Positions 1 through 64,000 of a stretch of DNA of 64,000 nucleotides are shown here, one piece after another. The notes under the pieces were generated by a model. That model was given only the letters and a program-made list of their open reading frames with translations, was not told the DNA's origin and did not search any database. A program made the position numbers and the translations under genes. Where the stretch lies: contig CAZWPT010000016.1 of the NCBI GenBank assembly GCA_964635675.1, positions 18,522 through 82,521 on the forward strand, in the 5' to 3' direction. This DNA comes from an uncultured Nitrososphaerota archaeon (GTDB taxonomy: Archaea > Thermoproteota > EX4484-205 > JAAOZP01). Numbering within the stretch: the first letter of the stretch is position 1; the number at the start of each line of letters is the position of its first letter.

Positions 1-13
1 GGCTCAGAAGCCT

Positions 14-922
14 TTGAGAAAATACTGTCTGATCCCGGCGACCCTGACTCCTATGAAAGCAGATTTCGAGGTTGACTACGAGCAGCTGGAGGATTACGTA
101 AAATGGCTGGTTAAACATGGTATCGGAGGGGTTGCTGTCAACGTTGACACGGGTGAGGGCCCCCATCTCTATCCTGAGGAACGCGCCAGTATTTTGAGAC
201 TCTTCTCCAAGATCGTAGCTGGGAGGATACCTGTAATCGCAGGGCTACATGCTCGAAACACTATGGAGGCTGTTAGGCTCGGCCTGCAGGCTAAGGAGGC
301 GGGTGCAGACGGTTTGCTTGTTTTCCCGCATCCAGCCTTCGTAGGCGAGCCGAACAATCATGTGGTATACAACTACCACTCAGAGATATCTGAGAAGGTT
401 GGTTTACCAATGATACTGTTTCAACTGCAGCCAGCCCTGGGCGGCGTAGACTTCAAGCCTGAAACACTGTTAAGACTAGCCAGTATTAGGAGCGTTATAG
501 CGATTAAAGAGGCTTCTTTCGACGCTAGGAAATTCGTCAACGTTGTTCACACTTTGAAGAAAGCCGATAGGAAGATAATGATCCTCACTGGGAATGATAA
601 CTTCATATACGAGTCGCTGGTGCTTGGCGCGGAAGGCGGGCTACTGGGCTTCGGGACGATAGCCGTAGAACAGCAGGTTGAAATGTTTAACTTAATTGCC
701 AAAGGCAGGCTTGCTGAAGCCAGGGAAATATGGGAGGAACTGCTACCCTTGGAGGAAGCCGTTTTCGCTCAGCCGGTTAGAGACTACAGGGCGCGTCTCA
801 AAGAGGCTCTTGTAATGATGGGAGTATTGAAAACATCGTACGTTAGACCACCGTTGCAGCCGGTGCCGAGTGAGGAGAAGGAAGCCATAAGGAAGGCTTT
901 GAAAAGCCTGAGACTATTGTAG
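14..922 (+). CDS. DapA/DHDPS-family class I aldolase (dihydrodipicolinate synthase / KDG aldolase / N-acetylneuraminate lyase-like)
   Basis: 302 aa. N-terminus ...LIPATLTPMKADFEVDYEQLEDYVKWLVKHGIGGVAVNVDTGEG fits the DapA/NAL family pattern (TPf..dg.iD...l..lv..G..gl...GtTGE), and the length is typical. The TTG start at 14 means the true start could lie beyond the window edge. Confidence 0.7.
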   Translation: MRKYCLIPATLTPMKADFEVDYEQLEDYVKWLVKHGIGGVAVNVDTGEGPHLYPEERASILRLFSKIVAGRIPVIAGLHARNTMEAVRLGLQAKEAGADGLLVFPHPAFVGEPNNHVVYNYHSEISEKVGLPMILFQLQPALGGVDFKPETLLRLASIRSVIAIKEASFDARKFVNVVHTLKKADRKIMILTGNDNFIYESLVLGAEGGLLGFGTIAVEQQVEMFNLIAKGRLAEAREIWEELLPLEEAVFAQPVRDYRARLKEALVMMGVLKTSYVRPPLQPVPSEEKEAIRKALKSLRLL

Positions 923-926
923 GGAA

Positions 927-2141
927 ATGGCTGGAATAGACCTTTCAGTCAACATAGCCGGCGTAGAGTTTAGGAATCCCCTGATTGTTGCCTCAGGACC
1001 ATCCACGCTTTCCTCAGAACACATTTTAAAGTGCATAAGAGCCGGTGCCGCGGGAGCCGTTACCAAAACCATAACGTACGACGCAATCCAGCAGGTTCAG
1101 CCGAAGCCGAGGATGCTCGTGGTAAACCCGGAGGATGCTCTTAGAAACAGGTTTTACTCTTTCTACTCTATAGACTTGATGTCAGAGTATAAGCCTGAAC
1201 TCTGGCTTCGGCAAATCAGGGAAGCCAAGAACAGGAGCAGGGCTTACAGGGGTGTTGTAATAGCGAGCATCGCTGGCAGAACATTTGAAGAATGGGAGAG
1301 GCTGGCTAGGCTTGTTGAGGAAGCGGGTGCAGACATGGTTGAGCTCAACCTTTCATGCCCCCATTTAGAGAAGGGCGAGCTAATGGGGAGAGCCGTATCC
1401 TCCAGACCAGGGGAAGTTTCAGAAGTAATCAAGACTGTTAGGCGAGCCACGTCGCTCCCGGTAATAGGCAAGTTGACACCACAGGGTGCGAACCCGGTTG
1501 AACTAGCTAAGACCATGGTTTCCTCAGGGGTGAACGCTCTTGTTTCAACAGCCAGGTTTCAAGGCTTAATCGTCGACCTGGAGACGATGCAGCCAGCCTC
1601 CTGGGGCGGCTTCGGAGGCTACGGGGGGCCTTGGCAAACACCCATCAGCGTCAGCTGGACCGCGCACATAGCGATGGAGAGAATGGGAGTGCCCATAATA
1701 GGCTCCGGCGGGGTCTCAAAGTGGGGGGACGCCGTGCAGTTTATTCTCGTAGGCGCTTCAGCAGTCCAGGTCTGCACAGCGATCATGATAAACGGGTTGA
1801 AGATTATTCCAGAAATACTTGGCGGCATCGAGAAGTGGATGGTTAACAAAGGGTTTCAGAGCATAGCCGATTTCTCAGGGATTTCTCTTGATAAAATCGT
1901 GCCTTTAGAGAAGCTTGAGAGAAGAAAACGCTTCCACGTATTTATAGATGTTGAGAAATGTGTCAAGTGCGGCATCTGCATCAGGGTCTGCCCCTACAAT
2001 GCTTTAATCACTGAAAACGCCGCGAGTATCCCAACACTTGACCAGGAGAAATGCGACAACTGCGGCCTATGCCTATCCATATGTCCGAGAAAAGCAATAA
2101 GCTTCAAGAAAGGGTTGACCGCAGATGAGCAGCCCATTTGA
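927..2141 (+). CDS. Dihydroorotate/dihydropyrimidine dehydrogenase (PreA/PyrD class 1B)-like flavoprotein with a C-terminal 2x[4Fe-4S] ferredoxin domain
   Basis: 404 aa. It has a DHODH-like TIM-barrel N-terminal part (MAGIDLSVNIAGVEFRNPLIVASGP...). The C-terminus has two CxxCxxCxxxCP motifs (CVKCGICIRVCP; CDNCGLCLSICP). It is 4 nt from the upstream gene. Confidence 0.7.
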   Translation: MAGIDLSVNIAGVEFRNPLIVASGPSTLSSEHILKCIRAGAAGAVTKTITYDAIQQVQPKPRMLVVNPEDALRNRFYSFYSIDLMSEYKPELWLRQIREAKNRSRAYRGVVIASIAGRTFEEWERLARLVEEAGADMVELNLSCPHLEKGELMGRAVSSRPGEVSEVIKTVRRATSLPVIGKLTPQGANPVELAKTMVSSGVNALVSTARFQGLIVDLETMQPASWGGFGGYGGPWQTPISVSWTAHIAMERMGVPIIGSGGVSKWGDAVQFILVGASAVQVCTAIMINGLKIIPEILGGIEKWMVNKGFQSIADFSGISLDKIVPLEKLERRKRFHVFIDVEKCVKCGICIRVCPYNALITENAASIPTLDQEKCDNCGLCLSICPRKAISFKKGLTADEQPI

Positions 2142-3207
2142 AAACGGGAGATGGGTGCATCCACTTTGCTGCCCGCTTGAAGCAAGTAGAAACGGCCCCT
2201 TCCTCATCCTTGACGAAGACGCTTTAATGACTATAGATAGCGAGGGTGTCAAGACAAGCAGGGACGACGGGGAAAGCTGGTCTCCCCCAATATCCGTCTT
2301 ACCGGGGATAAAAAGCGAGGAACCCGGCTCATACTACATCTTGCGGACGAAGAGCAAGACTCTCGTAACCGTCTACTTGGATTTCACAACCTATAGGTTC
2401 AGCTGGGATGATGAAAAGGGTGAGCCAAAGGATGATTGCCGGCTGGAATTGTGGGCAGCCCGAAGCCTGGACGGTGGGAAAACTTGGGTTGACAGACAAA
2501 GGCTTTTAGAAGGCTACAACGCTAATTTCTTCGGCTTCATACAGACCAGGAGTGGAAGGATCGTCGCCACGGTTGAGCATTTGACTAGGAACCCAGGCCG
2601 CCTTGTAGCCTGCTCGCTGGTTTCAGATGATGAGGGGGAAACGTGGAGGAGGAGCAATTTCATCGACCTAGGTGGACGAGGACACCATGATGGAGCAATG
2701 GAGCCTACTGTAGCGGAATTGAGCGACGGACGCCTACTCATGCTTATAAGGACAACTCTCGACCGCTTCTGGCAGGCTTTCTCAGAGGACGGGGGAGAAT
2801 ACTGGCGGATCATTAAGCCCAGCCGGATAGACGCCAGCAATTCTCCAGGATACCTACTGAAGTTAAAGAGTAACCGTCTAGTCCTCGTATGGAACCGTTT
2901 AAACCCTGAGGGAAGAGTATGGGAGAAGGCTAAACCAGGACCGGCTTCAGAAAGACCCGTGTCTTGGCACAGGGAGGAGCTTTCAATAGCTTTCTCCGAG
3001 GATGATGGTGAAAACTGGACTAAGCCGGTTGTTATTGCAAGGCAGAGAGGTGGACAGTTAAGCTACCCGTATTTGTTTGAGCGTCGCCCAGGTGAGCTAT
3101 GGATTACTGCGGGCTTTGCCTTCAAAAAAGGATGGCGGGAGCCACTGCCGTTGAGGCTTAAGCTGTTCGAAGAGGATTTTTTAAAGAACATTTTGAAACA
3201 GGCTTAA
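2125..3207 (+). CDS. BNR/Asp-box repeat protein, sialidase (exo-alpha-sialidase, GH33)-like
   Basis: 360 aa with five S-x-D-x-G-x-T/W Asp-box repeats (SRDDGESW, SLDGGKTW, SDDEGETW, SEDGGEYW, SEDDGENW). It overlaps the upstream ORF by 17 nt. Confidence 0.65.
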   Translation: MSSPFENGRWVHPLCCPLEASRNGPFLILDEDALMTIDSEGVKTSRDDGESWSPPISVLPGIKSEEPGSYYILRTKSKTLVTVYLDFTTYRFSWDDEKGEPKDDCRLELWAARSLDGGKTWVDRQRLLEGYNANFFGFIQTRSGRIVATVEHLTRNPGRLVACSLVSDDEGETWRRSNFIDLGGRGHHDGAMEPTVAELSDGRLLMLIRTTLDRFWQAFSEDGGEYWRIIKPSRIDASNSPGYLLKLKSNRLVLVWNRLNPEGRVWEKAKPGPASERPVSWHREELSIAFSEDDGENWTKPVVIARQRGGQLSYPYLFERRPGELWITAGFAFKKGWREPLPLRLKLFEEDFLKNILKQA

Positions 3208-3297
3208 GGCAAGCCTATTGTCTAACCGCTTGCCGCAGCCGCTTTCCAAGTAGAAAAAGTTAATAGAAGCAGAAAACGTGAATCTATACGATGAGGA

Positions 3298-4785
3298 ATG
3301 AAGAGCACTAAAATAGGTTTAACAATGCTTCTTGACGAGAGGAAACATGTTTATCCGAATTATTATGAGAAATGCTACAGGGCTGTTGAAAACTGGGCAA
3401 GGTTCATCAGGGACTCGATAAAGTTTTCAGATGGCGGTTCCCCGGAGACAGTGGTTTCATCGGAACTCGTAAACTCGATAAACTCAGCCAGGAGGGTTGG
3501 AGAGGAATTTATGAGCAAGGGAGTTAGACAAGTAATCCTCGTTTACAACGTCTGGAATTTCCCATACCTAGTTTGGCCTTTTGTTAACACCTTGGGGAAG
3601 GATAAGCCGATACTCAACCTCTCGAACAACGAGGGCAAGTATCCTGGCAACGTCGGCCTACTCGCTACGGATGGTGCTTTGAGGCAGGCTGGCTTCAGGA
3701 CGCATAGGATTGTCGGCGATCCTGATGATCCGGTGGTGAAGGGGAAGGTGAAAAAATGGGTTATGGCGGCAATAGCCGCGACAAACATTAGGAACGAGGT
3801 TTATGGCATGTACGGTGGACATTCTATGGGAATGGAGACGGGCTATTTCCACCTCGTCCCCATACAGAGGTATTTCGGAACCACTGTAAGCCAGGTTGAC
3901 CAGTTGCTTCTGGTTGAGAAAATGAAGGAGATTGATGATCAGGAGGTTGAAAAAGGCTTGAAATGGGTTGAGGAGACGATAGGGGAAATAAAGTATGACG
4001 GAAAAATGCTTACGAGAGAAACACTCGGTAAGCAGATAAGAATGTACCTTGCAGTCAGAAGGATAAACGAGGAGATGGGTTTCGACTTCTGCGGAATAAA
4101 GGGTCAGAGGGAGCTTTCTGAGCACGTGGTTATTCCCGACGTCGCCGAAATGTTGCTTAACGATCCGTATGACTGGAACGGTTTGAAGGAGCCGACTGTC
4201 TGCGCCACTGAGGCCGATTCTTTTGCTGCATTAACAATGCAGATACTGAAGTATGTCAGCGGCGGGCTGCCTGTTCTCTTTATGGATGTTCGACTATACC
4301 ACCCTGACTTAAACGTGTGGGACTTCTGCAACTCCGGTAATCATGCAAGCTGGTATGCTTCAAGAAGCTTCAACCCTAGGGATAATCTGAGAAAGGTTAC
4401 GCTTCACCCCGCGTTAGAACTCTACTTTAAAGCAGGAGGAGCATCCGTCTCGTTCGACGCCGGTCCAGGAGAGCTGACATTCGCCAGACTAGGCTTATTC
4501 AACGACAAGATCTACATGATCATAGTTAAGGGTGAAAGCATAGAGCTCGACGAGGAAACAAGACGGAGGATTAACGCGGAAACCGATCCCACTTGGCCTC
4601 ACGTACATGCTAGGTTGAAATGCTCGTATGAAGAATTCGTCGAAATGTTCCCGGCCAACCATATTCACGCTGTCGCTGGAGACCGTGTTCAAGAACTCAA
4701 ATACTTCTGCGAAATAACTGGTGTAACACCCATCATCCTGGGCGGGGAAGAGCATTCGAAGCCTATTTGGGACATTCTCAAGTAG
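3298..4785 (+). CDS. L-fucose/L-arabinose isomerase family protein (short FucI-like)
   Basis: 495 aa. The N-terminal TKIGLTMLLDERKHVY resembles FucI PKIGIRPTIDGRR, and the C-terminal region (GNHASWY...LTFARLG..DKIYMIIVKGE) has FucI-like composition. I could not verify this without a profile search. Confidence 0.45.
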   Translation: MKSTKIGLTMLLDERKHVYPNYYEKCYRAVENWARFIRDSIKFSDGGSPETVVSSELVNSINSARRVGEEFMSKGVRQVILVYNVWNFPYLVWPFVNTLGKDKPILNLSNNEGKYPGNVGLLATDGALRQAGFRTHRIVGDPDDPVVKGKVKKWVMAAIAATNIRNEVYGMYGGHSMGMETGYFHLVPIQRYFGTTVSQVDQLLLVEKMKEIDDQEVEKGLKWVEETIGEIKYDGKMLTRETLGKQIRMYLAVRRINEEMGFDFCGIKGQRELSEHVVIPDVAEMLLNDPYDWNGLKEPTVCATEADSFAALTMQILKYVSGGLPVLFMDVRLYHPDLNVWDFCNSGNHASWYASRSFNPRDNLRKVTLHPALELYFKAGGASVSFDAGPGELTFARLGLFNDKIYMIIVKGESIELDEETRRRINAETDPTWPHVHARLKCSYEEFVEMFPANHIHAVAGDRVQELKYFCEITGVTPIILGGEEHSKPIWDILK

Positions 4786-4858
4786 AGAAAAATACTTGAC
4801 CCGAGTCTTTCCCCATCCACCATTATTTTTATAAACAGGCTGAAGCCTTTGAAAAAGC

Positions 4859-5905
4859 ATGGAGACCAACTACGACCCTTTAAACATATTTTTAGAAAAG
4901 TATGAGAAGGATATGAGGGTTTTCTCCTTCAATGCCAGAGATCTTTCAGAGTGGAAGTCTTGGCGTCAGGGTTTTAGAAGAAAGCTTACTGAGCTCATCG
5001 GCCTTGATTTCTTCGAATACACCGATATTTCTCCTGAAACAGTTTATAGGAAGAAGTACCCCGGCTACTTTAGGGAAAAAGTAATCCTGAGAAGCGACCC
5101 TTACACCGCAATCCCGGTATACGTCTTGGTCCCGGAGGAGTGTGAAGAGCCTCTTCCCGCCGTGGTGGCTATGCATGGCCACGGCTACGGTAAGGATGAC
5201 CTAGTGGGTATTTGGGAGGATGGGACCGACCGTGTCGACCCCACGTCCAGAGGCTATCAGAAGGATTTCGCACTGGAACTGGTGAAACGCGGGCTGCTCG
5301 TAATAGTGCCGGAGCAGAGTGGTTTCGGAGAACGCAGAACTAGGGAGGACATTACCCGGGGGAGCGAGCAGAGCTCATGTAAACCACTCTCCCTGTGGGC
5401 TTTAATGATGGGGACCACAGCCATAGGTCGGAGAGTATGGGACGCTATTAGAGTGGTGGATTATGCTTTGACTAGAGGAGATGTTGACCATTCAAAAATA
5501 GGCATGATGGGAATATCCGGAGGCGGAACCACGACGCTTTTCACGACAGCACTGGACGATAGAATTAAAGTTGTAGTGATAAGCGGCTACCTAAATACTT
5601 TCAGAAGCAGCATACTGGCGGTGGACCACTGCATAGACAATTATGTTCCGGGAATACTTATATACGGCGAGATGTATGATGTGGCGGCTCTAATCGCGCC
5701 AAGGCCCCTGCTAGTGGAAAGCGGTTCTAAAGATCCAATATTCCCGTTGGAGGCTGCGAAATACGCTTATGAGCAAACACGTAGAGCCTACGCCCTGCTT
5801 AAGGCTGAGGACAGGCTTGACGCAGACTTTTTCGAGGGGAGACATGAGATAAGCGGGAGAAAATCATATGAATTCATGGCGAAATGGCTGAACGAAATCT
5901 CCTGA
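4859..5905 (+). CDS. alpha/beta hydrolase (esterase; dienelactone hydrolase / carbohydrate esterase-like)
   Basis: 348 aa. It has a GxSxG nucleophile elbow GISGGG, an HG-rich oxyanion region (VAMHGHGYG) and a C-terminal His region. Confidence 0.6.
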   Translation: METNYDPLNIFLEKYEKDMRVFSFNARDLSEWKSWRQGFRRKLTELIGLDFFEYTDISPETVYRKKYPGYFREKVILRSDPYTAIPVYVLVPEECEEPLPAVVAMHGHGYGKDDLVGIWEDGTDRVDPTSRGYQKDFALELVKRGLLVIVPEQSGFGERRTREDITRGSEQSSCKPLSLWALMMGTTAIGRRVWDAIRVVDYALTRGDVDHSKIGMMGISGGGTTTLFTTALDDRIKVVVISGYLNTFRSSILAVDHCIDNYVPGILIYGEMYDVAALIAPRPLLVESGSKDPIFPLEAAKYAYEQTRRAYALLKAEDRLDADFFEGRHEISGRKSYEFMAKWLNEIS

Positions 5906-5974
5906 TGCCAGTTAACTTAGAAATGGAACCGTTTCGGCAAAAATTAATTACTACTCTCGAATGTTCACTACAGG

Positions 5975-6781
5975 GTGAAGAACGAGATGAAGATATGGAT
6001 AATGACGGATCTTGAGGGAGTTGCAGGGGTTTTCAGCTTCGATGAGCACGTGAGCCCGAAGGGCAGGTGGTATGATCTCTCGCGAAAACTCTTAACCCAG
6101 GAGGTTAATGCTGCTGTCGAAGGCGCGTTAGAACAGGGAGCGAAAGAAGTGCTTGTAGTCGACGGCCACGGGTGGGGTGGAGTAAACATAGAGGAGTTAA
6201 ACCCTGAGGCTAAGCTTCTCGCAGGCCGGCCCCTCCTACTGCCATGGGGTTTAGAAGAGAGTTTCGAAGCAGCCTTCATGATCGGGCAGCACGCTATGGC
6301 CGGCGTGGAGAAGGCGCACCTGAGCCACACCGAGAGCCATACTGCGATTCAAAACGTTTGGATAAACGGTGTTAAAGCAGGCGAGATAGCTATAGTTGCA
6401 GCCGTAGCAGGATATTTTGACGTTCCACTTGTTTTAGTCACAGGGGATAAGGCGGCATGTCTGGAGGCGGAGGCATTAATACCCGGGTTGGAAACAGTAG
6501 CCGTAAAGGAGGGGTTGAGCCATGGGGCGGCGGTAAGCGTAACACCGGTTAAGGCGAGGATGATGATTAAAGAGGGTGTGAAAAAGGCTATGTTGAAAAC
6601 AAGCATCATACCGCCCTTCAAAGTAGAAAAGCCGGTTGAACTGGTGGTTGAGTTCACTGAAGAAAACAAGAGTTCTGCCGAAACACTGTCTAAAAGAACT
6701 GGCGTGAAAAAGATCGACAATAGAACGATAAAGATAGAGGAGAACGATCTGCTTGAAGCTCTCGAAAGATGGTGGATGTAA
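5975..6781 (+). CDS. D-aminopeptidase DppA family (peptidase M55)
   Basis: 268 aa. The N-terminus MKIWIMTDLEGVAGV matches the M55 signature (MKiyIs.DmEGiaGv), and the length is typical. Confidence 0.65.
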   Translation: MKNEMKIWIMTDLEGVAGVFSFDEHVSPKGRWYDLSRKLLTQEVNAAVEGALEQGAKEVLVVDGHGWGGVNIEELNPEAKLLAGRPLLLPWGLEESFEAAFMIGQHAMAGVEKAHLSHTESHTAIQNVWINGVKAGEIAIVAAVAGYFDVPLVLVTGDKAACLEAEALIPGLETVAVKEGLSHGAAVSVTPVKARMMIKEGVKKAMLKTSIIPPFKVEKPVELVVEFTEENKSSAETLSKRTGVKKIDNRTIKIEENDLLEALERWWM

Positions 6782-6827
6782 CCCTTGTAAAATGTTTTTC
6801 ACAAAACGCCTTTTTGTTTTAAATAGT

Positions 6828-7466
6828 CTATTGTATTGTTGTCAGAAAAGGATTCGTGCTCCTCTCCCTTGCAATCGTTGAGGATGGGCCGTGACCCGGA
6901 TAAATCTTAGTCTCACCGGGAAGAACCATAAGCCTCCTCCCAATGGAATCCATAAGCTCCTTGAATGAGCCCCCTGGCAGGTCGGTTCTTCCGACAGAGC
7001 CTGCGAAAAACGTATCCCCAGTGAAAACGGTGAGGCGGTTGAGCAAAGATATGCTTCCCCTTGTATGACCAGGAGTATGAACAACCCTAAGGCTAATCTT
7101 TCCGAAAACTATCATGCTTCCATCAGTTAAAGTAGCGTCCGGCGTAACTGGTTCATGCCGGATGCCGAACAGAACCTGAAATCCCCGAGCGTCAGTCAAC
7201 ATGGGAGCATCATATTCGTGGATTAAGACTGGCGCGCCAGTCGCCCTCTTCAACCATTCATCCCCCGAAGTGTGGTCAGGATGCCAATGCGTATTGACAA
7301 TATACTTAATGTCTGCACCATATTTCTCTGCTTCACCCATAATAACCTGAAGCTCAGCCTCGCGAGTAAACCCGGGGTCTATTACGATAGCCTGCCGTGT
7401 TTCCGGGCAAACAAGCAGGTAACAGTTGGTTTGCAACACGCCGACTACAAGCTTCCTGATTATCAT
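6828..7466 (-). CDS. MBL-fold metallo-hydrolase (glyoxalase II-like)
   Basis: 212 aa with an HxHxDH motif (NTHWHPDHTSG) plus downstream His and Asp ligands (HTPGHT, GDTFFAG). Confidence 0.7.
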   Translation of the reverse strand: MIIRKLVVGVLQTNCYLLVCPETRQAIVIDPGFTREAELQVIMGEAEKYGADIKYIVNTHWHPDHTSGDEWLKRATGAPVLIHEYDAPMLTDARGFQVLFGIRHEPVTPDATLTDGSMIVFGKISLRVVHTPGHTRGSISLLNRLTVFTGDTFFAGSVGRTDLPGGSFKELMDSIGRRLMVLPGETKIYPGHGPSSTIARERSTNPFLTTIQ

Positions 7467-7608
7467 CTCTTGGGGGAAAAGCCTTCTGCTTTAAAAACCT
7501 ACGTTCCGAATTTCGCTAAACATGCAGAGAATTGTCTGCAAACCCGTGTGATAGCTGAAGCCTAAGAAGAGGGTTTTAAAATCACAGCTATATTCTGGGG
7601 TCGAACCC

Positions 7609-8577
7609 CTAATCCTGAAAAACGTTTTCAACCCACCTTTTCCTACCTGTTTTCACGAGGTGCTCAATCTCTGAGAGGCCTTCTGGAACACCCATCGGCC
7701 CCATTCTAGTAACCTTCAACGCGCCAGCAGCATTGGCGAAATCAAGAAGTCCTCTAAGCCCCCGTTTCTTCAAATAGCCGTATACTGCTGCAGCATCGAA
7801 AGCATCCCCGGCCCCGGTGGGGTCGACCTCTGGAACCATGTAGGCGGGCTCGAAAACAGTCTCCTGCTCACTTATACCCACGGAGCCCTTCTCGCCGATT
7901 TTCACTATTAAAAGTTTCACTCCATACTTGAATATTTCCTTCGAAGCCTCCTCTATATTTCTCTTTCCAGTTAAGTCGAACAGCTCAGCCTTAGAAGTCA
8001 TCACGATTTCAGCAGCTTCCAAAACTTTTTTCGATAGTTTACTTATCATGCGGGGCTCTATCAACTCAGCCCTAAGGTTCGGATCGTAAGTAACCATTAT
8101 ACCCGTCCTGTTCGCTATTTCAACAGCCCTGTAGCAGGATTCCCTGATTTCCTCCCCTATGGAGAGCGTGGAACCCATGATGTGCAGAACCTTGAACATT
8201 TTCACAAAATCCTCGTCTACATCATCCGGCCTGATCCTGGAGGCTGCGGAATGCTTTAAGTGAAACACGAATCTTCTACTACCGTCTGAGAAGTATGTTA
8301 CGAAGGCTATTCCAGTAGTGTATTCTTCACGGGTAAAAACATGCGTAGTGTCAACATTATCAGCAGCCAGCCTTTTCCTTAAAAGACTCCCGAAATCATC
8401 GTTCCCAACAGCGCCGATTATGGCTGATTTCAAGCCCAGCCTGGAGGCAGTGTCTATGAAGATTGCAGGAGCACCGCTTGGAAAAGGGCCAGCATATTCG
8501 CCAGTCTCATAATGAGGCATATCCCTCCCTTTCCTTACGAATTCAACAAGCACCTCGCCCACCGTTAGAACATCCAT
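7609..8577 (-). CDS. pfkB-family sugar kinase (ribokinase / 2-keto-3-deoxygluconate kinase-like)
   Basis: 322 aa with the C-terminal pfkB signature DPTGAGDAFDAAAVYG and an N-terminal Gly-rich substrate lid. Confidence 0.75.
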   Translation of the reverse strand: MDVLTVGEVLVEFVRKGRDMPHYETGEYAGPFPSGAPAIFIDTASRLGLKSAIIGAVGNDDFGSLLRKRLAADNVDTTHVFTREEYTTGIAFVTYFSDGSRRFVFHLKHSAASRIRPDDVDEDFVKMFKVLHIMGSTLSIGEEIRESCYRAVEIANRTGIMVTYDPNLRAELIEPRMISKLSKKVLEAAEIVMTSKAELFDLTGKRNIEEASKEIFKYGVKLLIVKIGEKGSVGISEQETVFEPAYMVPEVDPTGAGDAFDAAAVYGYLKKRGLRGLLDFANAAGALKVTRMGPMGVPEGLSEIEHLVKTGRKRWVENVFQD

Positions 8578-8684
8578 CCCGCATAGTCTCCTCTAAGGAG
8601 GAGCTATAATATTTTTCCTCAACTCGCGAGACTATAAAAAGTTGTAGCTGGTTCCTGAAAACAAAGCTGTTGATAAATGCTTAA

Positions 8685-9929
8685 ATGATGGTATTAAACA
8701 GGAGAGTCGAAATGTCGGCCTCAAGTAGGGAAGACAAGGGGGGAATTGAAAAACGAATGTACTGGTGGCTTGAAGCAAGGTTCGGCATGTTCATCCACTG
8801 GGGGCTCTACGCTATCCCTGCCCGCGGGGAATGGGTCATGTACTGTGAGAGAATACCTAAGAACGAGTATGCGCGTCTCGCTCAAAAATTCAACCCTAAA
8901 AGGTTTGATGCTGAAAAATGGGTTGCGCTTGCTAAGGAGGCTGGCGCCAGATACATGGTTTTAACCACGAGGCACCACGACGGTTTCTGCCTGTGGGACA
9001 GCAGCGTCTCAGACTTTACTTCCGTTAAAACAGCGGCGAAAAGAGATTTCGTAGCGGAGTATGTGGAGGCCTGTCGTAAAGCCGGCATGCGTATCGGCTT
9101 CTACTATTCCCTGCTAGACTGGCGTTGGCCAGCATACTGGGATGGGCCTGAGAAGAATCCGGAGGGCTGGAGAGAGTTTCGGAACTATGTTCACGCCCAG
9201 GTTAGAGAGCTCATGAGCAATTATGGCAAGATAGACATACTTTGGTACGACGGCGCGTGGCCCCACGGCCCGGATGCTTGGCAATCCGAGCAGCTTAACG
9301 CGATGGTTCGCAGTCTTCAACCAGAAATAATAATAAACAACCGGTCAGGGCTGCCGGAGGATTTCGACACTCCTGAACAACGCATAGAAGGGTCTAAAAG
9401 GCCTTGGGAAGCATGCATGACTATAGACGACCTCTGGTGGGGGTATCATCCCGGCGACCCGAATCTAAAATCACCGATGCAGCTTGTGCGAAACCTGGTT
9501 AAGTGCGTCTCCGGAAACGGGAATTTCCTTTTAAACGTGGGCCCTAAGGCAGACGGCACTATTCCACTGGAGCAGGCAGCCAGAATGAGAGCCGTAGGAC
9601 GATGGCTGCGGCGAAACGGGGAATCCGTATACGGTGCTGGCGCCGCGCCCTTCCCACAGCCTCACCTTGGTCAAGTCACCATGAAGGGTAACAGGGTGTA
9701 CCTGCACGTCATGTTCTGGCCTGGAAGAGAAATGTGTGTAGCCGGGATCAAGAACAAGGTTTTAAAGACGTACATGCTGACGAGCGGAAGAAAACTACGG
9801 TTCGAGCAGAAGGAAGACCGCCTTTTCATACGTGGACTACCGTTACGCGCGCCGGATCCAATAGACACCGTGGTTGCCTTAGAGGTTGAAGGCGAGCCTG
9901 AGGCTGCACCACCATCCTTCTGGAAGTAG
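8685..9929 (+). CDS. alpha-L-fucosidase, GH29
   Basis: 414 aa with the GH29 hallmark YMVLTTRHHDGFCLWDS and a WY/WPH-rich barrel. The true start is probably an internal Met (MSASS.. or MYWW..). Confidence 0.8.
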   Translation: MMVLNRRVEMSASSREDKGGIEKRMYWWLEARFGMFIHWGLYAIPARGEWVMYCERIPKNEYARLAQKFNPKRFDAEKWVALAKEAGARYMVLTTRHHDGFCLWDSSVSDFTSVKTAAKRDFVAEYVEACRKAGMRIGFYYSLLDWRWPAYWDGPEKNPEGWREFRNYVHAQVRELMSNYGKIDILWYDGAWPHGPDAWQSEQLNAMVRSLQPEIIINNRSGLPEDFDTPEQRIEGSKRPWEACMTIDDLWWGYHPGDPNLKSPMQLVRNLVKCVSGNGNFLLNVGPKADGTIPLEQAARMRAVGRWLRRNGESVYGAGAAPFPQPHLGQVTMKGNRVYLHVMFWPGREMCVAGIKNKVLKTYMLTSGRKLRFEQKEDRLFIRGLPLRAPDPIDTVVALEVEGEPEAAPPSFWK

Positions 9930-9943
9930 ACGTGTTAACGGCT

Positions 9944-10696
9944 CTAGAATTCTAGGTTTAGCCTTTTTCTTTCGCCAACTATATGCTCAGCAACCTCCGC
10001 CACAGGAGCAACCCATATCTCGTCGCGATGCTTATGCAGGAATCTTAAAAACCCGGAGAGGTCTTCGTAGGAAACAGGCAGGTGCCCCTCGTCAATACCG
10101 TGGAACGTGAATATGGCCCATCTACTCTCGTGAACAGTCTTAACGGTTAAGCCTATCATCTCTTCACACCGCATTCTGTCGGCAGACCATGACCATAGCT
10201 CGTGTAGGTCGCAGGCTAGAGGTGAATTAGAATACCCCTTTTCCCCGGAAGCCCTAGCAGCCAGGAAGATTTCAGCCACAACCGGCACGTAGCTCCGCTT
10301 ATTCAAGCCCCTGCCTACACTGGTTTGGTAACACGGGTATGCGAAGGTCCGGCTACCGCCAAGTATAACCCTTCTTATCCTGTCATGGGCCTCAAGTATG
10401 TCCATGCGAACATCCTCTAGAGTCATGTTCTCCAGCCCTCTGCAACCAGGGTCTCCTGAAAAGTTGCATGAGCAAGGATGCGTAACTGTGTGATTACCTA
10501 TTTCATGACCAAGGTCAGCAATCTTCCTCCATGCTTTCAAAAAATCTCCATACTCTTCCTTAGGGTTTACGTAGAACGTTGCATTAAAGCCGAGCTCCTC
10601 GAGCAGAGGCACGCCTAGATCCAGTTGCGAATGCAAACCATCGTCGAAAGTCAGCGAGACAGCTCCTTTAAAGTCGCCCGGCCAATTAAACCTCAT
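9944..10696 (-). CDS. polysaccharide deacetylase (CE4 / NodB homology domain)
   Basis: 250 aa with the NodB motifs TFDDG and GNHTVTHP. Confidence 0.75.
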   Translation of the reverse strand: MRFNWPGDFKGAVSLTFDDGLHSQLDLGVPLLEELGFNATFYVNPKEEYGDFLKAWRKIADLGHEIGNHTVTHPCSCNFSGDPGCRGLENMTLEDVRMDILEAHDRIRRVILGGSRTFAYPCYQTSVGRGLNKRSYVPVVAEIFLAARASGEKGYSNSPLACDLHELWSWSADRMRCEEMIGLTVKTVHESRWAIFTFHGIDEGHLPVSYEDLSGFLRFLHKHRDEIWVAPVAEVAEHIVGERKRLNLEF

Positions 10697-11025
10697 AACG
10701 CAACATTTTCAAGCATGCTTTAAAAACTTAACCAAGACCTCTGAAAAAACCAGCGTGCGCTAACACATCCAGCCGGCAAGACCCGTATTAAGGCTTCAGA
10801 ACGATTTTTACCAAGCCTTGCTCCTCTTTGCTGAGAAGCATTTCTGAAACCATCACTATAGTCCTCCAGCCCCGAAGTCCTTGCCAATCGCGGCTGACAC
10901 TATTATGGAACGCGGGGGAGGATCGCATTTGAGATAAGCCTGATAGAAAAACGTTTTTTAGAGCGTTTTTAGCTAGTCTCAGGGGCACTGGGTCTGTTCA
11001 GGGCATTCGGGACACGCTTTTCAAC

Positions 11026-11037
11026 AAAATTTATAAC
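11026..11037 (+). promoter_or_regulatory. TATA-box-like element (AAAATTTATAAC) about 30 nt upstream of the FtsX-permease ATG, which would give a leaderless transcript
   Basis: An AT-rich box at the canonical archaeal distance from the start codon, with no SD. Confidence 0.4.
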
Positions 11038-11064
11038 AAGGTTTTTCCATCTACCCCCAGCAAC

Positions 11065-14000
11065 ATGAAATACTGGGGAAACAGTAAAACGATTTTGACT
11101 ATTCCAGTATTAGCATTAACTCTCCTAGCGCTGCCTCTCGAAACCAGTTTTACGGGTTGGCATAATATACATGGGAAACAGGCGTTCTTCCAAACAGGCA
11201 TGGTAATCGATGCCGCAGCCTCACCTGCGGTCTCAATGCGCGTAAAAGTTCTGAACGCTTTAACTGGCGAAGCAATTCCCAACGCTACTTTAATAATTCT
11301 GGATTTAAAGAACCCCAGAAGGCCGGAGGTAGGGCAAAGCATTTTCTTAACGAACATGGATGGAGAGTATAATGTTCCAGAGGAAATTGTAAAACCCGGG
11401 AGGACCTATTGGGTTTACGCCTACAAGGGGAATCTTAAGGAGAAGAGGATGGACTTCGTGCCAGTTAAAAAAGAGATTCGTGTCGGGGAAACCGGCGGTA
11501 TTGAAGTGAACCTTTCACTGGTTCCCGGTGCACTAGTGGAATTGGAAAGCGTTCCATATATTGTTCAAGCATCAAGCCTTCAAGAGGGCAACATGATAAT
11601 AAAAGTCATAGTGAAACAGAAAGGTTTTAATTTCTCGTTAATCACTGACTACGGAGACGCGATAGACGTTTTCTACCTGGGGCTGGACAGGAAAATGATC
11701 CCGGTCCCGTCTGAGACACCTTTCGACCTTGAGGTCAGCGTCTCGCTCGTACTGCGAGAACGCGAGCGAGTATCAGAAATTTTCTACATTATGAACGGGA
11801 CGCAACCCTTCATCATGCCGCAGAGAGGTTACGCATCCGTTAAAATTTCAGAGTATAGTCTAAGAAGGGGCTTAGAGTATGTGAAATCAGCCCTAGTAGG
11901 GGTTTCTTCAAAGGTTGACGAGGCGCAGGAAATCGGGTTCACGGTTTTCGAGGAGAGGCGCACACTGGAGCATGCAAACCAGAAACTGGTGGAGGCCAAC
12001 ACTCTGCTGTCAAACGCGCAAACAGAGGAAGATTTTGAAAAAACATGGTTTACACTCCGAGAAATACTTGGGGAAATAAATTTCGTAGCCACGATGATAG
12101 AAAACAAGTATCTGGTTGGAAAGACTAACGCGGTTTACCTCTCCGCAGTGATCGTGGTATTCAGCACTGTTCTCGCATTCTTCTTCTTTGAAAAAACCAT
12201 GCTAAAAATTGTTTCACTAGCCGTCATCTACGTAGCATTACTGGGAACCATGTACTTTATAAACCCGGGTACTCACGTTGTAATCGATGAAAACCTTCCC
12301 CTCTTCTCCTGGACGGCAGCCGTCTCCTTCATCATAACCTCTACTATTGTCTTCGGCATTCCGCGCATCTGGAAGGAGAGGAATATTGAGGGGGAGGTTC
12401 AATGGAGGAGCGCCATCTCAGTAATATTCTCAATGAGTAAGCGCCAGATAAAACGCAAAAAGATACGTGGCTTCTTCACAATATTTTCAATATGCATGCT
12501 TATTTTAGCGTTCACCGCGCTAACTACCTTCGGAACAGCCTTCGGAATAATCTCTAAAAGAGTGGAGGGAACTCCGTCTTCAGACGGTTTCCTCATAAAG
12601 CGCATGGTTAACAGCTCATCACTGGTCTTCTCCCCTCTGGGAGCAGGGGACGCTCAAGTCCTCCTGAAGATAGTGCCCGCGATTAATGTGGCGCCAAGGA
12701 TGAAAAACGTTCCGCGGTACGACCCGGTTGCCAGAATCATAAACCCGGCCACCGGCAACAGCTACCCTATTCACGGTGTGCTCGCCATATCGCCAGGAAA
12801 CGAAACCGTCTACACGATGCTCGACGAGATGGTTGAAGGCAGTTATTTAAGCGACGAAGCGTATGGTGAAGCAATCTTAGGATTCGGAACGCTAAACAGG
12901 CTAGGCTTAAAAGTAGGCAGCAATGCCACGTTAGAGATACCGGGCACCACGATAATGGAAACCATCGTGATCAAGGGCTTCATCAGGGACGAGGAGTATG
13001 AGAGGCTAACGGATGTTGACGGAAGCCCTCTCGGCCCCGCGCGTCTCCTTCAAGACGGTTCAGTGAGAAGGTGTAACGGTTCAGAGATAATAGTGATTAA
13101 CCTTGAGACTGCGAAGAGAATTCAGGAGAAGATTAACAGTCTCTACGGTGCGAACGCCCCCCAGCTCGTCGTCCCTTCCGAGATACTTTTCAGGCTGAGA
13201 GACTCGGAAGACGCGGGAGCAGTTGTCAGAAGCATTATTTTCTTCTTCAACTACGACGTCTTCGTCTCATCTAAAGGCGTAGTGAACTACTACTATATTG
13301 GTTCATACATAGAGTTCGGCGGGGCTGCGGAGCTGCTGATTCCACTAGTGATGGTTGTCTTAAGCATAGGCATGGTTATGGTCAACAGTGTCTACGAGCG
13401 TGAAAGAGAAATAAAGACTCTTTCAACACTCGGGTTAAACCCGACGCACATAGGATTAATGTTCGTGGCTGAAGCAATAATAATGGGGATGGTTGGAGGA
13501 AGCATCGGATACTTAACGGGATTAGGCTTCTACAGAACCATGGTTTTCATAGGGCAGAACCTTTTAGAAAACCTCATGGTTAGAGAGAAACTGGAATGGT
13601 GGTGGAGCGCGCTGGGATTTGTTTTCGCAGTAGCCGTCTCAGTATTCTCGGCTGCAAGACCTGCAGCCCTAGCTATCCGCACGTACACGCCCTCGATGGT
13701 GAAGAGGGTCAGGAGAACGGAGGAACAGCGGAAGGAGCGGAAGGAGAAAATATTCAGGGTTTACCAGGCGAGAAGCGTCAGCATGCCTGTGAAAATACTC
13801 GCTAACGAGAAGGACTTCTTCACAGGCTTCCTCATCGACCACTTAAACCAGTTGAGAACAGGCTATAAGGAGAGAATCGAGAACGTTGAGGATGTTCCGG
13901 AAGTAGCGGATTCTAAAGGCGTGCTTACGAAAACCGTAAGATTCAACTATTATGTGGGACCGGTGGGGAGCAGGAACGGGACGAAGAATAGCTTGGTTTT

Positions 14001-14160
14001 AACCAAGACCCCGGCCGAGGAATACTACAGGGTTACACTTGTTACGGAGCCAACATCGCCAGGGATTCCGGAAAGCACGATAGATAGAGCGGTTGAATAC
14101 GTCCATTGGATTCTAATGCTATGGGTTAAGGAGAAGAAGAGAATAATGGGTTCGGCTTAA
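11065..14160 (+). CDS. FtsX/MacB-type ABC transporter permease-like giant membrane protein (8 TM, two large extracytoplasmic domains)
   Basis: 1031 aa with an N-terminal signal/TM, a roughly 320-aa extracytoplasmic domain, 3 TM, a second roughly 260-aa loop and 3 more TM. It carries the FtsX core motif EREREIKTLSTLGLNPTHIGLMFVAEAIIMGMVGGSIGYLTG and a roughly 150-aa cytoplasmic tail. No ABC ATPase gene is adjacent. Confidence 0.55.
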   Translation: MKYWGNSKTILTIPVLALTLLALPLETSFTGWHNIHGKQAFFQTGMVIDAAASPAVSMRVKVLNALTGEAIPNATLIILDLKNPRRPEVGQSIFLTNMDGEYNVPEEIVKPGRTYWVYAYKGNLKEKRMDFVPVKKEIRVGETGGIEVNLSLVPGALVELESVPYIVQASSLQEGNMIIKVIVKQKGFNFSLITDYGDAIDVFYLGLDRKMIPVPSETPFDLEVSVSLVLRERERVSEIFYIMNGTQPFIMPQRGYASVKISEYSLRRGLEYVKSALVGVSSKVDEAQEIGFTVFEERRTLEHANQKLVEANTLLSNAQTEEDFEKTWFTLREILGEINFVATMIENKYLVGKTNAVYLSAVIVVFSTVLAFFFFEKTMLKIVSLAVIYVALLGTMYFINPGTHVVIDENLPLFSWTAAVSFIITSTIVFGIPRIWKERNIEGEVQWRSAISVIFSMSKRQIKRKKIRGFFTIFSICMLILAFTALTTFGTAFGIISKRVEGTPSSDGFLIKRMVNSSSLVFSPLGAGDAQVLLKIVPAINVAPRMKNVPRYDPVARIINPATGNSYPIHGVLAISPGNETVYTMLDEMVEGSYLSDEAYGEAILGFGTLNRLGLKVGSNATLEIPGTTIMETIVIKGFIRDEEYERLTDVDGSPLGPARLLQDGSVRRCNGSEIIVINLETAKRIQEKINSLYGANAPQLVVPSEILFRLRDSEDAGAVVRSIIFFFNYDVFVSSKGVVNYYYIGSYIEFGGAAELLIPLVMVVLSIGMVMVNSVYEREREIKTLSTLGLNPTHIGLMFVAEAIIMGMVGGSIGYLTGLGFYRTMVFIGQNLLENLMVREKLEWWWSALGFVFAVAVSVFSAARPAALAIRTYTPSMVKRVRRTEEQRKERKEKIFRVYQARSVSMPVKILANEKDFFTGFLIDHLNQLRTGYKERIENVEDVPEVADSKGVLTKTVRFNYYVGPVGSRNGTKNSLVLTKTPAEEYYRVTLVTEPTSPGIPESTIDRAVEYVHWILMLWVKEKKRIMGSA

Positions 14161-14318
14161 CACAAGCAGCATAGCGTTCAAGTCGATTTTTAAACCCTCT
14201 GTGTCAAAGGCCTCAAAAGGTGGCTGAAGGCTTTATAAATCATCATAGTCGTTAACCCCAAGCTTCAAAAACCCGTGGGTAAAGAAGGTATAAATTTAAG
14301 CTTAGCACAGAAAACCTC

Positions 14319-15842
14319 GTGAACAAAGCTCCATACATCGTTGGAGTTGACCTTGGCACTTCATCCTGTAAGACTGTCGTCTTCACTCTAGACGGCAAGA
14401 CAGTTGCTTCCGCTTCCAGAGAATACCCGATTATTCAGCCTGAGCCAAGGTGGGCGGAGCAGAACCCTCTAGAATGGTGGAGAGCAGCTGTCGAAACCAT
14501 ATTGGAAAGCCTTAAGAAAGGAGGTGTAAGAGGCGAGGAGATAGTCGGTCTGGCTGTTGACTCTCAGAGAGAAGTTGTAGTGCCGATTGGGAACGATGGG
14601 GAAGTACTGTACAATGGTATAATATGGCTCGACGGAAGGACCGGCCCCCAGACGGAGAGGATGAGGAGACTGCTTGACCAGCGGGATGTTCTACGTATAA
14701 CAGGCGTAGGGATAAACCCTGTTTTCTCAGCATCCAAGATTCTATGGCTTAAGGAAAACAATCCAAGCGTCTTTTCTAAGACTAAAGTCTTCCTTTCAGC
14801 GAAGGATTTCATAATTTACAAGCTGACCGGGGAGAAAGTAATTGATTACTCCATGGCCTCGAGAACAATGCTTTTCGACATTAGGAGGAAAAAATGGTCA
14901 GCCGAAATATGCTCAGCCCTCGGCATACCTTTAGATAAGCTTCCCACACCCTTGGAATCCAGCGTTGTCGTAGGAGAAGTATCTTCTAAGGCCTCAGATG
15001 AAACGTCTCTCCCGAGAGGCCTACCGGTTGTGAACGGTGGAGGAGACAGACCCTGCGAATGTCTTGGGGCAGGAGTTATTCAGGAGGGGGATGTAAACGT
15101 AGGTACTGGGACGGGGTCTGCCTTCGAAGCACCTTTGAGCGAGCCGCGCCCTGATTTGAAGGGGAGGATTAGCTGCTGCTGTCACGTGATGCCTGATATG
15201 TGGGAGTATGAGGCAGCAATCTCAACGACGGGTGGTGCTCTACGCTGGTTCAAGGATGTTTTCGGAGAGAAGGAGAGGGCTGAGGCTGAGAGAACCGGTA
15301 GGGACCCATATGATCTGCTGCTCAACACCGCTTCTGAAACAAACCCTGGTGCGGACGGCCTAATGTTCTATCCCTATTTAGCCGGTTCTTTCCCGCCGAG
15401 GGTTGACGGTAGAGCCCGCGCCGTATTCTTCGGCATCAGCCTCTTCCACTCTAAAGGACATTTTGTTAGAGCCATATTAGAGGGGGTTGCCTACCATTAC
15501 ATCGTCATGCTCGAGCTCCTAGAGGAGCTCGGCCTTCATATAGTTGATATAAGCATGGTCGGCGGAGAGACGAGGAGCGATTTCTGGAACCAGCTTAAGG
15601 CAGACGCAACCGGTAGGAGAATAAGGATTCCTGAGGTTGAGGATGCAGCCGCTATGGGAGCAGCCCTGCTTGCGGGAATCGGCACGGGTCAGTATGCGAG
15701 TGTGAAAAAGGCTGTTGAATCGGCAGTGAAAACAAGAAGAATATACGTACCTAATGCTGGGAATCATTCCACCTATTTAAAGCTGTACGAGAAATATGAA
15801 GCAATATACGCGTTGATCTCGAAGGGATATGATGTTTACTAG
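14319..15842 (+). CDS. FGGY-family carbohydrate kinase (xylulokinase/ribulokinase-like)
   Basis: 507 aa with an FGGY N-terminal domain (YIVGVDLGTSSCKTVVF) and a C-terminal FGGY domain (ISMVGGETRSDFWNQLKADATG). The start is GTG. Confidence 0.8.
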   Translation: MNKAPYIVGVDLGTSSCKTVVFTLDGKTVASASREYPIIQPEPRWAEQNPLEWWRAAVETILESLKKGGVRGEEIVGLAVDSQREVVVPIGNDGEVLYNGIIWLDGRTGPQTERMRRLLDQRDVLRITGVGINPVFSASKILWLKENNPSVFSKTKVFLSAKDFIIYKLTGEKVIDYSMASRTMLFDIRRKKWSAEICSALGIPLDKLPTPLESSVVVGEVSSKASDETSLPRGLPVVNGGGDRPCECLGAGVIQEGDVNVGTGTGSAFEAPLSEPRPDLKGRISCCCHVMPDMWEYEAAISTTGGALRWFKDVFGEKERAEAERTGRDPYDLLLNTASETNPGADGLMFYPYLAGSFPPRVDGRARAVFFGISLFHSKGHFVRAILEGVAYHYIVMLELLEELGLHIVDISMVGGETRSDFWNQLKADATGRRIRIPEVEDAAAMGAALLAGIGTGQYASVKKAVESAVKTRRIYVPNAGNHSTYLKLYEKYEAIYALISKGYDVY

Positions 15843-16119
15843 CAACCATGCTTATAGCTGCGCGCGCTATCGTCGATGCTCTATTGTAAGACACTTACAA
15901 CCCTTTTTTCAATGAGATGAATGTTGACTTCACCCCTGTTATCCTGAAGTCTGCAAAATCATCGCTCCCCAGCTGTAAGAATTCAAATAGTTCTAACTTC
16001 ACCCAATCCGACGTATCAGCTGTTTAAACGCTTTTATAACAGTTACCCAGTTTTCCGTTGAAGAAAACAATAGCAACCAAAAGCATTAATATTACTATCG
16101 TGACTATGTTTCAACCATC

Positions 16120-17454
16120 ATGATTGAAGACAGAGCTGTTGAGCTTCACAGGAAGTATGGTGGCAAGATCCAAGTTATTCCAAAGGTACCTATTAAAAAC
16201 TTTGAAGACTTCTCCATATGGTATACTCCGGGAGTTGCCTCTCCATGCAGACTTATATCCTCCGATAAAGACCTTTCGTTCGAATTAACATCCAGATGGA
16301 ACCTGGTCGCCGTGGTTAGTGACGGCAGCAGGGTTCTTGGCCTTGGGAACATTGGGCCCTACGCTGGCTATCCGGTTATTGAGGGAAAATGCCTCCTCTT
16401 CAAGTTTCTGGGAGGCGTCGACGCTGTTCCAATAGCCTTAGCGACGCAAGATGCGGATAAGATAATAGAGATAGTTAGGCTGCTTTCACCATCTTTTGGC
16501 GGAATAAACCTTGAGGACATTGAAAGCCCGAAATGCTTCCAGATACTTGAAACCCTTCAAAAATCTCTGGAGATACCTGTTTGGCACGATGATCAACAGG
16601 GCACCTCGCTAGTGGTTTTGGCAGCGTTAATCAACGCGCTTAAAATCGTTGGGAAAAGGCTGGAGGAGGCTAAGATCACGATAATAGGCTCTGGAGCTGC
16701 AGGAATGGCTACTGCAAGGCTGTTGATGGAGGCAGGGGTGAGTGGAAGAAACATGCTGATTGTTGACAGCAAAGGGATTTTAAGCTCTTCAAGACCCGAT
16801 ATGGAAAAACTATCAATATTAAACCCTTGGAAGGCAGAGTTAGCTAGAAGGACAAATTTTGAGAATAGGGAAGGGAGTGCTGAGGACGCTGTGAAGGATT
16901 CGGACGTCTTAATCGCGCTGTCAGTGCCGAAGCCAGGTACAGTTAAGAAAGAATGGGTAAGTAAGATGGCTGGAGACCCGATAGTCTTCGCACTGGCAAA
17001 CCCTCTCCCCGAAATATGGCCTGAGGATGCTAAGGCTGGAGGCGCTAGAATCGTTGCTACAGGCAGGAGCGACTTTCCAAACCAGGTTAACAACAGTTTA
17101 GCCTTCCCCTCGGTGTTCAGAGGAGTTTTAACAGTAAGATCTAGAGCAATAACTAATCAGCTTTGCATAGAGGGCGCTAGGTCACTAGCCCGTTACGCTG
17201 AAAGCAAGGGTTTGAGCGAGAGCAGCATACTGCCGACAATGGATGATTATATGGCTTATGTTGAAGTGGCGCGAAACGTTGCGAGAAAAGCTATTGAACT
17301 AAACCTGGCAAGGAGAAAATATTCCGACAACGAGCTGTACGACGCGATACATTCAATAATAGCGTATCAAAGGGTTTTAATGAGAAGCATGATTAAAAGC
17401 GGGTTGGCAGGCGAATATCAGCCTAACACCCCGAGTGTGGCTGCAGATGAGTAG
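16120..17454 (+). CDS. NAD(P)-dependent malic enzyme (malate dehydrogenase, decarboxylating)
   Basis: 444 aa with a classic malic-enzyme N-terminus (HRKYGGKIQVIPKVPIKNFEDFSIWYTPGVA) and the Rossmann motif IIGSGAAGMA. Confidence 0.9.
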   Translation: MIEDRAVELHRKYGGKIQVIPKVPIKNFEDFSIWYTPGVASPCRLISSDKDLSFELTSRWNLVAVVSDGSRVLGLGNIGPYAGYPVIEGKCLLFKFLGGVDAVPIALATQDADKIIEIVRLLSPSFGGINLEDIESPKCFQILETLQKSLEIPVWHDDQQGTSLVVLAALINALKIVGKRLEEAKITIIGSGAAGMATARLLMEAGVSGRNMLIVDSKGILSSSRPDMEKLSILNPWKAELARRTNFENREGSAEDAVKDSDVLIALSVPKPGTVKKEWVSKMAGDPIVFALANPLPEIWPEDAKAGGARIVATGRSDFPNQVNNSLAFPSVFRGVLTVRSRAITNQLCIEGARSLARYAESKGLSESSILPTMDDYMAYVEVARNVARKAIELNLARRKYSDNELYDAIHSIIAYQRVLMRSMIKSGLAGEYQPNTPSVAADE

Positions 17455-17893
17455 CTTGAACGAGGATAAGCGCAGGTTAAGCGTATGGACAATAGGGCAT
17501 GGAGGCCTTTCAAAAGACTCTTTCTTAAGCCTATTGAAGAAGCATAAGATCAACCTGCTGGTGGATGTCCGCAGGTTCCCAACCTCTAGGCTTGAGCATT
17601 TTCGCCGAGAAAGCCTGGAGAAATGGCTTCCCAAAGAAGGCATTGGATACTTGTGGCTTGGAGAAGAGCTTGGAGGCTACCGTCGAGGAGGCTATGAGAA
17701 ACACATGGAGACCAAGGTTTTTAAAGAGGGGATTAGGAGGCTTCTGGAACTGGCAAGGCATGGAAGGACATGCATAATGTGTCTGGAAACGGATCCAAAA
17801 TACTGCCATAGAAGGTTTATAGCATCATATTTAAGAAAAAGCGGAGCCAGAATACTCCACATAACAAGGGGTTATAAAGCAGCCGGAGATTAG
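17435..17893 (+). CDS. DUF488-family protein
   Basis: 152 aa. The pattern WTIGHG...LVDVRRFPTSR...GIGYLWLGEELGG...CIMCLETDPKYCHRRFIASYL matches DUF488 conservation. It overlaps the malic enzyme 3' end by 20 nt. Confidence 0.6.
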   Translation: MWLQMSSLNEDKRRLSVWTIGHGGLSKDSFLSLLKKHKINLLVDVRRFPTSRLEHFRRESLEKWLPKEGIGYLWLGEELGGYRRGGYEKHMETKVFKEGIRRLLELARHGRTCIMCLETDPKYCHRRFIASYLRKSGARILHITRGYKAAGD

Positions 17894-17963
17894 CCTACCT
17901 GGATTTCCAGGATTAAAACCTTCGGATACTAGTAAAAACGGGCTTGCCTCCAAAATCTTCTGA

Positions 17964-18788
17964 TCACAGCTCTACCGTAAGCCCGTCGTAAGCAACTTCA
18001 ACGTTTTTGGGCTTTAGCCTCTCGACCAGTTCTTCATGCAGCAAGCCGCCGTTGTGTGAAAAATGCGTGGCGACAAACACTGTTTCACCATTCGCAATCC
18101 CCCTCCTCACCATCTCGTCTTTAACCCTTAATACACCGTCGATGCCCATGTGGTACTTGACTTGAGGCAAGGGGCCATGCGTGCAATCCAGTATCACTAG
18201 ATCCAGCTTAAAATTCTCAAGATGCCTCCATGTCTCCTCTGGAAACCATCCTGAATCATGCCCGTGTAAAACAGTTGTTTTCCAATCCGATACTACGTAG
18301 ATTAAGCATTGCTCCGTTTCCGAATGGTCTGCGAGCAACGGGGTAACTAAGTATCCTCCAGCTTTGAACTCTTTAAACGGTTCAACAACATGAGCCTCCA
18401 CCACACCCTTCAACCTCCCGTTCGTCGAAGAGTCTAATTCCCGAATCTTACTGTAGACAGCAGTATTCCCGTAGACATGAAGAACCTCCTCGTTCAAAAG
18501 CTTCGCGAAGGGCTTTGACCTCATGCAGAACTCTTCAAAATAGAAATGGTCCTGATGAGTATGGGTGACGAGAAGATTCTTAACATCAGCCAGCTCAATC
18601 CCATGCTTAAGGACATGATGATACGTGTCCGGCGGGAAGTCGATCTTCAAATCATTGTTTACCAGCGTTGAAGACCTTGTCCTCACGTTTCTACCATCAG
18701 CATTTCTTGCCCTCCTGCAATTCGCACACTGGCAAAACACCGCCGGCCACCCCTCGGCCGCGCCTGTCCCCAGGAACATGACCCTCAT
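17964..18788 (-). CDS. MBL-fold metallo-hydrolase (PhnP-like)
   Basis: 274 aa with HxHxDH (VTHTHQDHFYF) and an N-terminal Cys cluster CQCANC. Confidence 0.65.
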   Translation of the reverse strand: MRVMFLGTGAAEGWPAVFCQCANCRRARNADGRNVRTRSSTLVNNDLKIDFPPDTYHHVLKHGIELADVKNLLVTHTHQDHFYFEEFCMRSKPFAKLLNEEVLHVYGNTAVYSKIRELDSSTNGRLKGVVEAHVVEPFKEFKAGGYLVTPLLADHSETEQCLIYVVSDWKTTVLHGHDSGWFPEETWRHLENFKLDLVILDCTHGPLPQVKYHMGIDGVLRVKDEMVRRGIANGETVFVATHFSHNGGLLHEELVERLKPKNVEVAYDGLTVEL

Positions 18789-18857
18789 ATTTCGACCCCG
18801 AAGCCCCTAGTAGGTGTATATAGGCTTACAGTTAACGAGCTCAGCCATTAGCCAGCA

Positions 18858-20324
18858 TTAAGAATAGTTAGGCATACGGTTTTGTAAACGTCTTTCACCG
18901 TGAGGATTTAAATGGGGTTTTGCCTTCTCATGGGAGAGAACCCTCAACTCATAAGTCCATGCATCATAGTAAAGGTTTCCTCCTCTCCACTCAACCTCTC
19001 CGCGCTGATTATCCACAGTATCCGACCTGAAATGAGCTTTGGGAGGAATAAAGTTGGGGGAGATATCCGTGTTAGCCACAAGCCTATAGTGGTCGATATT
19101 CCCAAAATAGAACCTACGGTATTTCTCGATGGTTCTAAAATGGCCTCCGAACGACGGGTCTGCGTAAAGCCACCCGTAGGGTTCTACGTAGAACTGGGCC
19201 CAATCATGCGGGCTTGGCTTAACCGGATTAAGATACCATCCTGACTGCCACCTGGCTGGAACCCCGCTTATCCTGCAGAGAGTTATGAATAGCAAGGCTT
19301 GAACCCCGCAGTCCCCTCTAAGGTTTCTCGCAGCATAATCGCTGATGCATTCCATCGTCGAGTATTCCGGCACTAGGGCGTAACTAACGTTTTCAGTTAT
19401 CCACCCGTATATGCACCAAGCCTTAAGATACGGGTTTGACTCCCCGGAGACAAGCTCGTCTGCAAGCCTTCTCAGATACGGGGTGAAAACTATATGGGGC
19501 GGAGCCTCAGAAGTGTATTTTCTGTAGGACTCGTCCTCAACGTATGGACCTATCTTCTCGGGTTTTACCTCGACATAAGCTGCGTTAACCGCATACTCGT
19601 ATTCAACGCTGAATTCAAGCCCCTCGCCCCTGGCAGACTTTTTCTCGAAATATATTGTTCTCTGTGGAGCATCCTCTGGAGCTATAACATGCTTCTCTGG
19701 GACTGTTGACACGAGCCTGACAACCGGTTGCAACAGGCTCCTTTGAGGAAAAGGCATCCAGACCCTTACAGTTTCACCGTTAGGAACAACGTCAGGCTTA
19801 ACTCTCAACACCATCGAAACTCTGTTCCATACCGGCTCAAAATATCTGGCGTCGGAGCCTCCTCTAAGAATCACGGTGTCCAAGTGTTCAAACAGCATGC
19901 TCGTAATCCTATCAGCATCTTCCACTGCTCTCAGCCTACTCCTAATCTCCATCCTTTCCCTAACGAGATTAGGCAGAAAGTTTCTGAAGATTCTTGTCTC
20001 CCCCTCCATCCTAATGTGGTCTATGAACCCTTTCTTAACCCATTCGTTGAATTCATCCCTAGTCAAATCCGGAATCCGCTCCCTAAGAGAAACGAAAGCC
20101 TCTTCTTCGGAAAGTGAATAATCCCACTTGACCCTCCGAATTCTTTCCAATTCCCATTCCAGTCTGGATTTCAGAAGCCCTGGAAGCCGCCTCCCCTCAC
20201 CCAGGATCTGGTTTATTGTGGTTACTGCTTCTTCGAAAAGTCCGTCCTCCTCTAGGCGTCGAACCCTATCCGGCAGACCAGCCGTCAAAAACTCGTTTTC
20301 CAGAGCATCCGTTTTTCGCAACAC
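18858..20324 (-). CDS. transglutaminase-like superfamily protein
   Basis: 488 aa. The transglutaminase core Cys region GDCGVQALLFITLCRISGVPARWQSGWY is followed by His and Asp (PHDWAQFY..YADPS). Confidence 0.65.
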   Translation of the reverse strand: MLRKTDALENEFLTAGLPDRVRRLEEDGLFEEAVTTINQILGEGRRLPGLLKSRLEWELERIRRVKWDYSLSEEEAFVSLRERIPDLTRDEFNEWVKKGFIDHIRMEGETRIFRNFLPNLVRERMEIRSRLRAVEDADRITSMLFEHLDTVILRGGSDARYFEPVWNRVSMVLRVKPDVVPNGETVRVWMPFPQRSLLQPVVRLVSTVPEKHVIAPEDAPQRTIYFEKKSARGEGLEFSVEYEYAVNAAYVEVKPEKIGPYVEDESYRKYTSEAPPHIVFTPYLRRLADELVSGESNPYLKAWCIYGWITENVSYALVPEYSTMECISDYAARNLRGDCGVQALLFITLCRISGVPARWQSGWYLNPVKPSPHDWAQFYVEPYGWLYADPSFGGHFRTIEKYRRFYFGNIDHYRLVANTDISPNFIPPKAHFRSDTVDNQRGEVEWRGGNLYYDAWTYELRVLSHEKAKPHLNPHGERRLQNRMPNYS

Positions 20325-20383
20325 TGCTTAGCTTAAAGCGCAGAGGAATATTTAGGCATTAAGGCAGACATAGCTAAATCCTT

Positions 20384-21259
20384 ATGTATAGCTGGAGCCA
20401 GCAAATCATGGTGAAGCTTATGCGCATGGAGAAGCCGTCACCCTTCCCCTGCCCCGAGGAGAAAATACCTAGCTATATAGCCTACCGCGTCAACGAGCCG
20501 ATCCGGATTGACGGACTTTTAGACGAGGCTTGCTGGCGAATAGCACCCCGCTCACCGCGCTTCGTAGATCTTGTTAGCGGCCGGCCGGCCCTCTACGACA
20601 CGTATGTAGCAGTACTATGGGACGATGATAACCTGTACGTAGGCTTCTGGGTGGAGGAGCCCCTTGTAGTCGCCACCCTGACCGAGCGCGACTCCCCGAT
20701 TTACGAGGATAATGACGTGGAGCTCTTCATCGCTGGTAGAGACGCCTACTACGAGTTTGAGATAAACGCGCTTGGAACTGTCTACGAGGTTCTCTTCATA
20801 TGGGAGGATGCTTACGAGAAGGCTGGTTACAGCAGGCTCTCCGAGTTTCGAAGAGAACTCCCCGGAGTAAGGCTTTTCCCCGGAGTCGGTTTAAAAAACC
20901 ATCCCCGGGGACTTAGGATAGGCTTCTGGAACTGGGATTTCCCCGGCCTTAAAAGCGCTGTTCACGTCGACGGTACTCTTAATAATAATCATGACCGGGA
21001 CCGGGGGTGGACGGTTGAGATAGCCCTCCCCTGGGAGGGGATGAGGGTGCTAGCCATGCCTGACAACCGGCCGCTGCCCCCTAGGGATGGAGACACTTGG
21101 CGTATGAACTTCTTCCGCTTCAACCAGTATAAGGAAGCGCCTCCGGCGCAGGACTCTGGGGGCTGGGCCTGGGCCCCACACTACGTTTGGGACTCGCATG
21201 TACCCGAATGCTATCCTTTCATATATTTCTCGGAGAAACCCGTTACTGGAGCAGAGTGA
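20384..21259 (+). CDS. carbohydrate-binding family 9 (CBM9)-like domain protein
   Basis: 291 aa. The pattern IRIDGLLDEACWRIAPRSPRFVDL...VAVLWDDDNLYVGFWVEEP...EDNDVELFI...YYEFEINALGTVYEV resembles the CBM9-like family. This is unverified. Confidence 0.4.
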   Translation: MYSWSQQIMVKLMRMEKPSPFPCPEEKIPSYIAYRVNEPIRIDGLLDEACWRIAPRSPRFVDLVSGRPALYDTYVAVLWDDDNLYVGFWVEEPLVVATLTERDSPIYEDNDVELFIAGRDAYYEFEINALGTVYEVLFIWEDAYEKAGYSRLSEFRRELPGVRLFPGVGLKNHPRGLRIGFWNWDFPGLKSAVHVDGTLNNNHDRDRGWTVEIALPWEGMRVLAMPDNRPLPPRDGDTWRMNFFRFNQYKEAPPAQDSGGWAWAPHYVWDSHVPECYPFIYFSEKPVTGAE

Positions 21260-21316
21260 AGGCGCTGGCTTTCAGGCGTTTAAAGGAGGCCAGGTTTAAA
21301 CACGATAAACTTTTAA

Positions 21317-22825
21317 ATGAGCGGCTGCAGTGGTTGTAAGAAGGGGTATTATATGCTTGACGAACCCTTTTCCACGCGACTTCTACTGTCGTTTCTAGTC
21401 CTGATTGTTTTTTCAGCCGCGACTGTTTTCATTCTTAAAACAGTCTTCGAGACACCTGGGCCCCATCGACTAGAACTTACTTCGCAAATCCCTTTGACGA
21501 GCAGGTTATTCTGCCCTAAATGCCTCAGTTCAAGTGGTTTAGAGCTCACGGGCCATAATGCCGTGAGATGTAAAAACTGCGGTTTTATTTTCAGCCTTGG
21601 GGCTTCACGCTGGGAAGTAGTGTTGATGAAAAACTTAAACCATACTCCTAATTTGAAAACAGCCAGGTGCGAAGCGACGGCAAACCAGGCTGGAAGACGA
21701 GGAAAAGACTATTCATCAGCTAAGACGAATGGAACGAATCAGGCCTCATCTTATTTTCTGTTGCTAATACTCCTTGCCTCATTAGGAATTAGTACACCAT
21801 GCGTCCCCAGTGAATCAGGCTTTTACGCTAAGGAAGACTTCTCGGGATTCTACGACTACGACAAGTCTATTCCTCTAAACGCTACGGAGGAATTAATCAG
21901 GGACGAGGGCGTTTGCAAAATATACAGGGTCTACTTCAACTCTGTGAACGGTGAAAGGGTTCCGAGCCTGATTTCAACACCTTCCGGCTCGGGCAGATTC
22001 CCATGCATCGTTTTCCTCCACGGCTACGGCGGTTCAAAAGAGGACATACTATCGTTTGCCGGGCTGATCGCAGCCGAGGGCTATGCCATCATCGCGATAG
22101 ACGCAGAGTTCCATGGTGAAAGGAGGGAGGAGGGGAAAGCATTGTACTCCCCGAATCTTGAGGAGTCTAGGAACGGCATAATCCAGACCATCATCGACCT
22201 TAGGAGGGCGGTAGACTATATTGAAACCAGGGAAGAGATTGACGGGGAGAGGATTGGATACGTGGGTGGCAGCATGGGGGGAATCCTGGGAGCCATATTC
22301 ATAGGCGTCGAGCCTAGGATTAAGGCGGCTGCACTCCTAGTCGCAGGGGGAAACATGAGCCTGATGATAATGAAGAGCCAGCACTCAGCAATACCAGCGA
22401 TCAGGAAATACTTGGAGGAGCAAGGCATGACGTACGAGGAGCTTCAGGAAGCCTTAAACCCTGTCGACCCTCTTAACTTCATAGGGAATTTCTCGCCGAG
22501 GCCCGTGGTCTTCCATCTCGGTAAATACGACCAGATCGTTCCAGCTGAAGCAGGCGAACAGCTCTACAAGGCGGCTGGAGAACCCAAGCAAGTATACTGG
22601 TATGATTCTGGGCACGACCTCCCTTTAGAGCTCGTTGCGTCAAGGATCCTAGACTTCATGGATCGAGAGTTGAAAGGAAGGGTTTTCACATCTCATGAAG
22701 CAAGATTCTGGATGACCAGGTATGGCGTGCCGATAATGGCAGCCGGGCTTGCCGCCACAGTTCTAGCCTACTTCATAATTAGCTCAAAACGCTCCAAGCA
22801 GTCCAAAATTGCATCCGCATCTTAG
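21317..22825 (+). CDS. membrane-anchored alpha/beta hydrolase (S9/dienelactone hydrolase-like) with an N-terminal TM and zinc ribbon
   Basis: 502 aa. It has an N-terminal TM, a CPKC...CKNCG zinc ribbon and an S/T-rich linker. The hydrolase domain carries GGSMGG (GxSxG) and a His region. There is a C-terminal TM anchor. Confidence 0.55.
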   Translation: MSGCSGCKKGYYMLDEPFSTRLLLSFLVLIVFSAATVFILKTVFETPGPHRLELTSQIPLTSRLFCPKCLSSSGLELTGHNAVRCKNCGFIFSLGASRWEVVLMKNLNHTPNLKTARCEATANQAGRRGKDYSSAKTNGTNQASSYFLLLILLASLGISTPCVPSESGFYAKEDFSGFYDYDKSIPLNATEELIRDEGVCKIYRVYFNSVNGERVPSLISTPSGSGRFPCIVFLHGYGGSKEDILSFAGLIAAEGYAIIAIDAEFHGERREEGKALYSPNLEESRNGIIQTIIDLRRAVDYIETREEIDGERIGYVGGSMGGILGAIFIGVEPRIKAAALLVAGGNMSLMIMKSQHSAIPAIRKYLEEQGMTYEELQEALNPVDPLNFIGNFSPRPVVFHLGKYDQIVPAEAGEQLYKAAGEPKQVYWYDSGHDLPLELVASRILDFMDRELKGRVFTSHEARFWMTRYGVPIMAAGLAATVLAYFIISSKRSKQSKIASAS

Positions 22826-22827
22826 TC

Positions 22828-23640
22828 TTGCTGCAGATTTTAAAAATGGTTATAAGTGGTTTAAACCATTTTCTTCACATGGAGGAGCAGGAGAATTTAA
22901 GGGATAGGGCTGTTGAAGAAGGAGGTTTTTCAGAGGATTTTGAAACTAGATCATCATACTGGAATTGGAGGATAGACAACCATGCCGGCTTCGAGGTTGA
23001 GAGAAGCGTTTTAAGAATGTGGATGGGGCCGACGGAGGCCCTGTACTATTCGAACGCTGAGATAGCTGACGGCCTTTTCGACGACCTTCCATGGATTTTC
23101 AAGACTTTCGAGACTAAAGCTAGACTCGTAGGGAAACACTACGGTAGCGCTGGCTGGGGCTTCTGGAACCACACCATGGTTATAGACAGCTCCCTACCCA
23201 TCTGGTTTATATATCTGAGGACTAGGCGCCCCTATCCCTTTTCAGGTTTCTTCGCGCAAGTCGGGAACCGTTTCCAGCCAGTGATGCTTCTCGAGAAAAA
23301 CAGCAGGTTTCTTTTAGCCTCAATACTTTCTAAGGTTTCAAGCAGCATAATCGGGGTGGAAATAATTTCCCCTAAGCCCAGTATGCAGGAGCTTAAGCTT
23401 GACGAGTGGCACGAGTATAGAGTCGAGTGGGTTAAACAGGGGGTAAACTTTTACGTGGACAACAGGGAGGTGGCGAAAATCCCGTTTCCATTTAAGGAGG
23501 AAAGGGCTCGTGCAGACGTCTGGATTGACAATGCTGTCTACGAGATTAGGAAAGGCGACCCAGCAGGGGTCTACAGGCATGCGACGCAGGAGAATAGGAA
23601 GAAAGCCTTCTTAGAGTTAGACTATATCAAAGTCCATTGA
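22828..23640 (+). CDS. concanavalin A-like lectin/glucanase superfamily protein (GH16-like?)
   Basis: 270 aa. The C-terminal WHEYRVEWVKQGVNFYVDNREV resembles the GH16/ConA-like beta-sandwich motif. It is 3 nt downstream of the preceding gene. Confidence 0.35.
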   Translation: MLQILKMVISGLNHFLHMEEQENLRDRAVEEGGFSEDFETRSSYWNWRIDNHAGFEVERSVLRMWMGPTEALYYSNAEIADGLFDDLPWIFKTFETKARLVGKHYGSAGWGFWNHTMVIDSSLPIWFIYLRTRRPYPFSGFFAQVGNRFQPVMLLEKNSRFLLASILSKVSSSIIGVEIISPKPSMQELKLDEWHEYRVEWVKQGVNFYVDNREVAKIPFPFKEERARADVWIDNAVYEIRKGDPAGVYRHATQENRKKAFLELDYIKVH

Positions 23641-23674
23641 GACGATTATTCGTAAAGCCGCTGTTCCTGAGAAG

Positions 23675-24640
23675 TTAAACAATGAGCTCCCCCCTCTCCA
23701 AGAGGTGTTCTATGCACTCCCGGTAAATATCTTCCGTAGTGTAGCGCGGCCAGTAGCCGAGTAGCTGTTGGGCCTTCTCTATGCTGACGCAGGGAGAATG
23801 AACAACGTGATCCCTAGTAATGGCAAACGCCTCCTCACCAAGGACATCCAGCATTTTCTGCAGCGGGACAAATCTGAGGTTCGGCTTCCTCCCGAAAAGA
23901 GAGGCTACAAACTCGCAGCAGTACGAGAGAGTTACAGCGTAAGGCGCCGCAACGCTGAAAGATTCCCCCAAGGCTGCTTTACGGTTTAGGATCGCCAGTT
24001 CAAAAATCTGTGCCACATCCTCGGCATGAACATGATGAAGAGTTGCCAGTCCATCATCAGGCAGGTATACAACGTCTCCGCGAGCCAGGCTTCTGTACAC
24101 ACCAACACCGTTTCTAGTTCCCTGAGGATCTATGGGAAGCCATTTCTTCCCGCAAATGTGGCCCGGATGAATCACTGTTGCTGGAAAACCCTCCCTATCG
24201 TATTTCTTAAGGAGGTCGGCTTCAATCCCTGCCTTATTTATACCGTACTCTGTGATAGGCCTTCTGGGATAGTTCTCCCTGTAGGGTACTCGAGTGCTAG
24301 GCCCATATGCCCATATGGTACCACAATGGATAAAATGGCTTACACGACCCTCAAGGTTCTCAACCATAATCCTGTTCTGCTCAGGAGTAAAACAAATAAG
24401 GTCTATCACGACATCAGCCTCAACCTCAGCCATACGCTTCCCCCAGGAGCCGTTCTCCTCCTCCCTAATCCTGTCGGCAAGTATCCATTCAACCCGACTC
24501 CACAAGGCTTCGGTGCCGGCAGAACTATAATATGGCCTGGGGTTTCGCGCTAGAACCTGCACCTCATATCCACGCAACACTAAGCGTGGCACCAGGTAGC
24601 TTCCGATATGCCCGGTTCCACCGATTATAAGGACCTTCAT
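23675..24640 (-). CDS. NAD-dependent epimerase/dehydratase (SDR family)
   Basis: 321 aa with the N-terminal Rossmann motif MKVLIIGGTGHIGSYLV. Confidence 0.8.
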   Translation of the reverse strand: MKVLIIGGTGHIGSYLVPRLVLRGYEVQVLARNPRPYYSSAGTEALWSRVEWILADRIREEENGSWGKRMAEVEADVVIDLICFTPEQNRIMVENLEGRVSHFIHCGTIWAYGPSTRVPYRENYPRRPITEYGINKAGIEADLLKKYDREGFPATVIHPGHICGKKWLPIDPQGTRNGVGVYRSLARGDVVYLPDDGLATLHHVHAEDVAQIFELAILNRKAALGESFSVAAPYAVTLSYCCEFVASLFGRKPNLRFVPLQKMLDVLGEEAFAITRDHVVHSPCVSIEKAQQLLGYWPRYTTEDIYRECIEHLLERGELIV

Positions 24641-24669
24641 CCTTCAACTTGGTTTGGAAATATTTCCCA

Positions 24670-24688
24670 CATATAAAGATTTATATTT
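24670..24688 (+). promoter_or_regulatory. tandem TATA-like boxes (CATATAAAG / TTTATATTT) upstream of glpK
   Basis: They lie 28-45 nt upstream of ATG 24716. Confidence 0.4.
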
Positions 24689-24715
24689 CCTTACTTGGTT
24701 CCGCAACAGTGTTTA

Positions 24716-26293
24716 ATGAGCGAAAAGGTCGTGATGAGCATCGATCAAGGCACCACGGGTTCACGAGTCTCACTGTACAAGCATGATGGAACACCTTATC
24801 CTAACGGCTGGTGTTACGTTGAGCATTCGCAAGCCTATCCTAAACCCGGCTGGGTTGAACACGACCCTGTTGAAATATGGCTGAACATTAAGCACTGCAT
24901 AAGGAACGTTCTTGATAAGACCCGTGTTAAACCAGGAGAAATTGTTGCGATAGGCGTTACCAATCAGCGTGAAACAGTTGTAGCGTGGAACCCTAAAACA
25001 GGTAGGCCCGTTTCAAACGCAATCGTCTGGCAGGATCGCCGGACAGCTAAGCTGGTTGACCACCTCCGGGAAAACTTTTTAAAAGACATTGTCGAGAAAA
25101 CCGGTTTGATTCCAGATAGCTATTTCTCAAGCACAAAGATATGGTGGATGCTTGAAAACATTCAGGGTCTGCGCGAAAAGGCTTTGAAAGGAGAAGTCGT
25201 TTTCGGAACTATAGACACATGGATCATATGGAACCTGACTAGCGGCTCTAGAGATGTTCAGACCCCGGAGTACAACGGTGCCTTCGTAACCGATTACAGT
25301 AACGCGTCTAGAACAATGCTCTTCAATATTCACAGGCTTGCGTGGGACGAGGACCTTGCAGAAATACAGGGTAAAATACCTGTTGAGGCGCTTGCACTAC
25401 CGAGGCCTAGCAGCGATAAAGACGTTTACGGATGGACTGGCCCAGAGGTCTCAAGCCTTTTCGAAGGCTTAAGCAAGCCGGTGACCGGTGACGCTGGAGA
25501 CCAGCAGGCCGCTTTACTTGGCCAAGCGGGGTTTGAAGCCTATGATGTGAAATGTACCTATGGCACAGGTAACTTCATACTGATGAACACTGGAGAGAAC
25601 AAGGTGCGCTCCAAGTCCGGGCTGCTGGCCACAATACTCTACAGTGTTGAACCGGGTAAAGCAGTCTATGCTCTCGAGGGAAGCGTTTTCATCACCGGTG
25701 CAGCAATCCAATGGCTTCGCGACGGCTTGAAGATAATCGAGGTCTCGGGGGAAGTGAATCCCCTTGCCGAAGCTGCTGAAGACACAGGCGGCACTTATTT
25801 TATACCGGCCTTCACAGGGCTTGGAGCACCCTACTGGGACCCGTATGCGAGGGGCATGATAATAGGTTTAACCAGGGGGACGGGTAGGAGGCATATTGCT
25901 AGGGCAGTTTTAGAATCCATCGCATACTTGACTCGCGACGTGGTTGAAGCAATGAGCAACGATACTGGCAGAAGGGTGGAAAAGCTTAAAGCAGACGGCG
26001 GCGCATCCCGGAGTGACTTCCTGCTTCAATTCCAGTCTGACATACTCAATGCGATTGTCATCAGGCCTTTTGTGCAGGAGACAACCAGTCTGGGAGCAGC
26101 CTACCTTGCTGGCCTCGCCGTGGGTTTCTGGAGAAGCATAAGTGAGGTTGAGAAAAACTGGAGGATGGAGAAGGAGTTTTCCCCTAGGATGAGTCGGGAA
26201 GTTGGAGAGAGGCTGTATAGTGGTTGGAAGGCGGCTGTTAAAAGATCTTTAGGATGGGCTAGGGAAGTGCCTTGGGCCTACGGCTACGAGTAG
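24716..26293 (+). CDS. glpK: glycerol kinase
   Basis: FGGY family with glycerol-kinase-specific motifs (MSIDQGTTGSR, AIVWQDRRTA). The ORF track starts at TTG 24695, but ATG 24716 lies 28-35 nt downstream of TATA-like boxes at 24670-24688. Confidence 0.9.
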   Translation: MSEKVVMSIDQGTTGSRVSLYKHDGTPYPNGWCYVEHSQAYPKPGWVEHDPVEIWLNIKHCIRNVLDKTRVKPGEIVAIGVTNQRETVVAWNPKTGRPVSNAIVWQDRRTAKLVDHLRENFLKDIVEKTGLIPDSYFSSTKIWWMLENIQGLREKALKGEVVFGTIDTWIIWNLTSGSRDVQTPEYNGAFVTDYSNASRTMLFNIHRLAWDEDLAEIQGKIPVEALALPRPSSDKDVYGWTGPEVSSLFEGLSKPVTGDAGDQQAALLGQAGFEAYDVKCTYGTGNFILMNTGENKVRSKSGLLATILYSVEPGKAVYALEGSVFITGAAIQWLRDGLKIIEVSGEVNPLAEAAEDTGGTYFIPAFTGLGAPYWDPYARGMIIGLTRGTGRRHIARAVLESIAYLTRDVVEAMSNDTGRRVEKLKADGGASRSDFLLQFQSDILNAIVIRPFVQETTSLGAAYLAGLAVGFWRSISEVEKNWRMEKEFSPRMSREVGERLYSGWKAAVKRSLGWAREVPWAYGYE

Positions 26294-26321
26294 ACAGGGA
26301 TAAGTTGGCAGGTGGCTCACC

Positions 26322-27833
26322 ATGGCCGGCGAGACCCGTGTCGCGATAATAGGCGCCGGAGTCATAGGGGCCTCTATAGCCAGGGTTTTAAGCAGGTTTG
26401 AAAACCTGCAAGTGTATGTTTTAGAGAAAAACTATGATGTTGGAGGAAGCGCCAGCAGGGCTAACACTTCAGTAATACATCCGGGTCACGAAGAGGATCC
26501 TGATACTCATCCTTTGCGCGCGAGACTCTGCGTCGAGGGCAATGCCTTGTGGCGGAGATGGTGCAGTGAGCTAGAGGTCACGGCTAAATGGGTCGGCGAG
26601 CTCATGCTGTTCGAGAGGGGTGAGGAGGAGAAGGAGGCTGAGAAGTATGTTGAACTTGCCCGTAGGAACAAAGTCGGCGGCGTAAGGATTGTTCAAGGGA
26701 GGGAGTTGCTTGCGATGGATGAATCCGTCAACAGGAATGTTGAGGGAGGCGTTTACGCGCCTACGGCGGGCCTAATCTCCCCTTTTGAAGCAGTAGTGGC
26801 TTTGATCGAGAACGCTGTTGACAATGGTGTTAAGCTTTTCACCGAGACGCATGTAAAGAGCATCGTCGTCAGAAACAGTACTGTCGTAGGTGTTGATACG
26901 AATAGTGGGTTTATTGAGGCGGACATCGTCATCAATGCGGCTGGACTGAATGCTGACGAAGTGTCGCGTGCCGCAGGGGTTGAACCCTGGTTCAAAATAA
27001 AGCCCAGGAAGGGCGAATACATAATTTTCGACAAAGACGCCGAGCCTAGGCCTAGGCTCGTGCTGCACACAATGCCCTCAACCATTACGAAAGGGGTTTA
27101 CGCCTTAACAACGGTCCACGGCAACCTGATGATAGGCCCGACTGCTAAGGACCTGGACTATGATTCTAAGGAAGACACGTCCACGAGCTCGGAAGGCTTA
27201 GATTACCTGATGAAGGAGGCTGGGAGAATTTTTGCGAAAACCCCCTCACGTTCCCAAATAATCAAGTTTTTCGCTGGATTAAGGCCTGAACCCTCTGACG
27301 GAGAATGGCTTATAAAAGCATACTTTGAACCATACGGCTTCATAAACGTGGCAGGCATAAGGTCGCCGGGGTTAACAGCTGCACCCGCAATAGCCTATTA
27401 TGTCTCAAGCCTCCTCTCTGAGACATACGGTTTTAAACTTGTTGAGAAACCGGGTTGGAAACCTCTAAGGAGAAGAATTACTCCAGTCAGCGAAATGGAT
27501 TACGCTAACCTCGACAAACACATAGGGGAAAATCCAAATTATGGTGAGATCGTATGTTTCTGCAACAATGTTTCAAGAGCTGAGATCTCAGAAGCCATTG
27601 AGAGAATGCGGACAATCGGCGTCAAGACAGTGACCTTCGATGGCGTAAAGCTTAGGACGACAGCCGGCTTCGGCAAGTGCCAAGCTTCAAGATGCAGGAT
27701 ACGGGTTGCCCTCCTGATATCTGAAGCAACCGGGATCCCCCTGTGTCGCGTCGCTTTGAAAAGGTCTAGCATTGGTATTGGAGGGGTTAAGACGCTTTGG
27801 ATGGAGAGGGAGGGGAATGCGCAGGATGCTTGA
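26322..27833 (+). CDS. glpA: anaerobic glycerol-3-phosphate dehydrogenase subunit A-like FAD oxidoreductase with a C-terminal BFD-like [2Fe-2S] domain
   Basis: 503 aa with the N-terminal FAD motif VAIIGAGVIGASIA and a C-terminal BFD-like Cys pattern (CFCNNVSRAEISEAI...GKCQASRC). It is 28 nt downstream of glpK. Confidence 0.8.
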   Translation: MAGETRVAIIGAGVIGASIARVLSRFENLQVYVLEKNYDVGGSASRANTSVIHPGHEEDPDTHPLRARLCVEGNALWRRWCSELEVTAKWVGELMLFERGEEEKEAEKYVELARRNKVGGVRIVQGRELLAMDESVNRNVEGGVYAPTAGLISPFEAVVALIENAVDNGVKLFTETHVKSIVVRNSTVVGVDTNSGFIEADIVINAAGLNADEVSRAAGVEPWFKIKPRKGEYIIFDKDAEPRPRLVLHTMPSTITKGVYALTTVHGNLMIGPTAKDLDYDSKEDTSTSSEGLDYLMKEAGRIFAKTPSRSQIIKFFAGLRPEPSDGEWLIKAYFEPYGFINVAGIRSPGLTAAPAIAYYVSSLLSETYGFKLVEKPGWKPLRRRITPVSEMDYANLDKHIGENPNYGEIVCFCNNVSRAEISEAIERMRTIGVKTVTFDGVKLRTTAGFGKCQASRCRIRVALLISEATGIPLCRVALKRSSIGIGGVKTLWMEREGNAQDA

Positions 27834-29076
27834 GCAGGAGTATGATGTCATCGTCATAGGCGGTGGGCCAGCCGGATTGTCTGCAGCAACCAAGGCTGTT
27901 GAAAAAGGTTTGAAAACAATGCTTCTTGAAAACAGGGAGATGCTTGGCGGTATTCCTCTTCAATGCATCCACACGGGTTTCGGAGTGCATTGTTTGAAGG
28001 AGGATTTGACTGGAACCGAGTTTATAGCCAGGCTTATAGATAGGGCGGAGAGGCTAGGCGTGGAAAGCCTGGTGAGGACCCATGTCCTATCGATTAACAT
28101 CGAATCCCTCCGGGAGAAGACTGTTTACGCTGTCAGTCCTAAAGGCCTTTTAAAAATACGTGTTAAAGCAATAATATACGCTGCCGGCGCTAGGGAAAGA
28201 CACCAGTTTGAGGTTGGGCTGACCGGTGATAGGCCTGACGGTGTTTACACGGCGGGTGAGGCTCAGGCGCTCATGGATGTTTATGGCGTCCTACCCGGTA
28301 GGAGAATAGTAATCCTAGGCTCCGGGGACGTTGGGCTGATAATGGCTAGGAGGTTTGCCATGGAGAAGGCGGAGGTAAAGGCTGTGATAGAGGCCCTGCC
28401 CTACCCGGGTGGCTTGACTAGAAACGTCGTTCAATGTCTCCAAGACTTCGACATACCTCTCTACCTGAGTCACATGGTTCGAGAAGTCAGGGGACATGAC
28501 AGGGTTGAGAAAGTCGTCGTCACGAGGGTTAACGGAGAAATGAAGCCTGTGGAGGGGTCTGAATTCGAAGTAGAGTGCGACACTCTAATTGTTTCCGCAG
28601 GGTTAAGGCCGGATATAGACCTTCTGGAGAAAATGGGTGTTAAAACAGACCCGGCTACCGGAGGGCCTGTAGTGAACGAGTTCTACGAGACCAGCTTACC
28701 GCTGGTTTTCACCGCAGGCAATGCTCTCGTCATAAATGATCTCGTGGATTACGATGTGGAGCAGGGCGAGGCTGCGGCAACATTTGCCTCAAAGCTTTTA
28801 GATAACTACGAGACCCCGACCATAAATTGGAGACAAGTATACAGGGGGAGGAACATTAGGCTGGTTGTGCCCCAGCTCGTCAGCGGAACAATGGATGTTT
28901 TGTTCTACGCTAGGGTTCAACATCCAGAAAATAACGTGAACATTACTATTCGGGAAACAGGTTTTAAAAGAAGGCTTCTCAGGGTTAAGCCGGGAGAGAT
29001 GATTAGGATAAGGGTTCCAGTTGAAGAACTGGCAGGATTGAATGGAGAGAAGCTTATTTTCGAGGTGGTTGAATGA
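27817..29076 (+). CDS. FAD/NAD(P)-binding pyridine nucleotide-disulfide oxidoreductase (GlpB-like partner of GlpA)
   Basis: Carries DVIVIGGGPAGLSAA and a second dinucleotide motif RIVILGSGDVG. The start is probably Met16 of the track ORF (27817). It overlaps the glpA 3' end. Confidence 0.6.
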   Translation: MRRMLEQEYDVIVIGGGPAGLSAATKAVEKGLKTMLLENREMLGGIPLQCIHTGFGVHCLKEDLTGTEFIARLIDRAERLGVESLVRTHVLSINIESLREKTVYAVSPKGLLKIRVKAIIYAAGARERHQFEVGLTGDRPDGVYTAGEAQALMDVYGVLPGRRIVILGSGDVGLIMARRFAMEKAEVKAVIEALPYPGGLTRNVVQCLQDFDIPLYLSHMVREVRGHDRVEKVVVTRVNGEMKPVEGSEFEVECDTLIVSAGLRPDIDLLEKMGVKTDPATGGPVVNEFYETSLPLVFTAGNALVINDLVDYDVEQGEAAATFASKLLDNYETPTINWRQVYRGRNIRLVVPQLVSGTMDVLFYARVQHPENNVNITIRETGFKRRLLRVKPGEMIRIRVPVEELAGLNGEKLIFEVVE

Positions 29077-29459
29077 CCAGGATTGAGGAGTATACCTGTA
29101 TAGTCTGCCCAGCAGGATGCTTGTTGAAAGTCTTGACCGACCAGAATCATATTGTAAAGGTGGACGGTGCAGGATGCCAAAGGGGGGTTGAGTATGCCAG
29201 CCAGGAGTTTTCCGATCCTAGGAGAATGGTTTTCACCGTTATCAAAGTTAGAAACGGGGAGCTGCCAACGGTCTCTGTAAAGACGAGCAGGCCAATACCC
29301 AAGAAGCATGTTTTCACCCTGATGAGAATGCTGGCGTCGATAGAGTTGGAGGCTCCTGTCGAGATAGGGGATGTTGTTTTAAAAGACGCGTATGGCGCCG
29401 ACGTGATTGCTACAAGAAGGGTTGGCAGGCTGAAGAAACCGGTTTGCTGCTCCGATTGA
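29073..29459 (+). CDS. DUF1667-domain small Cys protein (third subunit of archaeal GlpA-type complexes)
   Basis: 128 aa with the N-terminal CIVCPAGC...GAGCQRG. It overlaps the preceding gene by 4 nt (ATGA). The arrangement of glpA, a NAD(P)-disulfide oxidoreductase and DUF1667 is known from Thermococcales glycerol operons. Confidence 0.6.
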   Translation: MTRIEEYTCIVCPAGCLLKVLTDQNHIVKVDGAGCQRGVEYASQEFSDPRRMVFTVIKVRNGELPTVSVKTSRPIPKKHVFTLMRMLASIELEAPVEIGDVVLKDAYGADVIATRRVGRLKKPVCCSD

Positions 29460-29524
29460 AACTTTTCAAGTTTTTACTTGCAGGCTAATAAAAATTAATA
29501 TAAGGATGATGGTGCAAGCAACAC

Positions 29525-30616
29525 ATGGGTTTAGAGAAATCTTTAGAATGGATTGTTGAAGAAGCTAAAAGGCTTGTCGACAAATCCATGTTGAAGGCTT
29601 CAGACGGAACGGTGCTTTTCAGGCCAGACGGTGGGGGAAACTATAACGCGCTTTGGACGAGAGACTTCTGCTACATGCTTGAAGGCCTCCCTGGCCATAT
29701 CGCGCATGACGACGCTGTTAAAGCCTATTTCTTAATACTCAGGGGTCAGAGAGAAGACGGTGCAATACCGGATAGGGTGGACGCAGACGGGAAACCCTAT
29801 TATAATGTTTTAGGAACAAGCCCTCCGACCGACAACCCCCAGTTCGCGGTTAAGATCGCTTGGGAAATATGGCGTTCCTACGGGGATATTGCCCCCTTCG
29901 CCCAGACTTCAAGAATGCTGACGAAAGCCTTACGCTCTCTCCCTTTAAAGTCGGATCTAGTCTGGATTGACCCGAGCAGCCCGCACTCAGCCTACGGCTT
30001 TACGGACTGTATTGCTAAAACTGGAGGGGAGCTCTTTTCCTCACTACTCCTGTATGAGGCGCATGTTAAAATGGCTGAGCTTTATCAAGCCATTGGGGAA
30101 ACGGTTGAGGCCAGGATGCATGAGGCTGAGGCGCGTAGAGTAAGAAAGGCCCTGGAAAGACTCTGGTCTGGGGAAGGCTATTTCTTCGCAGCCTCTGAAG
30201 ACTGTAGGCAGCCAGACGTATGGGGGTCTGCATACTCGGTATGGATAGGGGCGGTTGACAATCAGAGAGCCCTAGAGGTTTCCCGATGGCTTTCAAGCCG
30301 GTTCAGCAGGATAGTTAAGTGGGGGCAGGTGAGACACCTGCCTGAGCCATGTTTCTGGGAGAAAACGCTTACTGAAGTTGAGCCCGGCACCTATCAGAAC
30401 GGTGCCTACTGGGGAACAGCTTCAGGATGGGTTGCCTACGCCATATCTCTCACCGACCCTCAACTGGCTGAGAGAATGGTGATGAGCCTCGTTGATTTCT
30501 GTAAGTCGGAGGGGAAAGCCTGGGAATGTGTAAACCTGGGCTACAGGAAGTGCCCAGACTACGTGGCTACTTTAGCCTGTCCTTCAGCCCTGGTTGAAAA
30601 GCTGAAAACAAGCTAG
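29525..30616 (+). CDS. hypothetical protein, possibly an (alpha/alpha)6-barrel glycoside hydrolase-like
   Basis: 363 aa. The WTRDFCYM and W-rich segments are reminiscent of six-hairpin glycosidases. There is no firm family assignment. Confidence 0.3.
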   Translation: MGLEKSLEWIVEEAKRLVDKSMLKASDGTVLFRPDGGGNYNALWTRDFCYMLEGLPGHIAHDDAVKAYFLILRGQREDGAIPDRVDADGKPYYNVLGTSPPTDNPQFAVKIAWEIWRSYGDIAPFAQTSRMLTKALRSLPLKSDLVWIDPSSPHSAYGFTDCIAKTGGELFSSLLLYEAHVKMAELYQAIGETVEARMHEAEARRVRKALERLWSGEGYFFAASEDCRQPDVWGSAYSVWIGAVDNQRALEVSRWLSSRFSRIVKWGQVRHLPEPCFWEKTLTEVEPGTYQNGAYWGTASGWVAYAISLTDPQLAERMVMSLVDFCKSEGKAWECVNLGYRKCPDYVATLACPSALVEKLKTS

Positions 30617-30695
30617 TCGGCGTTCTTCAAAACAGGATTTAAAATCGTAAGGCTGGCGGATTTCAAGCCCGGCTTGGAAAACTTCTTAGGCAAGT

Positions 30696-31802
30696 ATGCA
30701 GGGATTCCTGAGGAGAGGAGGGCCAGCCATGGAGGTTAGGGAAAGGATTGTAAGCGTTCTTAGTGGTAGAATGCCCGACAAGATACCTTGGCTAATATAT
30801 TCAAACCATCTCCCCAGGGGGAGTTTTGAACGTAGAATGAGGGAAATGGGGCTTGGGCTGGATGAAAGATGCAGCATCTACAGGATCTTTATGCCGAACG
30901 TGAGGATCGAGAGTAGAACAATCGGAGACTATGTTTACACGACTTACCGTACACCGGTTGGAGAGCTTCACTCCAAGACTCGGATTGGAATGAGATTCCA
31001 ATTCCCAGGCGGCTCCTGGACGGTTGAATATCCAGTCAAAAACACGGATGATGTTAAGGCTTTAAGGTTCATGATAGAGGATACTGTTTACGAGCCGGAT
31101 TACGAGAATTATGTTCGAATAAAGGAGGAACTTGGAGAAGACGGGATTGTCACTGTCTGGGCTGACTACACTCCTTTAATGAAGATAATCGTCAGATACA
31201 TGGGTTTCAGGACTTTTGCATTAATGTACCGCAAAAACCGCGGTGTGATAGAAGACCTGATCAACATTTTAGACGAGAGCTTCTCAAAAATGTACAGGAT
31301 TATAGCTGATTCGCCGGCGGAAATAGTTAGGATAGGCGACAATACTGATTCACTACTGGTATCCCCAAGCCTGTTCGAAAAGTACTGTCTCCCATACTAT
31401 GACAAGTATGCCGAGACCCTTCACGAGAAGGGGAAAATAGTTATTTCACACATGGATGGTAGGCTTAAAGCGCTTAAGAATCTGATTGCTAAAACTAGGC
31501 TTGATGCTATAGAGGCCTTCACACCCCCACCGGGAGGCGATTTACCGCCTAGAGAAGCCAAGGAGGCTTGGAGTGATAAAGCTGTATGGATGAATTTCCC
31601 GGAGGAAGTGTTTCTTAGAACCCCTGAAGAGATTGAACGCTATACCACTGCACTGCTTGAGGAAATAGCTCCTGGAGAAAGCTTCATCATAAGTGTTACT
31701 GAAGACATTCACCCTGAGCATTATAGAAAAGGGATTGAAACAGTAACGAAGACACTCTGCAGGTACGGCGGACTCCCTATAAAGCCGCCTTTAGCCGGCT
31801 GA
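30696..31802 (+). CDS. uroporphyrinogen decarboxylase (URO-D) family protein (the same family as MtaA/MtbA-type methylcobamide methyltransferases)
   Basis: 368 aa. The N-terminus RERIVSVLSGRMPDKIPW and the central and C-terminal regions fit URO-D/CIMS-like conservation (..SPSLFEKYCLPYY.., ..ISHMDG..). The true start is probably MEVRER (30729). Confidence 0.5.
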   Translation: MQGFLRRGGPAMEVRERIVSVLSGRMPDKIPWLIYSNHLPRGSFERRMREMGLGLDERCSIYRIFMPNVRIESRTIGDYVYTTYRTPVGELHSKTRIGMRFQFPGGSWTVEYPVKNTDDVKALRFMIEDTVYEPDYENYVRIKEELGEDGIVTVWADYTPLMKIIVRYMGFRTFALMYRKNRGVIEDLINILDESFSKMYRIIADSPAEIVRIGDNTDSLLVSPSLFEKYCLPYYDKYAETLHEKGKIVISHMDGRLKALKNLIAKTRLDAIEAFTPPPGGDLPPREAKEAWSDKAVWMNFPEEVFLRTPEEIERYTTALLEEIAPGESFIISVTEDIHPEHYRKGIETVTKTLCRYGGLPIKPPLAG

Positions 31803-31952
31803 CTGGAAGCCTAGTTCACCAGAGTAGCGAAGCATGGAAAGTAGACAAGCCTAGACGGTTAAGTATACAAGTGGAACCCGTGAATAGGAAAAATGTTTTC
31901 CCTTTCACCAAAAAGTTAAAATATTTTCAACATCTCATTGTAACGATGCAAA

Positions 31953-32708
31953 ATGGGAATAGCACTGCAGCTTTACTCGGTGCGTGAAGACTGCGCTAAG
32001 GATTTTAATGGAACCCTTAAGGCGGTTGCCGAAATGGGTTATGAAGGCGTTGAGTTCGCCGGATATTATGGTAGGAGCGCCGAAAACCTTAGGAGTATTC
32101 TTGACGACCTCGGTTTGAAAGTGGCTGGAACACACATCGGCGTAAACACCCTGCTAGGTGAAGAGTTCGACAAGACTGTAGAATTCAACCGCATCCTAGG
32201 AAACAGGTTTCTAATAATTCCTGGTCTACCGGCGGAAATGCTGAGCTCAAAAACAAAGTGTCTCGAAACAGCCGGCTTGTTCAACGATATTGCTAGAAGG
32301 CTTAGGAAAGAAGGGATGAGGATAGGCTATCATAATCACATGGCTGAGTTCAAAAAGGTTGACGGGGAGAGAATATGGGACCTGTTTTTCAGCTCCACCA
32401 TCCCCGAGGTGGTGATGCAGCTCGACACTGGGAACGCGATGCACGGGGGAGTGGATGCGGAAGGCGTTCTGGAGATCATCCGGAAGTACCCTGGCAGAGC
32501 CGTAACCGTGCATGTGAAAGAGTATTCCTCTAAAGACCCTAAGGCGGTGGTTGGAGAAGGGGAAATGAGGTGGCGTGAATTCTTCGAGCTGTGTAAAACA
32601 ATTGGTGGAACCGAGTGGTATATTGTTGAGCAGGAGAGCTATGCCTACCGGCCTCTCGAATGCGTGAAGCGCTGCCTAGAAAACCTTAGAAGAATGAGGC
32701 TTGTGTAG
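31953..32708 (+). CDS. sugar phosphate isomerase/epimerase (xylose isomerase-like TIM barrel)
   Basis: 251 aa with the N-terminal GIALQLYSVRED...GYEGVEFAGYY typical of AP endonuclease 2 / xylose isomerase-like TIM proteins. Confidence 0.7.
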   Translation: MGIALQLYSVREDCAKDFNGTLKAVAEMGYEGVEFAGYYGRSAENLRSILDDLGLKVAGTHIGVNTLLGEEFDKTVEFNRILGNRFLIIPGLPAEMLSSKTKCLETAGLFNDIARRLRKEGMRIGYHNHMAEFKKVDGERIWDLFFSSTIPEVVMQLDTGNAMHGGVDAEGVLEIIRKYPGRAVTVHVKEYSSKDPKAVVGEGEMRWREFFELCKTIGGTEWYIVEQESYAYRPLECVKRCLENLRRMRLV

Positions 32709-32853
32709 GGTCCTTTTTCAAAATCAATTTTAAACTATTTTTAAAAGCCTAAATCAATCGTCTTCGCGTGTTAGAAAGCAATTTAGAATACTAAAGTTTA
32801 AAAAGACACATTAAACTTTAAAATCTTAGAAGATTGGAAGGAGGAATGCGTAA

Positions 32854-33642
32854 ATGAAGATATTGTACGAATTTATTCCGAAAGCAGACTTTTTAATTTT
32901 AGCGGAAGAAATAAAGGATTTAGTAGATGGTTTTAACATCACCGATAGTGCAGGGGGAATACCTGCTCCCAGCGCTACTGCAGTAGCCTGCGCGGTTAAG
33001 ATAAAGTATCCTCAAAAAATAATAATTCCAATGCTTATTACTAATTATAAAGGACCGGTTGAAATTGCTGCTGTAGCAAGTGCTTGTGAAGCCTTAGGAA
33101 TTTACGGAATGGTACCTGATCCGGGAGATGCTCCCAGATACGGATACCCAATAAGGACGAGAAAAGACGGAACCTGTGAAATTCTTTCCGATAAGGAGGA
33201 GATTGAAAGATTTAGGCGTGAAACTGGTCCTGCAGAAGAGGTTAGAGATTTCCTGCGTAATACCGTGAAGATTAAAAAGTTGAAATTAGGCTGTCTCTTA
33301 ACTAGTCGCAGACCTACGCAAGAGGCAATTGCACGCATAAGAGACGCTTGGGATTTCTCCCTTTTTCTGCGGTTAGAAAAGAGCTCTCTACCAAAGTTAA
33401 AAGAATTGGCTTTGGAGTGTAAAAACTTAGGAAAACCCATTTATCCATATTTTGTGGTTGAGACACCTAAAAATAAAAAGATTCTGGAAAGAATCGGATG
33501 GCCTTCTACAACAACCCTGGAAAAAGCGGAAGAATTTTTAGAAGAGCTTCAAGGAGTAGTAGACGGTATAATTTCTACTTGTCTGGGAGATATTGAGGCA
33601 GATAAAAAGTTGCTTAATAAACTGCAGAAATTTAGAGAATAA
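32854..33642 (+). CDS. methylenetetrahydrofolate reductase (MetF/MTHFR)-like protein
   Basis: 262 aa. The LYEFIPK motif matches MetF SFEFFPP and NITDSAGG matches VTYGANSG, and the layout matches the MTHFR TIM barrel. The gene is markedly AT-richer than its neighbours and is preceded by a strong bacterial-type SD (GGAAGGAGG). Confidence 0.5.
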   Translation: MKILYEFIPKADFLILAEEIKDLVDGFNITDSAGGIPAPSATAVACAVKIKYPQKIIIPMLITNYKGPVEIAAVASACEALGIYGMVPDPGDAPRYGYPIRTRKDGTCEILSDKEEIERFRRETGPAEEVRDFLRNTVKIKKLKLGCLLTSRRPTQEAIARIRDAWDFSLFLRLEKSSLPKLKELALECKNLGKPIYPYFVVETPKNKKILERIGWPSTTTLEKAEEFLEELQGVVDGIISTCLGDIEADKKLLNKLQKFRE

Positions 33643-34061
33643 GACGGGGAGAGATAAGAGAGAAAAATTTATTTTGGCGACGCAAGCTAGATCGCAACTT
33701 AGAGATAGCTAAACATCTCAAAAAAAATCCTTGGAAACGGGAGAGGGGAAGCCCTCTGGAAGATGAAGGTTCTGTCGGAGCACGCGACCCATGCGTAGAA
33801 TTGCCGAGGAAAGAGATGATTACTGAGCCGAATTAAAGCTCGCTACAACATTTAATGATTTTATTTATAGTATCGATGCGTGAAAACAATGGAGGATAAG
33901 CGTGCTAACGCCTAGGGGTTGAATTTTCATATCTCTATGGATTGAAAGGAACCTGAGACATATAGAAGTCATTAAAAGGCTGATGGCGTAGAGCGCCCCA
34001 TAGTCTCAGAAAGCCTTAAATGTTGGCTGTTTGTCATGCATGGGAAAGGAGGCGTTGAATA

Positions 34062-35798
34062 ATGCCGGTGAAAAAAAGCTGGCCGGTGCCGAGCGATATT
34101 GAAATCGCTTACAAAACCGAGCTTTACCCAATTAAAAAGGTTGCGGAGCATGCTGGGATTCTGGAAGAAGAATTGGAGCCCCATGGGAAATACGTGGCTA
34201 AAATCGATTATAGGAGCGTTCTCAACAGGCTGAAAAACAGGCCCAATGGAAAATTGATTATCGTAACTGCAATCACCCCCACGCCACTCGGCGAGGGAAA
34301 GACAACAGTCTCCATAGGTTTGGGCCAAGCCTTCTACGAAAGAGGTTTAAAGGTTATCAATACTCTGCGAGAACCATCTAAGGGTGTTACGTTTGGAATA
34401 AAGGGAGGCGCAACCGGAGGCGGCTACTCCCAAGTCCTGCCGATGGACAGGATTAATCTTAATTTCACAGGAGACATACCAGCGGTGGAAATTGCCCATA
34501 ACCTTTGTGCAGCAGCCATAGATGCTAGCATACTTCACGGAAACCCTTTAAGCATCGACCCCCTATCAATCGAATGGCCCTATTGCATGGATGTGGAGGC
34601 GAGGGCTTTAAGACGAGCCGTCATAGGATTGGGAGGAAGGTCAAACGGTTACCCTAGGGAGGCGCGCTGGAGCATAACTGTAGCGACGGAAACAGCGGCC
34701 ATTCACGCATTAGCCACTGGGCTGGAAGATTTAAGAAACAGGCTTGGAAGAGCTGTTGTAGCCTACACCTATAGTAGAAAACCGGTAACGTGCGAAGAGC
34801 TTGGAGTAGCCGGGGCCATGGCAGCTCTGCTCGTGGAAGCCATTAAGCCTAATCTAGTCCAATCCACAGAGGGCCACCCTGTTTTAATCCATGGATTCCC
34901 GTTTGCCAACATAGCGCATGGTACCAACTCGATAATAGCTGATCTAGTGGCTTTGAAGCTTGCGGATTACGTTATCTGCGAGACCGGGTTTGGCTCTGAA
35001 TGCGGCTTCTCCAAGTTCTGCGATATTGTATGCCGCCAGTCCCCCGAGATAAGGCCTGATTGCGCCGTCATCGTCTGCACGGTTAGAGCCCTTAAAGAAC
35101 ACGGCGGCGCCTTCCTGCTTAGCCCAGGAAAGCCCTATAAGAAGGTTAAAAGGGCGGCTGAGACGGAAAACCTCCAAGCGGTTGAAAAAGGTTGTGAGAA
35201 TTTAGCTAGACACATAGAAATAGTCCATAAATACGGTATTCCCGCCGTAGTAGCCGTCAACAGGTTTACCACTGACACTGAGAGGGAGATAAGGCTGGTG
35301 TGTGAAAAAGCCATTGAGGCTGGCGCCGATGACGTTGCCGTTGTAGACCCCTGGTCCAAAGGAGGGGAGGGTTGCCAGGAACTCGTTGACAAGGTTCTTG
35401 AAGCGATGAGGAAGCCGCGCGAGCTGAGGTTTCTTTACTCGGATGAAGCCACCATCAAGGAGAAAATAGAGACCATAGCTACAGAGCTCTATGGAGCTGG
35501 CGACGTGAAATATTCCCCTGAAGCAGAGGAAAAGATAGAGTTTTACAGTAGCCTAGGGTACGACAGGCTTCCGGTAAACATGGCTAAAACACCCCTCTCC
35601 CTTTCGCACGACCCTCTCTGGAAGAATGTGCCTAAGAACTACACGCTTCCAGTCAACGACATTTTCGTCTTCGTTGGAGCCGGCTTCCTTATCCCGATAT
35701 GCGGCGAAATACAGCTTATGCCCGGTCTCCCGAGGAAACCCGCCTTCCTAGGGGTCGACGTGGAAACGGAAACCGGAAGGATAAGAGGCCTCTTCTAG
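34062..35798 (+). CDS. fhs: formate--tetrahydrofolate ligase
   Basis: 578 aa with the FTHFS signature PTPLGEGKTT and full-length conservation. A perfect SD GGAGG sits 9 nt upstream of the ATG. Confidence 0.92.
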   Translation: MPVKKSWPVPSDIEIAYKTELYPIKKVAEHAGILEEELEPHGKYVAKIDYRSVLNRLKNRPNGKLIIVTAITPTPLGEGKTTVSIGLGQAFYERGLKVINTLREPSKGVTFGIKGGATGGGYSQVLPMDRINLNFTGDIPAVEIAHNLCAAAIDASILHGNPLSIDPLSIEWPYCMDVEARALRRAVIGLGGRSNGYPREARWSITVATETAAIHALATGLEDLRNRLGRAVVAYTYSRKPVTCEELGVAGAMAALLVEAIKPNLVQSTEGHPVLIHGFPFANIAHGTNSIIADLVALKLADYVICETGFGSECGFSKFCDIVCRQSPEIRPDCAVIVCTVRALKEHGGAFLLSPGKPYKKVKRAAETENLQAVEKGCENLARHIEIVHKYGIPAVVAVNRFTTDTEREIRLVCEKAIEAGADDVAVVDPWSKGGEGCQELVDKVLEAMRKPRELRFLYSDEATIKEKIETIATELYGAGDVKYSPEAEEKIEFYSSLGYDRLPVNMAKTPLSLSHDPLWKNVPKNYTLPVNDIFVFVGAGFLIPICGEIQLMPGLPRKPAFLGVDVETETGRIRGLF

Positions 35799-35990
35799 AG
35801 TGTCTGCCCACAATTCCTTCAAACATTACGAGCTGTGTGATGAAGCGCTTGAAAACCCGTGCAGAACATAACGCTCTTAGACTAGAGAGGCCGCTTTAGA
35901 AACAATCGTTGCGAGGCTCCTCAGCCTAACCATCAAGGGCTAAGTGTCCACTATGATTCTAAAAGTATAAAAAGGGGGTAGAGGAAAGGG

Positions 35991-36905
35991 ATGAGGATGT
36001 TCAGGTTTAAGCAGGAGCAGAAAATTTTTGATATTGCCGGCGTGAAGGTTGGTGGCCAGCCGGGTCAACTACCTACTGTAATGATAGGAAGCATATTCTA
36101 TGGTAAACAGAAAATATTTGAGGATGAGAAGGCTGGAGTGTTCTCTAAAGAGAAGGCTGAAGACCTCTTGAATAAGGAGGGGGAGATATCGGATAAAACC
36201 GGTAATCCGAGGATTGTAGACGTATGCTGCACATGGCCCCAGGCTTTTGGAAAACTCATCGAGTTCGTGGCTGACAAGATCGACGGGCCCCTCGCTATAG
36301 ACGGAACTACTGAGGAGGCGAGGATTGCAGGAGCCAGATACGTCGGTGAAGTCGGGTTGTCTGAACGCGTCGTCTACAACTCGATAATGCCGCATATTAA
36401 AGAGGCTGAGATAGCCGCGATTAGGGAGGCTAGGATCAAGTCCGCCGTCTTACTGACGTATAACGCTAAAAGCCCTACGATAGCAGGGAGAATGCAGGTG
36501 CTTGATGAGCTTTTAGCCTTAGCCTCGAAAGCTGGTGTCGAGAAAATCCTGGTGGATACGACTGTCCTCGACATCCCAGACCCGGGACCAGTCAGCAAAG
36601 TCGTCTACCTGGTAAAGGAGAAATACGGGTTACCAGCCGGGGCGGGAACGCATAACGCAGTCCAGAGGTGGAATAAGATGCGGAGAATGGATAAAACACT
36701 GTTCTCAATCGCAAGCAGCGTAGCCGACGTGCTTCCCATATTCATGGGGGCGAACTTCGTAATATATGGGCCTATAGACAATGCTTTAAACGCGTATTTC
36801 CACTGTGCACTGGCTGACGCTTACGTGGCTTACAGCATGCGGCAGGAGTTTGGAACAAGACCATTAACCAGCAACCATCCGTTGTTCAAAATATTCAAGG
36901 CATAG
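35991..36905 (+). CDS. MtrH/AcsE-family pterin-binding methyltransferase (methyl-THF/H4MPT:corrinoid methyltransferase-like)
   Basis: 304 aa. The N-terminus MFRFKQEQKIFDIAGVKVGGQPGQLPTVMIGSIFY closely follows the MtrH family start. Confidence 0.65.
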   Translation: MRMFRFKQEQKIFDIAGVKVGGQPGQLPTVMIGSIFYGKQKIFEDEKAGVFSKEKAEDLLNKEGEISDKTGNPRIVDVCCTWPQAFGKLIEFVADKIDGPLAIDGTTEEARIAGARYVGEVGLSERVVYNSIMPHIKEAEIAAIREARIKSAVLLTYNAKSPTIAGRMQVLDELLALASKAGVEKILVDTTVLDIPDPGPVSKVVYLVKEKYGLPAGAGTHNAVQRWNKMRRMDKTLFSIASSVADVLPIFMGANFVIYGPIDNALNAYFHCALADAYVAYSMRQEFGTRPLTSNHPLFKIFKA

Positions 36906-37046
36906 GGAGAACTCGACTAGCGGGATTGGGGTTGGCTTCAAACGTTCGCTTATGCCTGCTGACATTCCGAGTGATGGTTTTCGCTGGTCGTGTCAGCCAG
37001 CTAGAGACATGAGCGCTATTAAGCTTGTAGGCTTGGCAAAACTCTT

Positions 37047-37748
37047 TCAACACCTGTCTTGTAGGGGTTTCTCCTCCCCTCCGCGAAGTATCCTAGCCTT
37101 CCCGTGCTCAACTATGATTCTTCCTTCCTGGAAAAGACGGATCCCTTCCACCAAGGCTTCACCCTCAGCCTCTTGAACCCTCCTCTTCAAAGTCTCCTCA
37201 TCGTCATCTTCCCTGACCTCAACAGCCTTCTGTATTATTATTGGTCCAGCATCCATTTTCTCGTCAACAAAGTGGAGGGTGCAACCTGTAATCTTCACTC
37301 CGGATTCAAGCACTGCGCGATGGACGTTTAGGTCCCAGCCTAGAAAGGCTGGGAGAAGCGAGGGATGAATATTCATAATCCTATTCCTAAACTTTTTCAC
37401 GAACTGGGGGCTTAGGATCCTGTTATAACCTATGAGCAGCACGAGGTCAACCTTCCTACGCTCAAGCTCCACGGCGACCTGCATATCGTAATCCACAGGA
37501 TCCTTACCCTTAGGGTCTATGAATATTGCCTCTATACCGTTTCGTCTCGCCCGCTCCAGTGCGTACGCGTCCTTCTTATTGCTTATGAGACAGACTATTT
37601 CAGCATTCAATCTTTTGTCTCTAATAGCCTCCAGGATGGGCTCCATGTCGGTAGCGCGGGTTGATGCAAGTATACCTATTCTCAGCAACGCGCACACACT
37701 ACGAGGCCTCGGAGGCGCATTCCACCAGATTACGTATGATGGTCGCAA
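37047..37748 (-). CDS. purN: phosphoribosylglycinamide formyltransferase
   Basis: Formyl-transferase core (RIGILAS..., NIHPSLLPAFLG, HFVDEKMDAGPII). The track start (TTG 37748) overlaps the folD 3' end. The true start is probably near 37688. Confidence 0.75.
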   Translation of the reverse strand: MRPSYVIWWNAPPRPRSVCALLRIGILASTRATDMEPILEAIRDKRLNAEIVCLISNKKDAYALERARRNGIEAIFIDPKGKDPVDYDMQVAVELERRKVDLVLLIGYNRILSPQFVKKFRNRIMNIHPSLLPAFLGWDLNVHRAVLESGVKITGCTLHFVDEKMDAGPIIIQKAVEVREDDDEETLKRRVQEAEGEALVEGIRLFQEGRIIVEHGKARILRGGEEKPLQDRC

Positions 37749-38532
37749 CCGTCACCGGGCCCACCCCACCAGGAACCGGGGTTATCGCGGACACTTTTTG
37801 GGAAACGTTTTGAAAATCCACATCTCCCACGAGAGTGCCTTCGACGAAGCTGGTTCCAGCATCGATTACTACTGCGCCTTCAGCAACCATTTCGTCGGTT
37901 ATGAGCCGTGGGACACCGGTTGCAGAGATTAAGACATCCGCTTCCAGTGTCTTCTCGCTCAAGTTTTTAGTCTTGACGTGGCAAACGGTGACTGTTGCCA
38001 TTCGCGAGGTAAGCATCGCGAACAGGGGCCTTCCGACTAGTATACTGTTGTTCACGACGACAACATCAGCACTCTCAACGTTAATTCCATACCACTCCAA
38101 AATCCTAATCACAGCGTTTGCCGTCGCCGTGGGCCTGGCTTCCCGACCAGATAGCAATCTTCCAAGGTTTACCGGGTGCAGACCGTCAACGTCCTTCCTA
38201 ACGTCTAAGGCTTCCAATACGTTCAGCGGCGACACGTTTTTCGGAAGTGGTAGTTGAACCACTATACCATGAACACCTGTATCCTTATTCAACTCCTTTA
38301 TGAGCGAGATGAGCTCGGCCTCGGAAGGATTGTTAAGCTCATGCACCACTGCTCTCCCCCCTACAGAGTTGCAGGCTTTAGCCTTCATCTTAACGAAAGA
38401 ATCCTGGGCCTTTGAACCTGAAGCCTTTATAATGTGTAGTGATGGTGTGAAACCCAGCTTCTCGATCCTTGCCTTAGCCTCAGCCAGAATAGCGTCAGCC
38501 ACCGGCTTACCACTCAATATCCTAGCCGCCAT
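37699..38532 (-). CDS. folD: bifunctional methylenetetrahydrofolate dehydrogenase / methenyl-THF cyclohydrolase
   Basis: 277 aa. The FolD N-terminus ILSGKPVADAILAEAKARIE, VVQLPLPKNV and a C-terminal Rossmann domain are all present. Confidence 0.88.
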   Translation of the reverse strand: MAARILSGKPVADAILAEAKARIEKLGFTPSLHIIKASGSKAQDSFVKMKAKACNSVGGRAVVHELNNPSEAELISLIKELNKDTGVHGIVVQLPLPKNVSPLNVLEALDVRKDVDGLHPVNLGRLLSGREARPTATANAVIRILEWYGINVESADVVVVNNSILVGRPLFAMLTSRMATVTVCHVKTKNLSEKTLEADVLISATGVPRLITDEMVAEGAVVIDAGTSFVEGTLVGDVDFQNVSQKVSAITPVPGGVGPVTVATIIRNLVECASEAS

Positions 38533-38835
38533 CAGGAATCACCTTGGGCCCTTGTAAATCGTGAACCCCGACGCAAGAACCCTTGAAACGAGGGGGACGC
38601 ATCCACGTGTCCTGCTGAAGCCTACTTTCCAACCATGAGAGTTACGCCCATCTCTATTGCCAGCTTCATCAACCTTTACCAGTTCTCCAGCCAATGAGAC
38701 ATCGCGTCCTTCTCAAACACATGCGTCCTTATAAATGCTTCGATTCTGTTTCCCCCATCAGCCGAAATTTTATAAACCTTTAAAGCGCGAACCCCGGGAT
38801 GAGCAGCGCTTTCAACACGTGGGTTTCTAACGTTC

Positions 38836-40224
38836 ATGAAATGTTTTTATAGGGAACTTCTTTTGCAGTCGGGAATGAACGAGGGATCCGGCAACGCTAA
38901 GAATGAATTCAGGAAATTAGCGAGGGAAAGGATCCTAGCGATGTCGGGTCAGGAGAGGAAGGATAAGAGCTCAAAGGCGGTTTCGAATCTTAAAAGACTA
39001 GAGGAGTTCTCGAGGGCAAAGTGCGTCATGGTTTACGTTTCTAAAGAGGACGAGGTTGATACGATCGGGCTTATTACTGACATGTTGAAATCCGGTAAAA
39101 GAGTCGTAGTGCCTCTTGTTGATCAAGAAAGCGGGGAGCTGATTCCCTGCGAGATAACAACCCTTGAAGAACTAGTTGCCGGAACATTCGGCGTGATGGA
39201 GCCGGATCGCAAGAATGCGAGAATAGTTAGCACGGATGAGATAGACCTTGTGGTGGTTCCTGGGAGGGTTTTTGACAGAAATTGCAACAGGCTTGGCAGG
39301 GGAAAGGGCTACTTCGACAGGTTTTTAAAGAGATTTAACGAAGGGAAGAAAGTGATCGGTTTAGCCTTCTCCGAACAGGTTTTCGACAGTATACCGGTTG
39401 ACGAGAACGATGTGAAGGTTGACATCGTGGTTACTGAATCCAGCATCATACGGCGCGACCCTAGAGAACCGAGAGCGGTTTTAAGTAAAAAAACATTCGA
39501 CGTTCATAGGCTTGCCACCTCCTCCCTGTTCATGGCGCTCTTCATCGTGCTAAGGGCAGTCCCAGCCTTCCCAATCATAGGGGTACCTGGAGGAAGCTTC
39601 CCGGTTTCAGACGTCATTCTGCCGCTTTACGGCGTCTTGCTGGACCCCGTCCACGGCGCCACCGTAATCCTCCTGGGGACGATTCTAGGTTTCTTAATAA
39701 AGCCTCCTAGGTTCCTTTACCTAGACTTCCTACCACCGCTGGTTAACACTTTGACGGTAAGTCTGCTCTGGAGGAGGAAAACGTGGTTAGCAATCCTCAT
39801 CTATGTCTCCGCGTTAACCGTTTTCATGACGGGGCCGTTTAGCCTGCTCCTTATACACCTTGACCTTCCCGGCTTAGAGGTGGACTTGCCATTCCACTGG
39901 CTGCACCTCATCGCAATACCCGTCTCCCTGGTTCTCATTAGACTTGGCAATTTTAAACATAAGGCTGACCCAATATTATTGAAGCTTTCAGGATGCGCCC
40001 TACTCGGAACCATGGCGCAACACTCCACTGGTAGTGCGCTATTTGAATACGTGTTCGGCCTAACCGGAATGATTAACAGAGAAGGGTTTGAGAAAATCTG
40101 GTATACGGTCTTCTGGATATATCCTATAGAGAGGATGCTTCTAGTCCTAGCCAGCACGCTGGTTGGAGTACCAGCTACACGAGTACTGACTAGGATGATA
40201 TGGAGGCCTCAGAACCCGTCGTAA
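38836..40224 (+). CDS. 5-formyltetrahydrofolate cyclo-ligase (MTHFS) fused to a C-terminal roughly 240-aa polytopic membrane domain (ECF S-component-like)
   Basis: One uninterrupted 462-aa ORF. Residues 1-200 carry the MTHFS motifs (CVMVYVS, DLVVVPGRVFDRNCNRLGRGKGYFDRFL). Residues 225-462 form 6-7 TM helices with an ILPLYGVLLDPVHGATVILLGTILGFLI segment that resembles ECF vitamin S-components. Confidence 0.6.
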   Translation: MKCFYRELLLQSGMNEGSGNAKNEFRKLARERILAMSGQERKDKSSKAVSNLKRLEEFSRAKCVMVYVSKEDEVDTIGLITDMLKSGKRVVVPLVDQESGELIPCEITTLEELVAGTFGVMEPDRKNARIVSTDEIDLVVVPGRVFDRNCNRLGRGKGYFDRFLKRFNEGKKVIGLAFSEQVFDSIPVDENDVKVDIVVTESSIIRRDPREPRAVLSKKTFDVHRLATSSLFMALFIVLRAVPAFPIIGVPGGSFPVSDVILPLYGVLLDPVHGATVILLGTILGFLIKPPRFLYLDFLPPLVNTLTVSLLWRRKTWLAILIYVSALTVFMTGPFSLLLIHLDLPGLEVDLPFHWLHLIAIPVSLVLIRLGNFKHKADPILLKLSGCALLGTMAQHSTGSALFEYVFGLTGMINREGFEKIWYTVFWIYPIERMLLVLASTLVGVPATRVLTRMIWRPQNPS

Positions 40225-41537
40225 GGCTCACCCGACCATATCGGCCTTGCTTCCCCAACGGTGAAAACCGAGCCCGTAACCAGTATTCTACCTTCTTCCC
40301 CAGCGCACGATAATGCTCGAGCCACCGCCTCCCTAACAGTCGGCTTAGAACTGTATTTAGCATCCAGACTCTTCAAAACATCCTCCATCCTCTCAACCGG
40401 GAGAGCCCTCCCCATGACGCCATGCTGAGTCAGGATGAACTCGTCCGTGACCCTTGCAATAGACCGGAGAATCTTGTCATACTCCTTATCCGAGGAAATA
40501 CTGACGACTGTCTTAAACTTGGCTCCCGGCAGCATCTCCTCTATGCTCGACGACAATGCTTCAGCAGCCGCCGGATCCTTAGCGCAATCCAATATTACTA
40601 GGGGACGTTTACTAATCGGCTCCAGCCTCCCTGGCCAAACAATGTCGGCAAGACCCCTCCTTATGGCTTCCTCGTTAAAGTTTGATCCGCCAGTTAACTC
40701 GGAGAACTTGAGATAGCTCGCTATGGCCGTCGATACGTTCACCGCCTGAAAACTCCCCCTGAGCGAGACCTTAAGGTTCTTCAACAGCGTCTTCCCCAGC
40801 TCAATATCTAAAGTCATCCCGGTCAGGTCGGACCTTAAAACCCTGTGCTTGACATCCCTAGGTACCAAGGTGAGCTCTGAGCCCAATTCCCTGCAGCGTT
40901 CCTCTATGACTCTGAGCGCTGAGCCTGAACAAGCCGATACCGTGGGGCGTCCACGCCTTATTATGCCTGCTTTCTCAAAGGCTATTTTCTCAACAGTATC
41001 ACCCAAGTGCTTCATATGCTCTAAAGAGACGTTGGTTATTACTGAGAGCACAGGGTCGCATGCGTTTGTCGCATCGAGCCTGCCTCCCATACCCACCTCG
41101 ACGACGGCCACGTCAACTTTTTTCATAGAGAAATACTTATACGCCATCGAGACGTTACACTCGAAAAACGTTGGAAACCGTCCAAGCCTTTTCGAGACTT
41201 TTTCACCAGCCTCTTTAACCTCCTCATACGTCTCCACGACTTCCCTCCTGGTTATTTCCCGGCCATCCACAACTATCCTCTCGGTGAACCTGCATAGGTG
41301 AGGCTTCGTGAAAGTTCCAACCCTAAGACCCTCCTCGCGTAGGATTGAGCTTATCATGCTGACGGTGGAACCCTTCCCATTAGTACCCCCTACTAGGATT
41401 ACGGGATAGTCCTGCTCCGGGTTTCCAAGCTCGTTCAAAACCCCCTTGACAACATCCAAGCCTAGCTTTATCCCCCTCAGCTCGTAGAGCTCCTTGAGAA
41501 CCCGCAGGTACTCGGCGTCATCAGTCCAAGCACTCAA
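40209..41537 (-). CDS. folC: folylpolyglutamate synthase / dihydrofolate synthase
   Basis: 442 aa. It has the Mur-ligase P-loop VGGTNGKGST, and the FolC-type central and C-terminal domains are present. Confidence 0.8.
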   Translation of the reverse strand: MSAWTDDAEYLRVLKELYELRGIKLGLDVVKGVLNELGNPEQDYPVILVGGTNGKGSTVSMISSILREEGLRVGTFTKPHLCRFTERIVVDGREITRREVVETYEEVKEAGEKVSKRLGRFPTFFECNVSMAYKYFSMKKVDVAVVEVGMGGRLDATNACDPVLSVITNVSLEHMKHLGDTVEKIAFEKAGIIRRGRPTVSACSGSALRVIEERCRELGSELTLVPRDVKHRVLRSDLTGMTLDIELGKTLLKNLKVSLRGSFQAVNVSTAIASYLKFSELTGGSNFNEEAIRRGLADIVWPGRLEPISKRPLVILDCAKDPAAAEALSSSIEEMLPGAKFKTVVSISSDKEYDKILRSIARVTDEFILTQHGVMGRALPVERMEDVLKSLDAKYSSKPTVREAVARALSCAGEEGRILVTGSVFTVGEARPIWSGEPYDGF

Positions 41538-41709
41538 TTATTGAAGCGCCTCCTTTAGCGCGCCGAGGGAAACGCATCCTCTTCATCATTTCGTATCGGT
41601 GGAAATCGTCTTGTTTAAATGTCTTACTGAGACGTGTTGAAGCCGGGGAGCACCGGGTTTCATCGTTTCCCGCTCGTCGGAAGCACGCGCATCTCGACCA
41701 GGATGAGCC

Positions 41710-42711
41710 TTGAAGCAAGGCTCCAAGGAGGAAACCCGTTCCACACTTCGACGCGCGCGGATGGAATTGTGGGTAAGCCACCGGCTGTGTGTTGAGTTAA
41801 GGGAATCATTCAGAGAAAAGCTTAAAAAGCAGGATGAGGACGCGTTCCCCGTGGAGTATAGGATTCTAGGCAGAACAGGCTTCAAGGTAAGTATTCTCGC
41901 GATAGGGGGCTGCGGCCCGGGGATAGCTCCGAACACGGAGGAGGGTCTTAAGGCGTTTGAAAACGCTTTTGAGAAGGGTCTTAACATGGTTGACGTGGCG
42001 CCAAGCTACGGAGACGCGGAAACCAGGCTTGGGCAAATAATAAGGAGGAACCGTAGCAGGCTAGTCATAACTGAGAAAACGCTTGAGAGAACCAGGGAGG
42101 GTGCTTGGAGGGAACTAAGGCAAACCCTGTCTCGTTTCAACGTTGAAAACCTGGATGTATACCAGTTTCACGCAGTCAGCACGCTTGAGGAGCTTGAAAA
42201 GATTTTCAGCGAAGACGGTGCTATGAAAGCCTTTCAGGAAGCCCGTGAACAGGGACTTATAAAGTACATAGGGATAACGGCGCACTCGGACATGAGGATA
42301 GTTGTTAAAGCTCTTGAAAGATTCGACTTCGACACCGTCCTAATACCTGTAAACGTGGGAAGCATGCTTGCACCAGCGCCTGAGAACGATTTTAAGCCTG
42401 TCCTTAAGATTGCGCGGAACAGGGATATTGGAGTTATCGCAATAAAGGCTATTGCCAGGAGGAGATGGGTTGGCGAGAGGAAATACCAGACTTGGTATGA
42501 GCCCCTGGAGGAACAGGAGGATATAGACAGGGCCGTGTGGTTCACTCTCTCCCAGAACCCTGTTGCAACCTACTCCATGGCTTGCGACATCAGCCTCTGG
42601 CCAAAGATAATTAGTGCTGGCGAAAGGTTTAGAAGGCTTTCTGAAGAGGAGCAGGAGGCAGTTTTAAACCACTTCAGGGACAGGTCCGTGTTTCCTCTTT
42701 TCCCAGAGTAA
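41710..42711 (+). CDS. aldo/keto reductase
   Basis: The AKR core (YRILGRTGFKVS, MVDVAPSYGDAE, IGITAHS) is present. The true start is probably internal (Met18 at 41761 or GTG at 41851), because the first ~47 aa lack AKR homology. Confidence 0.8.
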   Translation: MKQGSKEETRSTLRRARMELWVSHRLCVELRESFREKLKKQDEDAFPVEYRILGRTGFKVSILAIGGCGPGIAPNTEEGLKAFENAFEKGLNMVDVAPSYGDAETRLGQIIRRNRSRLVITEKTLERTREGAWRELRQTLSRFNVENLDVYQFHAVSTLEELEKIFSEDGAMKAFQEAREQGLIKYIGITAHSDMRIVVKALERFDFDTVLIPVNVGSMLAPAPENDFKPVLKIARNRDIGVIAIKAIARRRWVGERKYQTWYEPLEEQEDIDRAVWFTLSQNPVATYSMACDISLWPKIISAGERFRRLSEEEQEAVLNHFRDRSVFPLFPE

Positions 42712-42756
42712 CGAAGAAAACGATGCGCGCGCTTGGCCATAAGCGCGCTTTAGATA

Positions 42757-43278
42757 TTAAACCCTAGCGTAACTCTGCAGACGAACTAGGCGGGAAGTAG
42801 AGTACTCTTGTTTCCTACTTGGATCATTATAGATTTCTATAACTTCAGATATTACGTTCGGCAGTTCCTCGGGTCTACCCATGCCGATTCCCGGGCACAT
42901 GGCAGCGTATCGATTCAAGTAAACATAATACTTTTCACCCTCATAGTAAAACTCAGCCTCCTTGCAACCGCCGTATTTCGGCTTCTCGAAGACCAAGAAG
43001 GGCCATACCTTACAAGAGAACGGCTTTAACCCTAGTTCCTGCAGACTGCACAGCCCGTATTCATTCTGGAAAATACATCTTCCCCCGATTCTTCTCAAGT
43101 AGGGCTTTACGTCAACCACCACGGCCTCCGGCATAAGGTCAAAAATTTTCGCATACTCGTATGGCCTAAGGGTTACATCGAATTTTACACAGCATGCTCC
43201 ACACCTTAGACAGGCCCAGGATTTCACTTTCCTCCAAGGCACTTCTCTCCCCATGGTTTTCTCCTGAGCGGCAACCAA
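42757..43278 (-). CDS. YkgJ-family Cys-cluster protein (CxxCxxCC, UPF0153)
   Basis: 173 aa with CLRCGACC followed by additional conserved Cys (GGRCIF, GLCSLQ, FSCKVWPF). Confidence 0.6.
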   Translation of the reverse strand: MVAAQEKTMGREVPWRKVKSWACLRCGACCVKFDVTLRPYEYAKIFDLMPEAVVVDVKPYLRRIGGRCIFQNEYGLCSLQELGLKPFSCKVWPFLVFEKPKYGGCKEAEFYYEGEKYYVYLNRYAAMCPGIGMGRPEELPNVISEVIEIYNDPSRKQEYSTSRLVRLQSYARV

Positions 43279-43442
43279 TTCTACATTGGGCTAAATATAA
43301 GTTTAGCGTGTTTCAACACAGCTGTGGCGTTCATCTTAATGTCGCACGCTAACGTTAGACACTAACACGGCGAAAATCAAACGCCGCCGACATTGATAGA
43401 AATCGGGAAAACAGATGGGAAAAGGATTGTCTCAAACGGCGT

Positions 43443-44390
43443 TCAAAAGTTTAAATCCCTTAGGGTCGAACCAGTTTTTTCCAACGAGGACTTAGCGTCT
43501 CTTAAACCAAGCTCAAAGACTATTGGTCCTCTGAAACCAGCCTTCCCAAGGCTTTCAAACAGGCTTTTAACATCCAGGTCTCCAGCACCCAGAGGCAGGT
43601 GGTCTCTAACAATAATCCTTTCGCCCTCCCTCCTTCTATAGGCATCGTGAAGATGTATCTCGAGAAGCCTTCTAGAAGACAGCTCAATAGCCTCCTCGAT
43701 ACTTATTTCCCCAGAGTACCCGGCGAGAATATGCCCGGTATCTATACAGATCGACGTGTCGAACGCCTCAGCGATTTCAAGCGTCTTTGAAAACGGGAAC
43801 TCTATTGACTCCAAGGCTATTCTACGCGAATCCACACCCATATCCGACATTGATGAGACTATCTGCTCAACGCTCCTCGAAGCGTTACGGGCAAGAGCTT
43901 CGAAGAAGAATTGCTTATAGTTTTGGCCCGCTTCCATCCTGTTAACCTCCGCAGCCAGCGGGCCTGCTACGTGAAGAACGTATGCAAGGGGTTTAAGTTC
44001 CTCTAAGACCGAAACCGGCTTGACAACCGCATTGACTGAAGCCCTCCGGATGTCCTCCACCGGAGAATCCAGCTCTACCGACCAGATCGGCAGGTGCGCG
44101 GAGAAAGAAACACCCACATCCTTCATAGAAAGCCATTCATCCATGTTTGTCCTAGAGAAGGAGGCGGGGAGAATATAGTATAGATCCATGCTGAGCTCAA
44201 CATGATTAAAACCGCTTTCAACAGTCTTCCTAACGAGCCTAGCGTAATCCAAGAGCACTCCACCATCTTCGAGCTCTAAGCCCTCCATTATTCCCTCTAG
44301 AGAGAGCGCTGTAGCCCCAAGCCTTAAGCCGGCGTGACTCCCCATGTTACTGAAATTCATAGACGGGACGGTTAATAAAGACTTATCCAC
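43443..44390 (-). CDS. sugar phosphate isomerase/epimerase (xylose isomerase-like TIM barrel)
   Basis: 315 aa with the pattern EIHLHDAYRRREG...DHLPLGAGDLD typical of this TIM-barrel family. Confidence 0.65.
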   Translation of the reverse strand: MDKSLLTVPSMNFSNMGSHAGLRLGATALSLEGIMEGLELEDGGVLLDYARLVRKTVESGFNHVELSMDLYYILPASFSRTNMDEWLSMKDVGVSFSAHLPIWSVELDSPVEDIRRASVNAVVKPVSVLEELKPLAYVLHVAGPLAAEVNRMEAGQNYKQFFFEALARNASRSVEQIVSSMSDMGVDSRRIALESIEFPFSKTLEIAEAFDTSICIDTGHILAGYSGEISIEEAIELSSRRLLEIHLHDAYRRREGERIIVRDHLPLGAGDLDVKSLFESLGKAGFRGPIVFELGLRDAKSSLEKTGSTLRDLNF

Positions 44391-44684
44391 TCATATTATG
44401 GCTTCAGGCATCAGGACTACTCTACTAGCCTCGTTCAAAACGGTTGACTGAGCCTCGTCCACCGAGACCACTCTACCATTTAAGACTATGGTAACGTCCT
44501 CGGAAACCTTTTCCGTCCCGGCTATGAAAACCCTTTCCTTAAACCTCTTACCGTATTTGTCAGCCATTCTCCTAATCAAGTCGCAAACAGTACTTCCCTC
44601 ATCCATATCTACTAGCGTCTCCGCAGACCCTACAATATCCCTAAACTGGCCTACGAGCTCAACGCGGATTTTCATGAAACACAC
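44391..44684 (-). CDS. small hypothetical protein (possible MoaD/ThiS-like beta-grasp, no C-terminal GG)
   Basis: 97 aa. It abuts the downstream isomerase gene (stop and start adjacent). Its composition is weakly MoaD-like but it ends ...LMPEAII. Confidence 0.25.
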   Translation of the reverse strand: MCFMKIRVELVGQFRDIVGSAETLVDMDEGSTVCDLIRRMADKYGKRFKERVFIAGTEKVSEDVTIVLNGRVVSVDEAQSTVLNEASRVVLMPEAII

Positions 44685-44726
44685 GCATAAAACCGGTTAA
44701 ATATAAAGATTTAGAGCATGGAATTC

Positions 44727-45425
44727 CTATAATAGGCTGATTAGTTCTTTTAGGCTAAATATTTTAAGGCACTGCTTGTCCCCGTACCTGCCCCTCCGGT
44801 CAATAAGAATGGCGTTCACCCCAGCTGCACGCGCACCCAGATAGTCTTCCTCATACTTGTCGCCGACGTGCAGAATTTTTTCCACAGGAGTCTTGGAAAG
44901 CCTAGATGCGACGAGAAATATTTCAGGATTAGGCTTCTCAAACCCGACGTCGCCTGAAGCTATGAGTATGGCGAAATACTCTAGGAGGCCTGCCTTTCTC
45001 AGGTATGTTGCAAGGTTCCTGCTGGAGGAAACGTTAGAAATAGTGATCAGCTGGAAACCACTATCTTTAAGTTTCTTCAAAGTGTGCTCAGCATCTTCAT
45101 AGACCCGAAAGCCTGCTTGAGACAACCAGTAGTCACGCAACTGCTCAGCAAGAGCCTGGTTAGGAATAGAGAGGTTTGAAACCATTTTTCGAAGCAGGCT
45201 AATCCAAGTATTTTCGTTCCAAACTTCTCTGGTCCTTGCTTTCTCACGGCTCCACCATAGGCGAGCATCCTTCAAAGCCTCCCTAACTTCAACGGGTTCA
45301 AACCGATACCCTAGCTTGAGCAGAATCCTGTGGAAAACTATGTAGTCCTCTTCAGCTTCGTAATAGAGGGTTCCGCCACAGTCGAAAGAAACTGTTTTAA
45401 CACTATTCTTAAACAATAAACACAT
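44727..45425 (-). CDS. HAD-superfamily hydrolase
   Basis: 232 aa with HAD motif I FDCGGTL, motif III K, and motif IV GDKYEED. Confidence 0.7.
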   Translation of the reverse strand: MCLLFKNSVKTVSFDCGGTLYYEAEEDYIVFHRILLKLGYRFEPVEVREALKDARLWWSREKARTREVWNENTWISLLRKMVSNLSIPNQALAEQLRDYWLSQAGFRVYEDAEHTLKKLKDSGFQLITISNVSSSRNLATYLRKAGLLEYFAILIASGDVGFEKPNPEIFLVASRLSKTPVEKILHVGDKYEEDYLGARAAGVNAILIDRRGRYGDKQCLKIFSLKELISLL

Positions 45426-45443
45426 CTTACGATGCTCGACAAC

Positions 45444-45881
45444 TTAACTTTTTTCCTTCCACCATTGGAAAAGCTTTTTACTCAACTCATGTATCTTCCT
45501 AGCACTATCTATTGCTTTTTCAGCATCCTCTTTGGAATACAGTTCTCTAGGAGGAATGAGTGCTTTCTCGTCGCCGTAGAAAGCTGGGCCTCTCTCCTCC
45601 ACAAGCCTCTTACTCGCAACGCTGATTGTCTCCAGTTCAAACCTGAACCAATCCGGGAGTTCCCTCATATGCGCTATCTCAACAAGGGCGTCGCTGACAT
45701 CGTGTTCACGCGGATACTCTATTCCCAGAAGTCTGAGAACAGCTTTCAGGCTTAGTTCAACACTTTCCTGTGCTCTCCTAATCGTTCTGTGATACATATC
45801 CTTGGCGAAGGCTTCTTCAGCCTCATAGAGGGAATACTTAGCGTCGTCGAGATAGCCTTTAGCCATAGCCTCAGTATTCAA
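45444..45881 (-). CDS. HEPN domain protein (toxin of a HEPN-MNT module)
   Basis: 145 aa, all-alpha, with a HEPN-like region. It lies immediately downstream of the MNT gene and overlaps it by 4 nt. Confidence 0.65.
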   Translation of the reverse strand: MNTEAMAKGYLDDAKYSLYEAEEAFAKDMYHRTIRRAQESVELSLKAVLRLLGIEYPREHDVSDALVEIAHMRELPDWFRFELETISVASKRLVEERGPAFYGDEKALIPPRELYSKEDAEKAIDSARKIHELSKKLFQWWKEKS

Positions 45882-46417
45882 ATCTCAACAGCCTCACCAC
45901 GTTTTATATCCGGTTTCAAATCCCAAAGCCATGTTCCGTTCTTAAGGTAGATACGTCTAGCTTTCAATTCATCCAGCCTTCTCCTGAGGCTCGTGAAAAT
46001 CGACTCCATGAAACTATCCTTGTCAACCAAGATAACTGCATCCTCAACCATATCCAGGTAGACAGGCCTATGGATTTTTGCTTCCTCCGGCGTAAGAGGG
46101 TAGAATTGCACCCACGTGTTAATGCCTTTCTTCCTAAGCTCCTTGTAAGCTTGAGCGTCTCTCAGCTTAATCAGGATTTTAGCCATGACCTCCATTTTCT
46201 CACTAATCCTTTTAGGAAGATTTTCTGCAACAACCAGAATATCCGTATCGCTAGTCGGCTTAGCATCTCCTCTTGCTACAGAACCGAAAACAACTACACT
46301 TACAAGTCTTTCTCCGAAAAAACCATTAAGAAGACTAAGAACCTCTTTAATAAACTTCCTTCTATCCGGATCCATTATACTGGCTAATCCATGTCTAGGC
46401 TTCATCAATCCTTGCAT
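45878..46417 (-). CDS. minimal nucleotidyltransferase (MNT; antitoxin/AMPylase partner of HEPN)
   Basis: 179 aa with the Pol-beta NTase signature FGSVARGDAKPTSDTDILVV. Confidence 0.75.
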   Translation of the reverse strand: MQGLMKPRHGLASIMDPDRRKFIKEVLSLLNGFFGERLVSVVVFGSVARGDAKPTSDTDILVVAENLPKRISEKMEVMAKILIKLRDAQAYKELRKKGINTWVQFYPLTPEEAKIHRPVYLDMVEDAVILVDKDSFMESIFTSLRRRLDELKARRIYLKNGTWLWDLKPDIKRGEAVEI

Positions 46418-46481
46418 TTTGGAAATATTTAAGACGTTACACTTTATATACTTTTAGTGGTGAGAGAAAGCGGGCTTCTAC

Positions 46482-46973
46482 GTGAGATGGAACAAGTCGA
46501 TATGGCTAACAGATGGTGAAGGAGAAACCTACAGCAAAATTAATATTATTCGGAAAACCTCCCGCGGCATGAGCCATGAAGTAATAGAGGTCTCGACAAA
46601 AACAAGGCAACAGCTTGTGGAAGTCACTTCAGCCATAAGGGAGCTGGTTAGAAGGAGCGGTGTGAAAAGGGGCGTCTGCTTCATCCATGTTCCGCACACA
46701 ACCGCCGGAATAACTCTGAACGAGAATGCTGACCTCAGTGTAGCCAAAGACATTCTCAACACTTTAGACCGCTTAATACCTGTGGAAGGCGATTACACCC
46801 ATTTGGAGGGTAATGCCCACGCGCATGTTAAAGCAAGCATCGTTGGACACAACGCGATCCTGTTCATAGAGAATGGGGAACTCACACTGGGAACTTGGCA
46901 GGGAGTTTTTCTATGCGAGTTCGACGGGCCCAGGAGGCGGAGGATTCTAGTAAAGATAATGGAGAATGCTTAA
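46482..46973 (+). CDS. YjbQ/UPF0047-family protein (secondary thiamine-phosphate synthase-like)
   Basis: 163 aa. The [22 protein letters not shown] and LGTWQG motifs are characteristic of YjbQ. Confidence 0.75.
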
Positions 46974-47683
46974 GGTTTGGAGCGTGCAAATAGCTCACTA
47001 TCGATGGCCAGCAATACTATTGTTAAGAAGTTAATGCATATGGCTGTTTGTATAACAGCATCGTTTGTAACCCAGGGAGAAAGGCGTGGTGTTTCAACCC
47101 TCAAGTATACTTCAGACGGTTCATCCGAGGAATTTGAAAGCTCCACCAGAACAACGCATCTTCCTTGCCCTCCCATGCTGAACCAGCCGAGATCAATCTG
47201 GTCAACCTTATCCACCCAGAGACAGCCTTTGAAAGAAACCCGTTTCAAAACGTTTCGCGTTTCACCAGTGTCGCTGATAACCGTAACCACCCCGTCGAGA
47301 CACCGTGTCCCGGGGCCGGTGATCCTCAGATGGTAAAACCCGCCCTGCTCCAAAACCAGGTCTAACTGCGTCCTTTTTTGAGTAATCGCTTGTGCGTGAA
47401 CCAGCTTCTTAAGCCCGCCGAACTCGGAGCAGAAAGCATAGGCGGATAACCCTAGGCCCAATAGAGACATCGCGAGCACCAGGGGTAGAAGCTTTCTCTT
47501 CAAGTTGCTTGCTTTGAAACCAGATTGGGGTTTTTCAAGGCTCGGGGACTGGGAAAAAGTAGTATAAATCATGAGTATGATGAGCATAACCACGGGTAGA
47601 CTAGCGCCATCCTCAAGCAGAGATATGACTATCGAGAGAGTGGTAAGGTAGATGGTAGCAGGGTTGACACTGTCCCCTGACAT
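46970..47683 (-). CDS. hypothetical membrane/secreted protein
   Basis: 237 aa with an N-terminal TM, a second TM and a C-terminal TM. No recognisable family. Confidence 0.35.
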
Positions 47684-47692
47684 TTTTAGAGC

Positions 47693-47929
47693 CTAGAGCA
47701 TAAGCTCAAGGGTTGCGCCCAGGGTGAACATCGTCAGGAAGACGCCTAGAAGCCTGAGATCCAGGTAGGCTGGGCCCAGCCATGTAGAAGTCAGAGTCCA
47801 GTTTTCCCCCTCGCCGTAAATCATATGGATACCCAGGAAATCCTTCCTAAGACCGAGGCTGATTGTGCCCTTGGCATACCCTAGAATCGGATCGTCTACT
47901 AAGAGCAGGATGTGCCTCAGCACCTGCAC
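47693..47929 (-). CDS. small hypothetical protein with a C-terminal TM
   Basis: 78 aa. It lies between two membrane-protein genes on the same strand. Confidence 0.25.
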   Translation of the reverse strand: MQVLRHILLLVDDPILGYAKGTISLGLRKDFLGIHMIYGEGENWTLTSTWLGPAYLDLRLLGVFLTMFTLGATLELML

Positions 47930-48013
47930 CGTGAAGAGCCTTGGAGAAACTATGCTGCCAGGCTTCCTGCAAAGGGCTCAGGTGTTTAGAGCAGCCCACA
48001 GCTCTGAGCCTCC

Positions 48014-49018
48014 TCAGAGATCCGTGTAGTCGAGCACTAAGGGGAGCCCGGGTAAGGCCGGTATTCTAGTTAGGCTGCTCGCCATCCTCCAGGCGTCTAT
48101 GCTCCACCTGCGCTGAGAAGGGGTTTCCGAACCCTTATCCTTTATTGAGAAGGCTTTCACGAGCATTGGTGAGGATGCTATGAGTGATGAGACTATTCCG
48201 CCTAAGAGGCCCAGCGGATTCAGAAAGACTGTTGCTAAAAGCCCGGTCAGCAAGCCTACTGCGACGATGGCTGCGGAGGCGGTTAGCATTGTTGCCCGTG
48301 ACCTTGTGCTCAACGGGTACTCGACGAATAGGACCCTGCCCCCGGACGCGTCTAGGAGAACCCTGTGCGGCTTACCCTTGTAGACGTACTCCATTAGCCA
48401 GAATGGGTAGTGGACGAGCCCAAGGTAGTTGACTTCAACGTTCTCAAGCCTCTTCGAGCCTCCGCAGCTCCTGCTAGCCTCAGCCATAGCCTGACCAGAT
48501 ATTAACCGGTATGCGGCGTTGTAGGCTTCCTCGTAGCTCAAGGTAGGCATGTAGAACCTGCTCCTCTGGGCTTGACCAGGGTTGAAGAAGCTTCTCCCCC
48601 TCACCGAGAACGAGAGTTCCTTGGCGTAGCTGTCGAGCCAGGTGCCTGTGTAAGCTGCCAGAATAGGCGTGTTCCGGGTCTCAAGGTAGCTGGCCTGCTT
48701 ACCGCCATAGGAGCAGGAGGAGTATGCCTTGCAGCTGAAAACATGGTAGGGAACGTTGTAGAGCTCGGCTTTGCGAAGATTAGCCTCAGCGTTGAAATCA
48801 TCCGGGACGCCGTACCTCCTGGTTATGAACTGCATTGCTTTACGCCAGGCTGACGGGCTCTCCACGTAGGCTGGGAACATGTAGTAGGTCCAGGTCTTCC
48901 CGGTTGAAAGCTCGAAGGTGTGGCCGCAGTAGGGGCAGACGATTATTGAGGCTGATTGCGGCGCGTTTATAGAAGCGTTGCAGTTTAGGCACGTGACTGT
49001 CTTCAGACTCATTTCCAC
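48014..49018 (-). CDS. zinc-ribbon membrane protein of unknown function (paralog A)
   Basis: 334 aa with an N-terminal CxxC-x17-CxxC ribbon (CLNCN...CPYCG), a roughly 200-aa soluble domain, a YxYKGK motif, and 2 C-terminal TM helices. Confidence 0.5.
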   Translation of the reverse strand: MEMSLKTVTCLNCNASINAPQSASIIVCPYCGHTFELSTGKTWTYYMFPAYVESPSAWRKAMQFITRRYGVPDDFNAEANLRKAELYNVPYHVFSCKAYSSCSYGGKQASYLETRNTPILAAYTGTWLDSYAKELSFSVRGRSFFNPGQAQRSRFYMPTLSYEEAYNAAYRLISGQAMAEASRSCGGSKRLENVEVNYLGLVHYPFWLMEYVYKGKPHRVLLDASGGRVLFVEYPLSTRSRATMLTASAAIVAVGLLTGLLATVFLNPLGLLGGIVSSLIASSPMLVKAFSIKDKGSETPSQRRWSIDAWRMASSLTRIPALPGLPLVLDYTDL

Positions 49019-49971
49019 CTTTCCTCCCTAACGTCGCTAACAGCCCTGCTCGCCAGGAGGGCTCCGGCTGCTGAAACAAGTATGAAGCCGAGTACTGGAA
49101 ACCATTCTCTGAAAGATGTTAAGAGGGCCAGTATGAAGGCGCCTGCCGCTACTGACAGGGTGCTTCCGAGTATGTACAGTATTCTCTGGCCTAGGAAGAC
49201 TGGTTCCGAAACCCTTAGGAATTGAAGGGTGTAGCCTGAGACGCTTGCCCTATACATTCCACCCTTATACTTGTATACTAGGCTCCAAATCGGGGCCAGC
49301 AGTATCCAGAGCGAGTTCACCCTGGCCTCGCAGGAATAGTAGTAGAAGCCGTCTAAGCCGTTGGAGGAGCGTGTGCTTTCCCTCAGCTCGTCCTCAACCA
49401 TGTCCTTAAGCTCGTCCTCAGCCTCCTCGGGGAGAAGCTCAGCGTTTAAAACCTGGAGCCCAACGTTCCTCCAGTCTATCGCAGCCAGGGGTTGAGGGTC
49501 TTTAGCGGACTTCGCCTGGCTCACAAGCTCCTCCAAGCCGTACTCGGCAGCCTCCCTCCTCGCCGTGAAGGCGAGCCTCATCGAAGTGTTGAAAGACCCT
49601 TTCTTCGTCACGGTCTTGGTGACGTATGATTTACCCCTTTTCTCAGTAACCCTCCGGAAGCCGGACCACTCGCCGACTGCGGAAACATCCCCCATGAGAA
49701 TCGGCACGTAGAAGCCCTGAGCCTCGACAAGCTCAATGTCGCTGTAGACCCTGCTCATATCTGGGTCGCTCCTCATCCTGCTCCAGAAGGCGTTCACCAC
49801 CTCGTCCCTTGTCCGAGTCGGCAGTATGAATATTTCAAACCTACCTGTGGAGAACCAGTTGACCGTCCCACAGTATTCGCACACGCACACTATTGTCTCA
49901 GGAGTGTAATTCAAGGGAGCACCGCAGTTTGAGCATTTGAAGACCTTTTCAGATATGGTTGACTCTGTCAA
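49009..49971 (-). CDS. zinc-ribbon membrane protein of unknown function (paralog B)
   Basis: 320 aa with an N-terminal ribbon (CSNCG...CEYCG), a YKYKGGMYRASVSG motif and 2-3 C-terminal TM helices. It overlaps paralog A by 10 nt and the upstream gene by 4 nt. Confidence 0.5.
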   Translation of the reverse strand: MTESTISEKVFKCSNCGAPLNYTPETIVCVCEYCGTVNWFSTGRFEIFILPTRTRDEVVNAFWSRMRSDPDMSRVYSDIELVEAQGFYVPILMGDVSAVGEWSGFRRVTEKRGKSYVTKTVTKKGSFNTSMRLAFTARREAAEYGLEELVSQAKSAKDPQPLAAIDWRNVGLQVLNAELLPEEAEDELKDMVEDELRESTRSSNGLDGFYYYSCEARVNSLWILLAPIWSLVYKYKGGMYRASVSGYTLQFLRVSEPVFLGQRILYILGSTLSVAAGAFILALLTSFREWFPVLGFILVSAAGALLASRAVSDVREERWK

Positions 49972-50378
49972 CGCCTACCAATCCTTGAAACTATTACCCC
50001 GACCACGACGATTATTATGAGGGATATGCTCAGGTTAAGCGGCAGGTTTCCGGTGAGAAGCGTTAGGAAGAGTGAGAAACCAAGGCAGCACATCACTAGT
50101 CCCCAAATAAGGTAGTACTTGAAGTCGGCAGCGTGAATCGAGAAGAAAACAGTGTAGAACCCAAGCATGATGAGCGGCAGTGAAACTAGAATAAGCGGTT
50201 CACCGTAGCCTGTTGAAAACAGTATGCCGTCTATGCCTATTGAAACTAGCAGGACAGCCAGCGCGTAGCCTCCATACCCGACTTTTCTACTCATCTCATT
50301 AGCCTCAGAACCACAAGGCGAGCTTTGAATATATAACTTTTCCCTATCTTCGCCAAGGATTGAAGGGACATTGAGCAC
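49968..50378 (-). CDS. small polytopic membrane protein (4 TM)
   Basis: Four hydrophobic helices. The likely true start is the internal Met at 50294 (MSRKVGYGG...), with a TATATA box at 50329-50337. Confidence 0.4.
   Translation of the reverse strand: MLNVPSILGEDREKLYIQSSPCGSEANEMSRKVGYGGYALAVLLVSIGIDGILFSTGYGEPLILVSLPLIMLGFYTVFFSIHAADFKYYLIWGLVMCCLGFSLFLTLLTGNLPLNLSISLIIIVVVGVIVSRIGRR
50329..50337 (-). promoter_or_regulatory. TATA-like box (TTATATATT on the minus strand) upstream of the 4TM / Zn-ribbon membrane operon
   Basis: About 35-40 nt upstream of the internal Met at 50294. Confidence 0.3.
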
Positions 50379-50384
50379 CTAGCC

Positions 50385-50690
50385 TCAATTTTCCTCGTTA
50401 TGCTCACCAATTCTTCTGGGCCAAGCTCCTCGTGAGAACCTAGCGCGCGCTAATAGGACAACCCTTCCATCCCTCATGAGTTTTCCGATACGTCTAACCG
50501 CCTCCTCAGGATTAACATGTGAAAAACCGTTTTCATCCCAAGCGGCAACGCCGCCAGACCTGGTCGCCACAAAGTAGTTAGACTGAGTGAAAAACCTCTT
50601 TAACAGGAAGGTCTTCCCGGTTTTCCGACTCCCGTAAACCAGTACCCATCCTATTAGACCTCTTAATTCGTCTTCCTCCCCCTGCTTACT
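50385..50690 (-). pseudogene. degraded N-terminal fragment of an archaeal-type P-loop ATPase (PF01637-like)
   Basis: An in-frame stretch ...GWVLVYGSRKTGKTFLLKRFF... (Walker A) has no in-frame ATG/GTG/TTG upstream. An ATG sits one frame off, with an extra G in a GGG run. The reading frame stops after about 105 aa, whereas family members are 350 aa or longer. Confidence 0.4.
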
Positions 50691-50700
50691 ATGATATGAG

Positions 50701-50736
50701 GAATATTCTCCACAGAATATTCCCTTTAGAATATTC
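50701..50736. repeat. three direct copies of the 8-bp palindrome GAATATTC at exact 14-bp spacing (candidate operator array)
   Basis: GAATATTC at 50701, 50715 and 50729, with context gGAATATTCtcc / aGAATATTCcct / aGAATATTCtca. On the minus strand the array lies just downstream of a TATA-like GTTTATGA, upstream of the ATPase fragment. Confidence 0.6.
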
Positions 50737-50812
50737 TCATAAACCTTTAGCTTATCCTATGCACCAGTTCAGATCTGCCTCTTGACCATCGACTCTACTT
50801 GTTTAATTCAAA

Positions 50813-51964
50813 CTATTGGAGCTTTGCACCGCAATTAAGGCAAAACTTTGAGCCCTCAGGCACCGTGGACCCGCATTTCGGACAGTTAACACTCTGAGGC
50901 TGCAACTGAGCTCCGCAGTTCATGCAGAACTTTGCGCCAGCAGGGTTCTGTGTTCCGCATTTCGGACAATTCACCGTGGCCTGCATGGGTGCACCGCAGC
51001 TCATACAGAATTTAGCTGTGCTCGGGTTCTGCGTCCCGCATTTCGGGCATGCTACTGTTCCTGCTGGAGGCGCGGCTGGTGGCTGCGCCGGCGGTGGCGG
51101 GGGTGCTTGGATGGCTGCGCCGCAGGACGGGCAGAACTTGCTTGTGGAGGGTACTTGTGCTTTGCAGCTTGGACATATGACCATTGGTGCTGCGGCAGCC
51201 TGCTGCATTAGCTGGGGCACCAGAACTATTCCTGTTCCAGCCGCCGCCCCGGGCGACTTGCTCAGGGACTCGGCGACGCTCTTAGTCGTGTCCATCGCCA
51301 TGACTTGTGTCGCAGCGCCGCCGGTCTGCTTTATCCAGAACAGCCTGTCCCTGTACTCCGGCGTGGTGTCAACACCCTCAAACTTTAGGTCTATGACGTC
51401 TACGCCGACACGCTTAAACTCCTCGTCTATCGTTGCCTTAACCTTGAACGAAACCTCCTCAAGCTTTGTGAAGACCGTCACAAGGTCGTATTTCGAGAGC
51501 TGCGTTATCAGCCTCTCGTTCATGAATCCCCGTAGGAAACTGTTTACGGATTCAGTGGTGTATGCGCTCTGCCCTCCCACGACCTCCATTACGAACGTCT
51601 TAGGATCCCCGATTTTAAACCAGAATGCCCCATAGAACTTCAGGGGTGCGAGCTCAACCGTCTGCCCGCTGGCTCCGAACAATCCTTTAAACTGCTTCGT
51701 GGAGACGAATATGACTGTGGCTTTGAAAGGCGTGGTCTCGAAGCCAGCCACCCTTGTTAACACGCCTGTGAGCAGCGGCAGGTTCATCGTTGTTAAAGTA
51801 TGTCTGCCAGGCCCGAAGACATCGTAAGCCTTGCCGTCCCTGAAGAATATTGCAGCCTCATACTCGTGGACGATCAGCTGAGCACCCCAGGTTATCTCCT
51901 CCTTCGGGTATCTCCAGACGATGTCGTCAGCGGAAGCCCCTATCCACTCTATTATCTGAGGCAT
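50813..51964 (-). CDS. SPFH/Band-7 superfamily protein (PF13421-like) with four C-terminal zinc ribbons
   Basis: 383 aa. The N-terminal IEWIG..DDIVWRYP...GAQLIVHEYEAAIFFRDGKAYDVFGPGRHTLTT matches the SPFH-like family. The C-terminus has a Pro-rich linker and 4x C-P-x-C-G...KFCxxCG. Confidence 0.7.
   Translation of the reverse strand: MPQIIEWIGASADDIVWRYPKEEITWGAQLIVHEYEAAIFFRDGKAYDVFGPGRHTLTTMNLPLLTGVLTRVAGFETTPFKATVIFVSTKQFKGLFGASGQTVELAPLKFYGAFWFKIGDPKTFVMEVVGGQSAYTTESVNSFLRGFMNERLITQLSKYDLVTVFTKLEEVSFKVKATIDEEFKRVGVDVIDLKFEGVDTTPEYRDRLFWIKQTGGAATQVMAMDTTKSVAESLSKSPGAAAGTGIVLVPQLMQQAAAAPMVICPSCKAQVPSTSKFCPSCGAAIQAPPPPPAQPPAAPPAGTVACPKCGTQNPSTAKFCMSCGAPMQATVNCPKCGTQNPAGAKFCMNCGAQLQPQSVNCPKCGSTVPEGSKFCLNCGAKLQ
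50816..51175 (-). repeat. in-frame tandem repeats encoding four zinc-ribbon modules (roughly 23-aa / 69-nt units)
   Basis: Nucleotide-level repeats (ccgcatttcggaca... three times) encode CPKCGTQNP..AKFCM.CGA..Q units at aa 264-283, 306-325, 333-352 and 361-380. Confidence 0.8.
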
Positions 51965-51966
51965 TC

Positions 51967-52503
51967 CTAGACACCTCTCTTAATGGAGACTATCTCCTCC
52001 TCTCTGGAGGAGAAGGCTGATTCAAGCTCCCTAGCCTTGGCTTCAAGCTGCTTCAAGAGATTTGGGAGAGCATCAAGGCTTCCGGCTGCAGCAGCGTTGC
52101 CAGCCTCCTCAGCTATTCTGGAGACCTCTTCACAAGCCCCTAGAAGCCTGTAGTCATACTCCATCAGCTTGTCGAGCTCAGCCTCGCGAACCTTGACGAG
52201 GTCGAAGAAGCCCGCGTAACCGTAGTCAGCATGCCCAATCTTGTTTATAACCCTGTCTAGGACCGCGGAAACCCTGTTTATATTCTTAAACAATCCAGCT
52301 GCATCCGAGTCAGCAGCCTCCCTTGAGACTGTTTTCAAATGGGACCTGGCTGCCTCAAGCTTTTTAACCATGAAATCCCTTAGAAGCTTGTCCGCTTCCC
52401 TCCTAACCTCCTTCTGCTTATACCCCCTGTAGCCGGGGAGATAGGAGGCTATCTTCTCAGCCAGTCCTCTTTTCTCCTCATACTCCTTTATGAATTCACT
52501 CAT
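51967..52503 (-). CDS. hypothetical coiled-coil protein
   Basis: 178 aa, charged and alpha-helical. It is 2 nt upstream of the SPFH gene, so it is probably co-transcribed. Confidence 0.4.
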   Translation of the reverse strand: MSEFIKEYEEKRGLAEKIASYLPGYRGYKQKEVRREADKLLRDFMVKKLEAARSHLKTVSREAADSDAAGLFKNINRVSAVLDRVINKIGHADYGYAGFFDLVKVREAELDKLMEYDYRLLGACEEVSRIAEEAGNAAAAGSLDALPNLLKQLEAKARELESAFSSREEEIVSIKRGV

Positions 52504-52567
52504 GAATAGATGTGATTCATAACTAGCTTAAAAACATTACTTATAGAAGAATTTAAAAACACGTTTC

Positions 52568-53575
52568 TTACAGTGGGAGCGTTACAGGCCTGCCCTCTTT
52601 AAGCGACCTGTGTACCGCCAGCGCAACCTCTAAAGCAGCCCTCGCATCCTCAGCTGAAACCAGCGGCTTCTCCAACCCCTTCACGCAGTTGATGAAATGG
52701 CTAATCTCGTCCCTGAGATATCCTCTAACCTGCCCGTGAACAACCGGCTGGTAGTAGGACAGGTTTTCCGGCCCCTTCTCACCCCAGAACAGGAAGCTGT
52801 CGCTGGGCTGGCTTATCCAGATGCTTCCCCTCGTTCCCACGAGTTCAAGTTTAAAGTCGAAAGACATTGTGGAAGGCAAGACCCAAATGTTTTCAAGAGA
52901 ACCCACTGTCCCCCCTTTAAACCTGAAGACAGACCAGACCGCGTCCTTGACACCGTAGGGCTTGAGAACCCTGCTCTCCGCCTCAGCGTAAACCCGGGTG
53001 ATACTCCTCCCAATTATCCACCTCATCACATCAATGTCGTGCACGCCGAGGAAGAGAAGCGGGGAGGTTTCCTTAAGCCAGGCTTTCAACCGCATGGGGG
53101 AGGTTATTGAGTTGTTTCTCCTAGCCCAGATTGAAACGGGTTTGCCGAGCAGACCCCTATCCATGTATTCCTTAGCCTTCGCGTAATTGTAGTCGAACCT
53201 CACTATGTGGCCTACGAGGAAAGTTATCCCTGCTTTTCTAACCGCTTTCACAATGGCGTCCGCATCCCTCAGAGTTGTGGCAATAGGCTTCTCCAGGAGC
53301 ACTGCTTTCCCAGCCTTAGCCGCCGCCACAGTAGGCTCCCGGTGGAGGTGATCTGGGACAACGATACTGACAGCATCAATATCCGGCCTCTCTAAAAGAT
53401 CGTTGTAGTCAGTATACCATTTCTCCGCCCCGTATTCCCTCGCAGCCTGCCTAGCCTTTTTCTCTATAACGTCCACGGTCGCCACGAGCTTAACCCCCGG
53501 GAGTTCCGAGTAGACGCGCGCGTGATACTTCCCCATAACGCCGCAGCCTATTACACCTACCCTAATCAGACTCAT
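52568..53575 (-). CDS. Gfo/Idh/MocA-family NAD(P)-dependent oxidoreductase
   Basis: 335 aa with the N-terminal IRVGVIGCGVMGKYHARV and an EKP motif. Confidence 0.8.
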   Translation of the reverse strand: MSLIRVGVIGCGVMGKYHARVYSELPGVKLVATVDVIEKKARQAAREYGAEKWYTDYNDLLERPDIDAVSIVVPDHLHREPTVAAAKAGKAVLLEKPIATTLRDADAIVKAVRKAGITFLVGHIVRFDYNYAKAKEYMDRGLLGKPVSIWARRNNSITSPMRLKAWLKETSPLLFLGVHDIDVMRWIIGRSITRVYAEAESRVLKPYGVKDAVWSVFRFKGGTVGSLENIWVLPSTMSFDFKLELVGTRGSIWISQPSDSFLFWGEKGPENLSYYQPVVHGQVRGYLRDEISHFINCVKGLEKPLVSAEDARAALEVALAVHRSLKEGRPVTLPL

Positions 53576-53586
53576 CTTTCTCCATT

Positions 53587-54597
53587 TTAAAGCATCCTAA
53601 CCCTCTCTAAAGGCTTTACTTTCGCAACCTCAGGGTTGAGAAGGCTTGGAGGAGCCTCCCCCCGGAGGACGCTTAGAATGTTTTCAGCAGCTTTCTCAGC
53701 AAGCCTCCTCCTAGCCTCGAAGGTGGCGCTCGCCATGTGAGGGGTTAGGACAACGTTATCCATGCTTATGAGAGGGTTACCGGGGTCGATAGGCTCATTC
53801 TCGAAAACGTCAAGCGCGGCTCCGGCTATCCACCCTTCTTTCAAAGCCTTAACCAGAGCCTTCTCGTCGACCACCGCTCCCCTGGAGACGTTCACCAGGT
53901 AGGAGGAGGGCTTCATACTCCTAAGCTCCCTTTCACCAATCATCTTAACCGTCTCAGGGGTGAGAGCAGTTGAGAGAACGATGAAGTCCGACTCCCTTAG
54001 AAGCTCGTCGAGAGTCCTGTAGGATATGCCTAGCTCAGCCTCAACATCCGGCTTCCTGGTCCTGCTGAAGTATACGACCCTCATTCCCAGACCCCCGGCC
54101 CTCCTTGCCAGAGCTTTTCCAATGGCTCCAAGCCCGATTATGCCGAGCGTCCTACCGCTTATCTCGGAGCCGAGCATGAACATCGGTGACCAAGCTATCT
54201 TCCAAGAGCCGCTTCTGAGAAGCCTGTCCGCCTCCACGACTCTCCTGGCAACCGCGAACAGGAGGGCCAGCGCGAACTCTGCAACAGCGTCTGTCAAAAC
54301 CCCGGGAACGTTCGCAACGTATACTCCTCTCGCAGTAGCCTCCTTCAAATCTATATGGTCGTAGCCAGCACTCATGGTACTTACAACCTTAAGTCTCTCA
54401 GCCTTCTCCAGAACCCCCCTGTCTATCCTGTCGCCTAGAAGTATTAGCGCGGCATCCTTGTCCTCGAGGCTCTTAACCAGGATACTCCTGGGCGCAGGGT
54501 GGTCGGAGTCGTTCAGCTCAACATCGCAGTGTTCTCTGAGAAGCCTCAGCGCGGAGTCCTGTATTCTCCTCGAAACGTAGACCCTCGGCCTAACCAT
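53587..54597 (-). CDS. D-isomer-specific 2-hydroxyacid dehydrogenase (glyoxylate/hydroxypyruvate reductase-like)
   Basis: 336 aa with the NAD-binding motif GIIGLGAIGKALARRA and catalytic R/E/H positions in the C-terminal part. It is 11 nt downstream of the preceding gene. Confidence 0.8.
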   Translation of the reverse strand: MVRPRVYVSRRIQDSALRLLREHCDVELNDSDHPAPRSILVKSLEDKDAALILLGDRIDRGVLEKAERLKVVSTMSAGYDHIDLKEATARGVYVANVPGVLTDAVAEFALALLFAVARRVVEADRLLRSGSWKIAWSPMFMLGSEISGRTLGIIGLGAIGKALARRAGGLGMRVVYFSRTRKPDVEAELGISYRTLDELLRESDFIVLSTALTPETVKMIGERELRSMKPSSYLVNVSRGAVVDEKALVKALKEGWIAGAALDVFENEPIDPGNPLISMDNVVLTPHMASATFEARRRLAEKAAENILSVLRGEAPPSLLNPEVAKVKPLERVRML

Positions 54598-54655
54598 GCT
54601 TACTCAGATTATTCATACTGTTTTATAAGTATTGGCGTCTCAAACCCTGTTCCCG

Positions 54656-55684
54656 TCAAGAAGGCTTTAAAACCATTATTCTCGGGCGAGCGTCGCCATG
54701 CCTGATGGTCCTCTCATGCTCAAGGCTTAACCCTATTTCAGAAGATATTTCTCTCAAGTAGCCAGGCTTGAGAGTTATTAGCACGATCTTCCCATCGTCG
54801 CTAAGAACCTTCCTCATCTCCGGCAGGCACCTGCTGTATAAAGCATACGGGTTGATCCTTGCCACCGGCTTAGTGCCGTAGGGAGGGTCTGTAACTATCC
54901 TGTCAACCTTAAACCTTAACGCTTTAGAAAGCCTCCTGCAATCAACCCTCTTGAAGACTATTTTTTCGGAAGCACCCATGGCTTCAGCGTTCAGCGCAGC
55001 ACCCTCCAGAAAATATTCTGAAGCATCGAACCCGTATATCTTAACGCCACTGGTTGAGAGAGCAGCCTCGATGGGTATGATTCCGCCGCCGCACATTGGG
55101 TCGAGAAGAATCGTCCCCGGCGTGGGGCTGGCTATTCTAACCATTCCGTACGCAACCGAGGGTCTGAGTGCAGCCGGATGTGTGAAGACGAAGTACCTGC
55201 CCGAGGCATACTCGTTTCTGAAAAGGCCTATGAAGCAGGTGTCTCCAACAATATCAAGGAAAACATTAGCCTGAAAATTCTCAAGATCCACTTTTAAGCC
55301 ATACTTGTCCACTACTGCTTGGCCAGCCTTCCTCTGAACATCCATGCTTGTAAACTCGTGCTCGCCACGCCTCCTGCAAGTCACTCTGAACGAGGAGGCT
55401 TCGCGAAAACCGCTGGGAAACTCGATTCTCATAACCTCATTGTATATATCCTGCAGGCCTCTTAGACTCGTGTCCACTTTAAAAGCCCCGACATACTCTA
55501 TGAACCAGTCTACGCTTCTGAGCGACAACAGTCTTGAAGAAGCCGGGGCAGGTATGTCTATAACTATCCTTCCGGGAACACCCTGAGGATTCTCCTCGAC
55601 GACGCTTTTAAAACCGATCTTCTCCTCCAGCTCAGACTTAACAATGTCCTCGAGGCCGCATGGAAAGATTATTAGAAACCTCAC
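54656..55684 (-). CDS. THUMP-domain RNA (guanine-N2)-methyltransferase, Trm14/TrmN-like
   Basis: 342 aa with an N-terminal THUMP-like region, the SAM motif LLDPMCGGGIIPIEAA, and the catalytic VTDPPYG. Confidence 0.65.
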   Translation of the reverse strand: MRFLIIFPCGLEDIVKSELEEKIGFKSVVEENPQGVPGRIVIDIPAPASSRLLSLRSVDWFIEYVGAFKVDTSLRGLQDIYNEVMRIEFPSGFREASSFRVTCRRRGEHEFTSMDVQRKAGQAVVDKYGLKVDLENFQANVFLDIVGDTCFIGLFRNEYASGRYFVFTHPAALRPSVAYGMVRIASPTPGTILLDPMCGGGIIPIEAALSTSGVKIYGFDASEYFLEGAALNAEAMGASEKIVFKRVDCRRLSKALRFKVDRIVTDPPYGTKPVARINPYALYSRCLPEMRKVLSDDGKIVLITLKPGYLREISSEIGLSLEHERTIRHGDARPRIMVLKPS

Positions 55685-55702
55685 GGCAGAGCTTTAAGGA
55701 TG

Positions 55703-57541
55703 CTAGCCTATAAGGTTTAGCCTCTTCAGGAGCTCGAGGGAAACGTCTCTAGTCGGGCTTTCCGGCCTAGAAAGGCTTCTGAAGGCTTGAGAAACATATA
55801 GTATTGTTGAGACTTCTTCATCGCTTAAAACACGTATCTTAATATTCCCGAGGGCCTCGAGGGCTTTCTGAAGCTCCGGGTCTACTGGACAAGTAGTAAG
55901 TAGAACAACCCTGTCGAGCTTCCTGCTCCTCGCAAAGTCTATAAGGGGCTCGATACTGCTTCTTCTAAGCCCCTCGGAAGGCTTCGGCGCTTTAATCATA
56001 ACCCCGACCTGCGCCCCGCCTCTAGTGTTATCGGTGAAAAGCAGGTCTATCTCCCTCTTCCTGGTTAGAGAGACGTTTATTCTCCTCCTGCCTATGAGGC
56101 TCTCTTTTCCAAGACCTGTTTCAATAAGGCTTGAAACAGCCTTTTCAAGAACGATCGCCCTCTCAGAGGATTTCTCAATGTTGTAGAACCTCGTCATTAT
56201 CTGGCTTTTAACATCGCTGTCCGGCGTAACCGGGGTTGCGAGCCTAGCGGCGGGCAGACCCATTTTCATAACGGCCTCCATCGCTATCACAGTATCCACG
56301 TAATCGGGTTGAGTAATGCCCCTCTCAAGTCTTTCAGCAAGTATCTCGATGCAGGCGAAACACTCTGATAGAAGCCTCCTGATTTCCCCGCCTGAGTTTG
56401 CCCAGAGGAGTTTAACACTGTTCATGGGAAACATGTTTGAATACGAGCGGCCGCCCCTGTCAAGATAGAGGGCCTTCACATACCTGTCGATTATGTCCTT
56501 AGCCTCCTCCACGCTTATCTTCTCGAGGCTTATCGGGGTTGAGGAAACCCTGCTGACTATTGCAGGCGCCACCCTGAACCTTTGCCCCTTCAACTCTTCA
56601 AACATTACTGGTGTTAAAAGCAGAAGTATGAATAGACCGCCCGGACCATTATCCACAATCCTTTTCAAAGTATGGAAGAAAAAGTCGATATTATCCTGCA
56701 CAAGCGTCTCAACCTCGTCAACAACGATTACGAAAGGCGAGTTGCTGACTAGCTTCGAGAGATTCACCAGCGTCGTTAAGAATTTTAAAGCATTCTCGTC
56801 GGACTCCCTGAGGTAGTCGTTCGAATGCTTAACACCCCAGCTCCCGTAATACGGGCTTGGAAGCCACAGTATCCATTTCGCCAGGTTGAGATCTATGAAC
56901 CTTCTCGTTTTCGAGGGCTCAAACCTTGTTTCAAACATTTTCTCCAGTTCTTCAAGCTCGAGCCTTACGAGCCCGGTTATCTCAATCACCCCTTCTTCAA
57001 CAAGTTTCCTAACAGTCCTGAAATCGTTTGAAATCGTGTTGAAAGCCTCCCTAGCCTTCTCAGCCTTCTTACCTAAGACTACTGAAATCAGCCCGACGCT
57101 AACGGTTTTCTGAAACAGTTCGTAACCCATCTTGGAGATCAGCGCCTGGTGTAGCCTCAGGGAAAGCTCCATGAGAAACTCTTTGCTGCCCAGCGTCTCC
57201 ACAACCTTGGAGGTGAAGAAGATGAGGGAGGGCTTGTAAACAGAGTCTTGAATAGTAGGCATGTATGAGAAGGACTGGCCTGGTTTCTCCTGGCTTAGAA
57301 GGTATTGAAGGTGTAGGGCGAGATGCGTCTTCCCGCTTCCAGCATCCCCTATAAGCATGTCGATCTTAGGCTCCTCAAGCCTGAACGAGTAGTCTATCTC
57401 CTCCCTAATCCTTTTCAACGCGTTTATCCTAGACTCCCCGCCAAGTATCCATATTCTGCTCGGGACAGGGGTCAGGGGGAACGGGTTGGCTTCAAGCATC
57501 AGACGAGAGTACTTATTTGACGATTGCATAATGGTAAACAC
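55703..57541 (-). CDS. P-loop NTPase (AAA_16/PF01637-like) with a C-terminal PD-(D/E)xK nuclease-like (DUF234-like) domain
   Basis: 612 aa with Walker A LIGDAGSGKTHL and Walker B FVIVVDEVE. The C-terminal roughly 180 aa carries a D...(V)xK-type signature (EIDLLFTD...GVMIK). Confidence 0.5.
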   Translation of the reverse strand: MFTIMQSSNKYSRLMLEANPFPLTPVPSRIWILGGESRINALKRIREEIDYSFRLEEPKIDMLIGDAGSGKTHLALHLQYLLSQEKPGQSFSYMPTIQDSVYKPSLIFFTSKVVETLGSKEFLMELSLRLHQALISKMGYELFQKTVSVGLISVVLGKKAEKAREAFNTISNDFRTVRKLVEEGVIEITGLVRLELEELEKMFETRFEPSKTRRFIDLNLAKWILWLPSPYYGSWGVKHSNDYLRESDENALKFLTTLVNLSKLVSNSPFVIVVDEVETLVQDNIDFFFHTLKRIVDNGPGGLFILLLLTPVMFEELKGQRFRVAPAIVSRVSSTPISLEKISVEEAKDIIDRYVKALYLDRGGRSYSNMFPMNSVKLLWANSGGEIRRLLSECFACIEILAERLERGITQPDYVDTVIAMEAVMKMGLPAARLATPVTPDSDVKSQIMTRFYNIEKSSERAIVLEKAVSSLIETGLGKESLIGRRRINVSLTRKREIDLLFTDNTRGGAQVGVMIKAPKPSEGLRRSSIEPLIDFARSRKLDRVVLLTTCPVDPELQKALEALGNIKIRVLSDEEVSTILYVSQAFRSLSRPESPTRDVSLELLKRLNLIG

Positions 57542-58022
57542 CCCTAGCTGTCTTCAACCCGTTACCTGGCTCCCCGCTTCCAGCGTGAAGTTGAACAGCG
57601 TATGGATCATTACTGTTCAACTCGGTTATCCTCCTGTTGAATTCATCGCCGCTTATATTTAATTCTTCAGATACTTTAAGCCTGAGATCAGATATTTTCA
57701 CGTATGGAGCTATTGGACTGGTTCTCACCAGCTCGCCATACTTCAACCTTAAAGTCTCGAGGAACCGTTCAGGCGACAGCTGTTCAGCCTCCTTGAGCCT
57801 AGCGTACTTTAAAACCGGGAAGCCCCAAACGTTTTCAACGCAGTAGGCCCTTCCCGACTCAGAAGTCCTATACTTTTTAACGGTTCTAGGCCTTCCTTCA
57901 ACCGCTTCTAGAAAGCCTTTTTTAACTAGTTCTTTAAACTCTTTTTCAGTAAGCCTGCCAGCCTTCTTAACCATCTTCTCCGTAACCCCCTTAGGAGTGT
58001 CGGCGAAGACAAGCGCGAGCAA
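57513..58022 (-). CDS. small hypothetical protein (possible winged-helix) coupled to the NTPase
   Basis: 169 aa, basic, with no recognisable family. Its 3' end overlaps the NTPase start by 29 nt. Confidence 0.35.
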   Translation of the reverse strand: MLALVFADTPKGVTEKMVKKAGRLTEKEFKELVKKGFLEAVEGRPRTVKKYRTSESGRAYCVENVWGFPVLKYARLKEAEQLSPERFLETLRLKYGELVRTSPIAPYVKISDLRLKVSEELNISGDEFNRRITELNSNDPYAVQLHAGSGEPGNGLKTARGVYHYAIVK

Positions 58023-58194
58023 TTGGAACTCGTTCAGCCGGTATCACCTTATTAAAAATGGCCTAAGGTAGTTTTTAAAGCTTGCCTGACGGCCCGCCAC
58101 AGCAAGCCCCATCCCCCGGGTATTCAGAGGTTTAGATAAAGTTAAATCCTACGAGGCGAGACGTTTCCCTACACAGGAAGGCAAACGGTTAGAG

Positions 58195-58659
58195 ATGAGG
58201 CGGAAAAGGAAGCGTAAAATGGTTTTTCCCAGAACCATGTTTGAATGCAGGGTGTGCGGGAAATGCTGCGTCGAGGATGTTAGGCGTGGTAGACGGATAG
58301 TTCTAACCAGGACTGACGCCTTAGAAATCTCGAGCGCTACTGGAATAGGTTTGAGCGAGTTTGCGGAGGAAAACAGTAGTGAAGCCTACCCGTATGCTAT
58401 TAGGCTTGTTAACGGGAGATGCTTCTTCCTTAAGCCGGACAACAAGTGTAGTATTTACCCGGTTAGACCCCTGGTGTGCAGGTTCTACCCTTTCGTAATG
58501 CAGAAGGTTGGAGAGACATACGTGTTTCACGCTGACCCTTTCTGCCCAGGGCTTGGGGAAGGCGCTTATCTTGACGAAGAATATTTCGAGAAGCTTGTCG
58601 AGCAGGCTGAGAAGCGTTTAAACAGGTCTACTGGGCTGTTCGAGGCGCGCCGCAGTTAG
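58195..58659 (+). CDS. YkgJ-family Cys-cluster protein (CxxCxxCC, UPF0153)
   Basis: 154 aa with CRVCGKCC plus downstream Cys (GRCFF, NKCSIYPVRPLVCRFYPF). It is a paralog of 42757-43278. Confidence 0.6.
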   Translation: MRRKRKRKMVFPRTMFECRVCGKCCVEDVRRGRRIVLTRTDALEISSATGIGLSEFAEENSSEAYPYAIRLVNGRCFFLKPDNKCSIYPVRPLVCRFYPFVMQKVGETYVFHADPFCPGLGEGAYLDEEYFEKLVEQAEKRLNRSTGLFEARRS

Positions 58660-59203
58660 GACACCTGGTCTCACCCTGTGGGAAAACGGTTCCACAATAC
58701 TTGCATGAAACAGTGGATAGCGCGTGCTGAACCTGGAGAGGCGGGGAAACCTGTATTTCGATGGTTTTACTCGTCGCATCAGGCCGCCCTTCTACAGCAG
58801 CAACCCCCTTCAGATTCCAGGCTACAACCCTATCTAGGCTCTTGAAAGAAGGCTGGGCTCCGGGAGGAATTAGGATTTTAAACTGGTAGCTCTGGACAAA
58901 ACCCTCGGGAACGTGCAGAGGCCCAGCCAACTGTGGTCTAGCCGAAAATATGACTGCAGAATCCCAGACCTGTTGCTCAACCTCCCTTTTAAGAGAAGCT
59001 TCGTAAACCCTCCTGGTTTTACGCACCCGCTCGACACACTCAAGCTCGCACCTTATCTCAGTGCAGTCGAACTCTTCCTGAGACTCGACCTGTACTGCTC
59101 CCTCCACGTTGTCACCAAGATAGAAGATCTGCTTCTTCAGAAGCAGAGATATGTTTACCCTGGGTGGGGTAACCTTATCCCTGAGTTTCTTAAACAGGCT
59201 CAC
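58628..59203 (-). CDS. SpoOM-like arrestin-fold protein with a C-terminal zinc ribbon
   Basis: 191 aa. The N-terminal MSLFKKLRDKV...LGDNVEGAVQVES resembles the SpoOM family start (MSFFKKL..VGIG..VDT.L...PGE.V.G.V). The C-terminus is CKYCG...CPNCG. Confidence 0.5.
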   Translation of the reverse strand: MSLFKKLRDKVTPPRVNISLLLKKQIFYLGDNVEGAVQVESQEEFDCTEIRCELECVERVRKTRRVYEASLKREVEQQVWDSAVIFSARPQLAGPLHVPEGFVQSYQFKILIPPGAQPSFKSLDRVVAWNLKGVAAVEGRPDATSKTIEIQVSPPLQVQHALSTVSCKYCGTVFPQGETRCPNCGAPRTAQ

Positions 59204-59262
59204 AGCAGGATTTTTCCACCGGGGGGATTTAAGTTTTAAACAACGCTGAAATTAAACGGGGC

Positions 59263-60417
59263 TTACAATGGTATTAGCAGGAGGCTTGACAGGATTATAA
59301 CCAGCCCGCCGATTAAAAAAGGCAGATTTATACTCATTGAGCCGGAGTATCCAGCCAAGAGGGGGCCGATGATGTTCCCCAGGGAGCTTACAAAGTTGAC
59401 TACATTGAAGTCCCTCGCCCTGGTTTCATCACTACAGTGTTTTTGAATCAAGTAGCTTCTGAGCGGGAGCCATACTGAAGCCCCGAGAGGATCGTGCAGA
59501 AGCCATAGTGCTGCAGACATGGTGAAATCACCCGGCACAGTGGCCAAGGCTGTGAAAACCCCCTGTATGCATGTGAAAAGGATCAGGGAGGATTTGTAAG
59601 AAAACTTTTTCAAGCCTGTGACAATCCTGCTGCTGAACAACATGGGTATTCCCAGACTAAGCCTGTGAACAGTCATTAGGATTGAAAGTGTTTCTGGAGA
59701 TAGTGAGAATTTCTTTGAAAAGAACATGGGTGTGATGAAGCAGTGCGTAGCTGAGCCTCCAATCGTCACAACAAGCCCTGAGGCAGCCAGAATAATAAGC
59801 CCCCTGTTTAAACCCTTGCCTCCACCATTTTCCTCAAGAGGCTTCTCAACATGCCGTACTCCTGCAGAATCCTGTTCGCTGAAGAATAAAGCGATCACTA
59901 GGAAGCCTATTACCTGAAGAAGCCCTGAAAAAACGAAGGGAAGCCAGTAACCATAGATGCTTATGAAAAGCCCGGAGGATGCGAGGCCCAACGCTTGAGA
60001 GATGAACTCGAGCCCTGATACTTTAGAGTAGGAGGCGATGAATCCCCTGCGATCCTGCTCGTAGACCATGGTTGCGAAAACAGCGTTCCTGATTGCAACC
60101 GCGGAGTCGAAAAGAATCTTGGCAACGCCCATTATAATCACTGATTCAAAGTAGGGTGTTAGAAGGTGGGAGAACCCTCCGAGCAGTAGAGCCGATGCGA
60201 TGAAAATTTTCCTACCGTACTTATCTGATGTAGCACCGAGAAAGATGCTGAGGAAGGCGATGAATATTGCCGAGGCTGTGAAAACATACCCGATTTCCAT
60301 GAGCGGAATGGAAACATAATCCATGTAAAGGGGAAACAGGATTTCGTAAAGCCCGAAGGAGAAGCCGAAGAGCCATGTGGATACGGTCAGCGCAGTCAGC
60401 CCTTTTCTGTCTGGCAT
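59263..60417 (-). CDS. MFS transporter
   Basis: 384 aa with about 12 TM helices and an MFS-like loop 2-3 (SDKYGRK). Confidence 0.75.
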   Translation of the reverse strand: MPDRKGLTALTVSTWLFGFSFGLYEILFPLYMDYVSIPLMEIGYVFTASAIFIAFLSIFLGATSDKYGRKIFIASALLLGGFSHLLTPYFESVIIMGVAKILFDSAVAIRNAVFATMVYEQDRRGFIASYSKVSGLEFISQALGLASSGLFISIYGYWLPFVFSGLLQVIGFLVIALFFSEQDSAGVRHVEKPLEENGGGKGLNRGLIILAASGLVVTIGGSATHCFITPMFFSKKFSLSPETLSILMTVHRLSLGIPMLFSSRIVTGLKKFSYKSSLILFTCIQGVFTALATVPGDFTMSAALWLLHDPLGASVWLPLRSYLIQKHCSDETRARDFNVVNFVSSLGNIIGPLLAGYSGSMSINLPFLIGGLVIILSSLLLIPL

Positions 60418-60494
60418 GTGCTACGGGCCGTTCAGCAAGAGGCTTATAAGCATTGACAACAAAGTTTTTAAAAGGCTTTTAAAGCAATAATAAT

Positions 60495-61043
60495 ATGGCT
60501 AAACGCAGTACAGGCGTGAAATATTTTGCTGAACCAGGCCCAGGGAACACTGGTAAAGTGATTAAGGCGGTCGCGGAAAGGATAGGGAAAGGGGGTGTTT
60601 CACAGGTTGTTGTCGCAAGCACTTCCGGGAGGACGGGAGTCAGGTTTGCCAGGGCTTTAAAGGGTAGGACACAGGTTGTAGCCGTATCCCATGAGAAGAT
60701 GGAGCCTAAGCTGAAGGAAAAGATAAGTAGTCTGGGCGGATTAGCCGAGGACGGTACGCACCTGCCGCTCCACGGAAGGGGCATGGATAAGGTTAGGGAT
60801 GCCTTCTACACTCTGGGACAAGGATTCAAAGTAGCTTTAGAAGTTATTCTGATAGCTGCGGACAGGGGGCTTGTTAAGCCGTATGAGGACGTCATAGGCG
60901 TCGGTGGAAGTGGAGAGGGTGCTGACACAGCAGTAGTGGCGAGAGCAACCCCGACGAAGGAGATTTTCAGCAGCGACAAGTCTAAGAGGCTTGAAGTAAG
61001 GGAAGTAATCTGCATGCCGCTGAAGAAGAAGTGGTGGGACTGA
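60495..61043 (+). CDS. hypothetical protein, pyruvate-kinase C-terminal-domain-like (COG1751-like)
   Basis: 182 aa. The Gly-rich alpha/beta pattern (VVVASTSGRTG..., IGVGGSGEGADTAVV) is reminiscent of the PK_C-like archaeal family. This is weak. Confidence 0.35.
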   Translation: MAKRSTGVKYFAEPGPGNTGKVIKAVAERIGKGGVSQVVVASTSGRTGVRFARALKGRTQVVAVSHEKMEPKLKEKISSLGGLAEDGTHLPLHGRGMDKVRDAFYTLGQGFKVALEVILIAADRGLVKPYEDVIGVGGSGEGADTAVVARATPTKEIFSSDKSKRLEVREVICMPLKKKWWD

Positions 61044-61159
61044 TCATCCTAAGAGCAGCTTAAACCAGACAGTTAAGCCGGTTTTTCTCTAAACGCTTAA
61101 GCATAGACGTTTAGACATAATCTTCTTGACTAAATCCATATATCCTGTTCTTTATCAGG

Positions 61160-61846
61160 TTGGGTTTAGAAATGGCTAGGAAGCTGCCTGATAGGTTTCT
61201 TAAATGGGCTTACTTCGACAGAGTCCGCTTCATCAAATCCATTCTGGACACAGGTAATTTGGATAAAGCGATGCTTCTCATAGAGTCGACAAGACATAAC
61301 CCTGCGCTCTGTACAGCCCGCATTAAGAACTCTGGGATAGAGTTGAACGCTAAGATAGTTGGCGCCGGCTTTGTGCCTAAGGAAAGTTTTCTTGAAGATG
61401 CTGTTAGAGATCTGAGGTCGCATGTGGAAGCAGGCTGCTCAATGACGAGGGAGGACTATGCTAGAAGAGGGCTGCAAATTCTGCTTAGACATGTATACTT
61501 CGAGAATGAGGATGAGGCGAATCGTAGAGTCGACTTTACGAAAATAGCGACCCTAGAAATAGGAGCGGGAGTAGCCGGATCCTCAAAACACACATGGGAG
61601 AACGTCCAGAGTTGCAGACGAGCAGCCATGCTTTACTATATGCCTCCCAACACCAGCTTCGAGGTGAGGGGTATGCTCGACGTATTGACTGAGGGAAACC
61701 ATTTTGAATTCGTCAATCTGGCCCATGATGCATTCCATTACACACCCGCTGAGAGGAGAGTCTTCAAACCATGCTATATTTTGAATGTTGAAGAGGTTTA
61801 TGATAACAGTGCTACGCAGGAGGGTTTCGGCCGCTTGCTGGAATAA
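61160..61846 (+). CDS. hypothetical protein
   Basis: 228 aa with no recognisable motif. Confidence 0.3.
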   Translation: MGLEMARKLPDRFLKWAYFDRVRFIKSILDTGNLDKAMLLIESTRHNPALCTARIKNSGIELNAKIVGAGFVPKESFLEDAVRDLRSHVEAGCSMTREDYARRGLQILLRHVYFENEDEANRRVDFTKIATLEIGAGVAGSSKHTWENVQSCRRAAMLYYMPPNTSFEVRGMLDVLTEGNHFEFVNLAHDAFHYTPAERRVFKPCYILNVEEVYDNSATQEGFGRLLE

Positions 61847-62041
61847 TTGTGAAACATTATAGAGACGCCTCCAGGGGATCTCGCCAAAGCCAGTCTTCTA
61901 TAACGAGATTCTGCAATTACCCTATGGCTTCAAACCGTTTAAAAACCAATATTCCTACGGAGGGCACGAGAACTTCTCCCGACGTTCTCATAGTGTTTCA
62001 TTAAGCCTATCCTTAATACCCTAGTTCAGCATCTAATGTCT

Positions 62042-63484
62042 TCACTCCGAGAAAACATCATTAAGCAGTTCAACCGCCGCATTTACGATCATATCCAACG
62101 CTTCAGGAACCAGCTTAGACCAGAAAATCTCGTGGCCTCCACGTTTGAAAGCCTCCTCCGTAGGAATATAGCCGACGTATTGATTAGTACAATGAACAAT
62201 GTAGGTCGGGTAAGTAGGCGAGGCTAACTTTATCCTTAACCCACCCTCTACAAACGGTTCTCCAGGTAAAGAAACAAATGCCGCATTTCCAATTCGAAAA
62301 ACCTGTATTTCATAATCAAACTCTGGTTCGCGTTTCCAAGTCAGATGCTTACTCCATGTCCACGCTGCATAACACCATTTTGTATCAACACGCGTCCGCT
62401 CCACATCAGCCCAGACTGGACGAGGATACTCTGCTAGAATCCTTTTAGCTTCTTCAAGCTCCTTGTCAGCCACTTTCCTGAGTGGAATCTTTAAATGTTT
62501 ACACTTCCACTTCAGAACTGTTTCATCCTTAAACGTAAGCCTTTCGATTACTTTTCTAGCCGTCCCAGCCAAGACCCTACCCATATAAGTATGGTCGCGT
62601 TTGTAATCCGGATCGAACGGGTTCCAAGGATTAATGTTCCCACAGGCACCATTGAGAACAAGCACGGAATCCGCGGAATAAGTCCTCCTTAGTTCCTCTG
62701 CCAATGCTCCCGGCCAATCTGCCGAAACAACGCCCCCATAGTCGTTATTAGCATAAACAACGACTGGATGACACGTATAATTAACCATTATGGCGGGAAA
62801 ATGTAAAGAATCTGTGCGGAAACACATGACCCCGAGTTCAGGATCTATGGGACCTTCAAGGTAGCGGATTTCAGTCCATCCTAGTGGCCGCGCTATAGGA
62901 TTCCAAAACCACGGCATCATTACAGTGCCTTCACGTGTCACAGCACGTCTGTTAAACGCCATTCTCCCCTCAATACCACTACCCACACCGACTTGAACAG
63001 GCGTTAGCCTTTCATTCGCAAGCCTGATGGACTCAATTATCCGTTCAACAGCAAACTGATTATAGCGTTCGTCACCACCGCGTAACCAGCCAAACTCTTC
63101 AGGAATATCCTCAAAATCCTCCGCGACCATAAAGTGGCCTAATGATGGTGCAGAATGAATCTGGATAGGATGGATCATTACCCCTTGAAAATCAAACCCG
63201 AACTTTTCAGCCGCAACTTTCCTAATCTGGTCACAGTAACGTTTAGTTGCTACACATAAATCGAGAGCTACGATGCAAACCTTGCGTCCACTGCTCTCCA
63301 ATACTAATGCCTTAGAAAAAAGCGGATCATTCACCACTCGAGCTGGCCGATGAACCCCTATGTTTCCGGATAGTTGAATACCCGCCCAAGGAGTTATGTC
63401 CACTTGAGACACTCCGACTTTAAACATCTCGTTCCTCTCCCCGAATACGTTGGGTTCTATATACTTACTTAAAACTTTTTGCAC
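62042..63484 (-). CDS. neutral/alkaline ceramidase-like hydrolase
   Basis: 480 aa. The N-terminal VGVSQVDITPWAGIQLSGNIGVHRPARVVNDPLFSKALVLESSGRKVCIVALDL...IHSAPSLG follows the neutral ceramidase N-domain pattern. Confidence 0.55.
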   Translation of the reverse strand: MQKVLSKYIEPNVFGERNEMFKVGVSQVDITPWAGIQLSGNIGVHRPARVVNDPLFSKALVLESSGRKVCIVALDLCVATKRYCDQIRKVAAEKFGFDFQGVMIHPIQIHSAPSLGHFMVAEDFEDIPEEFGWLRGGDERYNQFAVERIIESIRLANERLTPVQVGVGSGIEGRMAFNRRAVTREGTVMMPWFWNPIARPLGWTEIRYLEGPIDPELGVMCFRTDSLHFPAIMVNYTCHPVVVYANNDYGGVVSADWPGALAEELRRTYSADSVLVLNGACGNINPWNPFDPDYKRDHTYMGRVLAGTARKVIERLTFKDETVLKWKCKHLKIPLRKVADKELEEAKRILAEYPRPVWADVERTRVDTKWCYAAWTWSKHLTWKREPEFDYEIQVFRIGNAAFVSLPGEPFVEGGLRIKLASPTYPTYIVHCTNQYVGYIPTEEAFKRGGHEIFWSKLVPEALDMIVNAAVELLNDVFSE

Positions 63485-63513
63485 ATGTAAAGCCGATTTA
63501 ACGCGTTAAGAGT

Positions 63514-63942
63514 CTATAGAAGCATCTTGGCTTCAGAGTTCACTTTCCACCAATAGAGTTCAAACAATAAGCCTGAAGGCTTGGGCTTCACCTCATTGAT
63601 GAAGCCTTTTTCAAGCTCTAACGATTTTGCAAAGGCCTCGTCGGTGAGTCTCTTTAATTCCTCGACGGATGTTTCTCCTTTTAGAAATCCAGACCTTAAT
63701 TCCTCGGCCTTCGGATGGAGATAAGCCTCTAAAGACTCTACTTGGCTACGTATCTTTAAGAAGTATTCTTTAAAGGAGCCTAGCATCCTCCTGCTCAGCC
63801 TTTCATGAATCCACCAGACCGAGTCGGAATCGTAAAGCCTGCCCGGGGCCAGTTTTAAATCCGGTAGACCCGCCTCCATGAAAACCGGTTTGTAGACGCT
63901 TATACACGGCGTCGAGGTAGCCGTAAACCAGTGTATCTGCAC
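63514..63942 (-). CDS. hypothetical protein
   Basis: 142 aa. An in-frame stop lies 9 nt upstream of the ATG. A different frame is open upstream to the window edge, so a frameshifted longer gene cannot be excluded. Confidence 0.3.
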   Translation of the reverse strand: MQIHWFTATSTPCISVYKPVFMEAGLPDLKLAPGRLYDSDSVWWIHERLSRRMLGSFKEYFLKIRSQVESLEAYLHPKAEELRSGFLKGETSVEELKRLTDEAFAKSLELEKGFINEVKPKPSGLLFELYWWKVNSEAKMLL

Positions 63943-64000
63943 TTTTTCAAAGAGCTGTCCAACGTAGGAGGCTGCGGTCTGGGAGGGCCTTGTGAGTACT

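Follow-up and report, generated by a model that had tools for sequence, protein, structure and literature searches.

Organization of the locus

The segment between positions 32709 and 36905 of the window (the whole 64-kb stretch of DNA analysed, from a Brockarchaeota-like hot-spring archaeon) is the 5' portion of a conserved tetrahydrofolate (THF) cluster. Its features are reported in Table 1. As the earlier note had recognized, a MetF-like gene, fhs and an MtrH-like gene follow one another on the + strand, next to folD, purN and folC: purN, folD, a cyclo-ligase/ECF-S fusion and folC come directly after the MtrH-like gene. Synteny of the whole THF cluster extends to seven related MAGs. The nearest genome loci (L004-L010, from Brockarchaeota/Thermoproteota MAGs) share the window's gene order between glpK and folC, and their THF-cluster proteins show 84-97% identity; the contig is identical across three independent assemblies. 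Searches around the segment brought up no tRNA, integrase or significant flanking repeat, and the 64-kb window contains neither a gene for a corrinoid protein nor acs or cdh genes.

Table 1. Features of the THF cluster and its 5' flank (window positions)
Feature	Position	Strand	Evidence and remarks
URO-D family protein, weakly MtaA/CmuA-like	30696-31802	+	PF01208 63.6 bits; NF004889 38 bits vs cutoff 244
AT-rich spacer 5' of the MetF-like gene	32709-32853		TTTAAAA motifs, TATA-like; GC 0.283
MetF-like 262-aa gene (P262)	32854-33642	+	(βα)8-barrel; very probably a remote MTHFR/MetF branch; unannotated family
Variable spacer part, MetF-like gene to fhs	33643-33956		Unalignable across relatives (7 loci aligned)
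Conserved element directly 5' of fhs	33957-34061	+	Near-invariant in 7 Brockarchaeota-like loci, unlike the rest of the spacer
fhs, formate-tetrahydrofolate ligase	34062-35798	+	PF01268 755 bits; NF010030 692 bits vs cutoff 652
MtrH-family pterin methyltransferase, stand-alone	35991-36905	+	PF02007 291 bits; NF002142 294 bits vs cutoff 287
purN (phosphoribosylglycinamide formyltransferase family)	37047-37748	-	PF00551 170 bits; public gene call starts 37697
folD, methylene-THF dehydrogenase/methenyl-THF cyclohydrolase	37699-38532	-	PF02882 188.5 bits; PF00763 97.7 bits
5-formyl-THF cyclo-ligase/ECF-transporter S component fusion	38836-40224	+	PF01812 143 bits; TIGR02727 164 bits
folC-type folylpolyglutamate synthase	40209-41537	-	Mur_ligase_M, Mur_ligase_C; PF27239 FOL3_C (precomputed calls)

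The URO-D gene is syntenic with the THF cluster in all relatives, and its product is only possibly a corrinoid methyltransferase. The ECF-S part of the fusion protein scores 30.2 bits against PF12822, just below the cutoff of 30.7, and 22 bits, again below the cutoff, against the FolT family TIGR04518; a role in folate uptake is possible.

Base composition, ribosome binding sites and intergenic elements

The segment had been described as AT-rich. This holds only for the MetF-like gene and its upstream spacer, the AT-rich stretch being approximately 32709-33900, whereas fhs and the MtrH-like gene lie at background GC3. The MetF-like gene has a GC content of 0.393 and a GC3 of 0.312, the most extreme value in the window (z=-3.98; mean of 59 window genes 0.546, sd 0.059); the corresponding figures are 0.542 (z=-0.07) for fhs and 0.574 (z=+0.46) for the MtrH-like gene. 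The 145-nt upstream spacer is far below the intergenic mean of 0.422 (sd 0.069), while the 419-nt spacer on the 3' side, with a GC of 0.432, is ordinary for local intergenic DNA. Codons of the MetF-like gene are biased to GGA, AGA, GAA, TTA, ATT and AAA; of the codons AAA, ATA and TTA named earlier, the first and the last are among these, but ATA is not enriched (0.36 vs 0.48 in other genes).

All three genes carry GGAGG-type sites 6-9 nt 5' of the ATG, with anti-SD duplex energies of -10.0, -10.0 and -11.2 kcal/mol; in the case of the MetF-like gene, GGAAGGAGG is found 9 nt 5' of the ATG (-10.0). The strong Shine-Dalgarno (SD) sites previously pointed out are therefore real, but they do not set these genes apart. 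When public gene calls are used, energies of -10 or lower are reached by 8 of the 21 genes near the locus, namely glpA, glpB, DUF1667, URO-D, folC and the three genes themselves, so that an SD site is not a foreign signature here. With longest-ORF starts, 11 of 58 genes fall at -8 or below, compared with 6.6% of random positions.

About 110 nt of the variable part of the spacer preceding fhs are shared with L004 alone, and no Rfam family was matched by this part. The conserved element that follows it carries AAAGCCTTAAATG, which is archaeal BRE/TATA-like, in addition to a GGAGG SD. Its predicted consensus structure reaches only -10.3 kcal/mol by RNAalifold, with one compensatory pair, and the element most likely comprises promoter, operator and a short leader for fhs.

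Fold and conserved residues of the 262-aa protein

The product of the MetF-like gene does not itself match any model in Pfam or NCBIfam. Its AF2 model is an eight-strand barrel (pLDDT 92.8, pTM 0.90), for which a fold search did not separate MTHFR from luciferase-like/F420 barrels. A profile of the P262 family, run against 1.84 billion proteins, retrieved no more than 111 relatives, which are about 225-262 aa long. The length is near-fixed over more than 12 phyla, and mean column identity is only 26%.

The narrow profile by itself does not reach MetF. When distant relatives are added in a joint profile, the PDB matches are MTHFR only (T. thermophilus, E=7e-7). Among 45 relatives, PF02219 is matched by 21 and PF00296 by none. 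Alignment by hhalign to E. coli MetF (91% probability, E=1e-6) places E6 on E28 and D92 on D120. The label "MetF-like" given by the earlier note is thus justified by remote homology, in the absence of any direct match, and we regard membership of the MTHFR superfamily, as a very remote branch, as highly probable.

E6, at the end of β1, and D92, after β4, are each conserved in at least 90% of the sequences, and are equivalent to A and D in the common mechanism set out in PMC11094777. The carboxamide of position C, which is Gln183 in E. coli, has Leu172 as its counterpart in the alignment, next to an invariant Arg173. The motifs HLTC and LRGD are changed to MLIT and PDPGD, with loss of a His and an Arg that are conserved in MetF and that we take to contact FAD in the E. 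coli structure; the 262-aa protein may consequently work without bound FAD.

Origin of the three genes

P262 trees were built by neighbour-joining, not by a model-based method, from 261 columns. Brockarchaeota P262 fall within a bacterial clade in 196 of 200 bootstraps (support range 196-200/200) and group with Nitrospirota in 197, while archaeal P262 come together in none of the 200. Sequences from an Omnitrophica-labelled MAG and from an AT-rich metagenome contig are sister to them, and Nitrospirota come next; the grouping with sequences P0002 and P0003 is found in 100/100. All bacterial (36/36) and Brockarchaeota (8/8) sequences have a 20-residue insertion that is missing from all those of Bathyarchaeia/Hadesarchaea (37/37) and of the outgroup (6/6). 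The GC3 of the eight Brockarchaeota copies is 0.27-0.37, against 0.51-0.57 in neighbour genes, and the nearest outside homologue lies on a contig of matching composition (GC3 0.26-0.30); in Bathyarchaeia, P262 has the GC3 of its host. Nesting in the bacterial clade, the shared insertion and a donor-like composition argue together for a real inter-domain transfer, and a bacterial origin of the 262-aa gene appears very probable. The gene would have been taken from an AT-rich bacterial lineage, landing at the edge of the THF cluster at a time when the sampled Brockarchaeota relatives had not yet diverged; it would still be unameliorated. The other sampled genes of the cluster bear no compositional mark of recent transfer.

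The two remaining genes have different affinities. The nearest named fhs homologues outside Brockarchaeota are bacterial (Poribacteria, 69%; Aerophobetes, Calescamantes and Chloroflexota, 64-67%), although the composition is native; judged by its sequence, fhs is of bacterial type and ameliorated. For the MtrH-like gene, the named sequences that come nearest are from archaea (Bathyarchaeia, 68-73%; Thorarchaeota; Hecatellales), which assigns it to an archaeal orphan-MtrH lineage. With a bacterial P262, a bacterial-like, ameliorated fhs and an archaeal MtrH, the supposed module is a mosaic. The horizontal acquisition proposed earlier is accordingly upheld by tree, indel and composition for the MetF-like gene, and not for the three genes as one AT-rich module.

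That the whole segment is nevertheless a single recent bacterial module, marked by AT-richness and SD sites, would fit the clearly bacterial derivation of the MetF-like gene, the bacterial relatives of fhs, the adjacency of P262 and fhs in some bacteria and the SD sites at all three genes. It is very improbable in view of the host-typical GC3 of fhs and the MtrH-like gene, the archaeal relatives of the latter, equally strong SD sites before glpA, glpB, DUF1667 and URO-D, and the failure to find a tRNA, an integrase or a significant flanking repeat there. Moreover, the bacterial Fhs encoded beside P262 are only 44-45% identical to the one described here, while P262 itself reaches 66-68%, so that the pair was not co-transferred from those lineages. 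Even less credit is given to the idea that selection (for example on expression level or mRNA structure) or an assembly/binning chimera, rather than transfer, accounts for the low GC content of the MetF-like gene. GC3 is indeed low in all eight Brockarchaeota copies, and all 36 sampled bacterial genome copies have higher values. However, at only about 85-93% DNA identity the relatives have had too little time for amelioration; the same junctions recur in the seven MAGs and three independent assemblies; the nearest outside homologues reside in genomes of matching AT-rich composition; and tree and insertion indicate bacterial ancestry independently of composition.

Gene context of the P262 family and proposed pathway

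In Acetothermia (L017) and Thermotogaceae (L020), P262 is part of a co-directional array MttB-MttB-MeTr(Pterin_bind)-B12 corrinoid protein-RACo-P262-Fhs, and the order RACo-P262-Fhs is found again in L015. The gene lies between MetF and FolD/FTCD_C in L085-L087, and adjoins SHMT in Acidobacteriota and folD in L045; roughly half of the bacterial neighbourhoods give no information. Near the Bathyarchaeia copies (37 loci) are cofE (21), CdhA (14), cofD (10), FrhB-like genes (6) and Mtd (3). Canonical MetF adjoins P262 in at least six bacterial loci (L021, L029, L033, L085-L087); P262 is thus no simple replacement there, and a different or accessory role is possible.

The gene set was correctly read as the methyl branch of a THF route: with the adjoining folD, the steps from CH3-THF to formate are covered. 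Such a pathway, expected earlier to be unusual in an archaeon, is not surprising here, since a THF methyl branch has already been published for this phylum (PMC8065059). From family membership and gene context, we infer a route in which a methyl group on a corrinoid protein would be passed to THF by the stand-alone MtrH-family enzyme, a probable methyl-corrinoid:THF methyltransferase; the 262-aa protein would interconvert CH3-THF and CH2-THF; FolD would carry the carbon onward to 10-formyl-THF; and Fhs would release formate with a gain of ATP, unless the route is run in the assimilatory direction. The specific CH2-THF/CH3-THF reductase activity of the 262-aa protein has about even chances. The explanation as a whole, a THF route with a bacterial P262 as its CH2-THF/CH3-THF enzyme, is held with slightly better than even confidence; this estimate spans the observed fold, remote homology, conserved residues, phylogeny, indel, composition and synteny together with the inferred catalytic activity and direction, electron carrier and use of THF (not H4MPT) by the MtrH-like protein.

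The main competitor, a good deal less likely although still to be reckoned with, is that the 262-aa protein, though it binds a reduced pterin, is no methylene-THF reductase and acts as a helper in THF clusters: it could assist or partner MetF/MetVF, bind or channel folate, or be an F420/other-cofactor barrel for a different one-carbon reaction. Canonical MetF and MetV do share clusters with P262 in Actinomycetota, Dehalococcoidia and an AT-rich bacterium, the position-C carboxamide and both motifs are altered, the Bathyarchaeia copies are paired with cofE, cofD and FrhB, and in PDB 3ijd a MetF-like barrel whose function is unknown simply binds 5-methyl-THF. Against this, a near-invariant Glu and the pterin Asp, kept at such low mean identity, favour iminium catalysis over mere binding, and no other reductase candidate occurs in the Acetothermia/Thermotogaceae loci analysed or in the 64-kb Brockarchaeota window. 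MetF paralogues that serve only the oxidative direction in demethylation are also on record as a precedent (MthfD preprint, 10.1101/537639). As the CH2-THF/CH3-THF enzyme, P262 would probably supply the reductase step often reported missing in such genomes.

Comparison with known systems

P262 resembles MetF/MTHFR (PF02219; E. coli 1ZP3, T. thermophilus 3APT) at the profile level, in keeping the Glu that ends β1 and the Asp that follows β4, and in its THF gene neighbourhood. It is shorter (262 aa vs about 290-300), matches no curated model, and differs in both motifs and at Gln183, where Leu172 and Arg173 are found; in Brockarchaeota it also has, at residues 104-124, the insertion absent in its archaeal relatives. 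No sequence-level match links it to the flavin-independent Mfr of mycobacteria (8BGR, 7WMZ; PMC11094777), whose taxonomic range and gene context are unlike. Similarity to Mer (1F07) and the luciferase-like F420 enzymes is not detectable in sequence; P262 is about 60-70 residues shorter and, in Brockarchaeota, lies in a THF context, not in an H4MPT one.

The match of the MtrH-like protein to MtgA of glycine-betaine-demethylating bacteria (NF047990) is full-length but, at 264.8 bits, far below the equivalog cutoff of 550; archaeal mtrH is matched equally well (TIGR01114; 269.2 bits against a cutoff of 271.4). Like MtgA, it stands alone without MtrA-G, no other mtr subunit having been found near it, among THF genes. 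Unlike MtgA, it has no MttB or corrinoid protein gene within the window, and its nearest relatives are archaeal orphan MtrH.

A related system is that of De Anda et al. 2021 (PMC8065059), which concerns this phylum and shares the idea of the pathway: in Brockarchaeota, methylated compounds would be processed through a corrinoid protein and THF to formate. Fhs and FolD are present there, but MTHFR is listed for only 3 of 15 MAGs, and an "undescribed protein" is postulated for the transfer from the corrinoid protein to THF. The cluster described here offers specific candidates for these two steps, the 262-aa protein for the former and the stand-alone MtrH-family enzyme for the latter.

Gene content of the locus

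The gene encoding P262, a protein of 262 aa, opens a cluster of genes related to THF metabolism (the THF cluster: P262, fhs, an MtrH-like gene, purN, folD, a fusion of 5-formyl-THF cyclo-ligase with an ECF-transporter S component, and folC). These genes, their upstream neighbours and other features of the window are listed in the table.

Features of the THF cluster, its surroundings and the rest of the window
Feature	Position	Strand	Evidence or remark
glpK, glpA, glpB, DUF1667, glycosidase-like, URO-D family and xylose-isomerase-type TIM barrel genes	upstream of P262 gene		
URO-D family protein	30696-31802	+	resembles MtaA/CmuA methylcobamide methyltransferases only weakly (38 bits, cutoff 244)
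P262 gene, 262 aa	32854-33642	+	first of three consecutive genes
Conserved element, about 105 nt	33957-34061		directly 5' of the fhs start codon
fhs, formate-THF ligase, 578 aa	34062-35798	+	PF01268, 755 bits over residues 11-578; NF010030, 692.4 (cutoff 652)
MtrH-family gene, 304 aa	35991-36905	+	PF02007, 291 bits; subfamily NF002142, 294 (cutoff 287)
purN, folD	downstream of MtrH-like gene	-	family matches
5-formyl-THF cyclo-ligase fused to ECF-transporter S component	38836-40224	+	FolT-family match weak, below cutoff
folC	downstream, last of the THF genes		Mur ligase-type match
HEPN/nucleotidyltransferase gene pair	45444-46417	-	
Nucleotidyltransferase gene	45878-46417		GC3 0.42 (z=-2.1), in a three-way tie for the second strongest compositional deviation in the window
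191-aa protein	58628-59203	-	Arrestin_N PF00339, 35.1 bits (cutoff 24.9); Rgp1, 33.8 bits; the host is a TACK-group archaeon

Fhs is unambiguously a formate-THF ligase, matched over its full length and above the curated cutoffs, and the MtrH-like protein is matched by both the family and the subfamily model; the identities proposed for them in the earlier note are confirmed, and the folD, purN and folC neighbourhood that it described is found downstream of the three genes. It is unusual for a salvage enzyme to be fused with a putative component of folate uptake; the fusion is kept at 84-92% identity in relatives. The URO-D gene retains its synteny, two genes 5' of the THF cluster; its product is no more than a possible corrinoid-dependent methyltransferase. 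The remainder of the window contains mostly sugar/fucose utilisation and housekeeping genes. No gene for a corrinoid protein, CODH/ACS, MtaB or MttB is present among those annotated in the 64-kb window, and neither tRNA genes nor, at the Rfam gathering threshold, any Rfam family were detected within it.

Composition and Shine-Dalgarno sites

Composition was judged from GC3 and from codon fractions within each codon family; a score based on mean log relative codon frequency was dropped, as it is confounded by amino-acid composition. In a window with a mean GC of 49%, the P262 gene has a GC of 0.393 and a GC3 of 0.312, against a mean GC3 of 0.546 (sd 0.059) for 59 window genes; the corresponding z of -3.98 is the most extreme in the window. 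The 145-nt spacer 5' of the gene has a GC of 0.283, where intergenic DNA averages 0.422 (sd 0.069), the 419-nt spacer on the 3' side (0.432) is ordinary in this respect, and fhs and the MtrH-like gene are at background (GC3 0.542 and 0.574). The AT-rich segment that had been described over 4.2 kb is therefore real, but extends for about 0.9-1.2 kb only, the deviation being limited to 32709-33642. Codon fractions in the P262 gene, compared with the other 58 genes, are 0.69 vs 0.24 for GGA, 0.53 vs 0.25 for AGA, 0.68 vs 0.40 for GAA, 0.36 vs 0.13 for TTA, 0.56 vs 0.27 for ATT and 0.58 vs 0.44 for AAA. A dominance of AAA, ATA and TTA had been claimed: the first and the last are indeed raised, whereas ATA is less frequent than in the other genes (0.36 vs 0.48).

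GGAGG-type sites are found 6-9 nt before the start in all three genes, with predicted anti-SD duplex energies of -10.0, -10.0 and -11.2 kcal/mol for P262, fhs and the MtrH-like gene, respectively. Their interpretation as a bacterial signature was rejected. By using public gene calls, available for an identical contig, energies of -10 or lower were found in 8 of the 21 genes around the locus, namely glpA, glpB, DUF1667, URO-D and folC in addition to the three genes; by using longest-ORF starts, values of -8 or lower were found in 11 of 58 genes, compared to 6.6% of random positions. Since SD sites occur on many genes of host-like composition, they are uninformative on origin.

Conservation of the locus in related genomes

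The identical contig is found in two JGI metagenomes and in one Logan assembly. Scanning a genome collection for the P262 family produced at least 265 loci. The best seven, at 89-97% identity, belong to hot-spring MAGs labelled Brockarchaeota, Thermoproteota, Thaumarchaeota or Nitrososphaerota, in which glpK through folC are arranged as in the window; these MAGs are from fairly close relatives of the window organism. DNA identity to relatives, evaluated on L006-L009 over 24800-41700, is mosaic: 0.83-0.93 in glpK, 0.72-0.80 at 26.3-32.3 kb, a block comprising glpA through the URO-D gene, and 0.85-0.94 at 32.3-41.3 kb, remaining high through folC. At four-fold sites, identity takes a parallel course, with 0.6-0.85 in the THF cluster and about 0.45 in glpA and glpB. 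The idea that Brockarchaeota had recently exchanged the THF cluster in its entirety was considered and dropped: glpK, too, is similar in the sliding identity profile, so that the odd region is the divergent block, and not the THF cluster. The profile of this block suggests recombination or locally accelerated divergence.

The conserved element upstream of fhs is nearly invariant in the seven Brockarchaeota-like genomes, the other 200-300 nt of the P262-fhs spacer being unalignable. It includes AAAGCCTTAAATG (BRE/TATA-like) and the SD site. A riboswitch or ncRNA in the long spacers was considered and rejected on the basis of the missing Rfam match (searches at E<=10 over 32650-36050 returned chance-level matches only) and of a weak consensus structure, RNAalifold giving -10.3 kcal/mol and one compensatory pair for the conserved 125 nt 5' of fhs. 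The element was thus treated as promoter or operator DNA, and could be the binding site of a regulator for folate or one-carbon control. Sigma-70 promoters and terminators were at or below shuffled expectation in a scan with bacterial models, which are ill-suited to an archaeal host.

Fold and homology of P262

The window P262 matches no family in Pfam (including PF02219, E<=0.1) or NCBIfam (E<=1). A search at E<=1e-3 nevertheless brought up 670 homologues; the best 120 of them show 57-92% identity, are nearly all exactly 261-262 aa long, and are named "hypothetical protein". The family profile, compared with 1.84 billion representatives, retrieved 111 proteins only, of about 225-262 aa or fragments. 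A confident eight-stranded barrel was predicted by AlphaFold2 from a 26-sequence alignment (pLDDT 92.8, pTM 0.90), and the model has a (βα)8 TIM-barrel fold superposable on MTHFR. When it was compared with the PDB by using Foldseek, MetF/MTHFR ranked first, but at TM-scores no higher than 0.5-0.65, and RutA and TrpA reached similar values. The predicted fold therefore places P262 within the MTHFR/Mer/luciferase-like group, without choosing among its members.

Discrimination within this group comes from sequence profiles. A narrow family alignment (A1) found no sequence match in the PDB, and its hhalign alignment to E. coli MetF was not significant; homology to MTHFR emerges only with an extended alignment (A2), to which full-length distant members were added (mean column identity 26%). 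The A2 profile retrieved from the PDB only MTHFRs, with T. thermophilus at E=7e-7, followed by N. meningitidis, H. influenzae, yeast, E. coli and human. Its consensus contains ExxP, HxRLxDxN and LxRGDxP, which we take to be MetF-like motifs, and its RGD is aligned to the LRGDPP of the T. thermophilus enzyme. PF02219 is matched by 21 of 45 family relatives (best 2.8e-17), and hhalign with E. coli MetF (1ZP3) gave a 91% probability, with E6 opposite E28 and D92 opposite D120. The luciferase-like/Mer family PF00296 is matched by none of the 45 relatives, and the profile comparison with the PDB, up to E<=10, returned no Mer or LLM chain; likeness of P262 to these proteins is restricted to the fold. 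The term "MetF-like", used in the earlier note, is thus borne out by remote homology: in evolutionary terms P262 belongs to the MTHFR superfamily, though it falls outside the curated family model.

E6 closes strand 2-6 and is at least 90% conserved in both alignments; D92 follows strand 85-89, is aligned to the RGD motif of T. thermophilus MTHFR as well, and shows no variation in A1 and at least 90% conservation in A2. The only further A2 positions at this level are G35, G91 and G146. A catalytic Glu is located at the C-terminal end of β1 in E. coli MetF (E28), Mfr (E9) and Mer (E6), and a pterin-binding acid after β4 (E. coli D120, Mer D96) is common to MTHFR, Mfr and Mer (Gehl et al. 2024, PMC11094777). 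At a third shared position, the carboxamide Gln183 at the β6 end of the E. coli enzyme, hhalign places Leu172, with a possible slip of 1-2 positions; Arg173, which directly follows, is invariant in A1. Compared with MetF, HLTC is changed to MLIT and LRGD to PDPGD in the P262 subfamily. M60 and P90 are found opposite H88 and R118 of E. coli MetF, presumably FAD contacts.

Gene neighbourhoods of the P262 family

ORFs were called in 80 loci and clustered, and recurrent neighbours were annotated. In an Acetothermia locus (L017) and in a Thermotogaceae MAG (L020), a co-directional string encodes MttB-MttB-pterin-binding methyltransferase-B12 corrinoid protein-RACo/AcsV-like activase-P262-Fhs; a shorter RACo-P262-Fhs string is present in L015. 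A 632-aa antisense ORF in L020 was discarded as spurious, the real gene being RACo, on the + strand. The L017/L020 string encodes all the steps from a methylated substrate to CH3-THF, plus the final step to formate, and P262, by gene position, holds the place of the CH3-THF/CH2-THF enzyme. P262 adjoins SHMT in Acidobacteriota, with a corrinoid protein downstream, and folD in a Gammaproteobacteria MAG. In L021, L029 and L033 (Actinomycetota, Dehalococcoidia) it is found in or beside a [NiFe]-hydrogenase-MetV-MetF cluster (e.g. L021:978-5970), composed of small and large hydrogenase subunits, MetV, MetF and a maturation protease; in L085-L087, from an AT-rich bacterium, it lies between a canonical MetF and FolD/FTCD_C.

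The 37 Bathyarchaeia/Hadesarchaea loci encode a 241-aa form, divergent to an adjacent cofE in 21 of them. In the same loci, CdhA was found 14 times, cofD 10, FrhB-like proteins 6 and Mtd 3, and an FbiB-C-like nitroreductase, counted by cluster membership, 7 times. Many of the Bathyarchaeia loci (L046-L083, e.g. L072:8001-8723) contain cofD, nitroreductase, FrhB-like, Mtd, CooC and CdhA genes within 8 kb. This context points to an F420/H4MPT-linked role for the 241-aa form. All together, the family shows a strong association with one-carbon pterin metabolism. In L032, L035, L021, L029, L036 and L080, the GC3 of the P262 gene differs from that of its neighbours by 0.13-0.22, which hints at repeated transfer among phyla.

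Origin of the three genes

Neighbour-joining trees of P262 were built from 261 columns and 87 sequences, with 200 bootstraps. The Brockarchaeota sequences are monophyletic in 200/200 replicates, group with seven Nitrospirota/Thermodesulfovibrionales sequences in 197/200, and fall within a bacterial clade, away from the Bathyarchaeia clade and the outgroup, in 196/200; archaeal sequences never form one group (0/200). When the closest metagenomic homologues were added, the sister group was formed by P0002 and P0003, the latter from an Omnitrophica-labelled MAG, in 100/100 replicates. All 36 bacterial and 8 Brockarchaeota sequences carry an insertion of 20 residues, located at about residues 104-124 of the window protein, which is found in none of the 37 Bathyarchaeia/Hadesarchaea or 6 outgroup sequences. 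In all seven related MAGs the GC3 of P262 is 0.27-0.37, against 0.51-0.57 for its neighbours; it is host-like in Bathyarchaeia, and the other genes on the P0002 contig have values of 0.26-0.27, like the Brockarchaeota copies of P262. From tree, insertion and composition it is concluded that P262 derives from a single transfer from bacteria to an archaeon, from an AT-rich donor, before the sampled relatives diverged, and that its amelioration is incomplete. Insertion marks were sought around the gene: no tRNA is present in the window, no integrase among the annotated neighbours, and no convincing flanking repeat. Repeats near the gene are at chance level only, being two-copy sequences of 12-17 nt, with a 17-mer pair that does not flank it, and about 0.1 exact 12-mers are expected per 2 kb.

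Outside the phylum, the named proteins closest to Fhs, evaluated as best hits and not by a tree, are all bacterial (Poribacteria 69%; Aerophobetes, Calescamantes, Chloroflexota and Dehalococcoidia 64-67%). The composition of fhs is native, so any transfer must be old; since bacterial Fhs encoded beside P262 are only 44-45% identical to the window protein, the P262-fhs pair was not imported jointly from those lineages. Among named relatives, those closest to the MtrH-like protein come from Bathyarchaeia (68-73%), Thorarchaeota, Hecatellales and Thermoprotei, plus a single entry from Poribacteria, and the gene belongs to the archaeal stand-alone MtrH lineage. Acquisition of the three genes as a horizontally transferred module, as had been supposed, thus holds for P262 and not for the MtrH-like gene, with fhs bacterial by best hits only; the THF "module" is a mosaic put together in the archaeon.

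Discussion

A THF-dependent one-carbon route had been considered unusual in an archaeon, but it is already published for this phylum. Brockarchaeota have been proposed to oxidise or assimilate methanol and trimethylamine by corrinoid methyltransferases and a THF methyl branch; they are without H4MPT enzymes and CODH/ACS, and MTHFR was detected in no more than 3 of 15 MAGs (De Anda et al. 2021, PMC8065059). Like the pathway, fhs, folD and MtrH are known, as ordinary family members. In the scheme that we propose, a methyl group would be transferred from a methyl-corrinoid to THF by the MtrH-family enzyme, CH3-THF and CH2-THF would be interconverted by P262, as a MetF-like barrel, FolD would perform the steps on to 10-formyl-THF, and Fhs would release formate and ATP; folC, the folate-type ECF component and 5-formyl-THF cyclo-ligase would maintain the cofactor pool. 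The family assignments of the cluster proteins are established; specific activities, flux direction and electron carrier are inferred.

No description of the 262-aa family was found in full-text literature searches or curated libraries. The family, encoded at no fewer than 265 loci that are spread over more than 12 phyla of bacteria and archaea, may represent a widespread, so far unrecognised kind of methylene-tetrahydropterin reductase, to be added as the fourth to FAD-MTHFR, flavin-independent Mfr and F420-Mer. Such a class would fill the "missing" MetF/Mer step of Bathyarchaeia, Brockarchaeota and other Wood-Ljungdahl or methylotrophic lineages, the bacterial/Brockarchaeota form acting on THF and the shorter Bathyarchaeia form on H4MPT, possibly with F420. 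We consider this reading, as a whole, possible rather than probable. A gap of the required kind is documented in several families of Bathyarchaeia, where metF is absent and "mer was not recovered ... alternative and unknown complex" (Qi et al. 2021, PMC8407382). The presence of a canonical MetF beside P262 in at least 6 loci calls for caution about a simple "replacement" model in bacteria. If P262 were only an accessory folate-binding barrel, the outcome would be a modest improvement in annotation; if it were a reductase whose cofactor dependence is new, current assumptions on the energetics of these organisms would have to be revised. As a conserved, unannotated barrel of the MetF superfamily located in the very clusters concerned, P262 is a concrete, cloneable and testable candidate for a recurrent annotation gap, and its gene a clean, datable case of a bacterial gene inserted in an archaeal pathway cluster.

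The MtrH-like protein scores 269.2 bits on TIGR01114, the model for MtrH of the Mtr complex, just under the cutoff of 271.4, and no further gene of the mtrA-G set is present in the window, its neighbours being fhs, purN and folD; with 264.8 bits, it is also far below the equivalog cutoff of 550 for MtgA. In Brockarchaeota, methyl transfer from the corrinoid protein to THF has been assigned to an "undescribed protein" (PMC8065059), for which the stand-alone MtrH is a candidate.

Follow-up and report, generated by a model that had tools for sequence, protein, structure and literature searches.

Among the described systems that resemble the locus analysed here, MtgA of Desulfitobacterium hafniense is a methylcorrinoid:tetrahydrofolate methyltransferase that has been characterised both biochemically and structurally (PDB 6SJ8, 6SK4; MtgA paper). 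The pterin site of MtgA consists of Ser32, Asp75, Asp102, Asn129 and Asp194, Asn227 contacts N5, Arg236 holds the folate glutamate tail and the D102A mutant is inactive (MtgA paper). MtgA and the MtrH-like protein encoded in the window, the whole 64-kb stretch of DNA that was analysed, belong to the same Pfam family and the same TIM-barrel fold family, and the reaction proposed for the latter, from CH3-Co(III) to tetrahydrofolate (THF), is the same. Nevertheless, MtgA is encoded with MtgB (MT1) and MtgC (the corrinoid protein), whereas the mtrH-like gene has no such partner within the 64 kb, its host is an archaeon and four aromatic residues that bind the THF tail in MtgA are replaced in its product. 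Archaea also have stand-alone MT2 enzymes that resemble MtrH, namely MtoA of Methermicoccus shengliensis and the non-complex proteins of 'subgroup III' (Kurth et al. 2021). The methyl group that MtoA removes from a corrinoid protein goes to a pterin rather than to CoM; the enzyme accepts H4F in vitro, but the host makes H4MPT, and this is presumed to be the acceptor in vivo (Kurth et al. 2021). The mtoA gene shares an operon with those for MtoB, MtoC and MtoD, whereas the gene described here has THF genes as neighbours and belongs to a lineage from which the H4MPT branch is reportedly absent. More distant comparisons are offered by MtrH of the membrane-bound MtrA-H complex, which is of the same Pfam family and catalyses pterin-to-corrinoid methyl transfer, and by AcsE/MeTr and the pterin module of MetH, which perform the same chemistry, CH3-THF to or from Co(I) or CH3-Co(III), with a different sequence family. 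Finally, CoP-MttB-RACo-MtrH clusters (CoP, corrinoid protein; RACo, activase) of Bathyarchaeia, Culexarchaeia and Asgard archaea encode members of the same protein clade at 41-75% identity, for which the literature infers roles that agree; these clusters are compact, whereas the Brockarchaeota gene is detached, lies in a folate block and appears to have its own promoter.

Anaerobic methylotrophy that does not involve methanogenesis was proposed in 2021 for the Brockarchaeota, a first among archaea, with MtaB or MttB and a corrinoid protein feeding the folate branch (De Anda et al. 2021, PMC8065059). MtaA is missing from the group, 'another undescribed protein' must move methyl off the corrinoid protein and onto THF, and most of the genomes also lack a methylene-THF reductase; MtrH goes unmentioned in the main text of that study (De Anda et al. 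2021). The methyl-transfer gap was still being cited in a 2024 paper.

The MtrH-family gene and its active site

Eighty species-level loci, one genome per species, were fetched and searched with reference proteins. The closest of these, with 90-97% identity and full synteny, come from GD2_1, DRTY-6.bins.80 and related MAGs of 'Candidatus Brockarchaeota' (loci L013-L019), and on this comparison the window is assigned to a hot-spring Brockarchaeota archaeon; protein hits are labelled Bathyarchaeia or Thermoproteota, but an affiliation with the Bathyarchaeia was ruled out by these nearest genomes. The same gene is listed as K00584 mtrH in the published KO table, as GD2_1_scaffold_5776_curated_4 and as gene 12 of NODE_9_length_87611 (De Anda et al. 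2021), which are two of the loci compared here (L016 and L018).

The protein encoded at 35991-36905 matches the Pfam MtrH family (PF02007) over profile positions 1-295 of 299 with 291.4 bits (cut-off 22.8) and passes the NCBIfam MtrH-family subfamily model NF002142 (294 bits, cut-off 287). It gives no match at E <= 0.001 in the Pfam scan to Pterin_bind (PF00809), the family of AcsE, MetH and DHPS, and is therefore not AcsE-, MetH- or DHPS-like. The original prediction of an MtrH/AcsE-like enzyme thus stands for MtrH and falls for AcsE, and the protein did not classify as a dihydropteroate-synthase-like enzyme devoid of methyltransferase residues. Two narrower models are missed: the TIGR01114 mtrH equivalog narrowly (269.2 bits, cut-off 271.4) and the MtgA equivalog NF047990 widely (264.8 bits, cut-off 550), the latter counting against a reading of the protein as an MT2. 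Among PDB sequences searched with phmmer, the best match is 8z9u, annotated as MtrH (240 bits, 42% identity), and MtgA of D. hafniense (6sj8) scores 231 bits with 41% identity over 298 aligned residues, whereas MtrH of the Mtr complex (9qtp) reaches only 170 bits, which by score places the protein closer to MtgA than to the complex subunit. Given that Pfam scans of the ORFs found no mtrA-G genes in the 64-kb window, a reading as a subunit of the Mtr complex was rejected; the Brockarchaeota lineage is, moreover, reported to be without MCR or CoM metabolism (De Anda et al. 2021).

The first ATG of the ORF (35991) is ACG in one sister species (L019) and GTG in another (L017), whereas the second (35997, giving MFRF...) is kept across the sister species and agrees with the N-termini of homologues; the true gene is for these reasons probably 35997-36905.

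Alignment with HMMER places S34, D77, D104, N130, D189 and N222 of the MtrH-like protein at MtgA positions S32, D75, D102, N129, D194 and N227, such that all six pterin-binding or N5-activating residues are kept, and these positions are invariant in a 26-sequence alignment of the clade except for S34, which is conserved at a level of at least 90%. Arg236 of MtgA corresponds to R231, and Tyr35 and Phe243 are kept too. However, the four replaced THF-tail residues (H38 to Q, Y230 to Q, F251 to D and W272 to N) count against the MT2 reading, and the pterin specificity of MtrH-like enzymes cannot be read from sequence, which counts against the assignment of THF as acceptor. The MtrH-like protein is most likely a soluble, non-complex member of the MtrH family and a predicted MT2 of the MtgA/MtoA type, that is, an enzyme of a known kind.

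The folate block and the MetF-like neighbour

As predicted, the gene lies between fhs and the convergent purN and folD (Table 1). The listed TTG start of purN overlaps folD by 50 nt and the real start is therefore probably further downstream, orthologues being called at 197-202 aa. The membrane domain of the fused cyclo-ligase falls just under the ECF_trnsprt cut-off (30.2 bits against 30.7) and matches the NCBIfam folate ECF-S model weakly (22 bits, cut-off 60).

Table 1. Coordinates of the features of the folate block and its surroundings in the window
Feature	Position	Strand	Match or remark
URO-D-superfamily protein, conserved synteny with folate block	30696..31802	+	Pfam URO-D 63.6 bits
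Xylose-isomerase-like TIM-barrel protein (COG1082 type)	31953..32708	+	Pfam AP_endonuc_2
p262, 262-aa divergent MetF-like TIM-barrel protein, proposed non-canonical methylene-THF reductase	32854..33642	+	
Formate--tetrahydrofolate ligase (Fhs)	34062..35798	+	Pfam FTHFS 755 bits; NCBIfam equivalog 692 bits, cut-off 652
Invariant CTAAAAGTATAAAAAGG element, putative BRE/TATA-type promoter	35959..35975	+	7-species spacer alignment
MtrH-family methyltransferase, MtgA/MtoA-like, non-complex	35991..36905	+	304 aa; start probably 35997; Pfam MtrH full length
PurN-type formyltransferase, convergent with mtrH	37047..37748	-	TIGR00639 PurN 190 bits, cut-off 150
FolD, methylene-THF dehydrogenase/methenyl-THF cyclohydrolase	37699..38532	-	Pfam THF_DHG_CYH and THF_DHG_CYH_C
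5-formyl-THF cyclo-ligase fused to ECF-S/FolT-like membrane domain	38836..40224	+	Pfam 5-FTHF_cyc-lig 143 bits
FolC, folylpolyglutamate/dihydrofolate synthase	40209..41537	-	TIGR01499 333 bits, cut-off 163

Within the spacer between fhs and the mtrH-like gene, CTAAAAGTATAAAAAGG is the sole invariant block across seven Brockarchaeota species, the rest of the spacer being 61% identical. The block lies ~20 nt before the mtrH-like start, with its TATA run ~28 nt before the ATG at 35997, and looks like an archaeal promoter of the BRE/TATA type; as a promoter, it would mean that the mtrH-like gene is transcribed separately, into an mRNA with little or no leader. A search of the window against Rfam gave no RNA family, and hence no riboswitch near the mtrH-like gene, and no tRNAs were found in the window.

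The MetF-like gene upstream of fhs encodes a protein, p262, that has no Pfam or NCBIfam match and does not match the MTHFR family (PF02219) directly even at E <= 10; a Pfam search of 28 members of its family at E <= 10 also returned nothing, and neither phmmer nor a profile search found relatives in the PDB. The family is ~262 aa long, tightly conserved and mostly bacterial, with p262 being 74-80% identical to members labelled Omnitrophica, Nitrospirae and Thermodesulfovibrionales, and the G+C content of the gene is 39% against 49% for the window. The mostly bacterial relatives and the low G+C content together suggest that p262 was acquired from bacteria. An exhaustive search with the family profile gave 112 clusters, and 16 of the 40 remote relatives scanned match PF02219 (best E 2.8e-17). 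In an hhalign comparison of the family with E. coli MetF, the probability was 89% (E 2.4e-6) and E6 and D92 of p262 aligned with the catalytic Glu28 and Asp120. The protein shares with the MTHFR/MetF superfamily both its fold and equivalents of Glu28 and Asp120, and the label MetF-like, given from the DNA alone, is supported. A 262-aa ORF without a Pfam match in a bathyarchaeial CoP-MttB cluster (L008, 2520-3308) was considered as possible kin of p262 and proved unrelated. Within the Brockarchaeota, reports of a canonical metF are confined to other clades (De Anda et al. 2021, PMC8065059), and p262 is probably a non-canonical methylene-THF reductase that supplies the missing step, in which role it would connect FolD with the MtrH-like enzyme. 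This divergent family is more novel than the mtrH-like gene itself.

Two bacterial contigs, probably from one lineage, carry a p262 gene in a Wood-Ljungdahl cluster of the form AcsE-Fhs-p262-FchA ... FolD-CdhD, in which AcsE occupies a position beside fhs and p262 equivalent to that of the MtrH-like protein. This parallel raises the possibility that the latter acts as an analogue of AcsE, passing the methyl group of CH3-THF to the corrinoid iron-sulfur protein of CODH/ACS in a Wood-Ljungdahl pathway. Such a role is scarcely credible, given that no CODH/ACS gene was found in the window and that the CODH/ACS subunits are entered as 'ND' for all Brockarchaeota MAGs of the published table.

Relatives of the locus and the corrinoid partner

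The original prediction that MtrH kin normally sit beside a corrinoid protein and its activase agrees with what is seen in relatives. In 41 of 73 non-Brockarchaeota species, whose proteins are 41-75% identical, a gene for CoP, RACo or MttB lies within 10 kb of the mtrH-like gene, whereas this is the case at none of the seven Brockarchaeota loci. Full CoP-MttB-MttB-RACo-MtrH clusters occur in relatives at 72% identity, and in a relative at 68% identity RACo ends 2 bp upstream of the mtrH-like gene. The seven Brockarchaeota species instead share a block that comprises the genes for the URO-D-like protein (present at 5 of the 7 sister loci), the COG1082 TIM-barrel protein (at 6 of 7, between the URO-D-like and MetF-like genes), p262, Fhs, the MtrH-like protein, PurN, FolD, the MTHFS-FolT fusion and FolC. 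A further archaeal MAG (L080) combines both kinds of context: FolC and Fhs are followed by FolD, MetV, MetF and the MtrH-like gene in one direction, with RACo adjacent. Given these contexts, the MtrH-like clade appears to depend on corrinoid proteins and to be wired to the folate branch in two lineages. The arrangement in the Brockarchaeota is itself unusual, in that the gene for the predicted MT2 stands apart from those of its partners and within a folate block.

It could be argued that H4MPT, not THF, is the acceptor, in which case the enzyme would be MtoA-like or MtrH-like and its location among folate genes coincidental. Source annotations do read 'tetrahydromethanopterin S-methyltransferase subunit H', the TIGR01114 score falls just under its cut-off and the bathyarchaeial relatives are assumed to use H4MPT. 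However, this is highly unlikely for two reasons: first, the folate-block synteny holds in 7 of 7 species and the FolD-MetVF-MtrH operon of L080 repeats the association. Second, there is no H4MPT-linked gene in the window and the Brockarchaeota are reported to be without the H4MPT branch, MCR and CODH/ACS (De Anda et al. 2021, PMC8065059), although for the H4MPT branch and CODH/ACS this absence is read from published MAGs with a completeness of 57-89%, which counts against the MT2 reading. The folate synteny and these reported absences together disfavour the H4MPT, AcsE and Mtr-subunit readings alike.

The absence of a B12-binding protein, originally predicted for 10 kb around the gene, extends to the entire 64-kb window: none of the ~60 non-overlapping ORFs carries a B12-binding, RACo, MtaB, MttB or MtrA domain in Pfam scans, and tblastn with three archaeal corrinoid proteins gave no match. 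In a sister strain, on the other hand, a protein with B12-binding_2 and B12-binding domains is encoded ~50 kb from an mtrH-like orthologue on the same 438-kb contig (Ga0080004_1124718), the orthologue being 95% identical to the protein of the window. Many sister strains encode this corrinoid protein too, sometimes with RACo and MtaB and sometimes alone, adjoining the gene block with which the window begins; examples are the corrinoid protein at 3806-4453 of L095 and the RACo at 5185-7032 of L094. In the published tables (Data 9) for the MAGs GD2_1 and DRTY-6.80, one 215-aa corrinoid protein stands beside MtaB, RACo and a URO-D gene are close by, and the genes for CoP, MtaB, RACo and MttB homologues are on scaffolds other than that of mtrH (De Anda et al. 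2021). These observations support the alternative that the partner of the MtrH-like protein is encoded elsewhere in the genome, the 215-aa protein being the candidate.

Synteny with DRTY-6.80 predicts a CoP-MtaB-RACo cluster just to the left of the window, and this holds for the sister strains L094-L098 and L176-L179. The prediction fails for L093, the contig nearest to the window (97.4% nucleotide identity), where the CoP-syntenic site is occupied by unrelated genes; this counts against the MT2 reading and, as a consequence, the partner in the window's own genome, which was not located, could have been lost. Given, furthermore, that several sister strains have a truncated MtaB or none, the mtrH-like gene might be an orphan relic that is decaying since the loss of the corrinoid protein, or the enzyme might use free cobalamin or another acceptor. 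The chance of this is very slim: the ORF is intact, the catalytic residues are invariant, the protein is 90-97% identical over the seven Brockarchaeota species and the promoter box is conserved, which together indicate purifying selection on the gene, and the corrinoid protein is kept in many sister strains even without MtaB.

Predicted role of the MtrH-like protein

On balance, it is likely, though by some way short of certain, that the MtrH-like protein acts as the MT2 between a corrinoid protein and THF in a dispersed methyltransferase system, the MT2 of which lies in the folate block. MT1 enzymes encoded elsewhere in the genome (MtaB for methanol, and homologues of the MttB family) would methylate the single 215-aa corrinoid protein, and the MT1s, the RACo activase and the corrinoid protein would be dispersed, with a shared MT2 expressed in the folate block from its own promoter. 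The MtrH-like MT2 would then transfer the methyl group reversibly between the corrinoid cobalt and N5 of tetrahydrofolate, giving CH3-THF, which p262 would oxidise to CH2-THF and FolD convert to CHO-THF. From this point, Fhs may release formate with a gain of ATP, or C1 carbon may be drawn off for biosynthesis. On the best reading of the sequence evidence, the MtrH-like protein is a candidate for the 'undescribed protein' of the Brockarchaeota paper.

The URO-D-like gene upstream bears on two further proposals. Its membership of the URO-D superfamily is sound, whereas the MtaA-like character originally attached to it is not: MtaA and MtbA models give only 20-38 bits against cut-offs of 235-600 (38 against 244, for example), and it was rejected as an MtaA orthologue since it falls far under every one of these cut-offs. 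The protein matched no sequence relative in the PDB. It has 'SHMDG' at what we take to be the site of the His-x-Cys zinc motif of MtaA. It could be a corrinoid-dependent methyltransferase, either MT1 or MT2.

The first proposal is that the system runs in the anabolic direction, with CH3-THF made from formate by Fhs, FolD and the MetF-like protein, and its methyl group passed through the corrinoid protein to homocysteine. A core-MetE or the URO-D-like protein, as a thiol methyltransferase, would catalyse the last step, and the whole would amount to a split version of a cobalamin-dependent methionine synthase such as MetH. Known families run the reaction in either direction (MetH and MeTr as against MtgA), the CoP-MtaB-RACo genes of other Brockarchaeota MAGs are flanked by ThyA and a short MetE-like gene of COG0620, and the URO-D-like gene lies upstream in conserved synteny. 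Furthermore, metH appears nowhere in the KO tables and no metE is given for GD2_1 among the matches listed, and the same option has been raised for CoP-MtrH pairs (Loh et al. 2021). Nevertheless, the anabolic direction is unlikely: Pfam scans found no MetE-like gene in the window, the URO-D-like protein is far from the thiol methyltransferases MtaA and MtbA both in score and at the zinc-motif site, and in relatives the gene clusters much more frequently with the catabolic MT1 (MttB) than it does with genes for methionine. It is compatible with a catabolic role and is a live alternative.

The second proposal, that the URO-D-like, COG1082, p262, Fhs and MtrH-like genes form one catabolic module that takes the methyl groups of methylated sugars to formate, is decidedly doubtful. 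In such a module, an MT1 of the URO-D superfamily would strip O-methyl groups from the sugars of plant polysaccharides, such as 4-O-methylglucuronate from xylan, and the methyl would pass through the single orphan corrinoid protein and the MtrH-like enzyme to THF. Oxidation would be carried out by p262, as a new class of MTHFR of bacterial origin, together with FolD, and Fhs in reverse would yield formate and ATP. If true, this would represent a methyl-to-formate methylotrophy based on substrate-level phosphorylation in a non-methanogenic, non-acetogenic archaeon.

Returning to the MtrH-like protein as an MT2 between a corrinoid protein and THF, the locus provides candidates for both of the steps missing from the Brockarchaeota pathway, namely the MtgA-like mtrH, which is present in the published KO tables although their authors do not discuss it, and the MetF-like p262. 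The p262 family may also be the reason why some Wood-Ljungdahl bacteria are called as 'missing MetF'. More generally, corrinoid methyltransferase systems need not be operonic, and surveys that look for an MT2 next to a corrinoid protein will therefore miss such cases.

A divergent MetF-like family beside fhs

The 262-aa protein encoded next to fhs in the window (p262) belongs to a family without a sequence match in Pfam, NCBIfam or the PDB. The family is a divergent MTHFR/Mer-like TIM barrel in which the equivalents of Glu28 and Asp120 are kept, and relatives of p262 lie within bacterial Wood-Ljungdahl clusters. The family offers a candidate for the 'missing MetF'. Given a G+C content of 39% in the gene and 49% in the window as a whole, and bacterial homologues that are 74-80% identical to p262, inter-domain transfer of this gene is suggested. 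In an archaeal MAG labelled Nitrososphaeria (locus L080), whose Fhs is 81% identical to that of the window, codirectional FolD, MetV, MetF and MtrH-like genes, with the reductive activase gene (RACo) adjoining, form a compact operon of the THF methyl-branch and corrinoid-methyltransferase functions.

Features of the window and of related loci
Feature	Location	Coordinates	Strand
6-hairpin glycosidase-like, URO-D-like and COG1082 TIM-barrel genes	window	29525-32708	+
p262 (262 aa)	window	32854-33642	+
p262 family member	L011	8001-8786	
p262 family member	L173	8001-8789	
Fused 5-formyl-THF cyclo-ligase and C-terminal membrane domain	window	38836-40224	+
HEPN and nucleotidyltransferase (MNT-type) pair	window	45444-46417	-
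FolD-MetV-MetF-MtrH-like operon	L080	3267-8829	
Corrinoid protein and DHDPS-fucose-isomerase block	L095	1-4453	
Truncated MtaB	L094	7029-7496	-

Neighbouring folate genes and possible methyltransferase-related genes

As mechanically called from a TTG start at 37748, the purN ORF shares 50 nt with the 3' end of folD (window 37699-37748); given that its orthologues are called at 197-202 aa, the true start is probably some 30 codons downstream. The cyclo-ligase fusion has an unusual architecture, in which a salvage enzyme is joined to a folate-transporter-like domain: this C-terminal domain resembles the S component of the folate ECF transporter (FolT), with an ECF_trnsprt score of 30.2 bits, slightly below the Pfam cut-off of 30.7. 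The glycosidase-like, URO-D-like and COG1082 genes, which precede the folate block, are syntenically conserved. Given that URO-D (COG0407) and COG1082 genes recur in Brockarchaeota MAG tables both beside MttB homologues and beside the RACo-MtaB-CoP cluster (PMC8065059, Supplementary Data 9), there is a hint that they are parts of methyltransferase systems, perhaps serving as an MT1 that acts on methylated sugars.

Sugar-use genes and corrinoid proteins in the clade

Many polysaccharide- and sugar-use genes lie in window 1-24000 and 48000-64000, among them those for alpha-L-fucosidase, L-fucose isomerase, a BNR sialidase-like protein, acetyl-xylan-esterase-like hydrolases, CBM9, FGGY kinases and a GlpA-like dehydrogenase set, which agrees with the description of Brockarchaeota as degraders of plant polymers. 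The window's HEPN and nucleotidyltransferase pair is likely a toxin-antitoxin module, and in sister strains L176-L179 a similar pair immediately adjoins the corrinoid protein gene. Among the sister strains this 215-aa corrinoid protein is kept beside the DHDPS-fucose-isomerase block, while MtaB is full-length in the published DRTY-6.80 tables, reduced to a 155-aa C-terminal piece in L094 and absent from L095 and L176-L179. In this clade, 'orphan' corrinoid proteins are thus a common feature.

Follow-up and report, generated by a model that had tools for sequence, protein, structure and literature searches.

FolT, the folate S-component, is known from the group II ECF systems of Lactobacillus and Enterococcus (solved structures 5d0y, 4z7f and 4huq; curated family TIGR04518). 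Work by Eudes et al. in 2008 reportedly placed folT genes beside folate salvage genes in Firmicutes. In S-components the AxxxA motif of helix 1 docks on EcfT, and the motif is missing from versions of the fold that do not serve transport (PMC11109136). BtuM, a B12 carrier of the same type, has no ECF module, is co-localised with BtuR, and has been proposed to work by metabolic trapping of its cargo (PMC6072759). How solitary S-components move their cargo when no ECF motor is present is an acknowledged open question in the field (PMC11109136, PMC6072759).

The enzyme 5-formyltetrahydrofolate (5-formyl-THF) cyclo-ligase (MTHFS) is, in its canonical form, soluble and single-domain, whereas the protein described here adds a membrane domain at the C-terminus. 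Its gene lies in the window, by which we mean the whole 64-kb stretch of DNA that was analysed. In the searchable literature, including the description of Brockarchaeota (PMC8065059) and a survey published in 2024 on the S-component fold and the fusions it forms (PMC11109136), we found no mention of such a fusion or of a folate transporter in Brockarchaeota or Bathyarchaeia.

The fused gene and its neighbourhood

The earlier note on this DNA had read the gene as a single uninterrupted open reading frame of 462 aa, and the ORF listing agrees, with zero internal stops (Table 1). Since nearly all homologues start at the equivalent of M14 and the TATA-like element TTTTTATAG (38844-38852) lies approximately 27 nt upstream of the ATG at 38875, this ATG is probably the real start and the product would have 449 aa. 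Most fused homologues are 444-452 aa long; in P0001 and P0006 (453 aa) the start was called four codons upstream of the M14 equivalent. The 13-codon N-terminal extension was dropped as a genuine part of the protein, since M14 is the start in most homologues. From the spacing of TTTTTATAG, transcripts may begin at the ATG itself, giving a leaderless start. The shorter product leaves the fusion finding unaffected. A scan of the 5' intergenic region against Rfam for a THF riboswitch returned chance matches only.

Table 1 Positions, within the window, of the fused gene, its parts and the neighbouring genes.
Feature	Position	Strand	Basis or remark
Formate-THF ligase (FTHFS)	34062..35798	+	THF one-carbon context
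MtrH-family methyltransferase	35991..36905	+	THF one-carbon context
PurN	37047..37748	-	Divergent from the fusion; conserved synteny
FolD	37699..38532	-	Divergent from the fusion; conserved synteny
ORF as listed: MTHFS and S-component-like membrane domain	38836..40224	+	462 codons plus stop; ORF list, domain matches
Probable real CDS, 449 aa, from M14	38875..40224	+	Homologue starts; TATA-like TTTTTATAG
MTHFS domain, residues 22-201	38899..39438	+	PF01812, TIGR02727, solved MTHFS matches
Basic variable linker, residues 202-222, 6 K/R	39439..39501	+	Disordered in model
ECF S-component-fold membrane domain, residues 223-456, seven helices and two beta-hairpins	39502..40203	+	Putative N-in/C-in topology
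Helix-1 small-xxx-small motif S230-L-F-M-A234	39523..39537	+	Position of the wider family's AxxxA
Family-wide invariant positions D297/F298, W355/H357, H396/G399, W422/F426, Y429-P-x-E432-R433	39721..40134	+	Alignments, up to 113 sequences
FolC-type folylpolyglutamate/dihydrofolate synthase	40209..41537	-	Mur_ligase_M and Mur_ligase_C matches

By its sequence, the N-terminal half is a complete MTHFS, as had been claimed together with its GRGKGYFDR motif. PF01812 aligned over its full profile (1-186/186) with 143.1 bits against a cut-off of 27 (E = 1e-41), and the TIGR02727 equivalog model scored 163.7 bits against a cut-off of 84.9. Solved MTHFS structures were matched as well, with E = 6e-32 for 1sou and E = 6.5e-28 for the human enzyme 3hxt. 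The nucleotide/phosphate-binding motif GRGKGYFDR (residues 154-162, nt 39295-39321) aligns with its counterpart in 1sou, and GRGxGYFD is kept in all 18 of the 18 fused homologues. The predicted activity is the ATP-dependent conversion of 5-formyl-THF to 5,10-methenyl-THF. Public annotation calls the fused protein "5-formyltetrahydrofolate cyclo-ligase" and nothing more. Another, unrelated membrane fusion of this enzyme, in which a Rce1-like CPBP domain is joined to MTHFS (P0028), was seen once.

Domain matches also confirmed the folate cluster described earlier, with folD and purN on one side of the gene and folC on the other. The FolC gene converges with the fusion, and their 3' ends overlap by 16 nt; FolC orthologues carry FOL3_C as well, and their position is constant in every related locus.

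Two separate genes stand at this place in related lineages, where one indel could in principle make or break a fusion. The earlier note had raised the concern of an assembly chimera or a sequencing frameshift. We regard such an artefact as ruled out for all practical purposes. The same two-domain architecture, with its junction in frame, recurs in approximately 20 protein clusters (55-100% identity) drawn from independent NCBI, JGI, ENA and Logan assemblies. When the fusion was sought in other archaeal genomes, in a scan that took one genome for each GTDB species, it was found in seven species representatives, of which four are labelled Candidatus Brockarchaeota and the others Thermoproteota or Nitrososphaerota. 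FolC(-PurH) is convergent in 7/7 of these representatives, and PurN-FolD(-SHMT) is divergent upstream in the six whose contig reaches that far. Further fused loci that were inspected have this arrangement too. Length differences in the linker among homologues are multiples of three. Purifying selection acts on each half, with dN/dS values against close relatives of 0.10-0.21 (MTHFS) and 0.13-0.16 (membrane domain); the dN of the linker exceeds that of both domains.

The split forms, found in three related lineages (P0021, P0030 and P0031), are informative in their own right. In each of them the synteny is kept and a separate MTHFS gene of 192-208 aa directly precedes the membrane gene, with either a 20-nt overlap or a gap of 4 or 45 nt between the two. 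For P0021 and P0030 the split junction is identical in two independent samples, and P0031 is represented by a single contig. Such unfused neighbours are the textbook counterpart of a fused gene, and they show that the two parts need not be joined. Since the split genes occur adjacent to each other in the same synteny, gene order indicates that MTHFS and the membrane domain are functionally linked apart from the fusion. At every locus of the MTHFS-linked subfamily, the membrane domain is either fused to MTHFS or its neighbour, and FolC is convergent with it.

Fold, topology and family of the membrane half

The C-terminal half had been described in the earlier note as a polytopic domain of approximately 240 aa with 6-7 transmembrane helices, and the AlphaFold model bears this out with seven helices. 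The proposal that ILPLYGVLLDPVHGATVILLGTILG (residues 261-285) forms a substrate-binding loop did not survive: the model places ILPLYGVLLDPVHGATVILLGTILG in helix 2, nothing supports a role in substrate binding, and we rejected it.

Checked against the Pfam and NCBIfam collections, the membrane half matched ECF S-component families only. PF12822 scored 30.2 bits on the whole protein and 31.0-31.9 bits on the isolated domain against a cut-off of 30.7, and PF07155 matched weakly. The FolT family TIGR04518 matched with E = 2e-5 at 22.0-24.2 bits, below its curated 60-bit cut-off. Similar results were obtained when 100 members of the wider family were scanned. The recurring Pfam matches were to S-component families only, PF12822 in 16/100 (best E = 4e-11) and PF07155 in 20/100, and TIGR04518 was the sole recurring NCBIfam family (12/100, down to E = 6.6e-10). 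Because the curated TIGR04518 cut-off is missed by the membrane half and by its relatives (22-37 bits), we describe the domain, on these profile matches, as FolT-like rather than as a member of FolT.

Sequence searches of PDB chains returned no match at E <= 10 with the family profile, and only chance Met-tRNA ligase matches (E ~ 0.9) with one family member as the query. Comparison of the model with solved structures, in scores that leave the ligand unspecified, placed FolT 5d0y at the top with 12.0 (148/155 residues aligned), followed by BioY at 11.9, PanT at 11.8, RibU at 11.7 and FolT 4huq and 4z7f at 11.6. CbiM, ThiT, HmpT and YkoE scored 11.1 to 8.9 and BtuM 8.6, and the first unrelated protein 8.1. 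Sequence identity to solved FolT is 11%. The membrane domain contains the six-helix S-component fold and is approximately 75 residues longer than typical S-components, the additions being an extra short helix, two beta-hairpins and long C-terminal helices. At the level of the predicted model, we consider the S-component fold of this domain firm.

To orient the domain we used the distribution of lysine and arginine over 100 homologues. These residues are over-represented in the N-terminal linker, in the turn between helices 3 and 4, in the loop between helices 5 and 6 and at the C-terminus, and under-represented in L1, in the hairpin and in the loop between helices 6 and 7. By the positive-inside rule, this pattern suggests an N-in/C-in topology as in S-components, and the ATP-using MTHFS would therefore lie on the cytoplasmic side. 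The full-length model (pTM 0.57) leaves the linker disordered, with pLDDT <50 at model residues 198-207, and does not fix how the two domains are placed relative to each other.

When 1.84 billion representatives were searched exhaustively with a profile of the membrane domain, 388 clusters were recovered at E <= 1e-3, of which 63 reached E <= 1e-30. Almost all of the 388 clusters are stand-alone proteins of approximately 250 aa, one is fused, and most family members have neither a Pfam match nor a name. Proteins with 55-59% identity to the one in the window are MTHFS/FolC-linked, and the MTHFS-linked subfamily carries 27 specific positions, many of them aromatic. Other branches keep other company. 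A group at 38% identity adjoins a cluster of DHPS-like Pterin_bind, GHMP-kinase and DUF447 genes, which is suggestive of pterin biosynthesis of the methanopterin type; a large Bathyarchaeia group, with approximately 30% identity, stands directly after a LarC-like gene; and one family member adjoins PurF. The family is thus not uniformly folate-linked, and from its gene contexts it appears to behave like S-component families with branch-specific ligands. In view of these branch-specific contexts, function can be transferred within the MTHFS-linked branch only. Transfer from the LarC- and pterin-linked relatives was dropped, as they are 26-39% identical and have different specific residues.

Motor, ligand and proposed mechanism

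We searched for ecfA and ecfT near the gene, and found no ABC ATPase or EcfT in the 64-kb window; in 24 related loci there was likewise neither within 10 kb of the gene. The gene does not belong to a group I operon. A shared EcfAA'T module encoded elsewhere, in the style of group II, is possible because ecfT has been reported in 14/15 Brockarchaeota MAGs, along with ecfA1 in 3/15, ecfA2 in 2/15 and almost no recognised S-components (supplement of PMC8065059). Alternatively, the domain may be a solitary carrier that is pulled by the ATP-dependent conversion of its cargo; the evidence favours neither mode.

The helix-1 motif bears on whether the domain transports anything at all. S230 and A234 are each present in 18/18 fused proteins, which gives SxxxA; elsewhere in the family these two positions are alanine in 87/91 (A230) and 83/91 (A234), which gives AxxxA, the presumed counterpart of the canonical motif. 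One could suppose that the S-fold here does not transport and is a membrane anchor or ligand sensor that localises or regulates MTHFS, comparable to 5TMR sensor kinases or MreD. The S-component fold has indeed been put to use in sensing and scaffolding, in proteins that also carry soluble domains (PMC11109136), and both the change of AxxxA to SxxxA and the lack of an ECF module at the loci searched would fit such a role. However, the sensor and MreD versions have no small-xxx-small motif (PMC11109136), whereas what is presumably such a motif is kept in most of the present family. In addition, the soluble modules of the sensor kinases are C-terminal while the enzyme here is N-terminal, and most family members stand alone, at approximately 250 aa, and carry no output domain. 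We therefore consider an anchor or sensor improbable.

A second question is what the carrier would bind. An S-like carrier might take another ligand, such as p-aminobenzoyl-glutamate, a pterin, a folate breakdown product or an unrelated micronutrient, with its link to MTHFS reflecting no more than shared regulation of a purine/folate operon. The sister subfamilies beside the pterin cluster or behind the LarC-like gene speak for this, as do the invariant residues D297, H357, H396 and E432/R433, which are common to all these contexts. Against it, FolT is the only curated S-component family to recur, and in a follow-up scan of ten members TIGR04518 matched 6/7 MTHFS-linked proteins (down to 2e-9, 37.4 bits) but 0/3 others. 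The enzyme to which the domain is covalently fused has 5-formyl-THF as its sole known substrate, and FolC is always convergent; this points to an intact reduced folate, and the folate-linked subfamily has the specific residues of its own described above. Another ligand is, on balance, unlikely.

The reading that we prefer, with moderate confidence, is that of a bifunctional folate-salvage protein of Brockarchaeota, in which a divergent FolT-like carrier, probably for folinic acid, is tethered to MTHFS. We infer what the carrier binds, in which direction it transports, that uptake is coupled to catalysis and how the process is powered. 5-Formyl-THF is the obvious candidate ligand because the fused enzyme acts on it. 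Among reduced folates it is also the most stable, a property of relevance to hot springs.

In the mechanism that we propose for this salvage protein, the C-terminal FolT-like S-component domain would bind a reduced folate from outside the cell, most likely 5-formyl-THF (folinic acid), and would topple, as S-components typically do, to present it to the cytoplasm. MTHFS, hanging from helix 1 on the cytoplasmic side by its flexible basic linker, would then use ATP to convert the released 5-formyl-THF to 5,10-methenyl-THF. This product could feed FolD, FTHFS, PurN, PurH and SHMT, which are encoded around the gene, and the convergent FolC would polyglutamylate it, so that the vitamin is trapped. 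Such a supply would suit Brockarchaeota, whose methylotrophy and formate assimilation run on THF-dependent C1 metabolism (PMC8065059).

A bolder version goes further, and we advance it only tentatively. The protein might be a self-contained folate importer that is independent of any ECF module and made directional by the attached enzyme, a form of vitamin group translocation. The family of approximately 390 clusters might then be a new clade of S-components whose other branches serve H4MPT/pterin metabolism and the metabolism of the LarC-type nickel-pincer cofactor.

If our preferred reading holds, a natural fusion of an S-component with a cargo-consuming enzyme would offer a compact and testable model of enzyme-driven trapping. 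The fusion gives a likely function to a small and mostly nameless family of archaeal membrane proteins, and makes this family a source of candidate S-components for Brockarchaeota, for which EcfT has been reported but almost no S-components recognised. It also suggests how uncultured hot-spring archaea that live on THF carbon metabolism may obtain or recycle folate, which bears on the design of media, for example by supplementation with folinic acid.

Relation to known systems

Compared with stand-alone MTHFS/YgfA proteins (PF01812, TIGR02727; 1sou, 3hxt), the N-terminal 200 or so residues of the fused protein are equally full-length and contain GRGxGYFDR. On the membrane side, FolT is the sole curated S-component family that was matched, and helix 1 of the fused protein has a small-xxx-small motif that is presumably the counterpart of the one in FolT. 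FolT is shorter, at approximately 160 residues against approximately 235 here. Unlike FolT, the fused protein is archaeal and covalently joined to an enzyme, and it has neither an adjacent ECF module nor an upstream THF riboswitch.

BtuM offers a likeness of arrangement, since this S-component-like B12 carrier has a genetic link to the adenosyltransferase BtuR, an ATP-dependent enzyme of the cytoplasm by which its cargo is modified (PMC6072759). BtuM and BtuR are separate proteins, whereas carrier and enzyme form one polypeptide here. BtuM also handles another vitamin and performs chemistry of its own (decyanation). It works without an ECF module, and the fused protein may do likewise, although Brockarchaeota MAGs are reported to have EcfT.

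The Pnu carriers with their trapping kinases (PnuC/NadR, PnuT/thiamine kinase) follow the same logic, in that facilitated uptake is made directional by ATP-dependent conversion (PMC5749112). They differ in having an unrelated fold and separate enzymes, and in trapping by phosphorylation rather than cyclisation. Taken by analogy with these systems, the protein in the window would be a divergent archaeal S-component fused to MTHFS that works like FolT plus a trapping enzyme.

Surroundings of the fusion gene

In the locus comparison, a SHMT gene was found between FolD and the fusion of MTHFS (5-formyl-THF cyclo-ligase) with an S-component-like membrane domain in the more distant Brockarchaeota, and this gene is absent in the lineage of the window. 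In its place lies an intergenic region of ~300 nt (window 38533-38874), which contains several TATA-like boxes and gave no match in Rfam. On the other side of FolD, the PurN ORF as listed opens with a TTG at 37748 and overlaps the FolD 3' end by 50 nt (window 37699-37748). Since the Formyl_trans_N match begins only at residue 23, the true PurN start is probably located downstream of the listed TTG.

In the description of Brockarchaeota, the protein responsible for methyl transfer between the corrinoid protein and THF, the acceptor, was stated to be unknown (PMC8065059). Upstream of the fusion, we found an MtrH-family methyltransferase gene and a URO-D/MtaA-like gene, which are candidates for this transfer. 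A glycerol kinase (FGGY) gene followed by two GlpA/GlpB-type FAD-dependent oxidoreductases apparently forms a glycerol utilisation cluster.

Coordinates of neighbouring genes in the window and of S-like homologues, or regions that hold them, at related loci
Feature	Locus	Position	Strand	Remark
Glycerol kinase and two oxidoreductases	window	24695-29076	+	
URO-D/MtaA-like gene	window	30696-31802	+	4 kb upstream of the MtrH-family gene
MtrH-family methyltransferase	window	35991-36905	+	immediately 3' of formate-THF ligase gene
Pterin-cluster-linked branch	L005	4699-8735		
Pterin-cluster-linked branch	L025	9923-13950		
Pterin-cluster-linked branch	L029	564-2560		
LarC-linked homologue	L007	8001-8795		
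LarC-linked homologue	L015	8001-8843		
LarC-linked homologues	L027, L030-L033, L035-L039	match at ~10000		

Branches of the S-like family

Stand-alone S-like homologues of Bathyarchaeia (~30% identity) lie 1-20 nt 3' of a LarC-like (PF01969 Ni_insertion) gene, usually with a DUF885 gene next, and may represent a carrier tied to nickel-pincer cofactor metabolism. A second branch (~38% identity) adjoins a DUF447, GHMP-kinase and DHPS-like Pterin_bind(+DUF6513+DUF4346) cluster, which resembles methanopterin-type pterin biosynthesis; at one such locus (L005), a QueT S-component is encoded 5 kb away. One Bathyarchaeia contig (L034) carries two S-like paralogues (7216-7944 and 9956-10759) with 2 kb between them, and at another locus (L040 9962-10725) the S-like gene is split into two overlapping ORFs, which may reflect a frameshift or a pseudogene.

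An unrelated membrane fusion of MTHFS

MTHFS is also joined to a membrane domain in the homologue cluster P0028 (L014 4144-5439), whose gene shares an operon with an S41 peptidase. This membrane domain is an Rce1-like CPBP intramembrane protease domain, different from that of the window fusion, and it is placed N-terminal to MTHFS rather than C-terminal.

Follow-up and report, generated by a model that had tools for sequence, protein, structure and literature searches.

Two closely spaced genes occupy positions 50,813 to 52,503 of the window (the whole 64,000-nucleotide stretch of DNA that was analysed); they encode an SPFH protein with a zinc-ribbon tail and, upstream of it, a small helical protein, referred to here as the partner. 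Three genes for predicted membrane proteins of interest lie further downstream. The features are as follows.

51967..52503, minus strand: partner protein gene; 178 aa, soluble, predicted four-helix bundle
50813..51964, minus strand: SPFH protein gene; 383 aa, predicted soluble, YdjI/SamI type, four C-terminal zinc ribbons
51356..51919, minus strand: SPFH domain, aa 16-203 (PF13421 Band_7_1, E 1.4e-32; PF01145 Band_7, E 2.5e-20)
51179..51259, minus strand: conserved, borderline-hydrophobic segment rich in Gly/Ala/Met/Gln, aa ~236-262, ...GTGIVLVPQLMQQAAAAPMV (KD19 = 1.53)
51122..51175, minus strand: zinc ribbon 1, aa 264-281 (Pfam and CxxC-x10-CxxC)
51059..51106, minus strand: Pro-rich linker APPPPPAQPPAAPPAG, aa 287-302, between ribbons 1 and 2
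50996..51049, minus strand: zinc ribbon 2, aa 306-323 (Pfam and CxxC-x10-CxxC)
50915..50968, minus strand: zinc ribbon 3, aa 333-350 (CxxC-x10-CxxC); missing from three-ribbon relatives L011 and P0003
50831..50884, minus strand: zinc ribbon 4, aa 361-378 (CxxC-x10-CxxC); missing from three-ribbon relatives P0002, L012 and L013
49968..50294, minus strand: small membrane protein gene; 108 aa from the gene callers' ATG, four hydrophobic segments
49009..49971, minus strand: YdjG-like protein 1 gene; 320 aa, C4 zinc ribbon, two alpha/beta units, two-TM hairpin
48014..49018, minus strand: YdjG-like protein 2 gene; 334 aa, diverged paralogue of the same architecture

To judge by its sequence, the product of the larger gene is a soluble PF13421-type SPFH protein of the family that includes Bacillus subtilis YdjI/SamI, which we take to be COG4260. 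The PF13421 N-terminal domain named in the original prediction was recovered at 113.5 bits, against a Pfam cut-off of 24, and Pfam matched Zn_Ribbon_1 four times and DZR three times in the same protein. Residues 1 to 327 aligned with residues 8 to 322 of a B. subtilis-type YdjI, taken from a reference locus that was located by a published primer sequence, with a BLASTP E value of 8e-17 and 20% identity; that YdjI scores 146.9 bits on the PF13421 model and matches the window protein in Pfam architecture, save for its single ribbon. Both proteins share a soluble SPFH domain of the same family, a low-complexity linker and a C-terminal ribbon of the PF13240/PF13248 type, but the window protein has four ribbons rather than one, is only about 20% identical, and comes from an archaeal host. 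The B. subtilis protein, which has a single C-terminal ribbon (PMC8581546), is soluble, requires YdjG and YdjH to arrive at the membrane, and has PspA-independent roles (PMC8581546; PMC11237479; bioRxiv 10.64898/2026.02.06.704340).

No 19-residue Kyte-Doolittle window of the SPFH protein exceeded a hydropathy of 1.6, the value adopted as the criterion for a transmembrane segment in this simple test, which is not a dedicated predictor. Hydrophobicity peaks (KD19 of 1.53 at aa 246) in the segment that spans the gap between the SPFH domain and ribbon 1, and similar segments are present in archaeal and bacterial SPFH orthologues. The Pro-rich linker had originally been placed in that gap; it is found instead after ribbon 1. 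Stomatin/NfeD, flotillin FloT/FloA and HflK/C share with the window protein the SPFH fold (PF01145 was matched) and a presumed membrane role, but the window protein has no N-terminal TM segment or hairpin, no NfeD gene is found in its neighbourhood, and beyond the SPFH domain it continues as low-complexity sequence and ribbons, in which no long heptad region is discernible by eye. A PDB sequence search with the SPFH protein matched only DZANK1, through the ribbons.

[quoted passage not shown] The last three units had been thought near-identical at the DNA level and ascribed to recent in-gene duplication, and neither description survived closer analysis. Ribbons 2 to 4 share only 54-69% pairwise DNA identity (33-50% at third codon positions), so the duplication is old, and Tandem Repeats Finder detected no repeat in the gene, even at a score of 30. 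The sister lineages P0001 and L009, whose proteins are 91-94% identical to that of the window, have a counterpart for every ribbon at the same position; these positional orthologues share 84-100% amino acid identity, compared with 48-76% among the paralogous ribbons of the array. Three-ribbon relatives retain either ribbons 1, 2 and 3 or ribbons 1, 2 and 4. Taken together, the positional orthology and the three-ribbon patterns indicate that the array is old and that units were gained or lost singly.

Metagenome assemblies can miscount repeats, and close relatives of the window protein do differ in copy number, so the array might have been expanded in assembly, or have come from a duplication that is very recent, perhaps neutral, and without functional meaning. 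An identical 383-aa, four-ribbon protein is encoded in three independent assemblies (ENA ERZ27245602, Logan SRR5216256 and JGI 3300022548), so the ribbon count is not an assembly artefact, and the divergence among the units precludes collapse or expansion by an assembler; the artefact is essentially refuted. All 16 ribbon cysteines are intact and the units are conserved in the sister lineages, which also argues against a recent, meaningless duplication, and we regard this explanation as a whole as extremely improbable.

Four ribbons are rare but not unique. The best 120 SPFH homologues carry two ribbons in 67 cases and three in 52, and four are found only in a 94%-identical orthologue; the 67 complete partner-adjacent SPFH genes from species-level genomes have two ribbons in 58 cases, three in five, none in two, and one or four in one case each. 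Among close homologues four ribbons are thus confined to the clade of the window, while in other branches of PF13421 at least eight cluster representatives reach four or five. The original view, that single ribbons occur in the family and four are unusual, was right in that four exceeds the orthologue norm but overstated the contrast: two is the archaeal norm, two or three is the rule among close homologues, and the four-ribbon tail is a mere copy-number variant. The archaeal orthologues (Bathyarchaeia and other Thermoproteota) are 54-94% identical among the top homologues listed and have the same architecture and an upstream partner gene, but carry two ribbons in most cases or three. They are annotated merely as "SPFH domain-containing protein" or "membrane protease subunit (stomatin/prohibitin family)."

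PF13421 proteins carry anywhere from 0 to 5 ribbons, and SPFH orthologues from Anaerolineae have a helical tail in place of ribbons; the C-terminal tail is a swappable, adjustable module. A SHOCT identity for the ribbon-less Anaerolineae tails was weak, with one tail matching at E 0.0024, below the cut-off; both tails match GvpG at E ~0.001-0.002.

Zinc ribbons are often nucleic-acid binders. The array might accordingly bind nucleic acid or sequester a regulator, which would make the locus a membrane-tethered device for signalling or transcription control rather than a structural scaffold. This idea has been raised for DZR and for YdjG (PMC3581485, PMC9239133), loss of SamI leads to global transcriptional changes in B. 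subtilis (bioRxiv 10.64898/2026.02.06.704340), and each ribbon of the window protein has two conserved lysines (CPKCG and xKFC). Each ribbon, however, is a minimal pair of knuckles, 18 residues long, that carries a net charge of about +2 and lacks any additional basic surface, and the freedom to vary from no ribbons to five, or to substitute a helical tail, is more in keeping with a tether than with a reader of specific sequences. Nor is an HTH or other DNA-binding protein conserved with these genes, and we consider this reading quite unlikely.

The partner ORF ends 2 nt before the SPFH start. The original prediction gave this spacing and the 178-aa ORF correctly, and its proposal that the two genes form an operon holds, but the product, described there as a coiled coil, is predicted to form a four-helix bundle; the AF2 model has four long helices (pLDDT 80, pTM 0.72). 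Kyte-Doolittle analysis with a 19-residue window gave no hydrophobic segment, and hence no TM segment, and no Pfam family was found. The protein search listed 118 homologues, every one annotated as hypothetical, and two stretches of the protein are almost invariant: PGYxGYKxKExRRExDKxxR (aa 23-42) and A(S/D)YGYAGFFD (aa 92-101). One homologue (P0172) bears at its N-terminus a PF13240 ribbon, the same as that of the SPFH protein. The partner matched NCBIfam NF047596, "LIMLP_15305 family" (E 5.9e-15, 55.6 bits), over its full length (aa 3-169 against model positions 6-171 of 175). This score is far under the equivalog cut-off of 210 bits, and the profile match thus makes the partner a distant homologue of the LIMLP_15305 family rather than an equivalog. 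The family is named after a Leptospira interrogans locus and its NCBIfam entry records no function; the literature on LIMLP_15305 likewise holds no functional information, the sole paper to mention the locus listing it as a small-RNA neighbour.

Searches of the PDB with the partner sequence and its profile returned coiled-coil noise only, and fold comparison matched generic helical bundles only. PspA had been suggested as a possible identity. Comparison of the partner alignment with B. subtilis-type PspA by hhalign gave a probability of 0.1%, and at a threshold as lax as E <= 1 Pfam assigned neither PspA_IM30 nor Snf7 to any of 55 family members; the suggestion was abandoned. YdjH was rejected as well (probability 0.13% by profile comparison). 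A few partner homologues gave nonsignificant Pfam matches to TelA and XpaC-like families (E ~0.03-0.04).

The original prediction did not extend to the downstream genes or to the near-obligate pairing of the partner with PF13421 proteins. The 320-aa downstream protein has an N-terminal C4 zinc ribbon (C13, C16, C31 and C34) and, at its C-terminus, a two-TM hairpin (KD19 segments; AF2 pLDDT 88), and the alignment of its family matched B. subtilis-type YdjG by hhalign with a probability of 99.6% (E 6.4e-24, 300 columns). The match takes in the C-terminal membrane anchor as well as the zinc ribbon and the cytoplasmic alpha/beta domain; Ravi et al. (PMC11237479) related the YdjG domain to YpeB/NTF2. 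The window proteins differ from YdjG/SamG in having one N-terminal ribbon rather than two (a distant member, P0270, has two), two TM helices rather than one, and two paralogues in the clade of the window. The second paralogue, of 334 aa, is 23% identical to the first over about 320 aa (BLASTP E 1e-8), and its counterparts in orthologous loci are matched by the HMM of the 320-aa family. In 38 Bathyarchaeia loci a four-TM ORF follows directly 3' of the SPFH gene, and the small four-TM protein of the window matched the profile of these ORFs (hhalign probability 98.1%, E 9.5e-14). In the window the YdjG-like genes lie ~0.84 kb downstream of the SPFH gene, past a decayed AAA ATPase gene and the four-TM gene, and their cotranscription with the SPFH gene is uncertain.

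Partner-encoding loci numbered at least 452 in a scan of species-level genomes. Eighty were kept, and in 77 of these a PF13421-like ORF lies just 3' of the partner gene on the same strand, pairing being scored where the SPFH ORF starts between -100 and +200 nt downstream of the partner. The median gap is 1 nt, with 69 loci at <= 10 nt, and such near-zero gaps or overlaps suggest translational coupling. A YdjG-like gene is present in 44 of the 67 loci with a complete SPFH gene and a small ORF with three or four TM segments in 40; most Bathyarchaeia loci have a YdjG-like gene directly upstream of the partner, and about one third of partner-SPFH loci have none within 6 kb. The archaeal carriers are Thermoproteota, Bathyarchaeia, Nitrososphaeria, Hadarchaeota and Asgard archaea, and the bacterial carriers are Anaerolineae, Thermoleophilia and Actinomycetes. 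On the evidence of gene order and homology, the partner, the SPFH-ribbon protein, the small four-TM protein and one or two YdjG homologues form a conserved gene module with up to four members. This module is widespread and was previously undescribed, and it has the helical partner where Bacillus has PspA.

Some conflict systems include SPFH-like and zinc-ribbon proteins, and the decayed AAA ATPase gene lies within the cluster, so we also considered anti-phage defence or mobile-element cargo. None of the five module proteins matched PADLOC models, the ATPase is not conserved beyond the clade of the window, the module sits among housekeeping genes with conserved synteny, and its distribution looks vertical within Bathyarchaeia; a role in defence is therefore hardly credible.

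We read the module instead as a probable variant of the membrane-stress module encoded by pspA-ydjGHI (samGHI) in Bacillus, one without PspA or the TPM protein. In both systems the SPFH gene is linked to a gene for a YdjG-family zinc-ribbon membrane protein. Precomputed Pfam matches, in contrast, gave no PspA_IM30 or Snf7, and no TPM_phosphatase (the domain of YdjH), within 10 kb on either side of the window module, and the archaeal module has in addition the four-helix partner directly upstream and the small four-TM protein.

By analogy with B. subtilis, where YdjG and YdjH recruit YdjI, the YdjG-like proteins and the four-TM protein may serve as a membrane receptor. The SPFH protein would then assemble as a scaffold on the cytoplasmic face together with its obligate helical partner, which may be a co-subunit, client or effector of the scaffold. 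The ribbons, on flexible Pro/Ala/Gln linkers, could act as a multivalent tether, more of them giving higher avidity or a longer reach to the receptor or membrane surface; evolution would then adjust the number of ribbons without creating a new function. The YdjG-YdjI pair would be the ancient core of the module and PspA a bacterial addition. We favor this scaffold and tether model, probably serving membrane integrity or stress, by a modest degree over even odds; each functional step is drawn by analogy across about 20% sequence identity. A correspondence between ribbon number and the count of YdjG-like paralogues was rejected across the loci compared, and this independence counts against the model, as do the partner-SPFH loci that have no YdjG-like gene within 6 kb, the uncertain cotranscription in the window and the partner's resemblance to generic helical bundles only.

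The partner might also fill the role that PspA/ESCRT-III has in Bacillus, as an effector of membrane repair or remodelling whose closed bundle opens and polymerizes on, or inserts into, damaged membrane; the SPFH protein would deliver it, with ribbon valency setting the strength of recruitment. Its nearly invariable pairing with the SPFH gene, usually across a gap of <= 10 nt, is consistent with this, as is its place as the non-membrane companion of the SPFH protein in a module without PspA, whereas the B. subtilis operon encodes PspA, which YdjI binds and localizes (PMC8581546). The profile comparisons with PspA and Snf7 given above speak against it, however, and the AF2 model has no confidently predicted amphipathic N-terminal helix. 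We judge it a minority possibility, on balance unlikely.

The four ribbons alone are of little import, and the context matters more. The tail of YdjI-type SPFH proteins may be a valency-adjustable tether, whose ribbons number 0 to 5 or give way to a helical tail. The two proteins studied so far only in Bacillus as PspA accessories, a YdjG homologue and a soluble SPFH protein, recur without PspA or a TPM protein in many archaeal and some bacterial phyla, tightly paired with an uncharacterized helical family at the species-level loci counted above. Because the pair recurs across phyla in this way, we suggest that YdjG-YdjI is the old core of the system, which would fit the recent report of PspA-independent SamGHI functions. 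In archaea, whose envelope-stress systems are poorly known, the helical protein offers a concrete candidate for the partner or effector that is missing; were it indeed an effector, the module would represent an ancient, PspA-independent envelope-stress system common to many archaea and some bacteria.

The SPFH gene and the gene for its helical partner are separated by 2 nt on the same strand, as originally predicted.

51967 to 52503, minus strand: partner, 178 aa
50813 to 51964, minus strand: SPFH protein, 383 aa

Pfam identifies a Band_7_1 domain (PF13421) at aa 16 to 203 of the SPFH protein (113.5 bits, cutoff 24), and the protein belongs to this known family, which we take to correspond to COG4260 ([quoted passage not shown]). 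The tail gives four Zn_Ribbon_1 and three DZR matches, and its four CxxC-x10-CxxC units (aa 264 to 281, 306 to 323, 333 to 350, and 361 to 378; R1 to R4) bear out the predicted four ribbons. The Pro-rich linker, previously placed directly after the SPFH domain, lies at aa 287 to 302, between R1 and R2. Between the SPFH domain and R1 is a conserved Gly/Ala/Met/Gln-rich segment (aa ∼236 to 262; window 51179 to 51259, minus strand), with GAGLGFMIPGMMQQAMQ as its counterpart in bacterial orthologues. This segment is the hydrophobicity peak of the protein (KD19 1.53, slightly below the TM threshold) and may interact with the membrane or bind a partner.

The original prediction held that the last three ribbons were near-identical in DNA and had arisen by recent duplication within the gene; neither claim survives. 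R2 to R4 share 54 to 69% pairwise DNA identity, with 33 to 50% at third positions, and Tandem Repeats Finder detected no repeats in the gene. Assembly error is excluded, since the identical four-ribbon, 383-aa protein is present in three independent assemblies (ENA, Logan, and JGI) and the units are too diverged to collapse or expand. Each ribbon has a positional orthologue, 84 to 100% identical, in the homologous protein P0001 and at the related locus L009, whereas paralogous units are 48 to 76% identical. Relatives with three ribbons have kept R1-R2-R3 (P0002, L012, and L013) or R1-R2-R4 (L011 and P0003). Because positional orthologues are closer than paralogues, and three-ribbon relatives keep different units, these alignments indicate an old array in which single units have been gained or lost, and not one produced by recent duplication.

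The best 120 SPFH homologues are all from Thermoproteota/Bathyarchaeia, with annotations that go no further than SPFH or stomatin/prohibitin-like; two ribbons are present in 67, three in 52, and four in one, the 94% orthologue. The 67 complete partner-adjoining SPFH genes from species-level genomes encode zero (2 genes), one (1), two (58), three (5), or four ribbons (1), the last being L009, from the window's own clade. Cluster representatives at 50% identity, searched exhaustively, include more distant PF13421 proteins with Pfam-confirmed arrays of four (P0309, P0310, P0317, P0340, and P0364) and five ribbons (P0349, P0386, and P0379). From these three surveys, four ribbons is in the upper tail of the distribution, yet with precedents: the array is rare among orthologues, as predicted, but not unique. 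We conclude that in ribbon count the gene is an ordinary copy-number variant. The cluster search also surfaced P0292 (1317 aa), P0294 (675 aa), P0346 (652 aa), and P0345 (767 aa), which carry 8 to 19 tandem DZR-type ribbons without an SPFH domain; very long arrays of this type exist outside SPFH proteins. Another soluble domain with a terminal ribbon is encoded in the same genome, in a 191-aa protein (window 58628 to 59203, minus strand) that has a precomputed Pfam Arrestin_N match and, at its C terminus, a similar zinc ribbon (CKYCG...CPNCGA).

At least 452 loci encoding the partner family emerged when one genome per species was scanned; 80 of these were kept. In 77 of the 80, a PF13421-like ORF starts −100 to +200 nt downstream of the partner on the same strand (median gap, 1 nt; ≤10 nt in 69 loci); two further loci run off their contigs. 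The pairing occurs in Bathyarchaeia, other Thermoproteota, Nitrososphaeria, Hadarchaeota, and Asgard lineages, and also in the bacterial Anaerolineae, Thermoleophilia, and Actinomycetes. Most Bathyarchaeia loci have a ∼247-aa YdjG-like gene immediately preceding the partner and, immediately after the SPFH gene, a ∼112-aa 4-TM ORF related to the window 4-TM protein (hhalign, 98.1%). Where the SPFH gene is complete (67 loci), a YdjG-like gene occurs in 44, a small TM ORF in 40, and both in 35; a nearby YdjG-like gene is absent from a third of loci, and ribbon number showed no correlation with the number of YdjG-like paralogues. Two Anaerolineae orthologues (L060, 6573 to 7625, and L086, 6544 to 7602) keep the pair without ribbons, their SPFH proteins ending in a conserved helical tail (..IQALLDNLDT.LA.G.IS...YN.L.AKWEAKLK.L) that weakly matches SHOCT in one (E 0.0024) and GvpG in both (E ∼0.001 to 0.002).

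Downstream of the SPFH gene, the window contains the following.

50451 to 50678, minus strand: AAA_14-type ATPase gene remnant
49968 to 50294: small 4-TM protein
49009 to 49971: YdjG-like protein, 320 aa, N-terminal C4 ribbon and two C-terminal TM helices
48014 to 49018: YdjG-like protein, 334 aa, paralogue of the 320-aa protein with the same ribbon and two-TM layout
46970 to 47929, minus strand: two ORFs immediately following the YdjG-like pair, 78 aa (one hydrophobic segment) and 237 aa (three)

The decayed ATPase gene stands between the SPFH and YdjG-like genes. At L009 and L013, an intact gene for a 426-aa protein occupies the interval between the SPFH and 4-TM genes; the remnant is 70% identical to residues 13 to 88 of that protein, a stretch that contains the Walker A motif GRRKTGKT. 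With only about 76 codons left, the window gene has either decayed or undergone deletion. Just upstream of the remnant, about 75 to 110 nt past the SPFH stop codon, the palindrome GAATATTC occurs in three copies with exact 14-bp spacing (50701 to 50736). The octamer is found once elsewhere in the 64 kb, with about one occurrence expected by chance, and the array looks like a set of operator or transcription factor sites. The 78-aa and 237-aa ORFs have no Pfam match and occur in the same order in an independent assembly (L001).

The partner has no Pfam family. Its full-length match to NCBIfam NF047596 ("LIMLP_15305 family") has an E value of 5.9e-15 and a score well below the equivalog cutoff; the sole paper naming the LIMLP_15305 locus gives no function for it. 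All 118 detectable homologues, from Thermoproteota, Brockarchaeota, Nitrososphaeria, and Chloroflexi, are annotated hypothetical, and their alignment contains two near-invariant motifs, PGYxGYKxKExRRExDKxxR and A(S/D)YGYAGFFD. The suggested homology of the partner to PspA is not supported: its profile gave 0.1% probability against B. subtilis-type PspA, and 0 of 55 family members matched PspA_IM30 or Snf7. Profile comparison with YdjH gave no match. One 219-aa partner homologue, P0172, has the zinc ribbon type of the SPFH tail (PF13240) at its N terminus, a fusion suggesting that ribbon and partner work in the same complex.

The B. subtilis-type pspA-ydjGHI locus was obtained through a published primer sequence; its YdjI combines PF13421 with a single ribbon, and its YdjH has a TPM domain. 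Alignment of the window SPFH protein with this YdjI spans the full length (E 8e-17), and the 320-aa protein family matches YdjG (99.6% probability, 300 columns). The partner-SPFH module is a variant of the YdjG/YdjI part of pspA-ydjGHI that lacks PspA and the TPM protein and conserves in their place a different, uncharacterized partner and a small 4-TM protein. In the window's lineage, no PspA, Snf7, or TPM gene was found within 10 kb. In B. subtilis, YdjI is soluble, depends on YdjG and YdjH to reach the membrane, and there recruits PspA (PMC8581546; PMC11237479), and SamGHI also has roles independent of PspA (bioRxiv 10.64898/2026.02.06.704340).

The module comprises the soluble SPFH protein of YdjI type; its tightly linked partner, a soluble helical protein; and linked membrane proteins, among them a family homologous to YdjG. 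We infer that the YdjG-like and 4-TM proteins would anchor an SPFH-partner assembly at the cytoplasmic face of the membrane. The ribbons would serve as a flexible multivalent tether, their number tuning avidity or reach; a modular tether is supported by the range of zero to five ribbons, the helical tail of the Anaerolineae orthologues, and the PF13240 ribbon of P0172. No description of the partner-SPFH-YdjG-like association was found in the searchable literature; surveys of PSP systems are anchored on PspA/PspC and would miss it. The module offers a reasonable lead towards a PspA-independent membrane stress system in archaea.
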